Virus record (IMG/VR): IMGVR_UViG_3300044796_000657 | Coordinates: 124,001 to 188,000 of that record | DNA length: 64,000 bases | Direction: 5' to 3' (one strand) | Part shown: in pieces, positions 1 through 64,000 of the stretch | Layout: each line of letters starts with the position of its first letter | How positions within the stretch are numbered: the stretch's first letter is position 1 | Program-made: the position numbers and the translations under genes | The notes under the pieces: model-generated | What the model was told of the DNA's origin: nothing | Database searches by the model: none | The model's input: the letters and a program-made list of their open reading frames with translations, nothing else

Positions 1-535
1 TAGAAGCAAACTGATTGTCAGTATAAATTTCATCATTGTATTCAGGCGAAGGATATTGATCCAATGCAAACTGAATACCCAATTCTTCCGCTTCTTGTGA
101 ACTTTCGCACGCAACGTTTCGCACAAACACATCCATATCACCGTTTACCCATTTGTGAATTACGGCAATACGTGCTTTCCCCAATTTCCAACCCGCATCA
201 ACAAAGATCCCTGCCGAAATAATAGTCTGTTTATCAGTTAAGAGTGGTTCAACCTCAACCGACAGATTTTCAATGGCACGAATGATTTTTGCCGCACCTT
301 CATCGGTTTGTCTGTAGTTGTAACGAAGAAGTTCGTCAAGGAGAGTTCTTGTTGAAATTATCCTTGCTGACCGCCAGCCGGTGGGCATAAATTTGATTTC
401 GCCATCTTTGTTAACCCAAACGTTATGCTTGCCACCGGCGTGCGGAATCTGCATGTGATACGAAGTATGTACTTCAACGCTATAACCATGAGCGGTAAGA
501 AGGTCAACAACGTAATTGGCATTTATCCGGTTCAT
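1..535 (-). CDS. hypothetical protein, truncated by window start
   Basis: ATG at 535 just downstream of the 14-bp motif; frame appears to run off the left edge (not in ORF track). Confidence 0.55.
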   Translation of the reverse strand, partial: MNRINANYVVDLLTAHGYSVEVHTSYHMQIPHAGGKHNVWVNKDGEIKFMPTGWRSARIISTRTLLDELLRYNYRQTDEGAAKIIRAIENLSVEVEPLLTDKQTIISAGIFVDAGWKLGKARIAVIHKWVNGDMDVFVRNVACESSQEAEELGIQFALDQYPSPEYNDEIYTDNQFAS

Positions 536-543
536 GTTATGTG

Positions 544-557
544 GGGTGTATGGTCAC
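544..557 (-). repeat. 14-bp junction element GTGACCATACACCC, copy 1
   Basis: exact gggtgtatggtcac on + strand. Confidence 0.95.
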
Positions 558-563
558 AGTTCC

Positions 564-812
564 CTACATTTCATCAGATTTGATAATCTTAATTTCATAC
601 TGTCCTAGCTTATCTTCGTCCATGTATGATAAGGCTAAGTAGCAATCAGCACGGGTTTTGAAACATGCCAAAGGCATATCTTCTGCCGCTTTGCCACTGA
701 CTATGTCATAACAGGGAATGACACCACTGCCCCAATTAATGTCCGTGTAGTAAGCACGATAGCCATCATCCTTTACAAGATCGGCATGACGAAGTTCAAT
801 GGCATAACGCAT
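564..812 (-). CDS. hypothetical protein
   Basis: 82 aa ORF with AAGGAG SD, flanked by two motif copies. Confidence 0.7.
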   Translation of the reverse strand: MRYAIELRHADLVKDDGYRAYYTDINWGSGVIPCYDIVSGKAAEDMPLACFKTRADCYLALSYMDEDKLGQYEIKIIKSDEM

Positions 813-837
813 AAGTTTGCTCCTTAATTAAACTTAT

Positions 838-851
838 GGGTGTATGGTCAC
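838..851 (-). repeat. 14-bp junction element, copy 2
   Basis: exact match. Confidence 0.95.
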
Positions 852-871
852 AGGTGAGGCTTCATGATATT

Positions 872-1201
872 CTATCCACAAGGATGTAAGATAATTGGAT
901 TAGCCAAACGATAGGCAAAACTTGTGTGAGGAAATCCCGTTTTTCGCATGAGTTTTGGCAATTGAACTTTATGACGAACCAAAGTACCAACTCTGAACAT
1001 TTCAAATAACGCAGCATTGGCTAAGTTCGAAATGACATCATTGGTTTTTGTTGTTCTCATCGTTCCCTTAAATTTCAAATGAAACTCATAATGAAAAACT
1101 TTTGATGAATTGGCAATTTCACCATTTTCATGTAACCATTTTACAATCCAATCATGCATTTCTTGCTTTTTAGCTTTTGCATATGCAGTTAACATTTTCA
1201 T
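872..1201 (-). CDS. hypothetical protein
   Basis: 109 aa ORF in operon orientation. Confidence 0.65.
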   Translation of the reverse strand: MKMLTAYAKAKKQEMHDWIVKWLHENGEIANSSKVFHYEFHLKFKGTMRTTKTNDVISNLANAALFEMFRVGTLVRHKVQLPKLMRKTGFPHTSFAYRLANPIILHPCG

Positions 1202-1256
1202 TCCTGTAAAGGTGTGAGACGAATGGGATCATCCATGTTAACCTCTTGTTGAAGTG

Positions 1257-1270
1257 AGGGGTATGGTCAC
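1257..1270 (-). repeat. 14-bp junction element, variant copy 3 (GTGACCATACCCCT)
   Basis: 12/14 match; contains TGA stop of ORF 1267-1488. Confidence 0.85.
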
Positions 1271-1488
1271 AAGTTCTTTATGATGTAGTCTTTGACGATC
1301 TGCGGGGTAACAGGATCACGAACTACTCCCCACGGCTCTAAGTTTTCGATACCAAGTTGTTGCATAGTGACGACGAAACTTTTGGTACAGGTTGGATTCC
1401 TGATTTTAACGTTGTCCTTTCCAACGAAGTAACTCCACTCTTTTTCATCAATATGAACTTTTCGGGAAAGGGGCTTGGAAGTTCGCAT
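1267..1488 (-). CDS. hypothetical protein
   Basis: 73 aa ORF ending inside the motif. Confidence 0.65.
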   Translation of the reverse strand: MRTSKPLSRKVHIDEKEWSYFVGKDNVKIRNPTCTKSFVVTMQQLGIENLEPWGVVRDPVTPQIVKDYIIKNL

Positions 1489-1523
1489 CTTAGTCTATCC
1501 TTAAGGTTGAGGTTCTGTAACTT

Positions 1524-1949
1524 TTACTCTTCCCTTGTCTTCAACCATCGCAAATATTCACGACCTATGCGAGTACTAACAAATTGTTTCCACAATCCTC
1601 GCCCATACGCATACATGAAAACATCGTAGCGAGAATACCCATGCCTACGACCAAAAATGCCAGTGAAGAAACAGAACGGATCGCTAGGAGGTGGGCAAGT
1701 AGGTTCACGATCAAGAAGAAAATCAGAACCATTCCATCGCCAATACTTCCAACCGGATATTCCACAATTAAAGTTTGGCGATATTGGCAATGGACATACA
1801 GATTTTCTGGGCTTATGCCAACCACTTAGAAACTTCCACCAAAAACACGCATACCAAGAAGGGTACAATTCAGTACCCCACTTGTTCCGCATTTTCCAAT
1901 AGTTAACAGGTGGCCAGCCAACTATGAATTTGTAGAGTTTCCAAAACAA
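1524..1949 (-). CDS. Trp-rich hypothetical protein
   Basis: 141 aa ORF, TTG start 8 nt after GAGG, directly behind a sigma70 promoter. Confidence 0.6.
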   Translation of the reverse strand: MFWKLYKFIVGWPPVNYWKMRNKWGTELYPSWYACFWWKFLSGWHKPRKSVCPLPISPNFNCGISGWKYWRWNGSDFLLDREPTCPPPSDPFCFFTGIFGRRHGYSRYDVFMYAYGRGLWKQFVSTRIGREYLRWLKTREE

Positions 1950-1975
1950 GACATAATCCTCATTGGTTGACTTTG

Positions 1976-2004
1976 ACTATATCATACGTCAAGACTCATG
2001 TCAA
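1976..2004 (-). promoter_or_regulatory. sigma70-type promoter TTGACA-N17-TATAGT
   Basis: near-consensus boxes with 17-nt spacer, intergenic. Confidence 0.8.
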
Positions 2005-2005
2005 G

Positions 2006-2032
2006 AAAAAACCCTGCCTAAGCAGGGTTTTT
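2006..2032. terminator. intrinsic terminator hairpin
   Basis: aaaaaaccctgc-cta-agcagggttttt inverted repeat with A/T tracts. Confidence 0.7.
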
Positions 2033-2365
2033 AATCGCCTCATGAATACTCCAATACTTATCAGCATTGAAAAGAGCCTTCTCCATGTTCTTCCTACCCA
2101 CGGCATTCATTGAGTGGATTGTCCACGTTAACCTTGTAAGTGTGCCATGATATGCTTGTTCTTCAATCCACTTTGCTACATCCATTCCAGAACCGGCACC
2201 TGCCCCAAGATCATGATCCAACGAAATGAACGTACATCGTCCCTGCTTCAAATAATTGATAGCAACAGGCGCAGACTTAGCCCAAACCTCATCACCCTCA
2301 GAACCGAATTGGCTCTGAATGATGCGTTTTGTGGGATCACGTTCATCGTCTAACCAAATTTTCAT
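2018..2365 (-). CDS. cyclic-phosphate-processing receiver-like domain protein
   Basis: MKIWLDDER, ISLDHDLG and IHSMN motifs. Confidence 0.7.
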   Translation of the reverse strand: MKIWLDDERDPTKRIIQSQFGSEGDEVWAKSAPVAINYLKQGRCTFISLDHDLGAGAGSGMDVAKWIEEQAYHGTLTRLTWTIHSMNAVGRKNMEKALFNADKYWSIHEAIKNPA

Positions 2366-2655
2366 TTCACCAACCACTCCCAAACATCATTGTCATTTGT
2401 GAATTCAACAGTTTCAATTTCGGTCGGCGTTTCCACGTTCCATTTATTCGCACTCAAAATATTATTTTTGAGCCTCAAAACACGAAATTCTCGCTTTTGA
2501 TTGGCGATAACTACCGTGCCTTTATGACTATCCGACGAGAAGAGAGACTTCAACTCTTCAAGTAAGTTGTCTTTGTCTTTTTCATCATATTCTATATGCG
2601 AAAGACGATTGCCCATTGTTTCATCTACTACACTTAACAAATTACCGTATTTCAT
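2362..2655 (-). CDS. hypothetical protein
   Basis: 97 aa ORF overlapping its neighbours. Confidence 0.6.
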   Translation of the reverse strand: MKYGNLLSVVDETMGNRLSHIEYDEKDKDNLLEELKSLFSSDSHKGTVVIANQKREFRVLRLKNNILSANKWNVETPTEIETVEFTNDNDVWEWLVK

Positions 2656-3271
2656 AATTAATCTCCACTGGAAAATCTTCGGGAATAGAAACCTTACTAT
2701 CCATTCTAAAGCTCGTAAACATACGATTTGTAATCACCTTCGTGATCTTCATATGCCTCGCATTCATTTTGCCGTACGGTGTTTGATACTCTCGTATACC
2801 CTTACGAAAATTGCCAACCCACACGATATAGGAAGCAGGAATGAGTGTCGGCCTTGCAGGAACTTGTTTGTAGGTAAAATACAACCTAAAAAACAAACCA
2901 CGGTACTTTAACGCCAAATTCATTCTATCAGTTGTTTCTTTGTCCGCTAAAACAAACTTACGTTCCCATCCACCTCCACGCCAATTCATGCTACCAATAT
3001 GACCACTTGGGGAAATGTAGCGCATCCAAGGATCTTCGCCATCACTCACAGCATCCAAACATAACGGCTCATCACTCTTGAAAGAGGAGTATGGTGGTGA
3101 AGTATACTTCAATTCCCAATTGAAAATATCACCAACCTTAATTGTATCACCGAAACCACTCAATGAAGATTTGATTTTAGGATCATTCAATCGGTGCATC
3201 TTTGTGCCGATTTGAATAGAACCAACACCCATTGCGCCAAAAGACGAAATTGCGGCAACCATACTTTTCAT
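2642..3271 (-). CDS. hypothetical protein
   Basis: 209 aa ORF, ATGA-coupled to upstream gene. Confidence 0.7.
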   Translation of the reverse strand: MKSMVAAISSFGAMGVGSIQIGTKMHRLNDPKIKSSLSGFGDTIKVGDIFNWELKYTSPPYSSFKSDEPLCLDAVSDGEDPWMRYISPSGHIGSMNWRGGGWERKFVLADKETTDRMNLALKYRGLFFRLYFTYKQVPARPTLIPASYIVWVGNFRKGIREYQTPYGKMNARHMKITKVITNRMFTSFRMDSKVSIPEDFPVEINYEIR

Positions 3272-3480
3272 TTTTTCACCTTTTTATTAACTACCTTCTC
3301 TGCCTTTTGAATGTCTCGCATAACAAAGCCCCAATCTGACGCCAAAGCAATTGCATCTGCCTGATTTGGATCTTGTGGAAAGTTGTATTCTTGAAGTGTC
3401 CCACCAATATCAATGCTACGAGCTACACCCTCCAAAAAGGAGGGCCGAGCAAAAAATGGGTAGAAATCTAATGAGTTCAT
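3268..3480 (-). CDS. conserved-looking small hypothetical protein
   Basis: FARPSFLEG..DIGGTLQEYN..AD..ALASDW pattern; TTGATA-N16-TATAAT at 3487-3514 just upstream. Confidence 0.7.
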   Translation of the reverse strand: MNSLDFYPFFARPSFLEGVARSIDIGGTLQEYNFPQDPNQADAIALASDWGFVMRDIQKAEKVVNKKVKK

Positions 3481-3515
3481 AAAGACATTATACGCTTTTT
3501 TTTGATTTTATCAAC

Positions 3516-3752
3516 TCAATCATTAACGATGAGAAGTTTGATTTGACCACCACCTTCATTCAAACCAACGTACCGCCAACCGTACGTATCTTCACCAGTG
3601 GAATCCTTATCGGTTTTAACATAACGAAACCGAATTTGCTCATTCCCCCTCTGAACATAAATAACTTGTTCAGTACGGAAGCCGGGAAGTTGAGATATTT
3701 CCACAGACCAACTGTTGCCTTCGCAAAAAAGACTTTCAAAGGGAATGGGCAT
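3516..3752 (-). CDS. hypothetical protein
   Basis: 78 aa ORF with GGAG SD. Confidence 0.6.
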   Translation of the reverse strand: MPIPFESLFCEGNSWSVEISQLPGFRTEQVIYVQRGNEQIRFRYVKTDKDSTGEDTYGWRYVGLNEGGGQIKLLIVND

Positions 3753-3769
3753 GTTAACTCTCCAAGGGG

Positions 3770-4132
3770 TTAGTACAATCTTGATTTATAGTTACCAGAA
3801 TTCACACGGCGTATGATCTTTTTGATGGTGAGTTTTTTTACTTTCTCAAATTTTGTGTAAGAACGTTCTTGTAACTTATTGAGCTCAAAACGGCCAAGCA
3901 ACCTCGTAATATCTGTTGTTTGTAAGTCTCGCCCAAGTCGCTTTCTTAAACATCCAAGACATAACTGCTGGATACAACGCCCCCGTGTCGCCTCTAGCCA
4001 GACATCACTTGGGGCATAATACAAAAACGAATTACAACAATGATACCTTTCCCCATAAAAGGAAGAATGGATGATGTGTTTCGGAGTCGGTTTTTTACAA
4101 TCGTGGCATCGAGTAACCTTTCTCTTGGCCAT
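3770..4132 (-). CDS. Cys-rich putative Zn-binding protein
   Basis: CxxC pairs; LCLGCLRKRLGR. Confidence 0.6.
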   Translation of the reverse strand: MAKRKVTRCHDCKKPTPKHIIHSSFYGERYHCCNSFLYYAPSDVWLEATRGRCIQQLCLGCLRKRLGRDLQTTDITRLLGRFELNKLQERSYTKFEKVKKLTIKKIIRRVNSGNYKSRLY

Positions 4133-4143
4133 GACATTAACCC

Positions 4144-4455
4144 TTACACGTGAGGGGATTGGTAATAACTACGTTCGCCGAGTATGAACTTCGTGCCGTT
4201 GATAGATTCTCCCTTCAAGACCCAACGCCCATTCTTCCGCTTGGTGGCAACGTACGTCGCACCTTCAGGGTTCGGCGTGTATTCGTAGATTTGATTTTCC
4301 GTATAGGGGCCGTTGTCGTCAATTCGCTTGTATGAATCGGATTGGAGCGTAATCTCCCGGTCGCTCTTGATAGCAATGATTGTGAAAGGATAGCGGTCGG
4401 AGCCTGCCGGTTGAAAAGCACCCATACCTACTACGGGAACAATGGGGTCACTCAT
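4144..4455 (-). CDS. phage hypothetical protein
   Basis: start MSDPI after AGGAG; VGMGA...SDRYPFTI pattern. Confidence 0.7.
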   Translation of the reverse strand: MSDPIVPVVGMGAFQPAGSDRYPFTIIAIKSDREITLQSDSYKRIDDNGPYTENQIYEYTPNPEGATYVATKRKNGRWVLKGESINGTKFILGERSYYQSPHV

Positions 4456-4489
4456 AGCCAACTCCTGTTGAGGTTTATTACAACCAACA

Positions 4490-4503
4490 GGGTGTATGGT
4501 CAC
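4490..4503 (-). repeat. 14-bp junction element, copy 4
   Basis: exact; contains TGA stop of ORF 4500-4733. Confidence 0.95.
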
Positions 4504-4733
4504 TTACCCAACATCACGGCAATCGGCGCATATTGGGCATGATGGAATTGATCTTCGATAGCTTTCCGAATCACTTTATCCAATTCAACCCGCAAAGGGT
4601 CGCCAAGAGGATAACATGACATCACCCGAAAATCTTGAAGTGATTGCTCAATGACTTTCATTGCTGCATCAATCGCCGTCTTCGTCACATGGTCAAGACT
4701 GATAATCGCAATAGCCATGACTATCTCCCACAA
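4500..4733 (-). CDS. hypothetical protein
   Basis: 77 aa ORF ending inside the motif. Confidence 0.55.
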   Translation of the reverse strand: MWEIVMAIAIISLDHVTKTAIDAAMKVIEQSLQDFRVMSCYPLGDPLRVELDKVIRKAIEDQFHHAQYAPIAVMLGK

Positions 4734-4772
4734 TGAGAATTACCGAATGACATAAAGAATAGCATTTTATAG

Positions 4773-5582
4773 TCACTCGCCCGCTTCTGGTTGTGCTCCA
4801 AAAAACAAAACGTTAACCCGATTGGCAACCTTATTGAGAGGCGGCATATCCAAACGGACATACTCCGTTCGCTCAATTTCCAAATCCGGATTCAAGCGGG
4901 CATGATGTTTCGGAGGCAAGGATTCCAAATCAACAGCCCTTAACTTGCTGCTGAATCTTCGCCGTTGGATATAAGAACCCCGCTTGAAGAAATCGGGATA
5001 GTTGTTCCAATTAACACCCTTTTTGAAAAGCATTTCCTGTTTTTCAGAACCAGTTTTGTGCATAAGCTCGCCGTGACTGTAAAACTCTTGTGCAGCCATT
5101 GAAATTGAATTCTTCGTGGCATCAAACTCACGCCACAAAAATGCGTTCGCACCCTCTTCAAGTGTCGGCAATTGCCAAACCCGACAATCGAAAACCGGTT
5201 CCGCTGCCGTTTTTTCGGCGATGAAACTTGGAAGCAAGCGATTGAATTTGACCGAACACTTTGCCGCCAAAACACTCACCATCTTCTGGATTCGGCCATC
5301 AAAATAGATTTGACTTTCCGTAGTGCCAGAATACCATGCCAGCGTGATTTCGTCCGATTGCGTATAACCACAAACAGCATTGGTTTCCTCAACAAGATAC
5401 TTAACCGTCTCGATCATAAGATCGGACAATCGTTTGTCATAAGGCCGTTCAAGTCCGTTGGTGAACTTGGAAAACCCCTTGCCATCCAAACGGGCAACAA
5501 TTGGCAAAAGAGGCAGAAACCTTCGTCCTGCTTCCATGCCTTCCAAATACTTCATTCGGTCGCCGAAAACATCAGTTATCAC
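4773..5582 (-). CDS. thg1: tRNA(His) guanylyltransferase Thg1-like protein (3'-5' polymerase)
   Basis: RLDGKGFSKFT, YTQSDEI, FDGRIQK and FDCRV motifs. Confidence 0.92.
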   Translation of the reverse strand: MITDVFGDRMKYLEGMEAGRRFLPLLPIVARLDGKGFSKFTNGLERPYDKRLSDLMIETVKYLVEETNAVCGYTQSDEITLAWYSGTTESQIYFDGRIQKMVSVLAAKCSVKFNRLLPSFIAEKTAAEPVFDCRVWQLPTLEEGANAFLWREFDATKNSISMAAQEFYSHGELMHKTGSEKQEMLFKKGVNWNNYPDFFKRGSYIQRRRFSSKLRAVDLESLPPKHHARLNPDLEIERTEYVRLDMPPLNKVANRVNVLFFGAQPEAGE

Positions 5583-5605
5583 AAAAAATCCTCTATTTGC
5601 GAAAA

Positions 5606-5619
5606 GGGTGTATGGTCAC
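5606..5619 (-). repeat. 14-bp junction element, copy 5
   Basis: exact; contains TGA stop of ORF 5616-5855. Confidence 0.95.
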
Positions 5620-5855
5620 TCAGGTTTGGGATCACCGAAAAGAATGGTATCAATGTAATTCTCTTGCAACCACGAAGACGGAAGATCGCCTTTTTCGCCC
5701 CTTGTAGAAACCAGTTCCAGTGTAGATTGAAAGCGTACCCCATCGGTTGCATTTTCAATGTAGTCATAGTCGCTCGCCAAAGCAGCACAAATTTGCACAA
5801 TAACGGCATCGGATGATTCCGCCAACTTCGCCTTGACTTCTTGTTTTGTTCTCAT
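5616..5855 (-). CDS. hypothetical protein
   Basis: 79 aa ORF ending inside the motif. Confidence 0.6.
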   Translation of the reverse strand: MRTKQEVKAKLAESSDAVIVQICAALASDYDYIENATDGVRFQSTLELVSTRGEKGDLPSSWLQENYIDTILFGDPKPE

Positions 5856-5870
5856 TTTACTTCTCAGTGT

Positions 5871-6380
5871 TTACAGATAATCTAACTTAATTACAATGTG
5901 TTTGTCAACCATTAAAGACCAAGAATCCAATTGTTTCTGGATTTCCTTATCCAATGACGTTTGATCGTCTTTGGCAATATCCTTTGGAATTTTCTTGCGT
6001 AAATCTTGGCGTATTTGTCTCATGGCAACTTTGGCATCTTCACCAAGCTGCTTGACACGCTTCTTGTTTTTGTCACGAGTTTCCTCAGTGGCAACAGGAA
6101 TCGTGATACGAACAATCGTCTTCGCAGCATAAGCCGACAAGCCTTCGTGTTGAAGTTGTTTGACTATTACTGAAACGATGTCTGGATCGTAAACATGAAC
6201 GTTAATGCAGTCCCGGTCGGAAGACGAGGAACCGAGATGGGAGATGGGCGTTTTCTGTCCGTAGTATTCCACACGGATAGAGTCAACAAGGCCAACATTA
6301 ACCGTTGAACCATAAATCATGCCGACCTGCGAACAGAAATGATCGTAGCATTTCTCTAATTTGGATCGCAGGTCTTGAAT
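5871..6380 (-). CDS. frr: ribosome recycling factor homologue (start non-canonical or uncertain; first in-frame ATG at 6320)
   Basis: LVDSIRVEYYGQKTPI, IPVATEETR, GEDAKVAMRQIR and KEIQKQLD; RRF-like first helix encoded at 6380-6321. Confidence 0.85.
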   Translation of the reverse strand: MQDLRSKLEKCYDHFCSQVGMIYGSTVNVGLVDSIRVEYYGQKTPISHLGSSSSDRDCINVHVYDPDIVSVIVKQLQHEGLSAYAAKTIVRITIPVATEETRDKNKKRVKQLGEDAKVAMRQIRQDLRKKIPKDIAKDDQTSLDKEIQKQLDSWSLMVDKHIVIKLDYL

Positions 6381-6421
6381 CAGTTTGTCATTGGAAGAAA
6401 CTCCTTATAGGGTGAACTTAT

Positions 6422-6449
6422 AGTATAGCAGAATTACAAATTATGTCAA
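6422..6449 (-). promoter_or_regulatory. sigma70-type promoter TTGACA-N16-TATACT for frr
   Basis: consensus boxes upstream of AAGGAG. Confidence 0.65.
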
Positions 6450-6977
6450 GTGATTTTTTGCTACTGCTTTACAAAAATCAATTAAGCTCTCTTCTGAAAA
6501 AATATTCTTCGCACAATTGGCCATATAAGAAACGATTTGAATATTATCGGGCGTATAGCCTTTGCTGGAATCACGACGATCCAAACTCGCACGATCCGAT
6601 CTTAATCCTTCGTTTGCTCTGGTTGGAAGATGGAATAATTCCCATCCTGTATACGGACATTTGCCACCTTGTTTATCCCATACATTTTTCAAATCTTGAA
6701 GTGTAATAGTAAAATCTCTATTTCTATCTTCGGCATGTCGTCTAGCCGTTTTATGCAATATTCTAAAAGGACTATATTCATCCAATCTGTTGTTCGATTT
6801 TAAATAAGGAAGACCGTAATTTATATCTCTTGGTAAATTCATAGAATTGGAAATACCACAACAATGACGAGAACAGAATTGTTTTCTTTCTAAACGAATT
6901 GAACGATTGAATTCTGCACGGCATCTTTGAAACTCTTTACCGCACTTGTCGCAAATCACATTAACTTTTGTAGTCAT
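6441..6977 (-). CDS. HNH-type (His-Me finger) endonuclease with N-terminal Zn ribbon, probable homing endonuclease
   Basis: CDKC/FCSRHC, KCPYTG, SLDRRDSSKGYTPDNIQIV...N. Confidence 0.8.
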   Translation of the reverse strand: MTTKVNVICDKCGKEFQRCRAEFNRSIRLERKQFCSRHCCGISNSMNLPRDINYGLPYLKSNNRLDEYSPFRILHKTARRHAEDRNRDFTITLQDLKNVWDKQGGKCPYTGWELFHLPTRANEGLRSDRASLDRRDSSKGYTPDNIQIVSYMANCAKNIFSEESLIDFCKAVAKNHLT

Positions 6978-6987
6978 TAAATTCTAA

Positions 6988-7025
6988 CACCTCCATACTG
7001 ATGAAGTTATCATAGTATGGAGGTG
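6988..7025 (-). promoter_or_regulatory. hairpin sequestering the SD of the HNH gene
   Basis: cacctccatact/agtatggaggtg perfect 12-bp inverted repeat containing GGAGGTG 10 nt before ATG 6977. Confidence 0.75.
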
Positions 7026-7044
7026 CAGAGATTTCAAGTGGAAT

Positions 7045-7411
7045 TGGAGGTGTCGAGAATCGAACTCGATTCCTATCGTTCAGCACTAAATTCTTCATTC
7101 ACGTGTGTCTTCAGCATGTTTTTGTTCGCTCACATGGCACATTACTGCGAAGCCATGTTACGCTAATGATCTTACCATTTAGTTAGCCGCTCTTCCAGAC
7201 CATAAGGTGAGCAGCGATCCTGATTTAACAACGGAACTTTCTCCCCTTCAGGCTAGAAGATCAGTTCCGGGCCATTAACCGAAGTTAGGCGGCCATGCGG
7301 AGCTCAGGCTCAACATTTAAAGTTTTTTCATGGAATTTTTACGTGGCCAACCATGAATCCACGACACGCAGAAACTTAACACTCAAACGTAGTCGATACC
7401 AGTTCACCCCC
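7045..7411 (-). ncRNA. ssrA: tmRNA, tag (A)VEPELRMAA
   Basis: 5' GGGGGTGAACTGGTATCGAC; 3' TCGAG-TTCGATT-CTCGA-CACCTCCA with G3.U70 pair; tag ORF 7314-7285 after TTAAAT ending GCC GCC TAA; 367 nt. Confidence 0.93.
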
Positions 7412-7474
7412 ATAGAGAAAGAAACAGTATGACAAAAAAATCGTAATAAACATAGACTCCCTTGCCACACCCTA

Positions 7475-7502
7475 TTTATACCACATATCAATCTATTGTC
7501 AA
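7475..7502 (-). promoter_or_regulatory. sigma70-type promoter TTGACA-N16-TATAAA upstream of tmRNA
   Basis: boxes lie in the intergenic region before ssrA. Confidence 0.6.
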
Positions 7503-7530
7503 GGACATTTTAGCAAAAAATCCAAAAAAA

Positions 7531-7965
7531 TCAAAATTTCAACTGATTCCACCAATGTAAGTCAACAGATGACCTTTTAACTTCCCCATCTTCAAACACA
7601 TAATTGAAGAAATCATCACCAAACTTTGCTTTGATAATTCCAACAAACATTTTGGCACCCATAACTGTCAAGTCGGTATCGCTCACTTCTGGATAACCAT
7701 AAGCAGGCTCCTTGTAATTAGTCGTAATATCCTCCAACACTTCCGGCGTCACTTCCTGAATAAACTTCTTTTGTAGCAAATTTACAATAGCCTCTTTACA
7801 TTCAGCTACCGTAACAGAACCATCCTTATCATCTTGCGAATCGGCACAAGCTTCATCGGCAAGATATTCGATAGGAATACATCCATAACCCAATGTTCCC
7901 AAAACATACCATTCAGCAAGGGAAATACCGTTTTGTTGTAGTAATTCTTTCATAGTTAATCTCAT
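7531..7965 (-). CDS. hypothetical protein
   Basis: TAATG-coupled to upstream ORF. Confidence 0.65.
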   Translation of the reverse strand: MRLTMKELLQQNGISLAEWYVLGTLGYGCIPIEYLADEACADSQDDKDGSVTVAECKEAIVNLLQKKFIQEVTPEVLEDITTNYKEPAYGYPEVSDTDLTVMGAKMFVGIIKAKFGDDFFNYVFEDGEVKRSSVDLHWWNQLKF

Positions 7966-9290
7966 TAGCAGAATTTGCGGGAATCTTCGGACATACTCAA
8001 CCACTCAAATGAAAGATTTGCCCACTGGTTCAATAAATCATCCCACGTATTAGACTTAAGATCAATGTCAAATTTGTACTGAGGTAAATTATTGTTTCCC
8101 CTGAATAAAGATCGATCTAACTTATGTTCCGTCTCAACCTGTAATTCCCCATCCTTGAAAACAACAGTTGCATTCTTATCCTTGTATTCAACATCTTTGC
8201 CTTGTGATATTTGAGATTTCACCCACGCAGGCGCAACATCACGATGACATACTAGCGGTTTTGGTGCATCATTATTTGGGCCTCTGCAATTGCCTTCCGT
8301 ATTATACACACTCTCTGACTTCAAAGCAAACACACCTTTGTTGTATGACAAGATTAGCTTGACACCAAAGCATCTTGAAAACAATTCTTTGAGATTAAGT
8401 GTATCCCATAATTCATAATCCTGCTTGTCCAGCAATAACTTCTTGTCATCCTTATTCAAAAAGGCGTAATACTCTCTCCATGAATCTTTGAACAATAGAC
8501 AATATTTACCATTAACTTTGGTGTTGATTATTTCAACACTATAAGTTCTATCAGTATACGAATTGGCGTATTCGTGGATCTTGGCAAACCCGAAGAACTT
8601 TTTAAACTTGCCAGTTGTATCGATCTTGAAATCCTTAACCAATTCCAAATATCTCTCCAATCCTACCAAGTTAATCATTCGATGCGTTCTACTGTTGCCC
8701 TTATGAATGTCTTTAAGTGTCATGGACTTGGGGTTTACAATAAACCTTTTGTCAACTTCAAAACCTTCGTAGCAATAAACTTCGGTACCGTCATGGAACA
8801 CAACAGCCGGGCCGTTCTTATTATGGTATCCAGTATCATCAGTCATAACCGAAAGTGGCCGTTCAACAATATAACATGTTTTTTCAAATGTGACGCAAAA
8901 GAAACAAGAGTTCCAAACCGCTGTAACTAGTTTTGAAAATGGATATTCGTATCGATGCCCACCTTCTGAGTTATAAGTAGCATAATCCGGCATCAAATAA
9001 GGGCTAACTTTAAGACTTTCGCACTTATCACGGAATGTCGCATTGATAACATTTTGCATCCGCATATCTTTGGTTTGGGAACGTCGTCCTCCAAAGTGCG
9101 CAATATCATCAGCCCTATGAGCATCAAAACAATCATCACCCAAATCCATTGCGTCTGCTAGGTCTTGTGGCCCTTTAACATAAACATATTCTGGCTCTGG
9201 TTTTTTACAATATTCATACAATTCTTTCACGGCCTTTTTGGCGTCACTGAACCAAATGGGTTTTGTATTTTCAAACAAATCACTAAACAT
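7965..9290 (-). CDS. phage protein with DUF6745-like segment
   Basis: 441 aa; ERP...YHNKNGPAVVFHDGTEVYCYEG. Confidence 0.7.
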   Translation of the reverse strand: MFSDLFENTKPIWFSDAKKAVKELYEYCKKPEPEYVYVKGPQDLADAMDLGDDCFDAHRADDIAHFGGRRSQTKDMRMQNVINATFRDKCESLKVSPYLMPDYATYNSEGGHRYEYPFSKLVTAVWNSCFFCVTFEKTCYIVERPLSVMTDDTGYHNKNGPAVVFHDGTEVYCYEGFEVDKRFIVNPKSMTLKDIHKGNSRTHRMINLVGLERYLELVKDFKIDTTGKFKKFFGFAKIHEYANSYTDRTYSVEIINTKVNGKYCLLFKDSWREYYAFLNKDDKKLLLDKQDYELWDTLNLKELFSRCFGVKLILSYNKGVFALKSESVYNTEGNCRGPNNDAPKPLVCHRDVAPAWVKSQISQGKDVEYKDKNATVVFKDGELQVETEHKLDRSLFRGNNNLPQYKFDIDLKSNTWDDLLNQWANLSFEWLSMSEDSRKFC

Positions 9291-9300
9291 AATTCCCTCG

Positions 9301-10347
9301 TTAATATTTTAAAACTTTGCCATCATAATAAGACTCAATAGCTTCTATGATTTGACTTGGCTTGATATTCCACATACAAGTTGCCACATCGCAACCGTCC
9401 TTATCCTTCATTGGCAATTCACAACAACGCTTGTCTTTTTGATCGCCGTCATTCAACGGTACAACCCTGCTTCTCCAGCAAGCCTTCTCTTTACAGCACG
9501 GCAGCGTCCCGATGTTGCTGAACGTTTTTTGTGTATTGTACTGAGTCCAATTGGTAGGTTCTCTTGCACCATGCGTTACCACATAAGGCTTTTTATACGA
9601 AGCGAACATATGCTGGATACAGGTAATCGTTCCCAATCCGCCTTGAGCATGGTAACAAGCCTTCATCAATTGGCGAATATTGGTTTTACCTCTTAGATCA
9701 ACAACATCCAAGAGTGCGGGATGATTATGGAATTTTTTGTCTAGCAATCCAATTTGAGCAAAGGCCACCTTACCTTTGAAGTGGTCAACGACTTCTTGGA
9801 AGTAATGCGTTGGCCACCTCTTAATAGTATAGTCATTCTTCCAACCCGCATTGACAATCCAGTATTTTTTGATGCCGGTTAATTGTTCCACCAAACTCTT
9901 TTCATTCTTCTCTGTTTCATTCAAATATATGAACGGCTTATTGACATCTAATACCAAATCAATGTCAAATTGTGTTCTGAACCAATCGACATAACCCTCT
10001 AAAAAGTGAATCGGTCGTCCGTTGGTTTTGTTAACCAATGGGTATGTTGTCCAAAAGTGAATTACTTCTGGATCTTTGGGATTCAGTTTAGTGATATGGG
10101 GGTTATTTGCATAAATATCAGGATGAAAACAATTAATGTCGGTGAGGAATCTACCGGGATATTGCTGGTGTAGTGCTTCCAATGCTCCAGTCATAATCAA
10201 CAGATCGCCCGGACAAAGATTATTGTACAGAAGAATCTTGATTGGCTTGGGGTCATTATAAAGAGATTTGATACGAGTGGATACAAGCCCATCCATTGTG
10301 CGTTTCTTAACCTTATCCCACTGCTCTGCTTTCGCTTGTCCCATCAT
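9301..10347 (-). CDS. glycosyltransferase family 9-like protein
   Basis: PGDLL, KRWP, DLRGKTNIRQL and QHMFA motifs. Confidence 0.8.
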   Translation of the reverse strand: MMGQAKAEQWDKVKKRTMDGLVSTRIKSLYNDPKPIKILLYNNLCPGDLLIMTGALEALHQQYPGRFLTDINCFHPDIYANNPHITKLNPKDPEVIHFWTTYPLVNKTNGRPIHFLEGYVDWFRTQFDIDLVLDVNKPFIYLNETEKNEKSLVEQLTGIKKYWIVNAGWKNDYTIKRWPTHYFQEVVDHFKGKVAFAQIGLLDKKFHNHPALLDVVDLRGKTNIRQLMKACYHAQGGLGTITCIQHMFASYKKPYVVTHGAREPTNWTQYNTQKTFSNIGTLPCCKEKACWRSRVVPLNDGDQKDKRCCELPMKDKDGCDVATCMWNIKPSQIIEAIESYYDGKVLKY

Positions 10348-10405
10348 GTGTTGTTTTTAACCTGTGTGTTGTGCTAAATAACCTAGTCCCTCAGCGAGAA
10401 ATATT

Positions 10406-10618
10406 ATGGAACGAATTTGCGGTTGGTGCAGTCGAAGAATGGAAGGCGACAATATTGCTGTCGGTGAACCTATTCCCATGCAAGTTCAACAAACATTAGG
10501 CAAAGTAACGCATGGCATTTGCAAAGAATGCATGGAAAAGATGATGGCCGAGGTTCCCGCATCCAAGAATGTTGGTGGGGGTTTCCAAGATTATGCTAAT
10601 CAACGGGATCGGGGATAA
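10406..10618 (+). CDS. small Zn-finger protein
   Basis: CGWC...THGICKEC; CTAAATA upstream. Confidence 0.7.
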   Translation: MERICGWCSRRMEGDNIAVGEPIPMQVQQTLGKVTHGICKECMEKMMAEVPASKNVGGGFQDYANQRDRG

Positions 10619-11249
10619 TTCGTTTTGCTTTTTCATCTCTAATAATCGCCGCCAATTGTGGTGCTGTAACCCGATTAACATTAGCGTTGTAAATTTTCCG
10701 CAATTCCCCTACAGCCTCAACGCTTAATGTTGAATCGCTTTTCAGATTATTACAACAAGCGCACATCACCTGATAGTTCTTCTCTTGATCTTTTCCGCCT
10801 TTGGCGATTGGTTTGATGTGATCTTTCGTCATTAGCACTTCGGAGCCGCCATCTAATGCGTACAAATTGAAGTGGGGATAGTCGGCACCGGGAGCCAATT
10901 CCAGTGCCATAATCGATCCTACGACGTCACAAGAAACGCATTTGAGGTTTTTGGCGAAGAGATGGTATCGGTGGGAATTCATCTTAACTTGATAGGCTTT
11001 ATCGCCAACTCGAAATTCTTGACGATTACCGTTTTCAGTCACGAAAGGCAAAACCTCTTCAGGCCGAAAAATGCCCAATCGTTCTTGTTTTCTTGATATG
11101 ATTTCCGTAATGGAAACACCACGACGAATTGGTTTGTCGCCAAGAATGCTATCCAATTCGGCAATAGCGGCGGTTTTGCCAGCTTCGTAATCGGGTGCAA
11201 TGATGTCCCATATCAAATTTGCTGTAATTCTCAGTTTCATAAATTTCAA
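10596..11249 (-). CDS. HNH endonuclease
   Basis: CVSC, MTKDHIKPIAKGGKD..NYQVMCACCNNLK. Confidence 0.85.
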   Translation of the reverse strand: MKFMKLRITANLIWDIIAPDYEAGKTAAIAELDSILGDKPIRRGVSITEIISRKQERLGIFRPEEVLPFVTENGNRQEFRVGDKAYQVKMNSHRYHLFAKNLKCVSCDVVGSIMALELAPGADYPHFNLYALDGGSEVLMTKDHIKPIAKGGKDQEKNYQVMCACCNNLKSDSTLSVEAVGELRKIYNANVNRVTAPQLAAIIRDEKAKRIIPDPVD

Positions 11250-11252
11250 TTA

Positions 11253-11918
11253 TTAAAGTGGGGGGCCATTGGGGAAACCAGCACCGGGAAGATCAAAAGG
11301 ATTTGGAACAAACTTGTGAGGCATTCCATCGTCAAAATATTTACAGGCTTCTTCGATGGTTTTTGGTGCGATTTCCAGATTGAGCGAATAGAAAGCGAGT
11401 GGCCCGATGACTTCTTTTAACTTTTCGGGTTTAAATACCGAACGTTCCGCAAGTTTGACAACGTAATTTGTCCATGCTGTGGGATTTAGATCATTGGCGT
11501 CAATGCGACTTTCGCTCACCACAGTTTGGTACGCTCTGAGAATAACCGTTCTGTGGGTTATGTCGCCGGTTGGAAGCTCGCTGAGAACCTCATGGAGCAT
11601 CCAACTGTACAGGCATTCCATAGCCCCATTGAACCATTGGGAGTTGGGATGAGGAGCGGCACCACGTTCTAAGGCACGATCCAAAGCGAGATGAAGTGCG
11701 ACAATTTTTCCCAAACTACTTAACTTGTGAAACACACCGTCCCCTTGGATGGTTGTTCCTTCATAGTGGAAATTGTTTCTCTCAGCGTGATCTTGGCTAC
11801 GAAGAACCTTAATTAAACGAGGAGCGAAATGCCGAAACATCCGCTCTTCGTTTCCCGAAACCGTAATTGCGCCAACTGGTGAACTAAACATAGGCTTCTC
11901 ACAAGTGTTGAGAAGCAT
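11253..11918 (-). CDS. hypothetical protein
   Basis: 221 aa ORF. Confidence 0.7.
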   Translation of the reverse strand: MLLNTCEKPMFSSPVGAITVSGNEERMFRHFAPRLIKVLRSQDHAERNNFHYEGTTIQGDGVFHKLSSLGKIVALHLALDRALERGAAPHPNSQWFNGAMECLYSWMLHEVLSELPTGDITHRTVILRAYQTVVSESRIDANDLNPTAWTNYVVKLAERSVFKPEKLKEVIGPLAFYSLNLEIAPKTIEEACKYFDDGMPHKFVPNPFDLPGAGFPNGPPL

Positions 11919-11938
11919 TATATCTCATTCGCTAGAGC

Positions 11939-13012
11939 TTATCTACACGAATTTAGGAACTTTACCCCTTCTTGCGTAATCATTTGGCGATTGTTTACCG
12001 ACACGTAAGCCGGATGCCGTTCCGAACTTAACAAAGTCGGCAATACGTCATTTTCCCATTCTTCTACCGCAATACCAATTTGAGAACACAGGTTTTTCTT
12101 GGAATAGCCCTTATCTTTGGCTTCGTTCAAGATACGCAAAGCCTTCATGCCAATAGAAGAAACCCCCCCTTCTTGAATGCCTTCACGTTTTCGCACGATT
12201 TCCACTGCTTCATTCAAAGTTAACTTGCTTCGGCGATTACGGGTGAGGTTCACAGTTTCGGCAAACTGTATGGCTTCCCGTGGAACTGGCAACAAACCCG
12301 CAATTTTATCGCAAACTTCCTTCGGAAACACCCCGAAATTCAACTTAATAATTTGCGACACTTCCGCCAAAGTATGCCGTTCCAACTGGATAGCAAGGAA
12401 CCGAGTACGGAAAGCCGAGAGCAAATCTCCTCCGTTAGTAGTGCCAAGGATGAAGCAAATCTCCTTACAATTCACTTCTTTCCCTTCCAATATCAGAATG
12501 CCGTCTTTGGCTTCCGTGACTTTAAGTAAAGCGTCTTGTAAGGCGCCAGAAAGGCGGTGAGCCTCATCAATGAAAACGATGGTTGGCGGGGCTTCGTACA
12601 ATTCAATGTCGCCCCGTGTCCCTATCGGATCAAAAACCAAATCCTTGGCGGCATAGGTATTGGCCAGAAGCTCAAAGAGTTGTTCAGTGTTTTTGAGGCT
12701 AGGGCCGTCTGTGCCAACATACGGCAACCGCATCAGATTGGCAAACATTTTGGCGAGAGTAGTTTTGCCGCATGATGGCGGGCCTTGTAGGCGAATTCGT
12801 TTCTGGCAAGAACGGTTGGTGACCTCTTGACCGTTGAATTCGCCCGGATTAATATTGAGGGAATTCCACGCAATATCAATGATCGTTTCCAAGGCGTCGG
12901 AATTTCCTACATATCCGTAAAATGGGCACTCTGGGTCTTTGGGATCGCAAAGTTTCTTCATTTCTGGCTCGGAAAGAACCCGAAATAACAGATGTTCTTG
13001 TTCTGCCATCAT
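11939..13012 (-). CDS. ruvB: RuvB-like AAA+ ATPase (Holliday junction branch migration)
   Basis: GPPSCGKTT, FIDEAHRL, GTTNGGDLLSAFRTRF, VPREA; C-terminal winged helix with ITQEG. Confidence 0.75.
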   Translation of the reverse strand: MMAEQEHLLFRVLSEPEMKKLCDPKDPECPFYGYVGNSDALETIIDIAWNSLNINPGEFNGQEVTNRSCQKRIRLQGPPSCGKTTLAKMFANLMRLPYVGTDGPSLKNTEQLFELLANTYAAKDLVFDPIGTRGDIELYEAPPTIVFIDEAHRLSGALQDALLKVTEAKDGILILEGKEVNCKEICFILGTTNGGDLLSAFRTRFLAIQLERHTLAEVSQIIKLNFGVFPKEVCDKIAGLLPVPREAIQFAETVNLTRNRRSKLTLNEAVEIVRKREGIQEGGVSSIGMKALRILNEAKDKGYSKKNLCSQIGIAVEEWENDVLPTLLSSERHPAYVSVNNRQMITQEGVKFLNSCR

Positions 13013-13036
13013 AACGCCCTCCAGTTCTACCAAGGG

Positions 13037-13050
13037 GGGTGTATGGTCAC
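13037..13050 (-). repeat. 14-bp junction element, copy 6
   Basis: exact; between promoter and SD of the RuvB-like gene. Confidence 0.95.
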
Positions 13051-13059
13051 TAACTCCGA

Positions 13060-13088
13060 ATTGTAGTGTATTCTGGCGGTTCTGTCAA
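13060..13088 (-). promoter_or_regulatory. sigma70-type promoter TTGACA-N17-TACAAT
   Basis: consensus boxes 9 nt upstream of motif copy 6. Confidence 0.8.
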
Positions 13089-13092
13089 GACA

Positions 13093-13422
13093 TTATTTGT
13101 CGATATTTTCACCATTAACCTGAATGCCGCTATTTTGCAATTCTTTAATGAAGGCTATCAAATTTGGCACAAACTTAATTGTAAAGTGCTGACCAATCAA
13201 AGCAAGCGGATCTTCAACCCGTTGTTGCGATTGCGGTCGAGGTGGCGACGACGAAAAGAACTCCCCGCTCGGCAATTGCTGAAACCCCGACGAATCAAAA
13301 GCACTTAGATTCCTGCTGGATGGAAGAAAGAGCGAGGATTGTTTGCCGGGAAGTTGCAGTCGATTGTGCCTTATGCTACACCCAGAGGAACTGCATTTGT
13401 TAAATCGCCACTGTTCTCGCAT
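13093..13422 (-). CDS. hypothetical protein
   Basis: 109 aa ORF; start uncertain. Confidence 0.45.
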   Translation of the reverse strand: MREQWRFNKCSSSGCSIRHNRLQLPGKQSSLFLPSSRNLSAFDSSGFQQLPSGEFFSSSPPRPQSQQRVEDPLALIGQHFTIKFVPNLIAFIKELQNSGIQVNGENIDK

Positions 13423-13568
13423 GGCCGTATTTAGCCAAAATTACATAAATATGCGAAGATGGTTTTTGGGCCGGAAACTATATTAGTGGTTGAGAGGCAG
13501 TATTCGGAAAATCAACCATTTCGGGAATATATAAGGCACCGGGCGCAGGTATAGAGGAAAGAAACGTA

Positions 13569-15569
13569 ATGTCACATGAAAAAGATGTCCGTGAATTGAA
13601 GTTAAATATTGTTGCAGGTGAAGGTCTAGCCGATTTGCGAACCAAAGATGTCGGGCAAGATGGCATGAAATTGCACAAGAAGAAACATCATCACCACAAC
13701 GACAGTTCGGGAAACTCTTCCGGATCTGGCGACTCGTCAAATTCGTCCGGCTCTGAAAACAATTCTTCGGAATCATCCGGTTCTGGTTCTGGGGATGCAA
13801 CTTCACAATCAAGCGGCTCTGCTGAAAGTGTTGCTTCAAGCGGAAACAGTCGATCAAATGACTCATCAGGTTCTTCTAATTCGGGTTCAGGTTCGGGGGA
13901 ATCTCATTCTGGTTCAGGGGACTCCAGCGGAAGCAACGCCTCTAAATCATCAGGTTCGGAATCCATCACATCTTCGCAATCGTCTGGGTCAAGTGGATCG
14001 TCCGGCGTATCTTTCTCCGAAGAAAGTTCAGCGGGTCGTGATAACCGCAACAAGGATACAGGGGAAGAGCATAAAGGAAGAATGATGAAAAACCGCAATG
14101 TCATCAACGAAGTTGTTGATGGAAAGGTTTTTCATGAATTCAAGGATTATGTGGCGGAAGTTAACAATCAAACTGCCGATGTAAAAAGTAACCCACATCA
14201 AAATGTAGGTGGAAATATCCCTACACCTAAAAAGTTCCACAAAGCAGCTATGAAAGCCAAAATGGGCAAAGTGGCGATGATGGGTGCCGCTATGATGGGC
14301 AACAATTGTGTTAAACAACAAGGGTTGATTGGTCGCTTATCTACTCACGTTCAAACCCGTGAAAAAGTTGGTGAAAAATCTCCTTCATTACAAGATGCAA
14401 AAGAATTGCTTTTGATCCTCCAAGTTCGTTATGCCAATAATTGTCAAGGCAATGGCATGATGATGAATAAAGGATCGTCATCGTCGTCAGATTCAGGCAT
14501 GAGCAACATGATGATGACGGGGAAAAAAGGCATGAATGGCATGATGATGATGGGTGGCGGCGGGCCGGGTGGTCCAGGGCCGGGGCCGGGCATGAGTGGA
14601 GGGCCGGGTATGGGTGGCGGGGGTCAAAGCAATCCTAATATGATGAAGATGAAGAAAAAAATGATGATGACGCCAATGATGAAAATGATGACGCCTGCGA
14701 TGATGACGAAAATGAAACAAACGATGATGATGATGACGAAAATGAAATCTAAGAAGATGAAATCTCAAAAGAAATCAAAATCAAAGAATTCAAAACCAAA
14801 ATCTCAAAAATCTAAATCACAATCGAAACCGAAATCAGGTGGTGGGCCGGGCGGGCCGGGCAGTCACGGTATGGGGCCAAAAATCACAGGAAGTAGCAGT
14901 AGCGACAACTCCTCATTTGTGCCGTTTTCTAGTTCAGCACAATCAAGTGCAAATGGCAGCTTGAGAGCAAGACTACAAAAGCGAAAAAACAACAGATACC
15001 ATGTATCAACCAGCAAAAGAGCAATTATCGCCGATGAGTTAAAACTTAACAAAGAAGAAGAATTGCCGATTTTTGATGTGGCAGGTGATAAGCCCAACAC
15101 ACCTAGCTTGAGCTGGTGGTGGCCAAGTCCTCCTGAAATCATTAACAGAATGTTCACAATGGCAAATCTCAAAGAAGGCGAAACCGTCTTTGACTTAGGC
15201 TGTGGTGATGGTCGTATTCCGGTTCAAGCAGCAACCAAATGGGGCTGCACAGGTGTTGGAGTTGACTTTGATGAAAACCTTTGCCGTCAAGCGAAAAAGC
15301 GGGCCATTAGATTGAAAGTTGAAGATAAGGTTGAAATCAGACACGGCGATGCATTAAAAGTTAATGATATTGAACGTGCTGATGTTGTGACGCTATATAT
15401 TCTTGATAGAGGCATGAGACTTATCAAACCTATTCTTCAATCCAAGTTGAAGAAGGGTGCGAGAATTGTTTCTCACAACTATAAATTCAAAAATTGGGAG
15501 CCAGTCAAAGAAGTGGTTGCCACTGATAAAGAAGGTCATAAGCACTGGATTTATCTCTACGTGGTTTAA
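13569..15569 (+). CDS. Ser/Gly- and Lys/Met-rich low-complexity protein with C-terminal class I SAM methyltransferase (protein-lysine MTase-like)
   Basis: VFDLGCGDGRI, GVDFD, ADVVTLY and GARIVSHNY in the last ~160 aa. Confidence 0.85.
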   Translation: MSHEKDVRELKLNIVAGEGLADLRTKDVGQDGMKLHKKKHHHHNDSSGNSSGSGDSSNSSGSENNSSESSGSGSGDATSQSSGSAESVASSGNSRSNDSSGSSNSGSGSGESHSGSGDSSGSNASKSSGSESITSSQSSGSSGSSGVSFSEESSAGRDNRNKDTGEEHKGRMMKNRNVINEVVDGKVFHEFKDYVAEVNNQTADVKSNPHQNVGGNIPTPKKFHKAAMKAKMGKVAMMGAAMMGNNCVKQQGLIGRLSTHVQTREKVGEKSPSLQDAKELLLILQVRYANNCQGNGMMMNKGSSSSSDSGMSNMMMTGKKGMNGMMMMGGGGPGGPGPGPGMSGGPGMGGGGQSNPNMMKMKKKMMMTPMMKMMTPAMMTKMKQTMMMMTKMKSKKMKSQKKSKSKNSKPKSQKSKSQSKPKSGGGPGGPGSHGMGPKITGSSSSDNSSFVPFSSSAQSSANGSLRARLQKRKNNRYHVSTSKRAIIADELKLNKEEELPIFDVAGDKPNTPSLSWWWPSPPEIINRMFTMANLKEGETVFDLGCGDGRIPVQAATKWGCTGVGVDFDENLCRQAKKRAIRLKVEDKVEIRHGDALKVNDIERADVVTLYILDRGMRLIKPILQSKLKKGARIVSHNYKFKNWEPVKEVVATDKEGHKHWIYLYVV

Positions 15570-15583
15570 CCCAAAGGAAACAT

Positions 15584-16507
15584 ATGTCAAATAACGAAAA
15601 TGATCTGATCCCGCAAAACGCTGAACATGTCGGCCAGAATATTCCTACGCCCAAAAAGGAGAAAATGACCACCAAAAAAGGCAAGATGAAGGCCAAGATG
15701 GGAAAGGGTAAAAAAGCTCACATGAAAGCCAAGATGGGAAAAGGAAAGAAAGCTCACATGATGAGCAAAGCCCATATGGCTAAGATGGCTAAGAAAAAGA
15801 TGAAGGCCAAAATGCAGAAGCCTCAAATGAAGGCTAAGATGAAGATGAAGGCCAAAATGAAAAAGGCCAAGATGATGATGACGGGTATGACGGGCGGCAT
15901 GTCGATGGCCCAAATGAAATCAAAAATGAAGTCTCAGATGAAGTCAAAGATGAAATCATCTAAGACTCCAAAAATGAAATCATCGAAACAACCAAAGTCA
16001 ATGGGCCAATCACAACAAAGTGGGCCGGGTCCAGGACCAGGTCCAGGGCCGGGGCCGGGTGGTGGCGGATCGGGTAACCAATCTAAGAAATCTAAATCGA
16101 AATCAAAGATGATGGGATCATCGGCTTCCGGTATGATGTCTAAGATGAAAAATTCGAAGTCAACGAAATCTAAGCCTAAATCACAATCACAATCACAATC
16201 TAAGCCACAATCTACAAAATCCCAACCGGACTTCTGTAAGAATACAAGATTGAAATTGGATACTTTACTTCAAAGAATTGATAGACTGCAAGTTTTAGGC
16301 GATACTGAAAACCTAACTTGGAGCAAACGACTATACAGAATCATGGAAGATCGTTATGCACAATTCTGCAAGTCCAGTAGTAGTGCTTCAACAGGTAGTT
16401 TAACTAGTAGTGTAATTAGCAGTGCGGTCAGTAGTGCGGCTGGCAGCAGTAGTCAAGCCAATGGTAGCTTGAGAGCTAGATTGAAAAAACGTTGGAAAAA
16501 TCGTTAA
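15584..16507 (+). CDS. Lys/Met-rich low-complexity protein, paralogue of the N-terminal part of 13569-15569
   Basis: shared NIPTPKK, KAKMGK, GPGPG, RYAxxC and ANGSLRARL. Confidence 0.8.
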   Translation: MSNNENDLIPQNAEHVGQNIPTPKKEKMTTKKGKMKAKMGKGKKAHMKAKMGKGKKAHMMSKAHMAKMAKKKMKAKMQKPQMKAKMKMKAKMKKAKMMMTGMTGGMSMAQMKSKMKSQMKSKMKSSKTPKMKSSKQPKSMGQSQQSGPGPGPGPGPGPGGGGSGNQSKKSKSKSKMMGSSASGMMSKMKNSKSTKSKPKSQSQSQSKPQSTKSQPDFCKNTRLKLDTLLQRIDRLQVLGDTENLTWSKRLYRIMEDRYAQFCKSSSSASTGSLTSSVISSAVSSAAGSSSQANGSLRARLKKRWKNR

Positions 16508-16510
16508 ACT

Positions 16511-16539
16511 AAAAAGCCCGGCAATTGCCGGGCTTTTTT
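16511..16539. terminator. bidirectional terminator, GCCCGGC family
   Basis: aaaaagcccggc-aatt-gccgggcttttt between convergent genes. Confidence 0.85.
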
Positions 16540-17384
16540 CATTTCAACAATTTGAGAGCATCAACATCATTTGTCGCAACATTATACAATGGCGTATATG
16601 TTGAGTTTAGACATTCTTCAACAGCCGTAATAGGGAAATTAACCTTTAACCCGATGGCATAACTGTGTACACCAGTATTGGCTGGTTCTACCTTTTGATG
16701 AGTTTCACAGATACTAGGATTGCCATTGTGTCTCTTAAACCACCACTTCAAAGCAATAGAATGGATTAAATCCAAATTCATACCGGAACCACTTCCGCCA
16801 TATGCGCCATGTAAACCCGTGGTACTCAAATAACTAACATTGTGATTCCAATTATAAACAAACTTGGACATGACATAGTGAAGTACTTGATAGAAATCCA
16901 CTTCTGGTAATGTTTCTATTAATCTCAAGGCGGTATAAACCAAAGGTGCATTAGACTGAACAAAACGATAACAACACAGACCCGAATAAACCCGATGACG
17001 GTTTTCACCTGTACCGGGGATATGAGCCATCGGCCCCTTCTTATCAATGTAATATCGTGATGATTCCGGCATCAAACCGTTAACTTTACACAAATCCATC
17101 CAGCGAATATAATCCTCATCGGAAATCAAAAACTGCACATTAGGATGACAGTTAAAGACCCCGCTGGTGATATATTTCATGCTCCCCATATAACAAGGTG
17201 CGTTAGTGACAAGTGCCGTTTCTTTAACTTCGTGACCTACAATATCCGATACGGTGTAAGTCACATAATCGTAATGATAACTAGATATGATATGAGGCGG
17301 CAAGTCAATCAATTCCTTGTCAGATATTTTTGGCCTCGAATGTACTGGTATAACTGGCGGCATCAAGAGTTGGTTGTGGTACAT
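16539..17384 (-). CDS. hypothetical protein
   Basis: 281 aa ORF. Confidence 0.7.
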   Translation of the reverse strand: MYHNQLLMPPVIPVHSRPKISDKELIDLPPHIISSYHYDYVTYTVSDIVGHEVKETALVTNAPCYMGSMKYITSGVFNCHPNVQFLISDEDYIRWMDLCKVNGLMPESSRYYIDKKGPMAHIPGTGENRHRVYSGLCCYRFVQSNAPLVYTALRLIETLPEVDFYQVLHYVMSKFVYNWNHNVSYLSTTGLHGAYGGSGSGMNLDLIHSIALKWWFKRHNGNPSICETHQKVEPANTGVHSYAIGLKVNFPITAVEECLNSTYTPLYNVATNDVDALKLLK

Positions 17385-17929
17385 CGCAATTCCGTTATCA
17401 GTAATTGAAGATCGTTCGAAACTAATTCTTTAGCACTTTCATTTTTCATTAACTGAGCTGGATGATAAGTACAAAGAACTCGTTTGTCCATATAAAAATG
17501 CCAAAAACCTCTAGCATTATCCACATCCATACCAATCAAGGCAGTAGATGCGACACTTCCCAAACAAACAATGAATTGAGGGTTCACAATGGAAATTTGC
17601 TTTTCCAAATGACTCAAGCAACTATGAACTTCATTTAAATCCGGCAACCGATTGAGCGGAGGGCGACATTTGATGACATTGGTAATGTAAACAGATTCTC
17701 TTGTCAAGCCGCATTTGACAATCATGGCAGTTAATAAAGCATTTGTCTTTCCAATGAATGGCAAACCCTCTTTATCATCATCAATATTCGGTGCTTCGCC
17801 GACAAACATCACCTTGGCATTTGGACTGCCGGTACCAAATACTGGATATGTCCTAAATTGACATAGAGTACATTTGCGACATCGCTCAACTGTCTCTGAT
17901 AATTCCAGTAAGTCAATCACTTTCATCAT
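17363..17929 (-). CDS. udg: uracil-DNA glycosylase family 4
   Basis: CRKCTLC, VGEAP, PFIG, KCRPP and TYHPA. Confidence 0.93.
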   Translation of the reverse strand: MMKVIDLLELSETVERCRKCTLCQFRTYPVFGTGSPNAKVMFVGEAPNIDDDKEGLPFIGKTNALLTAMIVKCGLTRESVYITNVIKCRPPLNRLPDLNEVHSCLSHLEKQISIVNPQFIVCLGSVASTALIGMDVDNARGFWHFYMDKRVLCTYHPAQLMKNESAKELVSNDLQLLITELRCTTTNS

Positions 17930-18363
17930 CAACTCACCTTTGGCCAAATGATTGTTTCTCCGCCCGGACATAACACAATGCCCGCTGCCATAAGCTGTTT
18001 ATCAATCTTCATGACAGTCAAAGAGTCTTTTTTGCCTGATGCATCATATCGCAAATCCAACAATGTTGAAATCAACTTGTCAACGGTTGGATCGGTACTG
18101 AAACTCACTGGTCGTAAAATCTGCACACTTACAGACTTACCCGATCTTGCGGCGAGTTGTTCAATTTCTTGTGAGTTTCTTTCGGGAAAATCCACTTCGG
18201 CAAAACCTGATACGATCTTTGCTCGAAGAGTTCCCTGTGACAACGAACGAATAATACCCTCATTCGGAAGATTGACATCCTGTGTATAAGTATACCAAAT
18301 TTCACGGTTGGGGCTATTAACGTTGAGGCTGAGTTTCATAGCTACACGATTTTTGGAAGCCAT
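17929..18363 (-). CDS. hypothetical protein
   Basis: 144 aa ORF in operon. Confidence 0.6.
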   Translation of the reverse strand: MASKNRVAMKLSLNVNSPNREIWYTYTQDVNLPNEGIIRSLSQGTLRAKIVSGFAEVDFPERNSQEIEQLAARSGKSVSVQILRPVSFSTDPTVDKLISTLLDLRYDASGKKDSLTVMKIDKQLMAAGIVLCPGGETIIWPKVS

Positions 18364-18836
18364 TTGGATAGATTGGCATCTTGCTCTCTGACAAGATTTG
18401 CCAAATCGGTTCGATACTCCTGTAGTTTAACAAGAATTTCTTTATTATCCAATGCCAAAATTTGTAAAGCCAATAGCGCCGCATTTTCGCCAGCATCCAC
18501 ACCAACCGTTGCGACAGGCACACCCTTGGGCATTTGACTTGTACTCAACAAACTGTCTAGTCCCATTAGCGATGTACTCAACGGTACACCGATCACAGGC
18601 TTGAGAGTGTGAGAAGCCACAACGCCCGCTAAGTGGGCTGCTTTGCCCGCTGCGCAAACGTACACACGGCATCCTTTGACTTCACAATGCTTGACATACT
18701 CCAAAAGATCAACAGGGCTGCGATGCGCACTCAATATGTGAGCATCGAATTCAACTCCAAATCTCTTGAAGATTTCGCAAATTTCTTTCACCGTAGCGAA
18801 ATCGGCATTACTTCCCGACAGGACTGTCACTAACAT
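18342..18836 (-). CDS. purE: N5-carboxyaminoimidazole ribonucleotide mutase
   Basis: GSNAD, SAHRSP, AGKAAHLAG and QMPKGVPVATV; true start MLVTVLSG. Confidence 0.95.
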   Translation of the reverse strand: MLVTVLSGSNADFATVKEICEIFKRFGVEFDAHILSAHRSPVDLLEYVKHCEVKGCRVYVCAAGKAAHLAGVVASHTLKPVIGVPLSTSLMGLDSLLSTSQMPKGVPVATVGVDAGENAALLALQILALDNKEILVKLQEYRTDLANLVREQDANLSKWLPKIV

Positions 18837-19176
18837 TAATTTGCTCTTTTCTAAATGAACCAATGTATCGTTGCATATGATCTTGAACCGCTTTGGCGTC
18901 TTCTGGATCTTTCCAAGTCCACAAAATACGATGATCGGTAGCGCCGCCAAGGGGCTTTGCCGAAGTACTTGAATAAGTTCGGGCTTGCTGTATGAAATCC
19001 ACATTTTGTTGCGGATCATACCCAATGGTGATGATGAGCTTGCCATTAATTCTGTCAACTGTTTTTTGCTCGGCATCCTGTGTGAATGTCACAGGCAAAC
19101 CAACGCAAACTAACACGGTAAAAAGGATACCGAGTAGAAAGCCGATAAAAGCACAGTACATCTTACCAGTGTTCAT
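18808..19176 (-). CDS. small membrane-anchored protein
   Basis: N-terminal hydrophobic helix. Confidence 0.55.
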   Translation of the reverse strand: MNTGKMYCAFIGFLLGILFTVLVCVGLPVTFTQDAEQKTVDRINGKLIITIGYDPQQNVDFIQQARTYSSTSAKPLGGATDHRILWTWKDPEDAKAVQDHMQRYIGSFRKEQINVSDSPVGK

Positions 19177-19499
19177 GATTTTCTCCACCAATTGCCTCCG
19201 AGTCCAAATTCGCCATCTTCGTGATCCCATCCCATTGTGGGAAAGTTTCCTTCGATAGCGACATTGGCACCTTGCCAAACGGCTCGGATCTTAACAAGTG
19301 AGTCGGTTTCAAAATGGACAACCAAATCAGATTCGTGGTGTCTCTCAGTGACGGCATCATATTGTCCGTAGACGTAAACGGCGGTGTCTTCTTCGCCTTC
19401 AACGAACAGGATCGTTCGGGCCAATTTGCTCACTGCCTCTTTGGGTGTAGCCTCAATGATCAAATGTGATATAAAATTAATTAACCTTTTGCCAATCAT
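19173..19499 (-). CDS. hypothetical protein
   Basis: 108 aa ORF with GAGG SD. Confidence 0.65.
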   Translation of the reverse strand: MIGKRLINFISHLIIEATPKEAVSKLARTILFVEGEEDTAVYVYGQYDAVTERHHESDLVVHFETDSLVKIRAVWQGANVAIEGNFPTMGWDHEDGEFGLGGNWWRKS

Positions 19500-19529
19500 A
19501 AATTCCTCTTTTAATTCCGCATGTACGCA

Positions 19530-19555
19530 CCCACGTTGCCAGAGGGCAACGTGGG
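19530..19555. other. strong GC-rich intergenic hairpin
   Basis: cccacgttgcc-agag-ggcaacgtggg, 11-bp stem. Confidence 0.7.
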
Positions 19556-19629
19556 AAGAAGTACGATTCTGACTGAACCTGATTGAGATTCGAACTCAAT
19601 TCGCTCAATGATAGCTACCCGATGTGGTT

Positions 19630-20004
19630 TTATCCACCAGTTGCACGACGGGGCCATTCAGTCCCGCAGTCTTTGAATTTGGCCGTACTTCTATTGAAAA
19701 TATATCCTATCGCTTCGGTGTCGTCGGCGAGTTGGATTTTGTCTCGACGGTAAAGATCAGGCACAGCTTCCAACCAATCCAAATTCATGAGAATGTCGCT
19801 GGAAGACACCTCAAACAATTCCCCTTTAATGGCTCGCCCATCTTTTTCATCAAAGGTAATGCAGGGATAACTCCCGCAGTCATACAATTTGTACAACGGT
19901 TTGGTCGTTGCTTCACTGAGGAACTTACTATCACCCAAAATGCGGTGATTGTGGTATCCTCTTTTGAGCGTACCATAAACGAAAACCTTTACCGGCTCAA
20001 ACAT
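19630..20004 (-). CDS. gamma-glutamylcyclotransferase (AIG2-like)
   Basis: VFVYGTLKRG, GELFEV and LDWLE. Confidence 0.9.
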   Translation of the reverse strand: MFEPVKVFVYGTLKRGYHNHRILGDSKFLSEATTKPLYKLYDCGSYPCITFDEKDGRAIKGELFEVSSSDILMNLDWLEAVPDLYRRDKIQLADDTEAIGYIFNRSTAKFKDCGTEWPRRATGG

Positions 20005-20774
20005 GGCATAACCTCTTGGATTTTATGAGCATTAAGACGCAATTCTTTCATGATCTCCGCTTGCCGACTTCGTTGAACACCATAAACTTCTGCCACTTGC
20101 TGTATCGTTAACTTGTCATCGAATCGCTTCAAGATGGCCTGTTGTTCTTTTTCTGTAATTTCCAAATCATCCATACACTTTCGCATTGCGGCGAAGTTTT
20201 TCGGAAATTCATATTCATCATCCCAACTAACCAACAAATCTTCCGGCATATCATCCGGATTTCTGAATTCTAATTGTTGTGTAGCATTGATTCGATTAGT
20301 TTGACCACACTTCCTGAAGTAGTCTTTATACTGACGAAACAAACAACTCATGGCAAAGGTGCTAAATTTGAATTTGTTGTTAATGTCAAATTTATCAATT
20401 GCCCTTATCAACGCCAATGCTCCGTGTTGAGCCAGATCATCAAAAAGTGAAAACGCATCAGGCTTCGCTTTTGCCCGGACTTTGGACATGTTGACCAAAA
20501 TCCGATAATTGCTCAAAAAGATAACATCACGGACAGCCAGTGCCACTCCGTACCGTTTGCTGTATTTCAAATAGTTGAATTTCCCAAACAGGAAAGTTTC
20601 TTGCTCTGGTGTTAACAATGGCGTTTTACAGAGGGAAGTGGTGCTGGTTCTCCGTGTTGAAACAATACGCTCTTGATCATAGTACCATTCAGGATACACT
20701 TCCCACTGACGACATAACTTGTCATCGTGAAAAGTTGCATGATCAATGTATTCTTCCCTCATGGCATGACCCAT
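19989..20774 (-). CDS. sigma-70 family RNA polymerase sigma factor
   Basis: PLLTPEQE..LF.KFNYLKY, SNYRILV, ALIRAIDKFD, FKFSTFA and region-4 HTH. Confidence 0.88.
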   Translation of the reverse strand: MGHAMREEYIDHATFHDDKLCRQWEVYPEWYYDQERIVSTRRTSTTSLCKTPLLTPEQETFLFGKFNYLKYSKRYGVALAVRDVIFLSNYRILVNMSKVRAKAKPDAFSLFDDLAQHGALALIRAIDKFDINNKFKFSTFAMSCLFRQYKDYFRKCGQTNRINATQQLEFRNPDDMPEDLLVSWDDEYEFPKNFAAMRKCMDDLEITEKEQQAILKRFDDKLTIQQVAEVYGVQRSRQAEIMKELRLNAHKIQEVMPCLSR

Positions 20775-21223
20775 TAGGTTGTTATAGGTTTAACACTCGC
20801 CGCAATCTGCGCATCGACCAATTCCAGAGTGATGTTGGCCTTGCGAAGCATAATAGCCGCAGGATCAGTTGCACTCATCAAAATCGCACGCAGAAGGTGC
20901 TGACAGGCAATGAACTTGGCAGGAAGGCCAATATCAATTGCCATACAAATTAACCTTCCCACGCTTTGACTGTAAGGAACACCTACCGAATGCGTAGAGT
21001 ATTTGCCTTTGCCTAGCGTTTGGCGAATATCATCTTGCATGGTTTTCGTGTTAACGCCCAGCGCCTTGAGGACGGAGGCACCAACATTTTGATCTTCGGC
21101 CAAAATGCCATAAAGCACATGAAGCCGAGTCACCAAAGGATCGCCGTTCTCTTTAGCGAAATCGTTGGCCTTCGACAATGCTTTTCTCGCACGATCAGTC
21201 ACTTTGTCGTAAAACGCATGCAT
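20774..21223 (-). CDS. stand-alone Clp ATPase N-terminal (ClpC-like repeat) domain protein
   Basis: TDRARKAL, HVLYGIL and HLLRAIL; no ATPase domain. Confidence 0.85.
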   Translation of the reverse strand: MHAFYDKVTDRARKALSKANDFAKENGDPLVTRLHVLYGILAEDQNVGASVLKALGVNTKTMQDDIRQTLGKGKYSTHSVGVPYSQSVGRLICMAIDIGLPAKFIACQHLLRAILMSATDPAAIMLRKANITLELVDAQIAASVKPITT

Positions 21224-21241
21224 CTCGTATTCCCTTTGATG

Positions 21242-21270
21242 AGTATAACATAATTGATTCCAAGAATCAA
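21242..21270 (-). promoter_or_regulatory. sigma70-type promoter TTGATT-N17-TATACT
   Basis: intergenic, before the ClpN-sigma genes. Confidence 0.7.
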
Positions 21271-21621
21271 TTACAATTTGCCAATTTCACGGATTTTTTC
21301 CAACCACGGTTCATCATCTTCCAACAAGTGAAAAACACTGCCGTTTTCAAATGTCATATGCTTTAACTTTTCGGTTCCATCAATCCAGCACTTACCCAAA
21401 GATGTATGCTCAAACATAGTGCCGATGGGTCGTTGACTGATTTCTTTAACCGTGTAAACACGCCATTCGCCACTATTGGCTTTGCCTTTGTTGATTTCGA
21501 TCATTAAAGCCTGAATGAATTCATCAGCGTAATCTTCTCTCAAGTCGAGACAACCTCTATGTCCTGCCTCGTAAACCGTCAAGACAATATCACGCAATTG
21601 ATTTAATTTAAGTCCTGCCAT
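21271..21621 (-). CDS. hypothetical protein, paralogue family A
   Basis: RVYTVKE..FEH...GKCWI...EPW shared with 30307 and 31503. Confidence 0.7.
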   Translation of the reverse strand: MAGLKLNQLRDIVLTVYEAGHRGCLDLREDYADEFIQALMIEINKGKANSGEWRVYTVKEISQRPIGTMFEHTSLGKCWIDGTEKLKHMTFENGSVFHLLEDDEPWLEKIREIGKL

Positions 21622-21622
21622 G

Positions 21623-22852
21623 TTAGGCTGCTTCCTTTCCAAACAGGGACTCTGTCCCTTGTACGATGTTTTGAGTGATAATGTACTTCGCCTGCGGTTG
21701 CTCCGGCAAGGTGAACATAATGTTAAGCATAACCCGTTCCAAAACCGCTCTAAGCCCACGGGCGCCTGTTTCTTGTTCAAGAGCCATCCGAACCATTTCC
21801 CGAAGTGCGTCATCGGTAAACTCCAATTCGCAACCCTCCATCTTGAAGAGTTTTTGATACTGCTTCACTAAGGAGTTATGTGGTTCCTGCAGGACTCTCA
21901 ATAATTCGTCTTCGCTCAACGTGAGCAATGGCGTAATAACTGGCAAACGGCCAATCAATTCGGGAATGAGGCCGTAGTGAACGAGGTCTTCGGCAACCAC
22001 CTTTTCAATCAATTCATTGCCAGTTAACTCTTTTTTGCCAGCGAAGCCAAATCCGATAGTCGTCTTGCCTGTCCGCTTAGCAATAATCTCTTTCAGACCG
22101 ACGAACGTTCCCCCAACAATAAAGAGGATGTTCGTGGTATCAATTTGAATGTATTTCTGTTCGGGGTGTTTGCGTCCCCCTTGCGCCGGGACATTACAAA
22201 TAGTCCCTTCCAACATTTTCAGCAATGATTGCTGCACACCTTCGCCTGATACGTCTCTGGTGATTGAGACATTGCCCGTTTTGCTGGCAACCTTGTCAAT
22301 TTCATCCACAAAAATAATGCCACGTTCGGCCAATGCCACATTCCAATTGGATGCCTGCAGCAATTTGAGAAGCAGATTTTCCACATCCTCACCGACATAA
22401 CCCGCTTCTGTTAACGTTGTAGCATCACCAATGGCGAAAGGCACCTTCAACATTCTGGCAAGTGTACGGGCCAACAGAGTCTTGCCGGAACCCGTTGAAC
22501 CGATCATGAGAATGTTGCTTTTCTCGATTTCGGTAGGGTCTTGCTCATCAAACATACCAGATTGAAGTCGCTTGTAGTGATTGTAAACGCCAACCGCCAA
22601 AACCTTTTTCGCCATCGATTGACCGATAACGAACTTTTCCAAAAACTCAACCATCTTGCGGGGGGCTGGCAATTGGACTTGTTCAGGATATTTGTTAGCT
22701 ACCGCAGCAGCTTTAGCATCTTCGCTGAGATAATTAGCTAGTTTGAAAGCACAACCCTTACAAATTACTCCCGCCATGCCGTTAAGCATCTCACCGCATT
22801 CGGGAGCCGGTGTACCACAAAAGCAACACTTGATGATTTTTTTGCGAGGCAT
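21623..22852 (-). CDS. clpX: ATP-dependent Clp protease ATP-binding subunit ClpX
   Basis: Zn-binding domain, [25 protein letters not shown] and IGF loop. Confidence 0.97.
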
Positions 22853-22904
22853 AATAACCCTTCATTGCGGACGAGTACCGAGTTTAACAAAATTCACTAA
22901 ATTA

Positions 22905-23654
22905 TCAAGACCATGTCAATTTACGACCGGTCAATTTAGATAATTTAACAATTTGCGGCGTGTAAAAATGTGCCACACGCTTGCGATCTTCTGGATCTAG
23001 TTTCATATCATCATAAGCCTTGTTGTATTTCTTGAGGACTTTTTCATCGTAGTCTGGCGGTACAAAAGAATCGTCCACACCAACCCACTTAAAAACTTCC
23101 CGCAAGAAACCCAATGGATCAGACACCATATCATCGTAGAACAGTACTTTTATCCGATCTGGTTCAAAGTATCGATACCAATTTTCTAAAAGATCACCGT
23201 ACATCCCCTTGGACTTTATAGAATAAGGTGAGAGTTCACCCTTGGGGTGATTGCCATCAAAAGCATCCATAAAACTCACCTCTGGTTCAATTTTCTTGTA
23301 CCATAAGTGATCCTTATAATGGCTGAATGCCCTATCAATAGGGTTTCGCAACAGTACAAACAACTTGACGTTCGGGAAATAGGTCTTTATGAGCGGTGGA
23401 GCATATGGGCAAGAAAAATAGTTTGGCGTGAATTCGCCTACGCATTCGTGTTTAAGTCTTCCGAAACACTTCAAATATCTTTTGAGGGGAATGTTAAGTC
23501 TGTCGAAGAAGTGAAATTCCTTAATTCTTTTGCCACGTGGATTCTTGGGTGTGCCGATACTTGGATGCTTCCGCATTTGTTTCCAAGTCCAAGTTGTACC
23601 GCCCTTCATTACGCCAATGCCATAAAAGTCGGGGGAACGATACTTTTTCTTCAT
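22905..23654 (-). CDS. PAPS-dependent sulfotransferase
   Basis: IGVMKGGTT (5'-PSB), KEFHFF, LLRNPIDRAFS (3'-PB). Confidence 0.9.
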   Translation of the reverse strand: MKKKYRSPDFYGIGVMKGGTTWTWKQMRKHPSIGTPKNPRGKRIKEFHFFDRLNIPLKRYLKCFGRLKHECVGEFTPNYFSCPYAPPLIKTYFPNVKLFVLLRNPIDRAFSHYKDHLWYKKIEPEVSFMDAFDGNHPKGELSPYSIKSKGMYGDLLENWYRYFEPDRIKVLFYDDMVSDPLGFLREVFKWVGVDDSFVPPDYDEKVLKKYNKAYDDMKLDPEDRKRVAHFYTPQIVKLSKLTGRKLTWS

Positions 23655-23747
23655 GATATTAAACAGTAATAGGAACGATTTTATTCGTTCCTATTGTATA
23701 GCACCTGTCCATGATGCCCATTGTTCTTTGAACAAGGGCGACAGGTA

Positions 23748-24656
23748 TTAGTCTTTGCTGATGTCGCTTGCCCCACCCTGAGCCTTGAACGTTTGGGTAA
23801 TCGATCCCCACAAACGAGCAACACCCAAAGTGCCGCTGACTTCATAAGTACCATCAGTACCAGTCAAGCGGAAAAGTGAAACCAACCGAATATCGTTTGA
23901 ATCGCCAGCATTCGTGCCACGGTCATGTAAGATCGTCCAATTTTGAGGACGTTTGAAGCTGTCAGTTGAAGGCCCGTTGACACCAATTACACCGTAAAGC
24001 AATTCTTTGTCTTGACTTGTCGTGGCAGTCATACCAGAAGTTGCGAATACAGCAGCTACCGAATTATAAGCAGCGGCAGTCTTATCGGCAGGGGTATCTT
24101 TTTCAACGTTCTTGAATTCATCGCCCATAATCACACGGCGAGCAGAAGCCGCATGGGTCACAGTCACAATGGCGTTTTTAGCAAGGGCGTTAACACCGGA
24201 CGTAGCAAACAAAGTCAATACATAGCCGCTATTGAAGGGGACTTCCGATAATTTGACGTAAGTATTACCCAAAGAGTCAGCACAACTCGTTGTACCGCTA
24301 TTTGAGGACTTGTAAGCCAAGAAAGCAATGACGATTAAAAAGTCAGTTGAATTATCGTTATGTGGGGAAGTCGCAACAGTCAAAGTTGTGGTCGTTTGCT
24401 CAGTCAAACTTGTGACGATATTATGTCCAACACTTCGCATGTATTTAACAGGGTTTTTATGAACGTGCTTACCACGAACGCCTTCTTGCAGGTCATTCAT
24501 GCGGCCTTTCATCATACGGCCTTTCATTTTACCCTTTTTCATACCCATGTGAGCTTTCTTGCCCTTGGCTTTCATTTTGCCCTTTTTGGCTTTTTTCATA
24601 TTTTGACCGTGATCTTTGTTTTGACCAGCTACATCCTGATTAGTTTCAATGCTCAT
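23748..24656 (-). CDS. putative virion protein with Lys/Met-rich N-terminus
   Basis: KKGKMKAK.GKKAHM head followed by a Thr/Ser/Ala beta-rich domain. Confidence 0.7.
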   Translation of the reverse strand: MSIETNQDVAGQNKDHGQNMKKAKKGKMKAKGKKAHMGMKKGKMKGRMMKGRMNDLQEGVRGKHVHKNPVKYMRSVGHNIVTSLTEQTTTTLTVATSPHNDNSTDFLIVIAFLAYKSSNSGTTSCADSLGNTYVKLSEVPFNSGYVLTLFATSGVNALAKNAIVTVTHAASARRVIMGDEFKNVEKDTPADKTAAAYNSVAAVFATSGMTATTSQDKELLYGVIGVNGPSTDSFKRPQNWTILHDRGTNAGDSNDIRLVSLFRLTGTDGTYEVSGTLGVARLWGSITQTFKAQGGASDISKD

Positions 24657-24734
24657 AGATTATCCCCAATCGATCTTTAACTTATATATGCACCCTTATT
24701 TCAATTATAGTGTTGTAACAAAAAAACAGTGGAC

Positions 24735-25112
24735 TCAATCCACTGTGTTTGCCAATCCTACGGCATTTAACATTCTTTTTCTGAGATGGACTGCTTCTTT
24801 ATCAGATTGATCATTCGCATAAAGCGATTTCATGATCGTTCTAAAAAGTGGTGGTTTAAGACAAATCAATGCTGGTATTACCTCGGATTGGTGCCTTGGT
24901 ACAATTTCGCCCTTTATAATCAAAGCACAAGCCGTGAGTGGATCGTACAGCATATCTTTTCTGAAAGCACAGATATGCTTGGACATGATGTGCCAAGTAA
25001 AATTGTCGGCAATTGAAGCAAGAATTTCAATGAAGCGGTCTTCGTGGTGTATCATTTTTTTACAACCGGTACGACAACAGTGCGACCCGGCCCTTTCGTA
25101 ATTGTAATGCAT
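24735..25112 (-). CDS. hypothetical protein
   Basis: 125 aa ORF. Confidence 0.55.
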   Translation of the reverse strand: MHYNYERAGSHCCRTGCKKMIHHEDRFIEILASIADNFTWHIMSKHICAFRKDMLYDPLTACALIIKGEIVPRHQSEVIPALICLKPPLFRTIMKSLYANDQSDKEAVHLRKRMLNAVGLANTVD

Positions 25113-25399
25113 TCATCTGTCAATCGCATCGGAAGAACATAATCCAAATTGCTATACCCTTTTTTCAAGGCCCGATACAAATCCTTCAAATCTTTGAGCT
25201 TAAAAGTTAATTGGGACGGCAAATGATCAGTTGTGATGGACCTACCCAATTGGACTCTACTACTCCAAGAACTGGCGTAAACGGACACCTCTTTTGAGGT
25301 GCCGTCTTTATCTTCGTGAAAAAACAAAGTTACGGTACTGTCGTGGTTAGTATCCCACGCTGTATTCATAATTGCGTTCAGTTCTCTAAATGTTATCAC
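25052..25399 (-). CDS. hypothetical protein
   Basis: 115 aa ORF. Confidence 0.55.
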   Translation of the reverse strand: MITFRELNAIMNTAWDTNHDSTVTLFFHEDKDGTSKEVSVYASSWSSRVQLGRSITTDHLPSQLTFKLKDLKDLYRALKKGYSNLDYVLPMRLTDECITITKGPGRTVVVPVVKK

Positions 25400-25411
25400 T
25401 GTGAAATCCGA

Positions 25412-25693
25412 TCACTTGATAGAACGGATCAATTGAACTTGCTTATTGCAAATTTCGCAAGAAACGTTCATTTCAGTTAATGGCAACGAAACGAGCTGTA
25501 ATTCCGAACAGTCCGCCCCACAAAAGCCGGTATGACTGGTAATCATTCCAGCGTCTTCACGTTTTTTGATGTGAATGACTTTCACACCAGCAACATAAAC
25601 GTTAATGGTTTTGAACATTAGAACCTCAGTTTCCATTGACAATAAGATCACTGATTGATTCATTTTGGTGAATACGGGTAATGGCTTCGGCAA
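25412..25693 (-). CDS. small Cys-containing hypothetical protein
   Basis: FCG..C and CEIC; real start probably further downstream. Confidence 0.5.
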   Translation of the reverse strand: MPKPLPVFTKMNQSVILLSMETEVLMFKTINVYVAGVKVIHIKKREDAGMITSHTGFCGADCSELQLVSLPLTEMNVSCEICNKQVQLIRSIK

Positions 25694-26657
25694 ATAAACG
25701 AGTCGTACTAATAACTCGCAATTTGTTTTGAAGCAATGGCTCCGTCACACGAAAAGGCTCAATACAGTCCGATACGATCACTCGTTCGATTCGTTTATCG
25801 GACATTTTTTCGTTAGCTTTACCAACGAAAAGTCCGTGAGTAGCAATAGTGGCATAAATAGACTTGGCTTGTCTTGATTTCTCTTTTGGAAAACACGCTT
25901 CCGTTGCTTCCAAATTCGTACTGCCGCCGGAAATCATGTCGTCATAAATGAGGACATTACGACCGACAACATCGCCCATAATGCCATGACCAGTAATGGA
26001 TCGTCCAACGTGAACTTTATCCATACAAGCCAAGCCGATTTCCGTTTGGAAAGCATCACTGACCATCTTCCGAAATTTTCTGGCTCGATTTAGACCGGAC
26101 GCATCGGGCGACAAAACCGTTAAACTTGAAGGGTCAACCTTGTTTCTTCGTACGGATTCAATGATATAATTGGCGAATAAATGGTTCGCCTCAAGAAGAT
26201 CGCACGGAAATGGGAATGCGTTCTGAATGGCAGTAGGACTATGAACGTCAATTGTCAAAATACGGTTAACCCAAAGGCTTTCAAATGCCCTTGCTAGGTA
26301 TTTGGTAGTGATTGGTGCCCGGCTACTCGTCTTGCGATCTTGACGAGCGTACGGATAATACGGTGCCACGATAGTAATTCTTGCAGCAGAGGCATCCCGC
26401 AAAGCACCGCACAAAATCATAGTTTTCATGATTTTGTCGTTAATGCTTTCTTTTTGATCCGAGTACATGGATGAAATGATAAAAACATCGCACCCACGGA
26501 CATTCTCTTTGATGCCCGCTTGTGGCGCAGCATAACACTCGCCGTCTTCAAAACGATTTTCATCGAGTTCACTCAATGTCGTTTTCAAATAACCGGCTAC
26601 TTCTGCGCCGAATTTTCTCGAACTTGATGGTGCGAATATTTTCAATTTCATGATCAT
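25626..26657 (-). CDS. prs: ribose-phosphate pyrophosphokinase
   Basis: FEDGE, PYYPYARQDRK, SPDASG, DDMISGGST and THGLF. Confidence 0.96.
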   Translation of the reverse strand: MIMKLKIFAPSSSRKFGAEVAGYLKTTLSELDENRFEDGECYAAPQAGIKENVRGCDVFIISSMYSDQKESINDKIMKTMILCGALRDASAARITIVAPYYPYARQDRKTSSRAPITTKYLARAFESLWVNRILTIDVHSPTAIQNAFPFPCDLLEANHLFANYIIESVRRNKVDPSSLTVLSPDASGLNRARKFRKMVSDAFQTEIGLACMDKVHVGRSITGHGIMGDVVGRNVLIYDDMISGGSTNLEATEACFPKEKSRQAKSIYATIATHGLFVGKANEKMSDKRIERVIVSDCIEPFRVTEPLLQNKLRVISTTRLFAEAITRIHQNESISDLIVNGN

Positions 26658-26968
26658 TCCTCGATAAGAATTAACGTTTCATGGGTCTTGGTCTTTTGTT
26701 TCTTGGCTTGCTCTTTCGCAGTGAAAGACTTAATGACTTCGGACATAGGATACATTTTGACTATTTCGCCTTTAGATACGTAATAGCCACGATTGGTAGG
26801 AGAATGACCACTCATATCATGCAACCCCGGAAATACATCAGCAAACTCAATACCGATATTTTCTATATCGGATTTACTGGAGCGAATATCTTTGATGTTG
26901 CCACACTTGCCGTAGCAAATATGACCGGCACGAATAACACAAACTAAATCACCACGTTCAAATGACAT
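26654..26968 (-). CDS. hypothetical protein (SH3/KOW-like)
   Basis: FERGDLV...IGIEF..LHD. Confidence 0.6.
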   Translation of the reverse strand: MSFERGDLVCVIRAGHICYGKCGNIKDIRSSKSDIENIGIEFADVFPGLHDMSGHSPTNRGYYVSKGEIVKMYPMSEVIKSFTAKEQAKKQKTKTHETLILIEE

Positions 26969-26978
26969 GCCTCTCTCC

Positions 26979-27809
26979 TTAATTTTGCTGGTTATTGAAC
27001 GCTGCCAATGTATTACTAATCAACATCGAGATAGTTGTCGGCCCAACACCACCGGGCACAGGAGTATAACTACATGGATGTTTAACATCGGGTTTGAAAT
27101 CACCCACAATTTTGCCCTCAACTCTGCGAATTCCAACATCAATTACAGCAGCATTGTGTCGAATATAAGAAGCGGGCAACTCAAAGGACGATCTTCCAAC
27201 CGCCGTTACTACAATATCCGATATTTTGCACTGTCTTTCCAGATCAATCGTATGCTCATGACAAATTGTCACAGTGGCATTGTACGGATCTCTTGCCAAC
27301 ACAATAGCCAGAGGAATGCCCACAACATTGCTACGATTGATAATAACGACGTTTTTACCTTTGGTGGGTATTTCGTAATACTTGATTATTTCAAGCACAC
27401 CAGCAACCGTACAGGGTAAAAAGCGAATTTCACCAGTTGCTAACAAACCCAAATTTTCCGGGTGAAATCCATCCACATCTTTTTGTGGCGAAACAGAAGA
27501 AAGAACTTTATTCTTGTCAACATTGGCCGGTAATGGCAATTGTACCAAAATACCATGAATGTCTGGATTATCATTCCAAGCGTTAATTTGCTGTATGACT
27601 TCCTCGGTTGATGGCCGAATCATATTAACTGTTAAGGATTTGATACCAACTTTTTCACACATACGGTGTTTGTTGCGAACATAAATTTGACTAGCTGGAT
27701 CTTCACCGGCAAGTAAAACTGCTAAACAAGGCGTGCCTTTAATGTTTTTGACAATCTGAGCAACGTTCGCCAGTATGTTATTTGATACATCGTTTCCGTT
27801 AAGATTCAT
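26979..27809 (-). CDS. folD: bifunctional methylene-THF dehydrogenase/cyclohydrolase
   Basis: YVRNK, GILVQLPLP, KDVDG, PCT, DVGI and PVPGGVGP. Confidence 0.97.
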   Translation of the reverse strand: MNLNGNDVSNNILANVAQIVKNIKGTPCLAVLLAGEDPASQIYVRNKHRMCEKVGIKSLTVNMIRPSTEEVIQQINAWNDNPDIHGILVQLPLPANVDKNKVLSSVSPQKDVDGFHPENLGLLATGEIRFLPCTVAGVLEIIKYYEIPTKGKNVVIINRSNVVGIPLAIVLARDPYNATVTICHEHTIDLERQCKISDIVVTAVGRSSFELPASYIRHNAAVIDVGIRRVEGKIVGDFKPDVKHPCSYTPVPGGVGPTTISMLISNTLAAFNNQQN

Positions 27810-27810
27810 T

Positions 27811-27838
27811 AAAAAAAGGCCGGATTTTACTCCGGCCC
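27811..27838 (-). terminator. intrinsic terminator after ParB-like gene
   Basis: ggccgga...tccggcc stem followed by T7 on the minus strand. Confidence 0.7.
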
Positions 27839-27856
27839 CCTTGGATGGTTGTGGAT

Positions 27857-29044
27857 TTACTTGGCTGCGACTGCCAACGGTTCTTCGACTTCGTCAACAA
27901 CGAAAAGGGCTTCGATGGGCGACTTCAGCTTGTTGCGAGCGAGAATGCAGTCGCAAACATCACGGATGAGACGAACCTCCTTGCGGCTGATCGGTTCATC
28001 AGTGTTGGGATTGAAAAGCTCCGCTTCCTTGTCTTCCAACATGGTCGTGAGCTTGTCCGCATACTGCCGTAGCGTCTTCATCGGCATGTGTCGTTGTGCC
28101 GTACCTTCCGCATCAAGCTCCATCGCCGCCTGTTGGATTTGCTCCATGCTCGGCTTCGGCTTGGTGCCCTTCTTCCCCTTAACCTTTTTGATGTTCTTGT
28201 CAGCAGCAGCGAGGTTCTCTTCGGCTTCGTTCAACTTGGCCGCAGCTTCCGCTTGCGCTTCCGCATTGCCACTTTCGATGGCCAATTGCAGCTTGCCGTC
28301 GTAGTCGTCCCAATCCTTGAGCAACTTTGCCTGCTCTTCGATCACGGCTTGTTCTTTGGCCGTTTCTTGTTTCTTCCAACGATCTACGGCGAGCTTGAGA
28401 ATGTCCTCCACCTTCTCGGCGGGATAATTCAAGAGTTGGAGTGCTTGCGTACGGCCCAACACGCCATCCGCCATCGATTCCAGTACCTTCGGGTGGCACT
28501 TTTCGGGATTGAGCAGAGAGAACGTCTGGCTGATCCACGCTTCCGACATTCCGAGACTTTCCGCTTGTTGCTGGCGGCTCATTCCAGCGTCGTCAAGAAG
28601 TTGGCAGTTAAGCAACACTTCAAAATCGTTGAGAGGAACGTGAAGCGTATTCTCCACCACTGCCGCAATTGCCGCTGCGTTTTCGCTTTCGCAATCCGTT
28701 TCAATACAGCAGACTTTGCTGTACAATTGGGAAGCGTGCTCCATCTTGCGGGTGATGCGGTTGAAGCAAAGATCGTTTTCTTGGATCAATGCCAAGATGG
28801 AACGCAGACGACGCTCCCCGGCAATCAGCGTCGGCTTACCTTCGAGGATGCGGATTTCCAAAGGCAACTTATGCCCTTGTGTCTTAATGTTGTTACGAAG
28901 CCTTTCCATCTCGGCAGGGGTGAAGCCGGTGTTCGAGCGGCGACGAGGATTCTTGACGATATGAATCGTCTGAGGATCGATCCACAAGAAAGCTTCTCTG
29001 TGGTTCGAGTTTTCGCCTTCGGTGGCAGTAGCGTTCATAATCAA
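27857..29044 (-). CDS. ParB/Srx-family protein with HTH and coiled coil
   Basis: NPR, LIAGERRLRS, VEN and HTH QAESLGMSEAWISQ. Confidence 0.85.
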   Translation of the reverse strand: MIMNATATEGENSNHREAFLWIDPQTIHIVKNPRRRSNTGFTPAEMERLRNNIKTQGHKLPLEIRILEGKPTLIAGERRLRSILALIQENDLCFNRITRKMEHASQLYSKVCCIETDCESENAAAIAAVVENTLHVPLNDFEVLLNCQLLDDAGMSRQQQAESLGMSEAWISQTFSLLNPEKCHPKVLESMADGVLGRTQALQLLNYPAEKVEDILKLAVDRWKKQETAKEQAVIEEQAKLLKDWDDYDGKLQLAIESGNAEAQAEAAAKLNEAEENLAAADKNIKKVKGKKGTKPKPSMEQIQQAAMELDAEGTAQRHMPMKTLRQYADKLTTMLEDKEAELFNPNTDEPISRKEVRLIRDVCDCILARNKLKSPIEALFVVDEVEEPLAVAAK

Positions 29045-29067
29045 CCCCTTTACGATAGATGGGTAAG

Positions 29068-29328
29068 TTAACCGATGAAGGTTTCAGACAATTTACATCC
29101 CGGCGTTGTCCCGGCGCCAATTTTGATCGGCAGAAGCTCTCGCTTCAAATTCCAGTTTACAGCTAGTGCCTGCAATTCCGTGCGGCTTTTGTCTTCAAGG
29201 GGCTTGGTCGTTGGAAACACAACCCCGTTACAGTTACAGCACTTCATTGTTGAATCACTTTCGTGATAAAACCCAACAGTCAGCACTGATTTTTTACACT
29301 TCGGGCAAACGATGTCTTTCATTGCCAC
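29068..29328 (-). CDS. Zn-ribbon protein
   Basis: CPKC...CCNC. Confidence 0.6.
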   Translation of the reverse strand: MAMKDIVCPKCKKSVLTVGFYHESDSTMKCCNCNGVVFPTTKPLEDKSRTELQALAVNWNLKRELLPIKIGAGTTPGCKLSETFIG

Positions 29329-29946
29329 TTATGATCTCCGCAAAGATTCTTTGGATTCACTCAAATTAACAAATTTGCTCGCAGCCAAAATCAAATTACG
29401 AGAAGCAAACTCCGGAAAGAAAGCAACTTCGACCGGCGTGAAGTGGTGGCTTTGAGCCTCCAAAATCACTTCACGATAATCTTGATCGCCAGCTACCAAA
29501 ACCACGGTGTCATTCGTTCGTGAATTAAGTAACCTTTCCATATCTTTGATAATGGCAGCATCCAAGCCCTTTTCCTTCATCGTACCATCGGCTCTGGATG
29601 TTTGAGTCAGTTCCTTGAGCCAAAAACCTTGCTGTCTAAGCCAGTTGTAAAACCCGTCACGACTATACCGCTTAGCCGCTTCTTCGTGAGTCATATTGCC
29701 CCTCGGATCAATATCCGAATAGTAAATACGACATTGGCGAATTTGACGACCATTCGCCAAGTGCTTCGCCAGCTTGTTGTAACAGATTTGGTAGTTCGGG
29801 TCAATTTTCCGAATCGTTAACCCCAAATTGGTGTTATCGATGAAAATCGTTACCTTTTGTGATTCCGACGCAACTGTCTCCAAGCGACTAGCCACTTGGG
29901 CTAATTGTTGAGATATTTGCTCGGTGGATAGCATGTTTTGATCCAT
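29329..29946 (-). CDS. NYN domain (LabA/DUF88-like) protein
   Basis: IFIDNTN, KEKGLD and LVAGDQDY. Confidence 0.88.
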   Translation of the reverse strand: MDQNMLSTEQISQQLAQVASRLETVASESQKVTIFIDNTNLGLTIRKIDPNYQICYNKLAKHLANGRQIRQCRIYYSDIDPRGNMTHEEAAKRYSRDGFYNWLRQQGFWLKELTQTSRADGTMKEKGLDAAIIKDMERLLNSRTNDTVVLVAGDQDYREVILEAQSHHFTPVEVAFFPEFASRNLILAASKFVNLSESKESLRRS

Positions 29947-30017
29947 TAATTAGCTTCCTCAGTCATGTTCCCTATATTACCAAGATCGCAGTACTAGAAT
30001 CAATCCCATTTTTACGA

Positions 30018-30045
30018 ACAAACCCGCCAAATTTGGCGGGTTTGT
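30018..30045. terminator. terminator hairpin
   Basis: acaaacccgccaaa/tttggcgggtttgt palindrome after csrA. Confidence 0.65.
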
Positions 30046-30050
30046 ATTTA

Positions 30051-30278
30051 CTAAATTGCTAGTTCCAAAGGTAAAGCAGACTCATCATTGTGTACAACTT
30101 CCCCAACTTTCTCTAGCAATTCCTCTCGGAAGATGGGATACTTTTTCGGTGCCTCAATACCCAATCGTACAAGTTTACCTGTACCAACCACTTGAATCTT
30201 GATAGTCTCTTCCGTTCCATCATCATTTTTGACTTTAATAAAAATGGATTCTTTATTCTTGCGTGTTAAAACCAACAT
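30051..30278 (-). CDS. csrA: carbon storage regulator CsrA
   Basis: MLVLTRK..ESI and VRLGIEAPK..PIFREEL. Confidence 0.93.
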   Translation of the reverse strand: MLVLTRKNKESIFIKVKNDDGTEETIKIQVVGTGKLVRLGIEAPKKYPIFREELLEKVGEVVHNDESALPLELAI

Positions 30279-30306
30279 AAGCAAATCCTTTATGTAGATG
30301 GGATTG

Positions 30307-30645
30307 TTATCCCTTTTCAGAGTAAATCATTCGCATTGGCTGATCCCAAGGATCATCGTTACGAACGAGCTTTAAGACACCCCCGGATTGAAACGCAACA
30401 CATTTAACACCATCAGCCTTAGAAGTGATCCAGCATCGCCCTCGCTTGCTGTGTTCAAAAATAACGCCTTCTGATAATGTGCGGAGCTCTTCCACAGTGT
30501 AAATGCGGAATTCTTGAGTTTCTTTAGACATGAAACCACCAAGAGCTTCCTTGATGACTTCTTGTTTTTCTTCATCTGACCCAAAGTAGGCAATGTCGTA
30601 CACCGAAGTCATCAATTGCCGAATTTTCGGAATGGACAAATCCAT
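30307..30645 (-). CDS. hypothetical protein, paralogue family A
   Basis: RIYTVEEL..FEHSKRGRCWI...DPWDQP. Confidence 0.7.
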   Translation of the reverse strand: MDLSIPKIRQLMTSVYDIAYFGSDEEKQEVIKEALGGFMSKETQEFRIYTVEELRTLSEGVIFEHSKRGRCWITSKADGVKCVAFQSGGVLKLVRNDDPWDQPMRMIYSEKG

Positions 30646-30688
30646 ATCATAACCCCTTTGAGACAGTCACCATTATGTCAAATTATTT

Positions 30689-31216
30689 CTACGGTTTCCA
30701 GATCGTTTCTTTTCCACCATAAGCAAACAGCTCATGACGGGCCAAAACGAAAAAGAAATCCGACAAACGATTTAGATAAGTAACGAGCAGTGGGTTGCTA
30801 ATGGCACCAGCACTTAGGGACGCCACAACATACCGCTCAGCTCGCCTACAAACAGCACGGCAAAAATGTATCCATGCTGCAGCCGCTGAACCGCCCGGCA
30901 AAACAAAGTTAGTTAACGGCGGCAAATCATTCGTCAGCGTATCAATTTGTTTTTCTATCGCCTCAATGTCTTGATTGATAGATTCGTATCTGGATTTTGA
31001 CAAGCACAACTCGGCACCCAAAGCCAACAGTTGACCTTGTACAACTTCCAAGAAACGCTTATCAACTTTGTGCTGAGCAACAGCATAGCCAATCGCAGCA
31101 TTCAATTCATCTACTGTACCCAAAGCGTCAATCAAAACATGATCTTTGGGTAGTTGAGCACCATTACCTAATTTGGTTGCGCCCTTATCGCCTTGTTTGG
31201 TGTATATCTTACTCAT
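30689..31216 (-). CDS. PduO-type ATP:cob(I)alamin adenosyltransferase
   Basis: KIYTKQGDKG, GTVDELN, CRRAER and YLNRLSD. Confidence 0.95.
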   Translation of the reverse strand: MSKIYTKQGDKGATKLGNGAQLPKDHVLIDALGTVDELNAAIGYAVAQHKVDKRFLEVVQGQLLALGAELCLSKSRYESINQDIEAIEKQIDTLTNDLPPLTNFVLPGGSAAAAWIHFCRAVCRRAERYVVASLSAGAISNPLLVTYLNRLSDFFFVLARHELFAYGGKETIWKP

Positions 31217-31496
31217 AAATTGAAGCCGCCGTAACCACTTGTGTAGCTGTTATAAAAAGACTGCCGTTTTGAGTAGGCGGAAAATGTAAGAGCAAAGCCC
31301 AAACATTCACCAATCCATTAACGGCAACAATGTCCGTTTCAAGAATGGCATCAACCAAAGGTCTGTTCGGTACCATCGAAGCTGGTAATGCTAGTTCCGC
31401 CCACTTCAACAAAGCTTCTGGAACAGAAACGGCATTGACTTGTCGTGCAACCGATGAGCTATTGAACGTAAAGACGATAGTATAAACGGTCATCAA
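31209..31496 (-). CDS. hypothetical protein
   Basis: 95 aa ORF. Confidence 0.55.
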   Translation of the reverse strand: MMTVYTIVFTFNSSSVARQVNAVSVPEALLKWAELALPASMVPNRPLVDAILETDIVAVNGLVNVWALLLHFPPTQNGSLFITATQVVTAASIYE

Positions 31497-31502
31497 TTCC
31501 CC

Positions 31503-31832
31503 TTAAAGTAATTGGACCGTTTGATCCCAAGGCCAACCGCTCTCAATAAATTCCATCTTGAACCCACGAAAAGCAACATGCTTTTCACCATTCTTGGAAC
31601 CCACAACGCCAGCGCCGAAAAGCGAGTGGAAAATACGAGTACCACCACTTAACTTTGACCACTCTTCTGCTTTCAAAATCACCCAAGGTTTTTCTTGTTT
31701 TTTCTGAAAGCTAATCAGAAGTTCTTCAATGGTCTGATCTTTCAAGGCATACGGACTCTCTTGAGCGGCCTTCCAAGTCGCCATCAACAAATCCGTTAGT
31801 TCTTGTTCGGAAACAGTCATATGCATCCCCAA
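31503..31832 (-). CDS. hypothetical protein, paralogue family A
   Basis: IFHSLFGAG...WPWDQ. Confidence 0.65.
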   Translation of the reverse strand: MGMHMTVSEQELTDLLMATWKAAQESPYALKDQTIEELLISFQKKQEKPWVILKAEEWSKLSGGTRIFHSLFGAGVVGSKNGEKHVAFRGFKMEFIESGWPWDQTVQLL

Positions 31833-31867
31833 GACGAGAGGGTAAATTGCCCTCTCGTATGTTAAGG

Positions 31868-33025
31868 TTAGTATCCAGCGGGTTTGTCATGGCGACCAAC
31901 GAACAGAACGGCACCGGTTGGGCGATGCGTAATCACGTACATGAACGGACGATCTGCGATGAACCGGCGTGGGACTTCGGGCCGCATCATTGCCGAACAC
32001 TTCATCATCACCACTGCCGTAGCCGCCGCTGCTTCGGTACCCTTTTCCGTGGTATCGATGACTGCCTTGTGAACAGCCTTACTGACTTTGATGGACGGAG
32101 CCATCGAATTTTCCGGATACGCACCACGGAAATTGGCTTCATCCGTGAATACGATCTCCATACCCAAAGCCGAAAGGGATTCTTTCAAGTCCAAATCGGA
32201 TTCGATCTTGAACTTTGGAAGCATCAAAACAGTATCACCAGAGCGGGTAGAAGCAGTTAACTTCTGCAGTAATTCACTACTCATGTTCGCTTCGATATCG
32301 GCCAGACCATCTTGTTTTGTCGGCAGAATGACGTTAAGAACCGTATCCCCCGCATAGGGAATTTCGATCATCTGAAGATCGTCGGTCTTTGCCAACATGT
32401 AATCGCCTTGGCGTACCATCATCTGACATTCGGATTGTTGGCCGTCAGAGAGATTGAACGGTTGCTTGCGAGTTAGCCCTTCGTTGAACTTTTCTTTGAA
32501 AGTGGCGAAGAAATAGATCGCCGACACCAAAGCCATCACGGTGTCTTTGTTAAACATTTCCGGCTTGACCAAATCCTTGATCAGCGGCTCACCCTTTTCA
32601 GAAAGAGTTTGCTTGCCAACCCATTCATTGATTTCATCAGAAACTTCTTTGGACTTCGTGAAATCCGCCGAAGCCAAATTGGCACCGCTGCCTTCTTTGA
32701 GCGTCTTTTCAAACGCTTCACTGAAAGGGTAACCGTCCGATTTCCATACGGCATTGGCAGTCTTGATCGTAGCGCCGGTATCTTTGGCGAGCAAGGCGTT
32801 AATTTTTTGGATGCTCGCCAAAGTCGTAGAACACGAATTCGGAAAATTCATCGTGCTTCGCATCGATGCGGCTGTGTCCGATCTTGCCGCTGCATAAAGC
32901 ATAGCGAAACAGTCGGAGATGTTTTTGGGGGAACAAATCAAATTCCCCTTCTCCTTAACCGACAATCCCCGATAGAGATTGAAAGTGAAATCATTGATGC
33001 CAGTAATAAACTCGGTGATCTTCAT
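31868..33025 (-). CDS. serpin (serine protease inhibitor)
   Basis: NLICSP, INEWV, AIYF, LPKFKI, EKGTEAAAAT hinge and FIADRPF. Confidence 0.96.
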   Translation of the reverse strand: MKITEFITGINDFTFNLYRGLSVKEKGNLICSPKNISDCFAMLYAAARSDTAASMRSTMNFPNSCSTTLASIQKINALLAKDTGATIKTANAVWKSDGYPFSEAFEKTLKEGSGANLASADFTKSKEVSDEINEWVGKQTLSEKGEPLIKDLVKPEMFNKDTVMALVSAIYFFATFKEKFNEGLTRKQPFNLSDGQQSECQMMVRQGDYMLAKTDDLQMIEIPYAGDTVLNVILPTKQDGLADIEANMSSELLQKLTASTRSGDTVLMLPKFKIESDLDLKESLSALGMEIVFTDEANFRGAYPENSMAPSIKVSKAVHKAVIDTTEKGTEAAAATAVVMMKCSAMMRPEVPRRFIADRPFMYVITHRPTGAVLFVGRHDKPAGY

Positions 33026-33069
33026 ACAAATCCTTGTGTGAGTTATCGTTTGAGACGCTTGAGGGTTGA

Positions 33070-33948
33070 TTATTCCTTAACCATTTTGGCAGCGGCGGCA
33101 GCGGCAGCATCCTTCGCCTTAGTAGCAGCCTCAGACGCTTCGGCGGCTTTCGCAGCGGCAACAGTAGCCTTTTCAGCAGCTTCGGAAGCGAGCTTTGCTT
33201 CGGCTTCAGCTTTCTTCGCAGCCAAAGCAGCGGCCTTAGCGGTTTGTTCCGCTTCCAACTCTTCCGGCGTTCTCGGTTTGACCTTAACCAAAGTTTGCAG
33301 AACGTCTTTCTCGGACTTCCCGCTGAATTGGTTATACCAACCCGAAAAATTGGTTCGCTTCTTTAACTTGCTGCCGGTTCTGCCTTTCAAGAATTGCTCG
33401 ATGGCAGGCTTGGTAGCAGAGGTGTAGTATTGGCTGTAGAGAGCTTTGTCAAACCCGGCAGCAGTGCGGTCGGTGTACATCTGGCCGCAACGAAGCAATG
33501 CGCTCAACAGAGAACGACGCAGACGATATGCCCACCAGTCACTCATCTTAACATAGAGGCAGTTCGCATCGTTGGTCTTGTGGAATTCCACTTGATCTTT
33601 TGGTTCCAACTTAACGACCTTCTCCACCGTGCGGACGAAGTCGATCACATGGTCGACTGTACCGTTGTTGAAGAAAAACAAAAAGTCCCTGATCCCATTA
33701 CCTTCGGTTTGGGATTGGAACCGGTCACGGCATCCTTCCCACGTCACCGAGGAAATTTTCGTCCGGTTTTTGTCGGCATCCAAAGTACCTTGGATGATAC
33801 CGAAAGAACCAAACATGTTCCGATAGGCAAAAGCCGGAACGGTCATCACAGGCAAAGCCGGTGGTGCCTCAACGCTCATGACCTTATCATCGGTCACGAC
33901 CTTAACTTCCTTGGCTTTCTTTTCTTTTTTGGGCTTCGTCGTTGACAT
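33070..33948 (-). CDS. hypothetical protein with Ala/Lys-rich tail, paralogue family B
   Basis: true start MSTTKP after GGAG; CRDRF and DWW..LRRSLL shared with 47954. Confidence 0.75.
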   Translation of the reverse strand: MSTTKPKKEKKAKEVKVVTDDKVMSVEAPPALPVMTVPAFAYRNMFGSFGIIQGTLDADKNRTKISSVTWEGCRDRFQSQTEGNGIRDFLFFFNNGTVDHVIDFVRTVEKVVKLEPKDQVEFHKTNDANCLYVKMSDWWAYRLRRSLLSALLRCGQMYTDRTAAGFDKALYSQYYTSATKPAIEQFLKGRTGSKLKKRTNFSGWYNQFSGKSEKDVLQTLVKVKPRTPEELEAEQTAKAAALAAKKAEAEAKLASEAAEKATVAAAKAAEASEAATKAKDAAAAAAAKMVKE

Positions 33949-33972
33949 GATCAGTTCTCCGTTAATGATTAG

Positions 33973-34056
33973 TAGCCGAGACGGGGGTCGAACCCGTATG
34001 CTTTTTAGGGCGAGGGATTTTAAGTCCCTTGTGTCTGCCAATTCCACCACCCGGCC
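33973..34056 (-). tRNA. trnL: tRNA-Leu(UAA), CCA not encoded
   Basis: cloverleaf GGCCGGG/CTCGGCT, D-loop GG, AGGGA-CTTAAAA-TCCCT, long variable arm, ACGGG-TTCGACC-CCCGT. Confidence 0.95.
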
Positions 34057-34071
34057 ATTAAAAAATCAAGA

Positions 34072-34605
34072 TCATCCGCCCCATCCATATCCGTATCCAT
34101 AATACTCTTCATCGTAAACTCTGGTCAGTCCAGCTTGGGCCGCACCATCGGCCAAATTCCGAAACCGAAGTTCTTCAATTTTTACAGGATGACGATGGGG
34201 GAACACTAATTCATAACATAAAGACAAGAAGTATTCAAAGTCATCTTGCTTCTTAGTCGTCAAGATCGGGCCAACTGGTGGTACGATTGTATAAGCATGA
34301 AAGTACCAATCATTGCCGCCTTGATATTCACGATAGCAAACACTTAAAGGCAAAAGGTTTGGAATTTGAATGACGAAATCGTGAGACTTAATTTGGTAAA
34401 GTTTGCCTGCCTCATACCAAATTGGCGGAACCGACCAATCAGTATATCGCCATAAGGCTTCCGGAATATCGTACTTGGCTTCACCTAATAGATTTCTCCA
34501 TTTGCGGTGAAATAGCCTGTTGCGATAACTGTCGGAGTCATATGTCACTATTTTGCGAGCGTAGCCCTTAGTAATAAGTGCTTCCACTTCTGACGGCAAT
34601 TTCAT
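34072..34605 (-). CDS. hypothetical protein
   Basis: 177 aa ORF. Confidence 0.7.
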   Translation of the reverse strand: MKLPSEVEALITKGYARKIVTYDSDSYRNRLFHRKWRNLLGEAKYDIPEALWRYTDWSVPPIWYEAGKLYQIKSHDFVIQIPNLLPLSVCYREYQGGNDWYFHAYTIVPPVGPILTTKKQDDFEYFLSLCYELVFPHRHPVKIEELRFRNLADGAAQAGLTRVYDEEYYGYGYGWGG

Positions 34606-34608
34606 GAT

Positions 34609-35247
34609 TTACAAACTCCATTTGCCTAAATAGAAGTAGGTGCTTTGTCCAATGTCTTCGTAAAACACTTTACCACTGAAGCCAATATCGAAATTACCAA
34701 ACTTGATCTTGGGCGACAATTCCCAAACTGTCCCCAACAAAACAATCTTCTTGTTCTTTTCGTCCAATAGAACCGTATAGGTATTAAACAACAAATGCTC
34801 TTTGGTTTCCAGTACTCTTAGCATCAATTCAGGATGCGGGGGAAGTATGTCACCTAGAAAAAGATGCTTAATTTCCCAAACTATCGTGTGTTCCAATGGT
34901 GGCCACGCAATTAACTTTCGCTTGCGTAAACGATAAGTTGAATTAGTTTGCTCCCAAGCAACAAACATTTTAGTGTGATGGTTGTAAATCGCTTCAGGGC
35001 GAGTTGCTTTTTCTGAAAGACAGAAATTGTGTTCGCTTTCACACATCTGCCTCAAGGCATCAGTAATCTTAATTTCAAACAACCCCATTTCCAATAACTG
35101 TCTTCGACGATAATCGAAAAGTACAGCAGCACGTTCCTTTACTTCTTGAACCAAGACTTCCGAACAAGGGGGTACGTAAAGAGGCTCAGAGAAAACGTGA
35201 GCCAACAACCGATCCATTTCGGCGAACTTGACCACGACCATCTCCAA
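34609..35247 (-). CDS. hypothetical protein
   Basis: 212 aa ORF. Confidence 0.7.
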   Translation of the reverse strand: MEMVVVKFAEMDRLLAHVFSEPLYVPPCSEVLVQEVKERAAVLFDYRRRQLLEMGLFEIKITDALRQMCESEHNFCLSEKATRPEAIYNHHTKMFVAWEQTNSTYRLRKRKLIAWPPLEHTIVWEIKHLFLGDILPPHPELMLRVLETKEHLLFNTYTVLLDEKNKKIVLLGTVWELSPKIKFGNFDIGFSGKVFYEDIGQSTYFYLGKWSL

Positions 35248-35253
35248 AATGGA

Positions 35254-35910
35254 TCACTTGATGGATATTGGCCATGAGATTTCGCCCATTGCCTGAAAGA
35301 CGAAATAAAACGGTAACGCTTTGGCAGAAACCTTCTTGCCTGAATATAAGAACAAATGTCTCAATTCATCCAAACTAACCAACAGCGTATGAATTTCTTC
35401 GGTTTCTTCATTCCCCTCATCGCTCGGCGTACCAACACATTCGCAAACAACGTATTGTACCGACTCATCTGATAGACCTGCCGATGAAATAACAGGTGGA
35501 CTAACAAATAAGATTTTAATCAAATCCAGACCGGCCTCTTCCTTTAATTCCCGTTTCGCCGCTTCTGCTGCAGACTCACTACTATCAAACAAACCAGCCG
35601 GGACTCCAACTTCGTAATCACCCAACGGATAACGAAACTCTTTCGTCACAACCAATTTGTTAACTGTTTGATTGAGAATAACTTCGCCATTCTCATCTTT
35701 CACTTCACCTTTGTGAATAGCAATGATAACAACAGCATCGGCAACAAGAGGATGTTCGCCAACCTTGGGGTTTTTTTTGCGACTTGCGAAAGTCCAGCTA
35801 CCGGCCCTACCTTCGGGCGTAACATATTCGGCTTCAAAAAGATTAAGCCACTTGGAATTGCTTGTTTGGCGAACGCCGGTCATTTTATTCACGGTAATGG
35901 CTCTCAGCAA
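35254..35910 (-). CDS. Nudix hydrolase (ADP-ribose pyrophosphatase-like)
   Basis: EFRYP, PAGL..ESAAEAAKRELKEEAG and SAGLSDE. Confidence 0.92.
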   Translation of the reverse strand: MLRAITVNKMTGVRQTSNSKWLNLFEAEYVTPEGRAGSWTFASRKKNPKVGEHPLVADAVVIIAIHKGEVKDENGEVILNQTVNKLVVTKEFRYPLGDYEVGVPAGLFDSSESAAEAAKRELKEEAGLDLIKILFVSPPVISSAGLSDESVQYVVCECVGTPSDEGNEETEEIHTLLVSLDELRHLFLYSGKKVSAKALPFYFVFQAMGEISWPISIK

Positions 35911-35943
35911 GGATATATAATACTGGCTCTAGCAGGAGGACTT

Positions 35944-36198
35944 ATGCCAGACATTCCAAATATTAAGTGCGAAATCGTAAACGAAGACGTTCGCTATTTG
36001 CGGGATCATTGTCCGCCAACAGCCACTTCGGTAAGTGGCACCGGGCCGGGCAGCGTATGTCGTTGCGACTGCCCGCCACCAACACCACCCGAACCACCGA
36101 AACCACCACCACCGAAACACTGTGTCAAACGTGTAGTAGTTAACAATCTTACTAGATACACGGCACGCACCAACAACACTCATATTAGAGTTTGTTGA
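35944..36198 (+). CDS. small Cys/Pro-rich protein
   Basis: AGGAGG SD before ATG 35944; CRCDCPPPTPPEPPKPPPP. Confidence 0.65.
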   Translation: MPDIPNIKCEIVNEDVRYLRDHCPPTATSVSGTGPGSVCRCDCPPPTPPEPPKPPPPKHCVKRVVVNNLTRYTARTNNTHIRVC

Positions 36199-36296
36199 AA
36201 AGGGCTGCAGCAAAAATACCGATGGCAAAGAAACACAATGCCACAACTATCAAACCCTTCAGGATATACCATCCCGAAGGGTAATTAGGTTCCATC

Positions 36297-36797
36297 ATGA
36301 CACTCTCCGAAAGCTCACTAGGTCATCTTTTTCAATCTGCCGTTAATGCTTTTCCGCATACAACGATGAGACAACATGCCACCGGGCCAATCCAAATCGA
36401 TGAAATCAGAAATACACCTTTTTTGGGAATGCGTACTCTGCTTTTTCGATGCCGGGCAACAAACGAAAACAGAGTATACCATCCCGTGATACTGTTCCGC
36501 AATGTCAATTTTAACGGCAATGGCACAAGTATAGTTGCTTCAGATAATCATCAAACCTACAACTTCGATCCACTCTCAGAACAGCACACAGATGCCAGAG
36601 TACGATGCCAATGCGGCGATCATTTTTGGCGTGCCCAATATGCCAATTGGCTAGACATTTCATTGTACGGAACGAATAGGAAGCCGTACGAAAGTCTAGG
36701 AGTCGGGCCACCCGCCAATCCCACCGATGCCCCAATGCTCTGTAAACACCTGATGAAATTCATGGAAGAACTCAGAAATAGTGGCATTATTAACTAA
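36297..36797 (+). CDS. SWIM-type Zn-finger phage protein
   Basis: RCQCGD...LCKHL. Confidence 0.75.
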   Translation: MTLSESSLGHLFQSAVNAFPHTTMRQHATGPIQIDEIRNTPFLGMRTLLFRCRATNENRVYHPVILFRNVNFNGNGTSIVASDNHQTYNFDPLSEQHTDARVRCQCGDHFWRAQYANWLDISLYGTNRKPYESLGVGPPANPTDAPMLCKHLMKFMEELRNSGIIN

Positions 36798-36823
36798 AAA
36801 AGCCCGGCTTGGCCGGGCTTTTT
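36796..36823. terminator. bidirectional terminator, GCCCGGC family
   Basis: aaaaaagcccggc-ttg-gccgggcttttt between convergent genes. Confidence 0.85.
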
Positions 36824-36827
36824 CGTT

Positions 36828-37127
36828 TTAGCAACCAATACAATCTTTTCGCCGAAGACGTTTGATATGACCAATCGGCGTGGTAATTGACGGAGTCGTC
36901 GGTTCAAGGGCACCTAAACCGTACTTGACCGGTTTGTATTCCAACATTTGTTGGACTCGCTCTTTGGACATTCCCATCGCACATTCGGCGACAATTCTTA
37001 CCACTGATGCTGTGCCCAAACTTTTCTGAACAGCATCCGGCGCTGCTAAAATCATTCCCAAAACACCGGGAAGGTTATTGCTTTGAACACCAGCATCTTC
37101 AAACAGTTTTTTCGCAGTCGCATCCAT
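36828..37127 (-). CDS. hypothetical protein
   Basis: 99 aa ORF. Confidence 0.6.
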   Translation of the reverse strand: MDATAKKLFEDAGVQSNNLPGVLGMILAAPDAVQKSLGTASVVRIVAECAMGMSKERVQQMLEYKPVKYGLGALEPTTPSITTPIGHIKRLRRKDCIGC

Positions 37128-37129
37128 AG

Positions 37130-46700: not shown

Positions 46701-46728
46701 AAAGAGCCGGGGAAATTTCCCCGGCTCT
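46701..46728 (-). terminator. intrinsic terminator
   Basis: agagccgggg/ccccggctct stem. Confidence 0.75.
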
Positions 46729-46741
46729 CGTCAACGGGAAC

Positions 46742-47809
46742 CTACTTCTTGGCAGCGGCGATGAATTCCGTAATCGCTTCGGGCTGACGCCACAGCTTCT
46801 TGACGGTGTTGAGGGCGTGAGAAGCGTCCGTACACTTCTTCGTTCCGAGGAAGTCCTCCACACCATCGGGCTTGACGACATACAGAGACACTTCGTTGCC
46901 GGTGGTTTTCGTTTTGTACTTGTTGTCCGGGGAAGTGGACTCAACAACCGAAACCGGTTGCGGCTTCTGCATCTGCGTGAAGGCTTCAGGCAACGAACCG
47001 GTGAAGTTCATTTGGCTGATGACGAACTGCGGTGGGATCACCTTGAACAACGCCTCCAGCCGGTCGGTGGCTTTGTCAACGAAGGCGGGATCGGCCTTGT
47101 TAACACTTTCAATGGCGATTTGAACAGCACGATCTTGCCAGTTGTCGTTCACTTCGTAGGTAACCCCGGCTTCCAGCACCAAAGCTTGCTCTTGATCGGT
47201 CAGCGACAACACGAACCCCATCAACTTCTCGGCGACAGCCTTTTGTTCAGGCGTGGCATCGTCGGCGGTCAGATCGGTGAATTTCTTCAAACCGAGGCTT
47301 TCCTTTGACTTGATGATCTTCTCGGTGACCTCCTTGACAACGTGGTCACCGAAACCCAAACCCGTCAAGGCGGTACCCACATCAAGGGGTGTTCCATCGC
47401 TGGCTGACCGCTTGAACTTGCTCATGTGTTTCACCACCAAGTTCGCCCGGCTGTGTTCGGATTGAAGCAGGGGGTTGTCGAGCATATAGCCCGCTCCGAC
47501 CACACGCTTCAGGAACTTGCGAATGAAAATTGTCTGCGCCAGCAACTTGGCGGTCGTTTGATTGGCGATAGCCACTTTCATCACGGTGTCGGATGAAGTT
47601 AACCCGTCCAACGCAGCACTTTCTTCATCGTTTTCGCAAGGCAAGGTCTGTTTTGCCTTCTTGCCCGCTGCCGGTGCTGCGACGGGAGGAGCAGCCTTGG
47701 CCCTGAGTCGTTCCATCGCACTCATTGGCTTCTCTGCCGGAGCCGGAGCAGCGGGAGGGGTTGCGGTCGTTGTGGCGCCTTCGACTTTCGATGCGGCTTT
47801 GCGAGCCAT
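46742..47809 (-). CDS. hypothetical protein, probably highly expressed
   Basis: 355 aa, AGGAG SD, GC-richer codons, own promoter and terminator. Confidence 0.8.
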   Translation of the reverse strand: MARKAASKVEGATTTATPPAAPAPAEKPMSAMERLRAKAAPPVAAPAAGKKAKQTLPCENDEESAALDGLTSSDTVMKVAIANQTTAKLLAQTIFIRKFLKRVVGAGYMLDNPLLQSEHSRANLVVKHMSKFKRSASDGTPLDVGTALTGLGFGDHVVKEVTEKIIKSKESLGLKKFTDLTADDATPEQKAVAEKLMGFVLSLTDQEQALVLEAGVTYEVNDNWQDRAVQIAIESVNKADPAFVDKATDRLEALFKVIPPQFVISQMNFTGSLPEAFTQMQKPQPVSVVESTSPDNKYKTKTTGNEVSLYVVKPDGVEDFLGTKKCTDASHALNTVKKLWRQPEAITEFIAAAKK

Positions 47810-47903
47810 AGAAACACTCCTAAGAGGGCTATCGGGGGTTGGTTGGCGAAGCGAAATACCCCGCCCAATACCACACCTACCCTTGCTTCATTCACACCAC
47901 GCA

Positions 47904-47917
47904 GGGTGTATGGTCAC
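47904..47917 (-). repeat. 14-bp junction element, copy 8
   Basis: exact; overlaps predicted transcription start. Confidence 0.95.
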
Positions 47918-47919
47918 TC

Positions 47920-47948
47920 ATCGTATCTTATTGGCAAGTTAATGTCAA
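47920..47948 (-). promoter_or_regulatory. sigma70-type promoter TTGACA-N17-TACGAT
   Basis: -10 box 2 nt upstream of motif copy 8. Confidence 0.75.
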
Positions 47949-47953
47949 CCAAA

Positions 47954-48574
47954 TTATCGCAATTTTATCTCACGGGTGGAGTAGGCGGCATTATGTTGAA
48001 CAAGAATGCGTTCGTGTGCCGGTGGCTTTTTTCCCAAAGTAGTGTGAAGATGTTCTTCGCTGATAGCTTGGAACGCTTTCAGCCATCCATCAAAAGAGGG
48101 TTTTTGGTAATAGACATTGCCCGCCAAGAAGTATTCGAAGGCAGGCATTGTGTGAGCCAAATATGAACCGGGGGCTTTCAAAACATCCGCAAGTTTCGGG
48201 CCTGTTTCACGAAGTAGGATGGTAAGAAGATTGAATCGAAGTGGATCTGCCCACCATTCCGTGAGCGAAACACACACATCGGTAACACTTGTAGGATGGA
48301 ATGTAAGCCTATCATCCATCGGCAAGTTCAACTTAACTTCAATTTCTGTCATGAAATCGACGAGAGATTGTAATGTTTGTACGTTTACGCTTACCCTTGG
48401 GTAATACAAAAACGGCTTCACTTCATCGTTGTAACCATATACTTTGTCATACCTGTCGTGGAATTCTTCACGACAGGAATACCAAGCAGTGATCCCCCAC
48501 ACTCTCAAATACCCGGATATACCGGAATACTGAGCGAAGCCGTCGTTTTTGACTTCATTAGACAAAGTCGCCAT
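47954..48574 (-). CDS. hypothetical protein, paralogue family B
   Basis: CREEF and EWW..LRFNLLTILLR as in 33070. Confidence 0.7.
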   Translation of the reverse strand: MATLSNEVKNDGFAQYSGISGYLRVWGITAWYSCREEFHDRYDKVYGYNDEVKPFLYYPRVSVNVQTLQSLVDFMTEIEVKLNLPMDDRLTFHPTSVTDVCVSLTEWWADPLRFNLLTILLRETGPKLADVLKAPGSYLAHTMPAFEYFLAGNVYYQKPSFDGWLKAFQAISEEHLHTTLGKKPPAHERILVQHNAAYSTREIKLR

Positions 48575-48586
48575 ACATCACCTAAG

Positions 48587-49801
48587 TTAAACTTTTGGTA
48601 AAGTGAACATGGTAAGTTGAGTCATTACATTGCCCAAAGTAATCACTGCTCGTTCAACGGCATATTGAAAAGCAGGACGACCTCCGACAATTTTTTCACG
48701 ATGATAAGCCAAATTTAACTTTTTGGCCAAATTGTGAGCATAATTTGCCAATTGTGCTGGATCAATATTCACAATCGCACGCTGATGATAATACTTCCAA
48801 TAAGAAGCATATCCCAAAAGCTCAATGTCTTCCTTCACAAATTCGTGCGAACCCATACCAATAGGGATACCGTTCAAGGATAAATCCCTCGCCGACAAAG
48901 CAGACATAATGCGAGCATAGGTATAAGTAATGTACATGCCCGGCGCATCGGGATCTGTCCACCCTTCGGCATCATACTTAACGTTTTGCTCTCGGCTTGT
49001 GTGCAGGAAGTTCCACGCCAACACATTCCAAGCAACTTTAAGCGGGTGTTCCGTCTCCTTCAATCGCTCCTGCACACTTGCCAATATTTCATCGGCAGCT
49101 ACGCTATCACCGTTACGAGAAGCCATCTTTTTGCCGTCTTTGCCCAACACCAAGCCCATACCCAAATGGCCACTACATCCCAGTGACTCAAAGTGTCCCT
49201 TTTGTTCGGCACCGGTCAAGTAATGAGTGGGCTTAGCATTTTGGGCGAATGCGATGTCCCAAAAGGAGTAATTGGGCCGACCGTCACTACGGATTACGAT
49301 TATCGGGCCTTTTGGCCCATCCCACATTTGACAACCTTCAGGGGATTTGCCTTCTTCAAAATACTTATCGTCGTCTTTGGTCGCAGGACGATACTTAACG
49401 TAATCCCACGGTTGAAGAACATCATAGTAAAGTTCTGGTTTGTAGTCCAAGAAATTGAACCACTTGTGAAGTTTGGGCATAGCCGTTGATATAACGCCTT
49501 GTGAAGCCCCCAAAAGGGCAACAGGCTTACAATCGGGCATAAAGCGGAATATGGAAACGGCGAGGGCTAAATTGCGAAGATGGCCAGCATGAAGAACTTT
49601 ATTGAGGTTCGGAGCAAACCCGTCGATGATCATGGGTTGATGCTTAACTGCTTCTTCTTGAGGCCACTTCCAATTTTGAGCGTTGAAATGGTAATTGAAA
49701 TAACGCCCAACTTGTACTTCGGTGTACTTGTTGGCGTATTGGGGCATCTGTGTCATGGTCGCAAAGCCGACCCCGTGACTATCTGGAATAGGGCGAATCA
49801 C
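48587..49801 (-). CDS. argS: short arginyl-tRNA synthetase-like protein
   Basis: PNLNKVLHAGHLRN (HIGH), RSDG..Y, KMASRNG (KMSKS) and Y..YTYARI. Confidence 0.85.
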   Translation of the reverse strand: MIRPIPDSHGVGFATMTQMPQYANKYTEVQVGRYFNYHFNAQNWKWPQEEAVKHQPMIIDGFAPNLNKVLHAGHLRNLALAVSIFRFMPDCKPVALLGASQGVISTAMPKLHKWFNFLDYKPELYYDVLQPWDYVKYRPATKDDDKYFEEGKSPEGCQMWDGPKGPIIVIRSDGRPNYSFWDIAFAQNAKPTHYLTGAEQKGHFESLGCSGHLGMGLVLGKDGKKMASRNGDSVAADEILASVQERLKETEHPLKVAWNVLAWNFLHTSREQNVKYDAEGWTDPDAPGMYITYTYARIMSALSARDLSLNGIPIGMGSHEFVKEDIELLGYASYWKYYHQRAIVNIDPAQLANYAHNLAKKLNLAYHREKIVGGRPAFQYAVERAVITLGNVMTQLTMFTLPKV

Positions 49802-50148
49802 GAATAACTCTTTCTGAGTGCGGCGTAAAGCTCGCTAATCATTATGGTGTTCATCCACAATAACTCATTCGGCGATGAAAGTAAAGCCCAATCTTTCATA
49901 ATGCCCGAAAATTCCGTTCTTTGTTGGCCTGCATCAAGTCGCAATGCCATGAAAGTTTCACCGGAATAATCAAATGTTGATTGTACACCCCAAGAGGATT
50001 TTCTCATGTTCATAATCAAATAATCTTCATTTGATCTTGTCTGTCGAACACGAAATTTAGAAACCTCTAACTTTCGATACCATTCAGAGAGACACATTGC
50101 AAACGTTAACGGCTGTTTCGGATTTGATGAATTCGGCGTAGTATTCAT
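49798..50148 (-). CDS. hypothetical protein
   Basis: 116 aa ORF. Confidence 0.55.
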   Translation of the reverse strand: MNTTPNSSNPKQPLTFAMCLSEWYRKLEVSKFRVRQTRSNEDYLIMNMRKSSWGVQSTFDYSGETFMALRLDAGQQRTEFSGIMKDWALLSSPNELLWMNTIMISELYAALRKSYS

Positions 50149-50620
50149 TCAAAGCTCCGAAGCTACTCTCCACTTGGAGAAGTTTCTTTTGAAGTTCTTG
50201 GATTTTTACCTTGAGTTGTTTCGATTCATCACTAACAACGGTAAGCATTCCAGCCGAAATCATTTCAGCATCAATGCCAGCTTCGGCTTTGGTTCGCCGT
50301 TTTGCTGTCCACTTAATCATGCACATCAAATCATATGCTTGGGGTCGAGCTTGGGCGATTTTCTCAGTATTGCGATTTTGCCAAACTTCGGCAAGATACG
50401 TTTCCAATACAACACCCATTGCCGAACCACTGGATCGTCGCATCTTAACGATATTACCCGGCTTAACCATTACCGGCAAACCCCTCATATCGTTGGGGTT
50501 AATGTCAATGTAGCGACGAGCATCCATACGACCAGCAAACATATCGTCCAAGAATTTTCTGGAGAGAATGTCTGGGTGCCAAGGCTCAACAATCGTCGGA
50601 CGTTTCATTTCGTAAATCAT
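50084..50620 (-). CDS. hypothetical protein
   Basis: GGAGG SD before MIYEM. Confidence 0.65.
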   Translation of the reverse strand: MIYEMKRPTIVEPWHPDILSRKFLDDMFAGRMDARRYIDINPNDMRGLPVMVKPGNIVKMRRSSGSAMGVVLETYLAEVWQNRNTEKIAQARPQAYDLMCMIKWTAKRRTKAEAGIDAEMISAGMLTVVSDESKQLKVKIQELQKKLLQVESSFGALNEYYAEFIKSETAVNVCNVSL

Positions 50621-51290
50621 CTTTACCTCCAATAGTGATACTAACACAACGAGGCACTATTTCCAATACCGTAGGTGGATGTACACAACCCTGTCCAACG
50701 ATAGCGGCATTTACAAACTTTATCCCATCCACATCGTACTGCCCTCGCCCTTCATGAATGTGGCCGAAAACATGTAATATCGGCTTGACCTCAAGAATGC
50801 GAGCCATTAATGATGACGAACCAGCATTTTCAAATATTCCAAGCGACCTCAAGGCACCGTCACCAATGCCAAAAGGAGGACTATGTGAAACGACAATATC
50901 CGTATCGTCTGGTATCTTGGCAAATATCTCACGCAATTGATCTTCTTTGGCATTAAAAGCCCAATCATGGAACGGACGTTGCCACGGGGTTCCATAAATC
51001 TTAAATCCTGCTACTTCAATTGAAGAATCCTGCAAATAATGCCACGGCAAATCTGGAACCGATGATGGCCTTTCTTGAAAAAGGAAATCATGATTACCAG
51101 CAATGCCAACGATATTTTTAGCAGGCAACGATCTTAACCAATAACGGAAAGTCGTATCAAACCAACTAAGCTGTTTATCTAAATTCAAACTTTTTGGAAC
51201 AAGATCGCCTGCAATTAACAACAAATCACATGGCGGAATATCCACGAGATTGCCGTGGATGTCCGAAATCAAAACTATACGAGCCATCAC
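50586..51290 (-). CDS. metallophosphoesterase
   Basis: SDIHG, AGD, GNHD, SHSPP and FGHIHE. Confidence 0.92.
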   Translation of the reverse strand: MMARIVLISDIHGNLVDIPPCDLLLIAGDLVPKSLNLDKQLSWFDTTFRYWLRSLPAKNIVGIAGNHDFLFQERPSSVPDLPWHYLQDSSIEVAGFKIYGTPWQRPFHDWAFNAKEDQLREIFAKIPDDTDIVVSHSPPFGIGDGALRSLGIFENAGSSSLMARILEVKPILHVFGHIHEGRGQYDVDGIKFVNAAIVGQGCVHPPTVLEIVPRCVSITIGGKDDLRNETSDDC

Positions 51291-52099
51291 TTAACTTTCA
51301 ATTTTTGCTTTGCTGATAATCGCTTCCAAGTAATGTTGGGGATCATCGCTTCTTTTGGAACGTTCATCAAAGTTGGCCTATCAGCATAAGCAAACCGCAA
51401 TCCATCACGGATATTATACGATATAAACTTCAGCAAATAAACACCAACATTGTCATTCCACACAACATTAACTTGTTTGCCAACCGTGATCAAGGTGTTA
51501 GATTGAGTAGTTGCTATTGCCGTAGCGGGACTTGCCGTATTCCAAAAAGTTGTAGCAGATATTCCAAAATGACTAACATTCCAATTGGTCTGCACACTTG
51601 TACCAATAACCTGCCGATCAGAATAACCTGCACACTTGGAAATACCAACAAGAGATGCCACATCAAAAATGACACCCATTTGACGAAACATCAAAATGTG
51701 ATTATCATAAACAATCAATAACCATTTCGCTATTGGGCGATTAATATTCCAAGTGGTTTCTGCTGATACTGCAACATTGTGGTGATTGCCAAAAACAACC
51801 TTGCGGTACCTTTTTCTGGTAAAACAAATTGACCAATTAGTATCACTGATAATGCGAACAACTGCTGCAGTCGTCCAATTAGCCTGCACACTTGCCGTTG
51901 TCAATTTCAATACATTGGCAAATGACTCACAAACAATGGAAACTCGATTATCTAATTTCCATTGCGTCGAAACGGAAATACCAACAAGTTGTTTTTGCGA
52001 CCACGTTGTTTCCACCGAATGAGCAGTGACTTTAACGACCGTGTTCCAACGACAACTTTTCTGTCTTCCAGCAACAATATAATCGAGGTCATACATCAA
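51287..52099 (-). CDS. virion-associated protein with TxWN repeats
   Basis: periodic Trp motifs as in 53142-57227. Confidence 0.65.
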   Translation of the reverse strand: MMYDLDYIVAGRQKSCRWNTVVKVTAHSVETTWSQKQLVGISVSTQWKLDNRVSIVCESFANVLKLTTASVQANWTTAAVVRIISDTNWSICFTRKRYRKVVFGNHHNVAVSAETTWNINRPIAKWLLIVYDNHILMFRQMGVIFDVASLVGISKCAGYSDRQVIGTSVQTNWNVSHFGISATTFWNTASPATAIATTQSNTLITVGKQVNVVWNDNVGVYLLKFISYNIRDGLRFAYADRPTLMNVPKEAMIPNITWKRLSAKQKLKVK

Positions 52100-53121
52100 G
52101 TCACCGTTTTGACGCCAAACTGAGCACTATTAATATCGGTATCAGTCCAAGCACTGCTAGTATCGGGATTAAGCTCAATTACCTGCTTATAGTAGGTGTA
52201 AGTATCCAACAGCGTTGCCGTAGAAGCGGTGTAAACGGTACCACCTACTTTTTGAACCTGTTGAAAATGTCTTGTTCCTGCAGCATCCTTACGAGCATAA
52301 GAACATTGTTCAATGCCAAAAACGGTAGTGGCGGTCAAACTGTCAAATGTATATAAATCTACAAGGTTGATCGATGAAGCCTTGACATAATCCGTATCAC
52401 CATTAGGCGTTGCATCATCCACATAAGTATAATTATTTGTGCTATTCCCAATACTGTTTGTCCATTGGCTAGAGTCACCGTTACCATTCGGATACAAAGG
52501 AATGACACGACTATCACCCAAGAAGTCGTTATTCACAGCACCACTTTGATCACAAATATAAACATCGTCTAAATAAGAAATCGGGCCATTGGATGAAAAT
52601 CCCACTCTGTTGTAATAAGCATGGCCAGTGTTTTGAATAGAAGAGCTAGTTGGCACTGTTGCAACGACATTTTCATTAACTCTTAACTGACAAGAATTGG
52701 CCGCAACAGAAGTACTTATAGTGCCTTTGAATTCAATATAATAATAATTATTGGCTACAATGGTACTAACAGGTGAACTTGCTAATAACGTAAGATTACC
52801 ATTGAGAATTTCCAACTCGCCTAATAACGTCAACCTAATAATAACCTGCTTACCATTACCAACATCATCAAGAAAAATGATATTATTATTAGTATCTGTT
52901 CCAGTAACGGAATTGAAATAAAAGCCAGCGCCAACCACAAAGGTTGTAAACGAGGCATAGTTCATATTAACGGATTGAGCATTATCCCCAATTGCCAATG
53001 CTTGTCCCGTACCAAACCTTGTAGGCGTTGATACGATAGAACATCCAACTACAGCATCCCACATTTGGCCAAGGTCGCCCGTACTATAGTGATCAAAACC
53101 ATCCATAAAAAGCATTGTCAT
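52096..53121 (-). CDS. putative tail/virion protein (lectin-like beta sandwich)
   Basis: FMDGFDHY, YLDDVY, DFLGD and NPDTSSAW patterns. Confidence 0.7.
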   Translation of the reverse strand: MTMLFMDGFDHYSTGDLGQMWDAVVGCSIVSTPTRFGTGQALAIGDNAQSVNMNYASFTTFVVGAGFYFNSVTGTDTNNNIIFLDDVGNGKQVIIRLTLLGELEILNGNLTLLASSPVSTIVANNYYYIEFKGTISTSVAANSCQLRVNENVVATVPTSSSIQNTGHAYYNRVGFSSNGPISYLDDVYICDQSGAVNNDFLGDSRVIPLYPNGNGDSSQWTNSIGNSTNNYTYVDDATPNGDTDYVKASSINLVDLYTFDSLTATTVFGIEQCSYARKDAAGTRHFQQVQKVGGTVYTASTATLLDTYTYYKQVIELNPDTSSAWTDTDINSAQFGVKTVT

Positions 53122-53141
53122 ATCTTATATACCATTCTTCA

Positions 53142-56100
53142 TTACAAGTATTTCTTCACATATTTACTCTTATATTTCTTCGTTTTACTATCTTGCGTTA
53201 ATTCACAGACCGTAATTCTCGGCAACAAAGCCGTACTGCCACAGTTGCTTTGATTATTAACTTGGCAAGGATCAGACAATACAAAAGCTGCTGAACAAGG
53301 AGGATGCACATTCCATAATGTACCACCACGATCTTCATTAGCAATCACATGCTTAACATTCCAAGGCGTAGTATTAGACTTATTCACAACTGAATAATCC
53401 CAAGATGTCGCTGCTGTCTTATTGGAAACTTTGCGTGACTTCCAATCCGCAATTGAAGTCTGGTCCACCTTGAGCTTAGTAGTAAACGTCGTTCCAACCG
53501 AAACCCCTACTACCTTTTTCGTATCCCAATCAGCAACACGTTGCAATTTCAACGCAATAGCCCAAACTGTTGAAGTCGAAACATTAACATTTGTCAAAAC
53601 TTGCCATGTAACTTCTTCTACGCCAAAACTGCCATCAAAGGAATTGCTAAATGGATTTCCGGGTACACCATCAGGGATACTAACAAGTTGCCTCGTATTC
53701 CATGAAGTGTCAGAAACAGCGGCTTCTGAACTGATTTTTGTATTCCAAATAGCAGCACGCAAAAGTCTTACAGAAACATTCCAAATTGCTTGTCGCAACG
53801 GATTGTCCGAAAGCTTTCTTACATTCCATGACGTATCACCGCCATTTGGACCGGTTGGACCAATACGAACATTCCAATCAGTAGCACTAACTCTTTGTAG
53901 CTTCTTGAATACATTCCAAGTCGTAGCTAAATTAACGCTTATCGTAAACGCCCCAACAACCCATTGATCTTCAACATTGGTTCCAACCAATTGCCTTACA
54001 CGCCATGAAGGAGTACGAGCAGCACCAACAGGCTTTCTCACCTTCCAAAGTGTATTACCAAAAATGCGTGGTGATATTGATCCGATGACTTTCCATCGGA
54101 CATGCTTAGCTACGAAAATTGGCTCAGTTGGTGGTGGCGAAACACAATAAACGACGCCATAAATGACTTCCCAATAAGTTGCTGCCAATTTGCGGCGAAC
54201 CCTACGTGCTTCCCAAGTCGTATCGATACCAACTTTAACTCGTCCACCAATATCCCAAGTTGTCGTATTGGTAATATGAATTGGCGGCGGACGAACACCC
54301 CAAGATGTATCAGCATTTGTTCCAACCAAGAACCGAATATTCCAAGAAGTATCGGCCACATTGTTATTGTAACTGATTGTGACCCACTTGGCTACGCTCG
54401 TTTTCTTTGCCAGAACCAAAACGTTCCACAATGGGAATCCGTATTTCGCATTAGGGAATACACTCCACGCTGTATTCGCAACGATACGTGCCGACTTATG
54501 CGTATTCCAAGTAGTCGCACGATTTCTTGTTACAAGAACCTTTGTGTACCACGTCACAACGGCTGATTTGGCAATATTCGCTTCTGTATTCCATATACCT
54601 TGACGATTAGAAGCAACATTAACGTCAGAATTCCACTCGCTGTAAATCTGTTGGTTTACAGCAGTATCAGAATCACGATATACATTCCATCTGGTTCGGT
54701 TTGCAGGTTGTGGGTTCATCAACCGTCCAGCAACGCTATAAACATCCCATGTCGTATCGCAAGTCTTAGCAACAGGTGCAACAACATTCCATGAAGCGTC
54801 CGGCGACGACGGTGCGATAACAACTCTATCATTGAAATAAACCGTTCGGAACTTACTTCTAACGTGTTTAATATTCCATCTTGTGCTTATACCACTAACT
54901 ACTACACGATGACGTACATTCCACGTAGTATCGCCACCATCGGGACCAACGTGACCTCTTTCCGCAACATTCCACGTAGTATCGCCACCATCGGGACCAA
55001 CGTGCAGCCTTTCTGCTACATCCCACGTAGTACTAACGGGATCTTTTGTAACGTGGGCATTCACATTCCAAATAACCGACCTAGAACGATTAACTTGCGT
55101 AGGCTCATCTTGATAAACATTCCACAACGTAGGAACATTCAAGAACGGACTGTGTAAGCTATTCCAAGTAGTATCTGCCGTCTTAGAAACGAAAGGCAAA
55201 TGCTCAACATTCCAAGTCGTATCAGATGACGTTCCAACGCTGACTAAGCCAAACCATTTCAGTTTCAAATAATCTTCAACTTGCGTTTTTTCGGCCAAAT
55301 TCAACGTATTGTTAATAGTTCGCCCGAAAATATCCAAATCAGACGTATCACCATAAACGATAATTTCGGCAATATCACCCAACCAATAACCTTCATCCAA
55401 ATCACCATGTCGACCTACATAAAATTCCTGTGTCCAATCAAATCCACCTAATGTATTGGTACTTGCCCCTTGATCTGTTTGGTTAACATAAACAGTTGGA
55501 AACTGTGTATTATTAACTGTCAACTCGGCAGTAGCTAAAATATAATTACCAACTTGCGGATCGCCACGACCCGTATTGTGATAAGTCGTATCTTGATTAC
55601 CACCATAATAAGCGGTATACAAAAATCCAGTAGGTGCATTATTAGTCGTACCAAAGAACCACGACGTATCGATAGATGTAACAACGGAGTTGGCGATAAT
55701 AAATCGATCAAATCCATCACCACTACGAGCATCCTTCATAACAACGAAAATGTCTGCGCCCCATCGGCCATCATCAATCAAACCGACACTGTTGTTGATC
55801 GATAAGAAATTACGAATACCATCAAAAGTCGCTACTGGCAAACCATTTAGAGCACCGCTAGTTAACGCTGGACGAGCAAAGGTGCTCGTTTGAACAGCAT
55901 CATGATTACCAGCAGTAACCCATTTCGAATAACGAGGACTAGCGTAGTTAACCCAATCGGTAATATGATCTAATCCATCAAGTGTGACGCCTTGATCTGC
56001 TTTGAGCCACAGACTGAGCGAATCGTATCTTGGCAATGTCGTTTTAGTATTCCAAGTTGTCGAAGCCCCCTTGACGCTATGACCAACAACCTCCCACGTT

Positions 56101-57227
56101 GTATCTCTCGTATCTCCTCTAGTAATTCGCACATTCCACGTAGTATCGCCACCACTAGGACCAACATGTGCTAAACTGGCTTTTATTAGCGCCAAAACAA
56201 CCGATTGTGTGTTACGAACAGCCGGACTTTCGTTATACAAAACATTAACAAGATTTTGCGTAACTCTACCATTTGGATTTTCATTGAGCAAAATACTAAT
56301 AATATCTTGCGATGACCTTACACCCAACGACGGGGCTGCTACATTCCAAGTCGTATCACCACCACTAGGCCCAACCGGTCCAATGTACACATTCCAAGTC
56401 GTATCACCACCACTAGGCCCAACTTGTGTTAATGCCGGAGGTGCTTCACTAATAGCCGCCAAATAAGCTGCGAGTTCATCGGAAGTGGTGGTATCATGTG
56501 TTGAGTTGCAAAAAATAGCGCCAAGCCAACGACCATTATAAAATCCATTACCGCCTTGGTTAACTGTTCCAATACACGGTGTTACCCAAGCGGCATCTGA
56601 GGTACCACTACCTGCGGTTTCACTGACAAACGCACCGTCTTTACGATGATGCACAGTGCGATTTGTCAAAGCGGTGGAATGCAAAAAAGCTATCGTCGCA
56701 TCCGTACCCGAAGGTAATGTCATACTAACATCAGGATTATGAGGATGCCATTCCCAATTAGGCGTTCCTCCGAATGCATCCGGAAAGTTTCTAATTACAT
56801 TACCGTTGCCCGGTGCCGAGTCAAACAAAGCAACCATGTTACTATCGTTAGGAATAACTCGGAAATAAATTGAACAATTGGAACCGCAACTAAAAGTCGT
56901 AGCTTGATAATAATCGCTAGTATGCTCCAAAGACCATTTTCCACTGCCTTCGTCGGTCAAAATAGCGCAAGAGCCACTATTTGGGGCAGTCCACTCAATG
57001 CCGCTGAAAGTACATTGGAATACATAAACAGGATCACCATCAGCAGTAGCCAACGTCGTTTTAGCAGCATCTTGCCACATCAAATTCGCATTCTTCATCA
57101 ACACGACAATAGGAGCGCAAACCAAATCCGTTAAATTGTCTGGTGTCGCTGGCTGATTGTTTTCACCGGGCGAAAATCTACCAAAAATGGCATGGTTTTC
57201 ACCGAGAAGGCTGGTAAGAATGGACAT
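53142..57227 (-). CDS. large putative tail fibre with LamG-like domains and DTTWNV repeats
   Basis: 1361 aa; LWLKAD...GDIAEIIVY..VEDYL..KW domain; many (D)T(T/S)WNV units. Confidence 0.8.
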   Translation of the reverse strand: MSILTSLLGENHAIFGRFSPGENNQPATPDNLTDLVCAPIVVLMKNANLMWQDAAKTTLATADGDPVYVFQCTFSGIEWTAPNSGSCAILTDEGSGKWSLEHTSDYYQATTFSCGSNCSIYFRVIPNDSNMVALFDSAPGNGNVIRNFPDAFGGTPNWEWHPHNPDVSMTLPSGTDATIAFLHSTALTNRTVHHRKDGAFVSETAGSGTSDAAWVTPCIGTVNQGGNGFYNGRWLGAIFCNSTHDTTTSDELAAYLAAISEAPPALTQVGPSGGDTTWNVYIGPVGPSGGDTTWNVAAPSLGVRSSQDIISILLNENPNGRVTQNLVNVLYNESPAVRNTQSVVLALIKASLAHVGPSGGDTTWNVRITRGDTRDTTWEVVGHSVKGASTTWNTKTTLPRYDSLSLWLKADQGVTLDGLDHITDWVNYASPRYSKWVTAGNHDAVQTSTFARPALTSGALNGLPVATFDGIRNFLSINNSVGLIDDGRWGADIFVVMKDARSGDGFDRFIIANSVVTSIDTSWFFGTTNNAPTGFLYTAYYGGNQDTTYHNTGRGDPQVGNYILATAELTVNNTQFPTVYVNQTDQGASTNTLGGFDWTQEFYVGRHGDLDEGYWLGDIAEIIVYGDTSDLDIFGRTINNTLNLAEKTQVEDYLKLKWFGLVSVGTSSDTTWNVEHLPFVSKTADTTWNSLHSPFLNVPTLWNVYQDEPTQVNRSRSVIWNVNAHVTKDPVSTTWDVAERLHVGPDGGDTTWNVAERGHVGPDGGDTTWNVRHRVVVSGISTRWNIKHVRSKFRTVYFNDRVVIAPSSPDASWNVVAPVAKTCDTTWDVYSVAGRLMNPQPANRTRWNVYRDSDTAVNQQIYSEWNSDVNVASNRQGIWNTEANIAKSAVVTWYTKVLVTRNRATTWNTHKSARIVANTAWSVFPNAKYGFPLWNVLVLAKKTSVAKWVTISYNNNVADTSWNIRFLVGTNADTSWGVRPPPIHITNTTTWDIGGRVKVGIDTTWEARRVRRKLAATYWEVIYGVVYCVSPPPTEPIFVAKHVRWKVIGSISPRIFGNTLWKVRKPVGAARTPSWRVRQLVGTNVEDQWVVGAFTISVNLATTWNVFKKLQRVSATDWNVRIGPTGPNGGDTSWNVRKLSDNPLRQAIWNVSVRLLRAAIWNTKISSEAAVSDTSWNTRQLVSIPDGVPGNPFSNSFDGSFGVEEVTWQVLTNVNVSTSTVWAIALKLQRVADWDTKKVVGVSVGTTFTTKLKVDQTSIADWKSRKVSNKTAATSWDYSVVNKSNTTPWNVKHVIANEDRGGTLWNVHPPCSAAFVLSDPCQVNNQSNCGSTALLPRITVCELTQDSKTKKYKSKYVKKYL
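54916..55004. repeat. 38-bp exact direct repeat, 51-bp period
   Basis: acattccacgtagtatcgccaccatcgggaccaacgtg twice; related 35-bp pair at 56341 and 56389. Confidence 0.85.
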
Positions 57228-57262
57228 ACCTAATATAAATGCGATAAACCTCTGTTAAAGTA

Positions 57263-57287
57263 TAACGCCCGAACAAGTCGGGCGTTA
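57263..57287. terminator. hairpin/terminator
   Basis: taacgcccga/tcgggcgtta. Confidence 0.55.
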
Positions 57288-57290
57288 ACT

Positions 57291-57506
57291 TCAAGAATCT
57301 TTTACGACAAATGTGACTAAAGGCGTTATAGCCCAAACTTCTTCAATAGTTTCTTGACCTGTATAGCCGAAATGCAAAATACCAATCTTCGGATGCCAAC
57401 CTCTAAGATACCTTCTCACCAAACGAAATGTTCCCTGTTGGCGAATAACCTGTTCGCTTAAAATTTCTGGCATAAGTACCTCCATTTGATATTTACCTGC
57501 CAACAT
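57291..57506 (-). CDS. hypothetical protein
   Basis: 71 aa ORF; GGAGG before MPEIL. Confidence 0.5.
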   Translation of the reverse strand: MLAGKYQMEVLMPEILSEQVIRQQGTFRLVRRYLRGWHPKIGILHFGYTGQETIEEVWAITPLVTFVVKDS

Positions 57507-57552
57507 AGAAGGTTTTCAATAGGGTATTGCCTTCGGCTAACTAAATATTAAT

Positions 57553-58455
57553 ATGAAACTATTGTTTACGCCTATGAGCGAAAAATACGTTTTGGGAGTT
57601 TGTGACACCAAAACAAAGAAAATTGATCTAATTCCAACGCCAAGAGTCGTTGAAGACCACAGACCCTTCGGCATTACTTGGCATAGAGGTCAAGGGAGCA
57701 TCTTTATCACCCAACCAACAAGCGTATGGGAATTTGATTTTGATTTGAATTTCAAAAAAGTCATTGCGGAAAATCTTTGGTATGGGCTTCACCAAATGGT
57801 TTCATATGGCGGCAATTTATGGGCAGTCAGTCCAAGAATTAACGGCATTCAAAAAATGGATTTCTTCGGAAGGCATAAAGGTTTCTTTTATCCTGCTACC
57901 GCTCAAAGCTCTTATGAGCTTCCAGAGTCATTTAAAGACAAAGATCGATTGAGCTATCATGAGGATGTCTCACATTATAATTCAATTCTTTTCCACAAAA
58001 ACAATTTGTACTTAACAGCACATAATCATGGCACGAGTTTCATTGATGTTTTTGATCAAAATCTCAACAAAAAGAGAACTATTCATGGTATTGGTGTTCA
58101 AGCACACAATGTTTTGGTTGATGATGTTGTTTGGTGGGTAGACTCTATGGGCAGAAAAGCCATTGTAAGTGAAGATGGCAAAGTTATCAAAATTGGTGAG
58201 GAAGGGGAATTCATTAGAGGCTTGGCAGGCACAAAAGATTACTTCTTTACTTCTAAGTTCATGTATTCCAAAAAACGAGAAGGACGAAAAGTAGGTGATG
58301 CCGAAATTACAATTGTGCAAAGAAGTTCTATGAGAATAATAGATAAGATTACAATTAAGAATTCGGGAAACATTAACGACTTGCGGATTATGGATGTTCC
58401 TGATTTGGGACACAATGTTCCGCCTATTTCTACACAAAAAGTAGCGATATTTTGA
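57553..58455 (+). CDS. beta-propeller protein (DUF4915-like)
   Basis: FGITW, HYNS, AHN and FIRGLA. Confidence 0.65.
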   Translation: MKLLFTPMSEKYVLGVCDTKTKKIDLIPTPRVVEDHRPFGITWHRGQGSIFITQPTSVWEFDFDLNFKKVIAENLWYGLHQMVSYGGNLWAVSPRINGIQKMDFFGRHKGFFYPATAQSSYELPESFKDKDRLSYHEDVSHYNSILFHKNNLYLTAHNHGTSFIDVFDQNLNKKRTIHGIGVQAHNVLVDDVVWWVDSMGRKAIVSEDGKVIKIGEEGEFIRGLAGTKDYFFTSKFMYSKKREGRKVGDAEITIVQRSSMRIIDKITIKNSGNINDLRIMDVPDLGHNVPPISTQKVAIF

Positions 58456-58465
58456 AAGTTAGTAT

Positions 58466-59422
58466 ATGACAGAGCAGTATGCCAATTTGGCGAGAACGAT
58501 ATTGAATGGAGCGATCAATAGCTCCGTTACGAGTATAACTGTCGAAAGTGCTTCAAGCTTTCCATCCGCATCACCGTACCGAATCAATATTGATGCCGAG
58601 ATTATGGTCGTTACGGGCGGTGCGGGCACAACAACATGGACAGTTTCTCGTGGACAAGAAGGAACGGGCGCCGTATCTCACGCTGACGGGACATCAGTAT
58701 CACAAACATTAACTGTCCAGAGTTTGCAAAATATATTACTTGATGCCGCAAGTTCGGGTACTTATGCCTCACGGCCCTCTACCGGAAATTTATACTTTCA
58801 TACCGATGGACCAGTTGTCAGTCAGTACAATGGTAGCGTTTGGAAAAATTACGGGCCAATATTTGAATTCACCGATCCTAATCAATATTCATGGTCAACT
58901 TATGCCGGTAGCTCCGATTTTAGTATTCCACAAATTTATGATACCACGCCATATCAACATTATATTCAACAAACTGGAGCCGGGAGCAGTGTAAGTATTG
59001 CCATTAAAAACGTACCTGCTACTCCTTATGTCGCAACTGCATGCTTATTATCGAATAATATACTCAAAAGTACAAATAATGGCGTAGTTATGGGCGTGTT
59101 AAATTCAACTGGTGCTAAGTTAACGTTCATAAGAACTTGGCTTGGTGCCGGTAATGGCACTTCCCGATTATTTGTTTCCGGCAGCAGTAATTATATTGAC
59201 ATTTATATTACGGATTCGGAATTGATGTGGTTTAGAATTGCTGATGATGGAACCAATCTTACATACTTTATCAGTATGGATGGAACAAATTTTTGGCAAA
59301 TATATACTGAGTCCAATACAGCATGGCATGGAGCTATTGATAAAATCGGTTGGGGAGTATCATACTTCGGTGGTTCTCTTCAACCAGCAGCAGCAAATCT
59401 TCTTAGCTGGAAAGAAACGTAA
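58466..59422 (+). CDS. putative tail/receptor-binding protein, tandem paralogue 1
   Basis: ITV.SAS.FP, EIMVVT and VSRGQEGT head; ISMDGTNF in lectin-like C-terminus. Confidence 0.75.
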   Translation: MTEQYANLARTILNGAINSSVTSITVESASSFPSASPYRINIDAEIMVVTGGAGTTTWTVSRGQEGTGAVSHADGTSVSQTLTVQSLQNILLDAASSGTYASRPSTGNLYFHTDGPVVSQYNGSVWKNYGPIFEFTDPNQYSWSTYAGSSDFSIPQIYDTTPYQHYIQQTGAGSSVSIAIKNVPATPYVATACLLSNNILKSTNNGVVMGVLNSTGAKLTFIRTWLGAGNGTSRLFVSGSSNYIDIYITDSELMWFRIADDGTNLTYFISMDGTNFWQIYTESNTAWHGAIDKIGWGVSYFGGSLQPAAANLLSWKET

Positions 59423-59430
59423 GGAATATT

Positions 59431-60375
59431 ATGACAGAACAAATTGCCAATTCAGCACGAACAGCACTAAACGGCGGCATCAATAGCTCAGTCACAAGCA
59501 TTACTGTCGTTAGTGCTTCAAATTTTCCATCAAGTTCACCTTATAGGATCACTGTCGAATCTGAGATTATGGTTGTTACAGGTGGTGCTGGTACAACGAC
59601 ATGGACAGTTTCCCGTGGACAAGAAGGAACAACCGCTGCGTCTCATGCCGGTGGGGTTTCAGTAGCACAAACATTAACTGTTCAAGGTCTCAAAAATATA
59701 TTACTTGATGCAGCAAGTTCAGGTACTTATGCCTCACGACCTTCTACAGGAAACTTATACTTTAATACGGATGGACCAATTGTAAATCAGTACAACGGCA
59801 CCGATTGGCGACCTTTAGGGCCAATGTTTGAATTTACCGATCCAAACCAGTATTCATGGACAACATTTAGTTCGCCCGATGTCTATACCACCGGTCCATT
59901 TCAACAATACATGCAAATATCTGGCGGCAGCAATGCCAGACCCGGTGCATATAAAACTATTCCTGCGGCACCATATACCGTTACGGCCTGTTTCTTGCAC
60001 AATAACATACTTAAGAATACGAATAATGGCACTGATATGGGAATAATGGGGCCAAGCAGCATTAATGACGTAACATTTATTAGAACATGGTACGGTAGCG
60101 TCACCGGTGCAACTCGCTTATTCGTCACTAACTCCGTTAACGTTATCGATATTTATATTACTGACTCAAGAATGTACTGGTATCGAATTAACGACGATGG
60201 AACTAATGTCAACTACTTGATTAGCATTGATGGTTACCATTTTTGGCAGCTTTACAGTGAAAGCAATACTGCCAGTCCACATGGAACCGCTGATAGAATT
60301 TGGTGGGGTCTTGATTACTTCGGCGGTTCTGGCCAACCATCAGCTACTACGTTGCTTAGCTGGAAGGAAGAGTAA
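59431..60375 (+). CDS. putative tail/receptor-binding protein, tandem paralogue 2
   Basis: colinear with 58466-59422 over its full length. Confidence 0.75.
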   Translation: MTEQIANSARTALNGGINSSVTSITVVSASNFPSSSPYRITVESEIMVVTGGAGTTTWTVSRGQEGTTAASHAGGVSVAQTLTVQGLKNILLDAASSGTYASRPSTGNLYFNTDGPIVNQYNGTDWRPLGPMFEFTDPNQYSWTTFSSPDVYTTGPFQQYMQISGGSNARPGAYKTIPAAPYTVTACFLHNNILKNTNNGTDMGIMGPSSINDVTFIRTWYGSVTGATRLFVTNSVNVIDIYITDSRMYWYRINDDGTNVNYLISIDGYHFWQLYSESNTASPHGTADRIWWGLDYFGGSGQPSATTLLSWKEE

Positions 60376-61234
60376 ACTCGCTAAGATCATACAAAAATGT
60401 GAAAGGAACATCGAATGGATTTTTTGTTCCTCTGAAGAAAATTGTTCCCACGCCTTTAACATTCAACCCGAAATCTTTTGCTGCTTGAATTGCCTTAAGT
60501 GCGCTACCACCCGTTGTAACCGTATCCTCAACAATAATGACATTCATTCCCGGTTTGACAGGGCCATCAATTAATTGATTTGTTCCATGACCTTTAGGTT
60601 CTTTCCTAACCATAAAACCGATAAGATTGTCGGGAATAATCATACCTGCGACAAGAGGATCAGCACCAGCACTAGGGCCACCAATAGCTTGAAACTTAAC
60701 GTGCTTCTTCATTTCGGCGAGCAATAATTCGCTTGCTGCCTGCAAAGCCTTGCCTTGCAAAGTGACTTTTTTAGCATCAATGTAAATATCGGACTCTTGT
60801 CCACTTGCCAATTTGAATTTGCCATGCTGTATGACATCGTTCGTTTTGATGAATTCTAACAATTTCGCTTTGTCATGCTGCATTACTAATGGCCTTTGGT
60901 CATATTGTAGACGAAGGCGATTTGAAAAAGTCGCCGAATCGATTGGTGTCTGATCATTCATAAATAGCCTTTGGTAAAGTAATTCAATGCCTCTTAGATC
61001 AGGATGTTCATGAATCCAACATCCCGTACAAGGGTGAAAGCACGTTTTGAAGAAATGATCTAATGGAGGATTGCCCGTATCAACAGAAGGGTCAATTTCA
61101 TGACATGTTTGATCGAATACGACATCCGAAACGATTGAATGCCCTTTTTCTTCGTAAGCATAAGCCCACAATGAAACCCTGATTCTTTTTGCTCTTTCAA
61201 TCTCTAGCGAGGTTGGCTGATATTTAACTTGCAT
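60356..61234 (-). CDS. pyrE: orotate phosphoribosyltransferase with N-terminal LigA subdomain-Ia-like extension
   Basis: FKLASGQES.IYID, RKEPKGHG and VEDTVTTGGS; N-terminal AYAYE...SDVVFD. Confidence 0.88.
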   Translation of the reverse strand: MQVKYQPTSLEIERAKRIRVSLWAYAYEEKGHSIVSDVVFDQTCHEIDPSVDTGNPPLDHFFKTCFHPCTGCWIHEHPDLRGIELLYQRLFMNDQTPIDSATFSNRLRLQYDQRPLVMQHDKAKLLEFIKTNDVIQHGKFKLASGQESDIYIDAKKVTLQGKALQAASELLLAEMKKHVKFQAIGGPSAGADPLVAGMIIPDNLIGFMVRKEPKGHGTNQLIDGPVKPGMNVIIVEDTVTTGGSALKAIQAAKDFGLNVKGVGTIFFRGTKNPFDVPFTFLYDLSEFTLPSS

Positions 61235-61276
61235 ATTACTTTATAGTTAGGTATACTTTATCTTTTTTGGTGCCTC

Positions 61277-61741
61277 ATGACCCCGCAAGAATTCTTATCA
61301 AATCCAACCAAAACCATAGTAACGTACCCCAATGAGATACTAACAACGGTTGCTCAGTCGGTTGAAGACATTAACGAGTGGTCAGAAATCAGCAAACTGA
61401 TGGGCGAAATCATGATCGAAAACAATGGTATCGGTTTAGCAGCCCCACAAATCGGCCTATCTTACAGAGCATTTATTATTCGTTTTAGTAATCAAAACAT
61501 CTTATACCTTAACCCCGAAATTATTTCAAGTGGAAATCACTTCAGTGAAGTGGAAGAAGGATGCTTGAGTTTGCCGGGAGTGCACATTAATGTGAAGCGT
61601 CCACAAAAAATCAAAGTGCGATGGATGAAACCAAACGGAAAGAAACAAATTGCCACTTACGAAGGATTAACTTCCAGAGTTTTTCAACATGAACTAGATC
61701 ATCTTAATGGCAAATTGATTAATTTAAATCAGCAAGAATGA
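61277..61741 (+). CDS. def: peptide deformylase
   Basis: GIGLAAPQIG, EGCLS and QHELDHL. Confidence 0.96.
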   Translation: MTPQEFLSNPTKTIVTYPNEILTTVAQSVEDINEWSEISKLMGEIMIENNGIGLAAPQIGLSYRAFIIRFSNQNILYLNPEIISSGNHFSEVEEGCLSLPGVHINVKRPQKIKVRWMKPNGKKQIATYEGLTSRVFQHELDHLNGKLINLNQQE

Positions 61742-61754
61742 ACATAAATATGAC

Positions 61755-62147
61755 ATGATGAAATTATGGCAAGTCCTAAATGAGTCTGACGACGGTATCA
61801 TTGTTGTAGACAATGATAAGGGCGACATCTTATACAGCAATCCACAAATCATTGACATGTTTGGCTATGAGGATAAAGAACTACAAAACTTAACAATTTA
61901 TGATCTATTCCCAGAACAAGGAATTAGATTTTGGCGAAAAAACAAAAAGGTCATGTTTGGCATGACTCAAAAATGTGACAAATTTTGTGTTCACCTTTCA
62001 GCGACTAAAATTAACACCGGCAAAAGATCAATTTTTCTAATCATTATTAGACATACCAAAAATTCAATTGAACAACTTAGCGATGCTCTTGATGGACTAC
62101 ATCAACAACTTGAAGAAGTATCCAGCTTAATGAACCTACCGATATAA
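61755..62147 (+). CDS. PAS domain protein
   Basis: DGIIVVD..G.I.Y.N...MFGY...L.....L.P. Confidence 0.75.
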   Translation: MMKLWQVLNESDDGIIVVDNDKGDILYSNPQIIDMFGYEDKELQNLTIYDLFPEQGIRFWRKNKKVMFGMTQKCDKFCVHLSATKINTGKRSIFLIIIRHTKNSIEQLSDALDGLHQQLEEVSSLMNLPI

Positions 62148-62174
62148 AAAAAGCCCGGCTTAGCCGGGCTTTTT
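62146..62174. terminator. bidirectional terminator, GCCCGGC family
   Basis: aaaaaaagcccggc-tta-gccgggcttttt between convergent genes. Confidence 0.85.
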
Positions 62175-62177
62175 GCT

Positions 62178-62321
62178 TTACAGTGATTGTAAACAAACAG
62201 TAACCGCTGCCAAATAAGCACCGGCACCTGCTGTACAAAATGCTACACGACGACGACAATCAGGAAAAAAGATTTTCCAAATCGGTGTGTAGGTCGTATT
62301 ATTAGTTCTCTTACAAATCAT
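62178..62321 (-). CDS. small hypothetical protein (47 aa)
   Basis: GGAGG SD; MICKRTNN...AVTVCLQSL. Confidence 0.5.
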   Translation of the reverse strand: MICKRTNNTTYTPIWKIFFPDCRRRVAFCTAGAGAYLAAVTVCLQSL

Positions 62322-62348
62322 AAAACCTCCTTGATGACAAGAAGAACC

Positions 62349-62576
62349 TTACTTCTTGTGTTCCATAGCAAGAATCTTTTCGTTTTGCAACGCAATGGTT
62401 TGATTCTGCACTTGTACCAATCCATAAGTCCGTTCAAAGCCTACTTTGACACCGAATGCAGCAAGAGCAGCAAATACGCTTTGTACGCCGCCAGAATAAT
62501 CGCCACTAACAAACTGATAAACGCTCAATCCAAGCAAACCAACTGCTGGAAGAACAACTTTCCAATCAATAGTCAT
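62349..62576 (-). CDS. small two-TM membrane protein (holin-like)
   Basis: two hydrophobic segments and a charged tail. Confidence 0.55.
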   Translation of the reverse strand: MTIDWKVVLPAVGLLGLSVYQFVSGDYSGGVQSVFAALAAFGVKVGFERTYGLVQVQNQTIALQNEKILAMEHKK

Positions 62577-62696
62577 AAAAACCCCCCAAAAATGGACACA
62601 CTATATATTAGTCTAGTTAACAAGTTCCTTTTTTACTGCTCACACCTTTGGAAATTATACAATTGTAGACTCTCTTAATATTTAAAGGAAAAAGAC

Positions 62697-63467
62697 ATGG
62701 AATATTCGGTAACTTATAAAAAGCTTCAACCTCCCGTGGACATCATTATTCCATTCCACGGACAATATGACCTATTGGGCCAATGCGTAGAATCAATAAT
62801 CAAACAAACCTTTGGTCAAATTTATAGCTTAACTCTCGTGGACGACTACTCCGACAATAAAGACTTCTTTACAGACCTTAAAGAACGAAAACTCAAAAAT
62901 ACACCCATTCAATTCCTACGACACGATGAACAAAAAGGATTTGGTGCCGCACTCAAAACAGGATTTGACAACACACAAAACGCTTGGGTTTGCTTCCTGC
63001 ACGCCGACTGCAAAATCGTTCGCTCAGATTGGCTCAGCGAACTTATGATAACAATGCAAAGTACCAAAAAAGATGGCGTCAAATTAGTTTCAGCCAAATT
63101 GTCCAATGGCGGTACCGGTGCTTTTGATGCCAATGTCATAGGTAATGTGGACAATAGGCCAGATGTCATTGTTGAAAGTCCTCTTCCAATAGTCTGCACA
63201 CTTGTTAATAGAGAACTTTTCAGTCGCATTGGTGGATTCATCAAGCCGTATCCATATTTCGGATATGAAGACGAGGAATTATTTTGGCGAATGAAGATCA
63301 AAAAATTCAAACAAGCAGTGAGTGGAAAATCTTTTGTAGAACATGCAGGCGGCATTACTGCTCAACAACTCATGAAAGATCACAAAATAGCTGAGACAGT
63401 TAATCTCAATAAAGAAAAATTCAAGACGGACATTGTTAAGTTTGCCAAAGAAAACAATTATAAATGA
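62697..63467 (+). CDS. glycosyltransferase family 2
   Basis: DIIIP, LVDDYS, GFGAA, FLHAD and YEDEEL. Confidence 0.9.
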   Translation: MEYSVTYKKLQPPVDIIIPFHGQYDLLGQCVESIIKQTFGQIYSLTLVDDYSDNKDFFTDLKERKLKNTPIQFLRHDEQKGFGAALKTGFDNTQNAWVCFLHADCKIVRSDWLSELMITMQSTKKDGVKLVSAKLSNGGTGAFDANVIGNVDNRPDVIVESPLPIVCTLVNRELFSRIGGFIKPYPYFGYEDEELFWRMKIKKFKQAVSGKSFVEHAGGITAQQLMKDHKIAETVNLNKEKFKTDIVKFAKENNYK

Positions 63468-64000
63468 AAAAAATAGGCTTCATTGTCAGTGTTTACAACA
63501 AGATTGATGACTTGGCTGCACACTTGGAAATTTTCAAGTACTGCCCATTTGATCATGAAGTCATTGTTGTGTATATGATGGACTTGCCATCGGAATATCA
63601 AAAATTAGTAGATCAATTTCATGCTGTCAGAATTGAAGGTGTTGGGCATTATATAGGGCCATTATTAAGTGCCGTAGCCGGTGTCAGAAAAGCCAACGAA
63701 CTCGGATTGGATTATGTCGTTTACCGAAATGCGGATGACTGGCTGTTTAACTACGGATGGGAAAAACAAAACTTTGATACGATGGCCAAGAAACCTTATA
63801 TTTGTGGTGGATACAACTGGATGAATGTCGGTAGCAATCAAGACGTCACCTTAAATCAAGTGTATTTTGATGTACCAAAATTCATGACCACTGCCGATGA
63901 TGCCGAGAAATACTTCTTGAGATCAAGTCGTGGTTTCTTGTGCGAATTCAAAATGGCTAGATGGGTCAGAAAAACATGTCAAGATATGAATGTGGATTTT
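63464..64000 (+). CDS. putative glycosyltransferase, truncated by window end
   Basis: ATGA-coupled start MKKIGFIVSVYNK; NADDW acidic motif. Confidence 0.6.
   Translation, partial: MKKIGFIVSVYNKIDDLAAHLEIFKYCPFDHEVIVVYMMDLPSEYQKLVDQFHAVRIEGVGHYIGPLLSAVAGVRKANELGLDYVVYRNADDWLFNYGWEKQNFDTMAKKPYICGGYNWMNVGSNQDVTLNQVYFDVPKFMTTADDAEKYFLRSSRGFLCEFKMARWVRKTCQDMNVDF

Follow-up and report, generated by a model that had tools for sequence, protein, structure and literature searches.

A start-less frr gene behind a three-codon leader

We analyzed a 64,000-nt stretch of DNA, hereafter called the window, that comprises bases 124001–188000 of a 430-kb phage record whose genome carries 36 tRNA genes. On the minus strand of the window, a coding frame at 6392–5871, ending in a TAA stop at 5873–5871, encodes a ribosome recycling factor (RRF), the product of frr. 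Its translation matches Pfam family PF01765 across both domains (E value of 1.5e-28; 100.2 bits against a cut-off of 29.7) and, at E < 1e-5, 21 solved RRF sequences, aligned over residues 8–170. Upstream on the same strand lie a sigma-70-type promoter at 6449–6422 (TTGACA-16-TATACT with a TG-extended −10 element; 11 of 12 consensus matches) and a Shine–Dalgarno (SD) sequence, AAGGAG, at 6406–6401. A transcript from this promoter should, by prediction, start approximately 8–12 nt ahead of the SD. After a spacing of 9 nt, the SD is followed by a leader open reading frame (ORF) of only three codons, ATG ACA AAC TGA (fMet-Thr-Asn-stop), at 6391–6380.

The RRF frame is shifted by −1 relative to the leader ATG and reads AAT GAC AAA CTG ATT CAA GAC CTG. 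It is open from 6404 and closed on its 5′ side by a TAA that overlaps the SD (6407–6405), and between 6404 and the ATG at 6320 it contains neither ATG nor GTG nor TTG. Its Asn codon AAU at 6392–6390, which lies 8 nt from the SD and overlaps the leader AUG, is the landing codon proposed below, at an offset of −7. The first RRF-frame codons at the leader stop are CTG ATT (6383–6378), with 20 nt between the SD and the ATT. The first canonical in-frame ATG, at 6320–6318, was taken by the gene caller as the start of a 149-amino-acid (aa) product but encodes an internal Met. For this segment, every sequence statement of the initial annotation holds, namely a promoter followed by AAGGAG, 9 nt and ATG ACA AAC TGA at 6391–6380; re-reading the frame from 6404 to 5871 also bore out its claim that frr has no in-frame canonical start ahead of 6320.

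A phage tmRNA gene (7411–7042, minus strand; Rfam RF00023, 104 bits; ARAGORN tag peptide VEPELRMAA*) is located two genes upstream of frr, so that ribosome-rescue and ribosome-recycling functions adjoin. Between the two genes lies a 178-aa Cys-rich ORF (6977–6441, minus strand) without a Pfam match. On the other side, shortly past a 79-aa ORF that follows frr, positions 5582–4773 (minus strand) encode a Thg1-like tRNA-His guanylyltransferase (Pfam Thg1, 4e-30, plus Thg1C).

Conservation of the cassette and the true RRF N-terminus

Relatives were gathered by profile search and contig look-ups. The arrangement recurred in eight loci, the window and seven further ones from other samples, whose RRFs are 38–66% identical to the window RRF. 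The common cassette consists of an SD, a leader of the form ATG-NNN-RAY-stop, the RRF frame at −1 and a hairpin. Across the eight loci, the leader keeps the pattern ATG-A[CG]A-[AG]A[CT]-T[GA]A; it reads ATG ACA AAT TAA in the closest relative, L002, ATG AGA AAC TGA in L016 and L018, ATG AGA AAT TGA in L021, ATG AGA GAC TAA in L019 and L022, and ATG AGA GAC TGA in L023. An SD-like sequence is present 7–10 nt 5′ of the leader ATG in seven of the eight, L016 having no clear SD upstream of its leader, and TATA(T)AAT-like boxes occupy the position equivalent to the promoter in L018, L021 and L023. The Leu codon that overlaps the last leader base and the stop is YTR throughout (8/8). All seven further loci carry RRF at −1 without a canonical start near the N-terminus; comparing frr 5′ ends in related phages, a check that the initial annotation had suggested, hence returned the same start-less layout in these seven. 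The L019 sequence was found identically in a second sample (L020), as was that of L018 (L024); the latter two are on contigs of 140–475 kb and, thus, also belong to huge phages. When L019 and L022 were compared by blastn, similarity was detected only at −5 to +150 around the leader. A −1 frame change that the product needs and that is conserved, as in programmed −1 frameshifting, is common to the eight loci. With its layout kept in eight related loci, the cassette looks like a programmed recoding signal rather than an error.

Ordinary frr genes served as controls. Among 38 from Planctomycetota, 35 possess an ordinary in-frame ATG, while the remaining three are split or truncated RRF matches without an ordinary in-frame start. 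The nearest in-frame phage relatives, L015 and L003, also have normal starts. In a protein tree, the window and L002 group with these two (support 93/90), apart from the other six recoded loci, which implies that the cassette was lost once or gained twice. Further searches added no locus of this type: blastn of the locus against GenBank phages gave no match, tblastn against the same set retrieved host-like frr genes and the jumbo phage Phosso with an ordinary annotated start, peptide-pattern scans of IMG/VR yielded nothing or only the L018 phage again, and a metagenome pattern scan recovered only distant cellular-type RRFs with normal starts. We also scanned the whole 430-kb genome for SD-served mini-ORFs over a start-less long frame. 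Apart from frr, one match emerged, a 131-aa ORF, open 190 nt upstream, that was judged spurious; the layout with the target frame closed just upstream occurs only at frr, and a genome-wide habit was accordingly rejected. Regarding the host, the cellular RRFs retrieved with peptide patterns of the clade (L027–L064) all stem from Planctomycetota metagenome-assembled genomes, and L002 has a neighbor gene of the planctomycete-typical SBP_bac_10/N_methyl type, both of which hint at a Planctomycetota host.

Downstream of the leader, minimum free energy (MFE) and centroid folds predict a two-tier hairpin at 6374–6324 (minus strand), with an outer stem pairing 6374–6366 with 6332–6324 and an inner stem pairing 6355–6349 with 6341–6335. 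The candidate start codon CTG at 6371–6369, discussed below, sits within its 5′ arm. Counted from the A of the leader ATG, the first pair is at +18 in seven of the eight loci and at +17 in L022, placing the onset 5 nt (4 nt in L022) past the leader stop. Hairpin Z-scores across the eight loci range from −0.5 to −6.5. Seven loci share the same long-range stem, GACYTGCG with CGCARGTC, in which 93.8% of cells are paired as compared to 18–38% in slid-partner controls. In two of its pairs, both partners are replaced between loci, U-A by C-G and A-U by G-C. In L023, 9 nt of the 5′ arm are lost, and a different compact hairpin forms at the same position. A downstream structure at 5–9 nt, as known from programmed −1 frameshifting, is, therefore, present in all eight loci and accompanied by covariation. 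Folds of the in-frame sisters L015 and L003 revealed no such hairpin, and an Rfam search of the leader identified no known RNA family.

Solved RRFs align with the product from the Leu codon 6383–6381 (residue 6 of the solved chain) onward, and the stretch 5′ of ATG 6320 aligns to residues 6–26. This stretch, thus, encodes the first helix, and a start at 6320 would drop about 21 residues, in agreement with the earlier claim that such a start would delete this helix. To characterize the segment, we compared seven loci over the 21 codons of the RRF frame that separate the leader stop from the site of ATG 6320. Codon positions 1, 2 and 3 account for 10, 10 and 16 variable columns, respectively. 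Pairwise synonymous/nonsynonymous counts are 117/159 in the RRF frame, as opposed to 43/233 and 25/231 when the same stretch is read in the other two frames, and 64/79 in the undisputed downstream part of RRF. Judged by these substitution patterns, the 21 codons 5′ of ATG 6320 evolve as coding sequence. A protein of 149 aa that starts at ATG 6320, with the leader as a mere decoy upstream ORF (uORF), has in its favor that this is the first canonical in-frame start codon. We nevertheless regard it as very unlikely: the upstream codons are under coding selection equal to that on the undisputed part of the gene and align with the first helix of solved RRFs, ATG 6320 has no SD, and the homologous codon is ATC in L002, CTC in L016 and TGC in L018. 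Coding selection upstream, together with the missing start codon in relatives, indicates that the 149-aa product is not the actual RRF protein. Gene callers truncate all of these RRFs, which annotation pipelines should lengthen by about 21–26 residues.

The mundane explanation of a sequencing or assembly indel, or of a decaying pseudogene, draws on the fact that one extra base in the AAA run would bring the leader ATG in frame. Two assemblies speak against it. A Logan contig from a peat DNA run (18×, possibly the source sample) has zero differences and zero gaps over the site, and a metatranscriptome contig (6494–6303) that belongs to a different sample and study likewise matches the window with zero differences and zero gaps; both are assembled contigs, which hide rare variants. 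The frame offset is, moreover, common to eight diverged loci with differing bases at the site, L019/L020 and L018/L024 are identical pairs from different samples, and the entire RRF frame is intact and under purifying selection. An indel or pseudogene is, thus, exceedingly improbable, and the sequencing indel or recent frameshift that the initial annotation had kept as its alternative is refuted by the independent assemblies together with the conservation across eight diverged loci. The metatranscriptome contig extends over the frr leader into the 3′ end of the Cys-rich ORF (to 6494), reflecting either read-through from that ORF or DNA in the RNA library.

The matched codon pair and routes into the RRF frame

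Some event at the leader stop must move ribosomes into the −1 frame. A feature that all eight loci share is a pair of matched codons: the triplet at −7 is cognate to leader codon 3, and a stop follows the latter, in 8/8 loci. AAU is matched with AAC or AAU in five loci and GAU with GAC in three. Other RRF-frame offsets yield a cognate triplet in zero to two of the eight loci, and the background of −7-type matches at ATG-initiated ORFs of the genome is 3.6%. Positions −1 and +7 switch jointly, being either A/A or G/G, and the distribution of these states on the protein tree indicates at least two independent coordinated changes. In addition, all eight loci have A at +8 and Y at +9, as a match to xAU requires. 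The RRF-frame codons between the landing site and the stop show only conservative swaps, D/E and K/R; only a model with a −7 move translates these two codons and, thereby, accounts for the conservative changes. The N-terminus predicted by this model aligns without gaps, and at the same length, with Planctomycetota RRF N-termini of the MTTEEILLDVEERMEKA type. The SD is positioned 13–15 nt 5′ of the paused P site, within the range known for stimulation of −1 shifts (dnaX).

From these sequence patterns, we propose, with a probability of roughly 0.4, that RRF synthesis is coupled obligatorily to the three-codon leader by tRNA-guided backward re-pairing at the stop. Ribosomes would load at AAGGAG and AUG, make fMet-Thr-Asn and pause once UGA occupies the A site, with their leading edge against the hairpin at +18. 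Being only two codons past the start, the ribosome would still hold the SD–anti-SD helix, with the hairpin positioned where mRNA enters, +12 relative to the first base of the P site. The hold on the short peptidyl-tRNA would be weak, and tRNA-Asn could un-pair from AAC; the looped-out mRNA would relax by 7 nt and tRNA-Asn would re-pair 7 nt back, on the cognate AAU that overlaps AUG. This step would restore the SD-to-P-site spacing to 8 nt, the relaxed initiation spacing. Elongation would then resume with GAC AAA CUG AUU, meet no stop and unwind the hairpin, giving a product predicted to start with M-T-N-D-K-L-I-Q-D-L-R-S-K-L-E-K-C. The move might take place with peptidyl-tRNA before release or with deacylated tRNA after release. 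We infer the backward movement, as well as its timing, its efficiency and any regulation, from the arrangement of the conserved elements. In work on uORFs of 3–5 codons, the SD was found to pull ribosomes back and to stay paired in ORFs of fewer than six codons (PMC9955659).

The −7 pattern itself rests on eight loci with about two to three independent covariation events and was spotted after many patterns had been inspected. The re-pairing model is weakened by P0165, which has an in-frame ATG 13 codons upstream. The stop contexts also count against it, being UGAU in five loci and UAAU in two. Both are efficient terminators in E. coli, and such strong contexts would disfavor a shift that competes with release. 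The backward steps described so far are −1 and −2, and a hop of 7 nt in this direction is, to our knowledge, without precedent.

Several other routes into the RRF frame were weighed. Coupling at an overlapping stop and start is established biology, and the leader could be released before the same ribosome re-initiates with fMet-tRNA at ATT 6380–6378 or CTG 6371–6369. The codon overlapping the leader stop is ATY in seven of the eight loci, YTG occurs 8 nt past the stop in seven (TTG in four, used by gene callers), and the efficient UGAU and UAAU contexts suit a model that needs release. We still find re-initiation doubtful. No single position carries a start-like codon in all eight loci, as ATT is replaced by ACA in L002 and YTG is removed by the 9-nt deletion in L023 with leader and hairpin kept, which excludes either codon as a universal start. 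ATG or GTG occupies the candidate positions in zero of eight loci although the change from ATT to ATG is a single, cost-free one, and in place of the canonical start typical of termination–reinitiation the window offers only ATT and CTG. Both starts would require a non-translocating ribosome to melt 5–9 bp of the hairpin, and the −1/+7 covariation and the invariant RAY are left unexplained. Furthermore, a three-codon uORF with a UAAUG junction gave no downstream reading in E. coli (PMC9955659). Of the initial interpretation, recoding or restarting at the leader stop is supported but its specific assignment to the ATT is not; the TG-ATT overlap that had been read as a coupling element is likewise not conserved, its counterpart in the closest relative, L002, being TAA-ACA.

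Alternatively, a −1 slip of the ‘shifty stop’ kind would carry peptidyl-tRNA-Asn from AAC to AAA, with CUG decoded next (M-T-N-L-I-Q-D) and the SD and hairpin as stimulators. Its geometry is classical, with the hairpin 5 nt after the A-site codon and the SD 13–15 nt upstream. A_AAY is found in five of the eight loci, the Leu-Ile codons match a conserved hydrophobic pair of cellular RRF N-termini, and a one-base deletion in an in-frame ATG ACA GAA CTA ancestor (L003 type) would create exactly such a site. However, the other three loci carry A_GAC, where tRNA-Asp cannot re-pair with AGA, so that a slippery heptamer or tetramer as in programmed −1 frameshifting is lacking, and a slip leaves the covariation of position −1 with +7 unexplained. 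We consider this route unlikely. The tetramers A_AAC and A_AAU are also not −1 shift-prone in E. coli (PMC4066793), and the slip site at A-AAC suggested initially is not supported as proposed, on this basis and because of A-GAC in three loci. Additional candidates were rejected outright. A forward hop to GAC or AAC (+8, +11) would find a cognate codon in only one to two of eight loci. Transcriptional slippage would have to act on a run no longer than AAA, and the RNA contig is identical to the DNA, although contigs hide rare variants. An alternative genetic code is unnecessary because the problem is one of frame and not of stops.

A related layout was detected at L017, a separate RRF lineage whose neighbors include T4-like RNA-ligase genes. 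There, AAGGAG is followed after 8 nt by ATG TGC TGA TGA (L017:2380–2421), the RRF frame is without ATG, and a UGU cognate to the Cys codon of the two-codon leader lies at −2 in that frame. A plain TTG start (2419), homologous to the ATG of a sister locus, would also account for L017, and the succession of a leader and such a TTG is a point in favor of re-initiation. The L017 leader raises the possibility that mini-ORF leaders are a wider theme for phage frr genes.

Known recoding systems and a possible recycling sensor

In architecture, the cassette is similar to dnaX-type −1 frameshifting (E. coli dnaX, IS3/IS911), which has the same upstream SD-like element, shift site and hairpin 5–6 nt downstream, and shares with the frr cassette the backward direction and conservation across relatives. 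The cassette, in contrast, contains no X_XXY_YYZ or shift-prone Z_ZZN motif. Its site is at codon 3, with the A site occupied by a stop, the role of stimulator would fall to the initiation SD itself, and the shifted frame encodes the whole protein instead of an alternative C-terminus. The +1 frameshift of prfB (RF2) likewise concerns a gene for a translation factor whose synthesis depends on changing frame at an early in-frame stop close to an SD, and this likeness suggests feedback through the factor’s own translation step. Here, however, the direction is −1 or −7 rather than +1, the SD spacing is 13–15 nt instead of 3, the codon is AAC or GAC where prfB has CUU_UGA_C with its SD 3 nt upstream, and the stop context is strong, whereas the UGAC of prfB is weak. 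RRF, moreover, does not read stop codons, and any feedback would, therefore, need to act after release or via peptidyl-tRNA drop-off.

Phage T4 gene 60 and stop-hopping in E. coli have in common with frr the matched take-off and landing codons (8/8 loci), the stop 3′ of the take-off codon (8/8) and an adjoining hairpin. They differ in that the frr move would be 7 nt backward and not 50 nt forward, with no forward bypass of a gap; the frr hairpin begins 5 nt past the stop, leaving the stop outside, and a three-residue chain cannot give a nascent-peptide signal. The infC gene (IF3) resembles frr as a translation-factor gene with the non-canonical start candidate ATT, but its AUU is served directly by the SD, whereas in frr 20 nt separate the SD from the ATT, which L002 lacks. 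Engineered constructs with uORFs of 3–5 codons in a temperature-sensitive RRF background correspond to frr in having a short, SD-served uORF followed by an ORF without its own SD. In these, the SD was reported to pull both released and mRNA-bound ribosomes backward (Inokuchi et al. 2023, PMC9955659), and downstream reading was observed when the start was on the SD side of the stop (PMC9955659). The constructs were engineered with AUG starts, while the frr locus is natural, has no AUG and adds a hairpin and matched codons. Because the cassette lacks a defining feature of each of the dnaX, prfB, gene 60 and termination–reinitiation families, we file it outside these families as a new variant of programmed recoding. 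A literature search for recoded or autoregulated frr genes retrieved none.

By analogy with prfB, the cassette might serve as a direct sensor of recycling capacity in an autoregulatory frr loop, a reading that we put forward as a speculative and rather improbable one. Efficient termination of the leader would leave the substrate of RRF, a 70S ribosome with deacylated tRNA-Asn or tRNA-Asp. Plentiful RRF would dismantle this complex, and no phage RRF would be made. Were recycling limiting, the complex would persist, and the paired SD would draw the 70S ribosome back by 7 nt, whereupon the deacylated tRNA would re-pair on AAU or GAU and elongation in the RRF frame would restart without initiator tRNA. 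This after-release version gains appeal from the strong termination contexts (UGAU, UAAU) and from what the gene encodes. In E. coli depleted of RRF, restarts were not detectable after two natural stop codons (PMC7538156).

Should the proposed mechanism hold, the cassette would represent a new type of recoding signal, located at the third codon and using the initiation SD as a spring, and recoding might, thus, also move a ribosome backward onto a matched codon. The sensor version would additionally be a natural use of ‘unscheduled’ post-termination translation. The locus provides about 90 nt of natural sequence with which to probe two disputed points: whether post-termination ribosomes on mRNA can return to translating, and whether such resumption is used by cells or phages to gauge recycling capacity. 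It would also imply that huge phages regulate the translation factors that they carry, with bearing on the takeover of host ribosomes.

Elsewhere in the phage genome, Pfam searches returned no match for RF-1 or peptidyl-tRNA hydrolase. An IF3 homolog is encoded at G000:C1:223482–223730 (minus strand, locus L066; IF3_C, 2.4e-23), with ordinary in-frame ATGs. Within the large array of 36 tRNA genes, ARAGORN reported a tRNA-like gene with the four-base anticodon ggaa (G000:C1:399874–399948), which may be a tRNA of the frameshift-suppressor type. Finally, an 18-nt motif, TGAGTGACCATACACCCT, occurs in five copies with zero to two mismatches, none being expected by chance, all on the minus strand of the window (4489–4506, 5605–5622, 13036–13053, 39354–39371 and 47903–47920). 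The two copies inspected, at 4489 and 5605, are situated at gene junctions, and the motif may have a regulatory role, for instance as a phage promoter.

What the first reader, a model, noticed from the sequence alone, without database searches (positions are those of the whole stretch)
13569..24656. Family of Lys/Met-rich disordered proteins with a built-in candidate lysine methyltransferase
Seen: the 666-aa and 307-aa tandem genes share modules in shuffled order: GxNIPTPKK, KAKMGK runs, GPGPG linkers, a C...RYAxxC helical segment and ANGSLRARL(Q/K)KR. The 666-aa protein adds an N-terminal His/Ser/Gly tract and a C-terminal SAM methyltransferase whose motifs resemble FAM173/DOT1-like protein-lysine methyltransferases. 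A third gene (23748-24656) carries the same KKGKMKAK..GKKAHM head on a structural-looking beta domain. All lie behind TAAATA/TATATA late-type boxes. Inference: a writer-plus-substrate system in which polycationic tails are methylated, possibly for DNA condensation, condensate formation or virion decoration. The extreme Met content might also scavenge oxidants or bind metals.
Basis: partly seen in the sequence, partly recalled or inferred. Interest (0 to 1): 0.75.

Follow-up and report, generated by a model that had tools for sequence, protein, structure and literature searches.

The report
Met/Lys-rich phage proteins with lysine methyltransferase
A huge phage from peat carries a small, co-regulated set of extremely methionine- and lysine-rich floppy proteins, one fused to an enzyme of the archaeal protein-lysine methyltransferase type, so the phage may chemically modify its own, probably particle-associated, proteins; this has not been described before and is not yet proven.

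Summary
The window lies in a 430-kb huge-phage record from peat. Two more family members lie outside the window, so 5 of 645 genes are compositional outliers.

The C-terminal domain of the 666-aa protein is an aKMT-type seven-beta-strand methyltransferase. Its best solved relatives are 5bxy (E 3e-27) and Sulfolobus aKMT (E 6e-26). The predicted fold superposes on aKMT with TM 0.92 and rmsd 1.1 A. NCBIfam's protein-lysine methyltransferase model is the top hit but scores below its equivalog cut-off.

The fusion gene followed by a Met/Lys-rich partner gene is seen in four related metagenomic loci. Relatives add Ig-like domains. A helical hairpin closed by two cysteines (C-x20-G-x5-x17/18-C) is specific to the pair.

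The 302-aa protein has a disordered Met/Gly/Lys head. Its beta domain matches phage proteins annotated as minor tail proteins.

All four transcription units of the family sit behind a rare TATATA(A/T) box (binomial p about 2e-7). The box is also present upstream of the homologous genes in related contigs.

Methylation of the tracts is inferred, not shown. The evidence leans toward virion-associated proteins rather than DNA condensers. In the 302 family, Met and Gly are more constant than Lys, which cautions against a purely polycation-based reading.

The parts
13528..13535 (+). TATATAAG box 41 nt upstream of the 666-aa start; candidate promoter element of the fusion-partner operon
   Evidence: TATATA[AT] lies within 60 nt upstream of 14/645 genes but of 4/4 family transcription units. 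The same box sits at -40 and -30 before the homologous fusion genes in L008 and L002.
13569..15569 (+). 666-aa modular protein: low-complexity N-terminal two thirds plus C-terminal methyltransferase
   Evidence: ORF. AF2 model: 376 residues have pLDDT <50; only the hairpin and the methyltransferase domain are confident.
13674..14063 (+). His run and Ser/Gly/Asp/Glu-rich acidic tract (residues ~36-165)
   Evidence: S 44%, G 17%, net charge -9. A similar tract is present in the L008 858-aa protein and in P0020.
14205..14306 (+). GGNIPTPKK leader motif and first KAKMGK / Met-rich run (residues 213-246)
   Evidence: The same motif opens the 307-aa protein.
14307..14444 (+). Cys-bounded helical hairpin, fusion type (C247-x20-G-x5-x18-C292; GEKSPSLQDAKELL)
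   Evidence: AF2 helices 231-266 and 272-293 at pLDDT 90-96. The spacing is kept in 7 of 8 family proteins. An HMM of it hits only the two tandem proteins in the genome (E 1e-23 and 1e-24; next hit 0.056).
14445..14951 (+). Met/Gly run, GPGPG linker, K/M run, KSKSKP run and poly-Ser (residues 293-461)
   Evidence: M 19%, K 15%, G 19%, S 18%, net +26. Short imperfect DNA tandem repeats of period 9-30.
14955..14984 (+). GSLRARLQKR motif at the junction before the methyltransferase domain
   Evidence: The same motif ends the 307-aa protein and the L010 510-aa partner, and it precedes the methyltransferase domain in the L010 fusion.
15087..15569 (+). aKMT-type seven-beta-strand SAM methyltransferase domain (residues ~507-666), including the WWPSPPE and DLGCGDGRI motifs
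   Evidence: PDB sequence search: 5bxy E 2.8e-27, aKMT 5fa8 E 6e-26. NF041081 E 3.6e-30. Foldseek: 5fa8 TM 0.92, rmsd 1.1 A. pLDDT 95-98.
15584..16507 (+). 307-aa partner protein without methyltransferase, probably co-transcribed (14-nt gap)
   Evidence: No Pfam, PHROG or NCBIfam hit. ESM Atlas model mean pLDDT 0.47. A partner gene follows the fusion gene in L003, L008, L010 and L002.
15584..15913 (+). Leader (GQNIPTPKK) and K/M runs of the partner (residues 1-110)
   Evidence: K 29%, M 20%, R 0, net +28. 36-nt DNA repeat. Beta-type K/x alternation p<0.001; no alpha-helical amphipathicity.
15914..16228 (+). MKS/KSK runs and GPGPG linker of the partner (residues 111-215)
16235..16369 (+). Cys-bounded helical hairpin, partner type (C218-x20-G-x5-x17-C262; GDTENLTWSKRLY)
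16370..16504 (+). Poly-Ser tail ending in ANGSLRARLKKRWKNR
23748..24656 (-). 302-aa protein: Met/Lys/Gly head on a beta-sandwich domain
   Evidence: 13 homologues at 48-75% identity.
24459..24656 (-). Disordered head (residues 1-66) with GQN, KKGKMKAK and GKKAHM
   Evidence: pLDDT <40. K 24%, M 14%, G 15%. Heads of all 12 full-length homologues are Met/Gly-rich.
23751..24458 (-). Conserved beta domain (residues 67-302)
   Evidence: 13 strands, pLDDT mostly 75-90. Foldseek BFVD E 1e-8 to 1e-4 to uncharacterised Caudovirales proteins and actinophage 'minor tail proteins'. AFDB clusters: terminal domain of PKD, FN3, dockerin and Peptidase_S74 proteins.
24681..24688 (-). TATATAAG box 32 nt upstream of the 302-aa start, just after a terminator-like hairpin (24746-24726)
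   Evidence: The homologous genes in L004 (-34) and L008 (near-match, about -33) carry it too.

Best explanation
The three genes belong to a five-member, co-regulated family of modular, mostly disordered Met/Lys/Gly/Ser-rich proteins. The family is specific to a small clade of huge phages from peat and soil. I read them as virion-associated fibre or decoration proteins. The 666-aa member is a partner-type protein to which an aKMT-type protein-lysine methyltransferase has been appended. The most likely mechanism is that this enzyme uses SAM in the infected cell to methylate the dense lysine runs. Its probable substrates are its own polypeptide and the tandem 307-aa partner, and perhaps the 302-aa head. 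Methyl-lysine keeps the positive charge but changes protease sensitivity, hydrophobicity and binding. Shown: the anatomy, the family membership of the enzyme fold, the conserved gene pairing, and the shared upstream box. Inferred: lysine as the acceptor, the tracts as substrates, virion location, and the benefit.
For: Enzyme identity. The best solved relatives are 5bxy and Sulfolobus aKMT (E 3e-27 and 6e-26). NF041081 'protein-lysine N-methyltransferase' is the top NCBIfam hit, 21 orders of magnitude ahead of the next family. The predicted fold superposes on aKMT at TM 0.92 and rmsd 1.1 A; the next different fold family scores TM 0.41. SAM motif residues D542, G544 and G546 are invariant. aKMT is a broad-specificity lysine methyltransferase, and FAM173A/B are its lysine-specific relatives (PMC9006661, PMC8927968, PMC5828452).

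Link to the tracts. The enzyme is covalently joined to K/M runs in the window protein, the L008 858-aa protein and P0020. A K/M-rich partner gene follows the fusion gene in all five loci where the downstream region is visible. The tracts use Lys almost exclusively (R = 0 in the best 60-residue window in 6 of 8 family proteins, including the window pair). K-dense low-complexity extensions recur in 15 of 78 extended members of the wider methyltransferase family.

Co-regulation. TATATA[AT] lies upstream of 4 of 4 family transcription units against 14 of 645 genes overall (p 2e-7), and it is present in relatives.

Virion association. Big_3_5 Ig-like domains occur in the homologous pair of relatives. 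The 302-aa domain matches phage minor-tail-type proteins. The Cys-stapled hairpin and poly-Ser linkers are typical of proteins that face the outside (inference).
Against: There is no experimental or proteomic evidence of methylation or of virion location. The methyltransferase scores below the NCBIfam equivalog cut-off (105 against 200 bits). The closest solved relative, 5bxy, is labelled an RNA methyltransferase by its depositors. In the 302 family Lys is variable (8-26%) while Met and Gly are constant, and one head has net charge -1. Lysine methylation therefore cannot be the whole rationale of the heads. The window's own two proteins lack Ig-like domains. The genes sit among replication, metabolism and regulation genes, not in a recognisable structural module. 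The hairpin-hairpin complex prediction gave no answer. The phage encodes no SAM synthetase.
Confidence: 0.4

Rival explanations
1. The methyltransferase is a broad-specificity lysine methyltransferase aimed at other proteins, either host proteins or other phage proteins. The Met/Lys-rich region would then be a tether, localisation or scaffolding element rather than the substrate.
For: aKMT methylates most of the Sulfolobus proteome (PMC8927968, citing Chu 2016). More distant relatives of the methyltransferase (P0034 and P0045, 41-47% identity) carry long helical N-terminal regions without K/M tracts. The genes lie among host-interaction and regulatory genes such as a sigma factor, ClpX and a serpin.
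Against: A K/M partner gene always follows the fusion gene. The fusion protein looks like a partner-type protein with the enzyme added after the shared GSLRARLxKR motif. This points to a relationship within the pair.
Confidence: 0.2
2. The tracts are nucleic-acid binders resembling histone H1 tails or protamine. They would act as internal head proteins or intracellular DNA/RNA condensers, with affinity tuned by methylation as in Cren7.
For: Net charge is +24 to +28 per ~100 residues. TPKK and KSKPKS elements resemble S/TPKK minor-groove motifs (my own knowledge, not tested). Methylation by aKMT lowers Cren7-DNA affinity 2.6-fold (PMC8927968). The 307-aa tract shows beta-type K/x alternation suited to an extended polyanion.
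Against: Ig-like domains, poly-Ser linkers, a Cys-stapled hairpin and a minor-tail-like receptor-type domain are unusual for packaged DNA-binding proteins. Several 302-family heads are barely basic. No prohead protease of families S77 or S78 was found that could process internal proteins.
Confidence: 0.15
3. The Met/His/Gly-rich runs are the functional element. They would act as Cu(I)/Ag(I)-binding 'Mets' motifs or as sacrificial antioxidant tails, and lysine content would be secondary.
For: Met (12-28%) and Gly are the constant features of the 302-family heads, with His up to 11%. The L008 partner has MKKAHMGD-type octapeptide repeats. These recall the Met/His repeats of CopA/PcoA and SilE, and the GGM tails of GroEL (my own knowledge, not tested).
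Against: This does not explain the fused lysine methyltransferase or the near-exclusive use of Lys over Arg. No metal-handling genes were seen beside the family. The resemblance rests on composition only.
Confidence: 0.1
4. The methyltransferase acts on RNA, DNA or a small molecule, and the fusion to the low-complexity protein is incidental.
For: The closest solved structure, 5bxy, is deposited as 'RNA methyltransferase'. Generic class I methyltransferase Pfam families also match. The domain is below the equivalog cut-off for the lysine methyltransferase model.
Against: The 5bxy name is a structural-genomics label. The members of this group that I know to be biochemically characterised (aKMT, FAM173A/B) are lysine methyltransferases (PMC9006661). 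The fusion is conserved in at least four related contigs.
Confidence: 0.1

Closest known systems
aKMT (crenarchaeal protein-lysine N-methyltransferase; PDB 5fa8, 5fad, 5jwj; NCBIfam NF041081) and its distant eukaryotic relatives FAM173A/B (ANT-KMT, ATPSc-KMT)
   Same: Compact ~155-residue seven-beta-strand domain. Shared motifs are (Y/W)xP(T/S)P, DLGCGDGRI and SH(D/E/N)(F/Y). 34% identity, predicted TM 0.92 and rmsd 1.1 A. aKMT methylates many lysines on small basic chromatin proteins.
   Different: Below the equivalog score (105 against 200 bits). Phage-encoded. Fused behind ~500 residues of Met/Lys/Ser/Gly low-complexity sequence. The FAM173 transmembrane and pre-methyltransferase regions were not looked for. 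Activity is untested.
Bacterial members of the same methyltransferase family with Lys/Pro/Glu-rich linkers or tandem methyltransferase domains (e.g. representatives P0047, P0021, P0027, P0056)
   Same: The same methyltransferase domain (36-41% identity; E 1e-31 to 1e-65) is joined to K-dense low-complexity sequence in 15 of 78 extended members.
   Different: Their tracts are K/P/E/D-rich and not Met-rich. They lack the hairpin, the GPGPG runs and the partner gene. Their function is also unknown.
Mycobacterial HBHA/LBP and rickettsial OmpB (surface adhesins whose lysine-rich regions are methylated)
   Same: Functional analogy only: lysine-dense exposed tails that are multiply methylated, which protects against proteolysis (my own knowledge).
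   Different: No sequence relationship was tested or expected. The enzymes differ, the systems are bacterial rather than viral, and there is no Met enrichment.
Chlamydial SET methyltransferase with histone-like Hc1/Hc2, and aKMT with Cren7/Sul7d
   Same: A writer together with a small polycationic DNA-binding substrate in prokaryotes (PMC8927968 for Cren7).
   Different: The substrates there are folded or Ala/Lys-rich DNA binders. Here the partners carry Ig-like domains in relatives, poly-Ser and a Cys-stapled hairpin, and DNA binding is untested.
Actinophage 'minor tail proteins' and the terminal ~220-residue beta domain of large PKD/FN3/Peptidase_S74 proteins
   Same: The predicted fold of residues 70-292 of the 302-aa protein matches them (Foldseek E 1e-8 to 1e-11, TM by hit up to 0.77).
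   Different: Identity is 10-27%. None of those hits is known to carry a Met/Lys/Gly head. The 'minor tail' names come from gene position, not experiment.

Membership tests
aKMT-type protein-lysine methyltransferase (NF041081; PDB 5fa8) | Class I (seven-beta-strand) fold with SAM-binding motif I, D-x-G-x-G-x-G | tested here: met
   DLGCGDGRI aligns identically to aKMT and 5bxy. D542, G544 and G546 are invariant in 50 sequences. pLDDT is 95-98.
aKMT-type protein-lysine methyltransferase (NF041081; PDB 5fa8) | Compact ~155-residue domain that superposes on solved aKMT over its whole length | tested here: met
   Foldseek: 5fa8 E 6.9e-18, TM by target 0.92, rmsd 1.1 A over 152 columns. The next fold family (Trm11) has TM 0.41. 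One side is a prediction.
aKMT-type protein-lysine methyltransferase (NF041081; PDB 5fa8) | Score above NCBIfam's equivalog cut-off (200 bits) | tested here: not met
   104.9 bits, E 3.6e-30, covering 1-138 of 142 profile positions. It is a relative of the family, not an equivalog.
aKMT-type protein-lysine methyltransferase (NF041081; PDB 5fa8) | Transfers methyl groups to the epsilon-amino group of protein lysines | not testable with these tools
   Needs an enzyme assay or mass spectrometry.
DOT1 histone methyltransferase (PF08123) | Match over the DOT1 catalytic domain, not only over the SAM-binding core | tested here: not met
   23.8 bits against a cut-off of 23, covering only positions 28-90 of 205. 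DOT1L structures rank 25th or lower with TM by target 0.38.
FAM173A/B (ANT-KMT, ATPSc-KMT) | N-terminal transmembrane segment and conserved pre-methyltransferase region before the domain (PMC9006661) | not tested
   No direct comparison with FAM173 sequences was run. The link is through aKMT only.
Bacterial Ig-like domain group 3 (PF16640, Big_3_5), as a marker of virion or surface proteins | Pfam match above the gathering score | tested here: not met
   No match in the window's 666-aa or 307-aa proteins. It is met in the homologous L008 689-aa partner (43.3 bits against 35.5) and is sub-threshold in the L008 858-aa and L003 proteins.
Phage minor tail / receptor-binding-type beta domain | Fold match to virion tail proteins with experimental support | tested here: inconclusive
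   BFVD matches of E 1e-8 to 1e-4 include 'minor tail proteins' named by position. Solved structures match only weakly (Foldseek E >0.01; VIA Z <=7.2 over the C-terminal half).
T4-type internal head proteins with a cleavable targeting peptide | L/I-x-E cleavage motif after the leader, plus a prohead protease in the genome | tested here: inconclusive
   An LxE-like motif precedes the conserved domain in several 302-family members. No Peptidase_S77 or S78 match was found in the genome, and the S77 control rang nowhere.
Cationic amphipathic alpha-helical (membrane-active) peptides | Helical hydrophobic moment above that of composition-matched shuffles | tested here: not met
   The moment at 100 degrees lies below most shuffles (p 0.66-0.98 for the four tracts tested).
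Met/His 'Mets-motif' copper or silver binding proteins (CopA/PcoA, SilE) | Metal binding by MxxM/HxxM repeats | not tested
   Compositional resemblance only.

The most novel reading that the evidence does not exclude
A clade of huge phages encodes a self-contained protein-modification cassette. A structural low-complexity protein carries its own aKMT-type lysine methyltransferase. It methylates itself, its tandem partner and other family members that share the head, so that virions display methyl-lysine/methionine-rich fibres. To my knowledge this would be the first phage-encoded lysine 'writer' dedicated to the phage's own particle proteins.
Probability: 0.3. Interest if true: 0.8.

Novelty: new variant of a known kind. 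Interest (0 to 1): 0.6.

Why it matters
Lysine methylation of proteins is well known in eukaryotes and archaea, and on a few bacterial adhesins. My literature searches found no report of a phage-encoded protein-lysine methyltransferase tied to its own substrate. If the reading is right, it adds a post-translational modification system to the repertoire of huge phages. It also gives a compact enzyme-substrate pair that can be tested in E. coli. It defines new sequence modules: the Met/Lys head, the Cys-stapled hairpin and the GSLRARLxKR tail. None of these is covered by Pfam, PHROGs or NCBIfam. Finally, the rare conserved TATATA box offers a handle on transcription classes in an uncultured 430-kb phage.

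Tried and rejected
Searches that found nothing:
- Megablast of the region against GenBank phages found no match.
- Four IMG/VR scans with the methyltransferase and 302-aa proteins or their alignments confirmed no relative. Relatives came only from metagenome proteins and contigs.
- A word-indexed protein search with the hairpin and C-terminal region of the 307-aa protein passed nothing at E 0.001.
- The ESM Atlas gave no related cluster for the 307-aa protein; the best feature score was 0.58.

Tests that gave no usable answer:
- The complex prediction of the two hairpins returned 'no answer' (score 0.01). It is not used as evidence either way.
- Reads and contigs from a peat RNA library cover the pair at 100% identity and at a depth similar to the neighbours. 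They also cover intergenic DNA, so transcription is not shown.

Ideas tested and not supported:
- The amphipathic alpha-helix (membrane-active peptide) idea is rejected. The helical moment is below that of shuffles.
- The idea of a propeptide cleaved by a prohead protease could not be supported. No S77 or S78 protease was found.
- Anchoring the TATATA box to known late genes failed. Pfam capsid and sheath models find nothing in this genome.
- The genome has no SAM synthetase and no second aKMT-type enzyme.
TATAAATA occurs 10 times in the genome and only once upstream of a gene.

Full report
**Setting.** The window is bases 124001-188000 of a single-contig virus record of 430,229 bases. IMG/VR classes the record as a provirus and CheckV puts completeness at 97%. 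It encodes a large terminase and has no 16S rRNA. The DNA is held by a peat metagenome run. The genes around the finding are typical of huge phages. They include an AAA/clamp-loader-like ATPase, UDG, PurE, a gamma-glutamyl cyclotransferase-like protein, a sigma factor, a Clp_N-domain protein, ClpX, a sulfotransferase and PRPP synthetase. Further out lie ParB, a serpin, an aldehyde dehydrogenase, a tmRNA and a tRNA-Leu.

**The observation.**
- The tracts hold 15-29% Lys and 14-20% Met, against 7.4% and 2.9% in the phage proteome. Arg is essentially absent from the 666 and 307 tracts (5% in the 302 head).
- Only five of 645 genes in the genome have 7 or more Met in any 30 residues, or GPGPG runs.
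- These five are the three named genes plus two outside the window. One is a 105-aa protein at C1:421831-422148(-) with a K/M head and a small Cys-rich domain. The other is a 359-aa protein at C1:427698-428777(+) with MGMGMG and GPGPG runs and a GGSLSL motif.
- At the DNA level the tracts are short imperfect tandem repeats of period 9-36.
- Similarity between the 666-aa and 307-aa proteins is confined to short modules. BLASTP gives E 0.001 for NGSLRARLxKR and 0.1 for the hairpin. An HMM of the hairpin built from eight family proteins picks out exactly these two proteins in the genome, with E 1e-23 and 1e-24 and the next hit at 0.056.
- The 302 and 307 heads share KKGKMKAK and GKKAHM. Their DNA aligns better than all but about 1% of codon shuffles.

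**The enzyme.** Pfam sees only generic class I methyltransferase families, with DOT1 and PrmA close to their cut-offs over the SAM-binding core. The more specific searches agree with one another.
- Against solved structures, the C-terminal 199 residues match 5bxy (E 2.8e-27) and Sulfolobus islandicus aKMT (5fa8 at E 6e-26, 5jwj at E 1e-24). The next hit is at 4e-8.
- NCBIfam's NF041081 'protein-lysine N-methyltransferase' model is the top hit at E 3.6e-30 over the whole profile. The score of 105 bits is below the 200-bit equivalog cut-off.
- An AlphaFold2 model built on a 50-sequence alignment gives pLDDT 95-98 for residues 510-666.
- That model superposes on aKMT-SAM with TM 0.92 and rmsd 1.1 A. 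The next different enzyme family reaches only TM 0.41.
- The literature describes aKMT as a broad-specificity lysine methyltransferase that methylates the chromatin proteins Cren7 and Sul7d. It describes FAM173A/B as distant lysine-specific homologues (PMC9006661, PMC8927968, PMC5828452).

The accurate label is an aKMT-type domain. It is a relative of the family, not an equivalog, and its acceptor is not established.

**Relatives.** An exhaustive profile search found more than 9,000 representative proteins with this domain. Only a few are close to the window protein. P0017 is 344 aa with 78% identity. P0020 is 604 aa with 71% identity. An 858-aa protein lies on a 33-kb contig (L008), and there are two partial copies (L010, L012).
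- P0020 and the 858-aa protein have a Ser/Gly/His tract and a K/M run, and both carry the hairpin sequence next to the methyltransferase domain.
- P0017 has the hairpin and a small Cys-rich domain.
- In all five loci where the downstream DNA is visible, a Met/Lys-rich partner gene follows at once. Its size is 307 aa in the window, 473 aa in L003, 689 aa in L008 and 510 aa in L010, and only the start is visible in L002.
- The partners keep K/M runs (38-43 K+M in the best 60 residues), GPGPG, KSKSK(P), poly-Ser and the hairpin. Arg is 0 in that window in 6 of the 8 family proteins.
- The hairpin has an exact spacing of C-x20-G-x5-x17-C in partners and x18 in fusions. It is kept in 7 of 8 proteins.
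- The GS(L/R)xARLxKRxK motif ends the 307-aa and L010 partners. It also stands just before the methyltransferase domain in the window and L010 fusions. The fusion protein therefore looks like a partner-type protein with the enzyme added at its end.
- Relatives also carry Big_3_5 Ig-like domains. The L008 partner scores 43.3 bits against a cut-off of 35.5, and two others are sub-threshold. The window's shorter versions lack them.
- L008 is syntenic with the window across the whole stretch, from the 302-aa homologue to the AAA ATPase. The three genes therefore co-occur in at least two genomes.

**The third gene.** The 302-aa protein has 13 homologues at 48-75% identity. Each has a conserved C-terminal domain of about 235 residues behind a variable low-complexity head. 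AlphaFold2 gives a 13-strand beta domain with pLDDT mostly 75-90, and a head with pLDDT below 40.
- The domain matches uncharacterised Caudovirales proteins and actinophage 'minor tail proteins' in BFVD, with E 1e-8 to 1e-4.
- It also matches the terminal domain of large PKD, FN3, dockerin and Peptidase_S74 proteins in AlphaFold DB, with E as low as 2e-11.
- Solved structures give only weak jelly-roll resemblances of the TNF/C1q or collagen-binding type.

'Structural-looking' is fair. A tail-fibre or receptor-binding role is a reasonable reading but is not shown. Across the 12 full-length homologues the heads always hold 12-28% Met and 10-24% Gly. Lys, in contrast, ranges from 8 to 26%, and one head has net charge -1. 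For this subfamily the conserved property is Met/Gly richness, not polycationic charge.

**Predicted disorder and the hairpin.** In the 666-aa model, 376 residues have pLDDT below 50. The exceptions are the methyltransferase domain, a two-helix hairpin (231-266 and 272-293, pLDDT 90-96) and one K/M helix at about 80. The two cysteines lie 20 and 18 residues from the turn, so they should face each other. That arrangement would allow a disulfide staple or a metal site; this is inference. A complex prediction of the two hairpins gave no answer.

**Regulation.** TATATAA is the most enriched 7-mer in intergenic upstream regions of this phage, found before 8 genes against 0.7 expected.
- TATATA[AT] lies within 60 nt upstream of 14 of 645 genes overall. 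It lies upstream of all four transcription units of the family, which gives a binomial p of 2e-7.
- The 666-aa and 302-aa genes share (A/C)ATATATAAG at -41 and -32.
- The same box stands at -40, -30 and -34 before the homologous genes in L008, L002 and L004, with a near-match in L008.
- Partner genes have no box and follow the fusion gene after a short gap.

This supports a shared promoter-type element. Whether it is 'late' is unknown, because capsid and sheath genes could not be found with Pfam models.

**Mechanism.** The best-supported account is as follows. The family consists of co-regulated, probably virion-associated fibre or decoration proteins. The fused aKMT-type enzyme methylates the lysine runs of its own chain and of its partner before assembly.
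- Supporting this are the covalent and syntenic coupling and the near-exclusive use of Lys rather than Arg.
- Also supporting it is the recurrence of K-dense extensions in 15 of 78 extended members of the wider methyltransferase family.
- The analogies are HBHA/LBP and OmpB, where methyl-lysines protect exposed lysine-rich tails, and aKMT with Cren7.
- I put this account at about 0.4.
- The rivals are other protein targets (0.2), nucleic-acid binding or internal proteins (0.15), metal binding or antioxidant Met tails (0.1) and a non-protein acceptor (0.1).
- A membrane-active amphipathic helix is rejected. The helical moment is lower than in shuffles, although the 307-aa tract shows significant alternation of Lys with Met or Ala.

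**Novelty.** No Pfam, PHROG or NCBIfam model covers the heads, the hairpin or the tails. Full-text searches found no report of a phage protein-lysine methyltransferase tied to virion or low-complexity substrates. The enzyme is a new member of a known family. The architecture and its partner system are a new variant. The function remains to be shown.

Noticed in passing
G000:C1:427698-428777(+) and 428764-429366(+) (= L009:15698-16777 and 16764-17366), outside the window: The fifth family member is a 359-aa protein with MGMGMG and GPGPG runs. Its C-terminal domain is widespread but uncharacterised. Its gene overlaps the start of a 200-aa Peptidase_C39-like cysteine protease gene (Pfam E 2.6e-18). 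C39 proteases cut leader peptides, so the low-complexity heads might be removable leaders.
   Followed up: partly
G000:C1:421831-422148(-) (= L009:9831-10148): This 105-aa protein has a K/M head followed by a small Cys-rich domain (CxC...EC...C). The same domain occurs at the N-terminus of P0017 and inside the L003 473-aa partner. A TATATAT box lies 27 nt upstream.
   Followed up: partly
window 22905-23654 (-); L004, L005, L006/L008: A sulfotransferase gene lies next to the 302-aa gene in the window and in relatives. Relatives add a PF11397 GlcNAc-transferase between the two genes. L004 and L005 also have a 2OG-Fe(II) oxygenase, LicD and a short-chain dehydrogenase just upstream. This looks like a cluster of protein- or glycan-modifying enzymes around this gene.
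   Followed up: no
whole genome: A second upstream motif, GTGACCATACACC, is about 5-fold enriched and found before about 20 genes. It is probably a major promoter or operator of this phage. It is absent from the Met/Lys family genes.
   Followed up: no
window 7045-7411 (-) and 33972-34056 (-): A tmRNA gene (tag peptide VEPELRMAA) and a tRNA-Leu(TAA) are encoded in the phage window.
   Followed up: no
window 31868-33025 (-), 40301-41851 (-), 48587-49801 (-): The window encodes a full-length serpin (Pfam E 6e-96), an aldehyde dehydrogenase (E 2e-120) and an arginyl-tRNA-synthetase-like protein that matches only part of the catalytic domain. The serpin is conserved in the related contig L006.
   Followed up: no
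window 52096-53121 (-) and 53142-57227 (-): A 341-aa protein of PHROG 2448 (unknown function, E 4e-39) begins MTMLFMDGFDHY. It lies next to a 1361-aa ORF with no family match. Together they are possible structural genes, and a TATATAA lies 10 nt before the 341-aa start.
   Followed up: no
whole record: The 302-aa protein is recorded on a contig of 614,480 bases, whereas the virus record is 430,229 bases and is classed as a provirus. Either the record was trimmed from a longer contig, or the phage genome is larger than the record.
   Followed up: no
window 16539-17384 (-): A 281-aa protein with no family match lies convergent to the partner gene. It is kept in the same place (266-268 aa) in L003 and L008, between the partner gene and UDG.
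   Followed up: no
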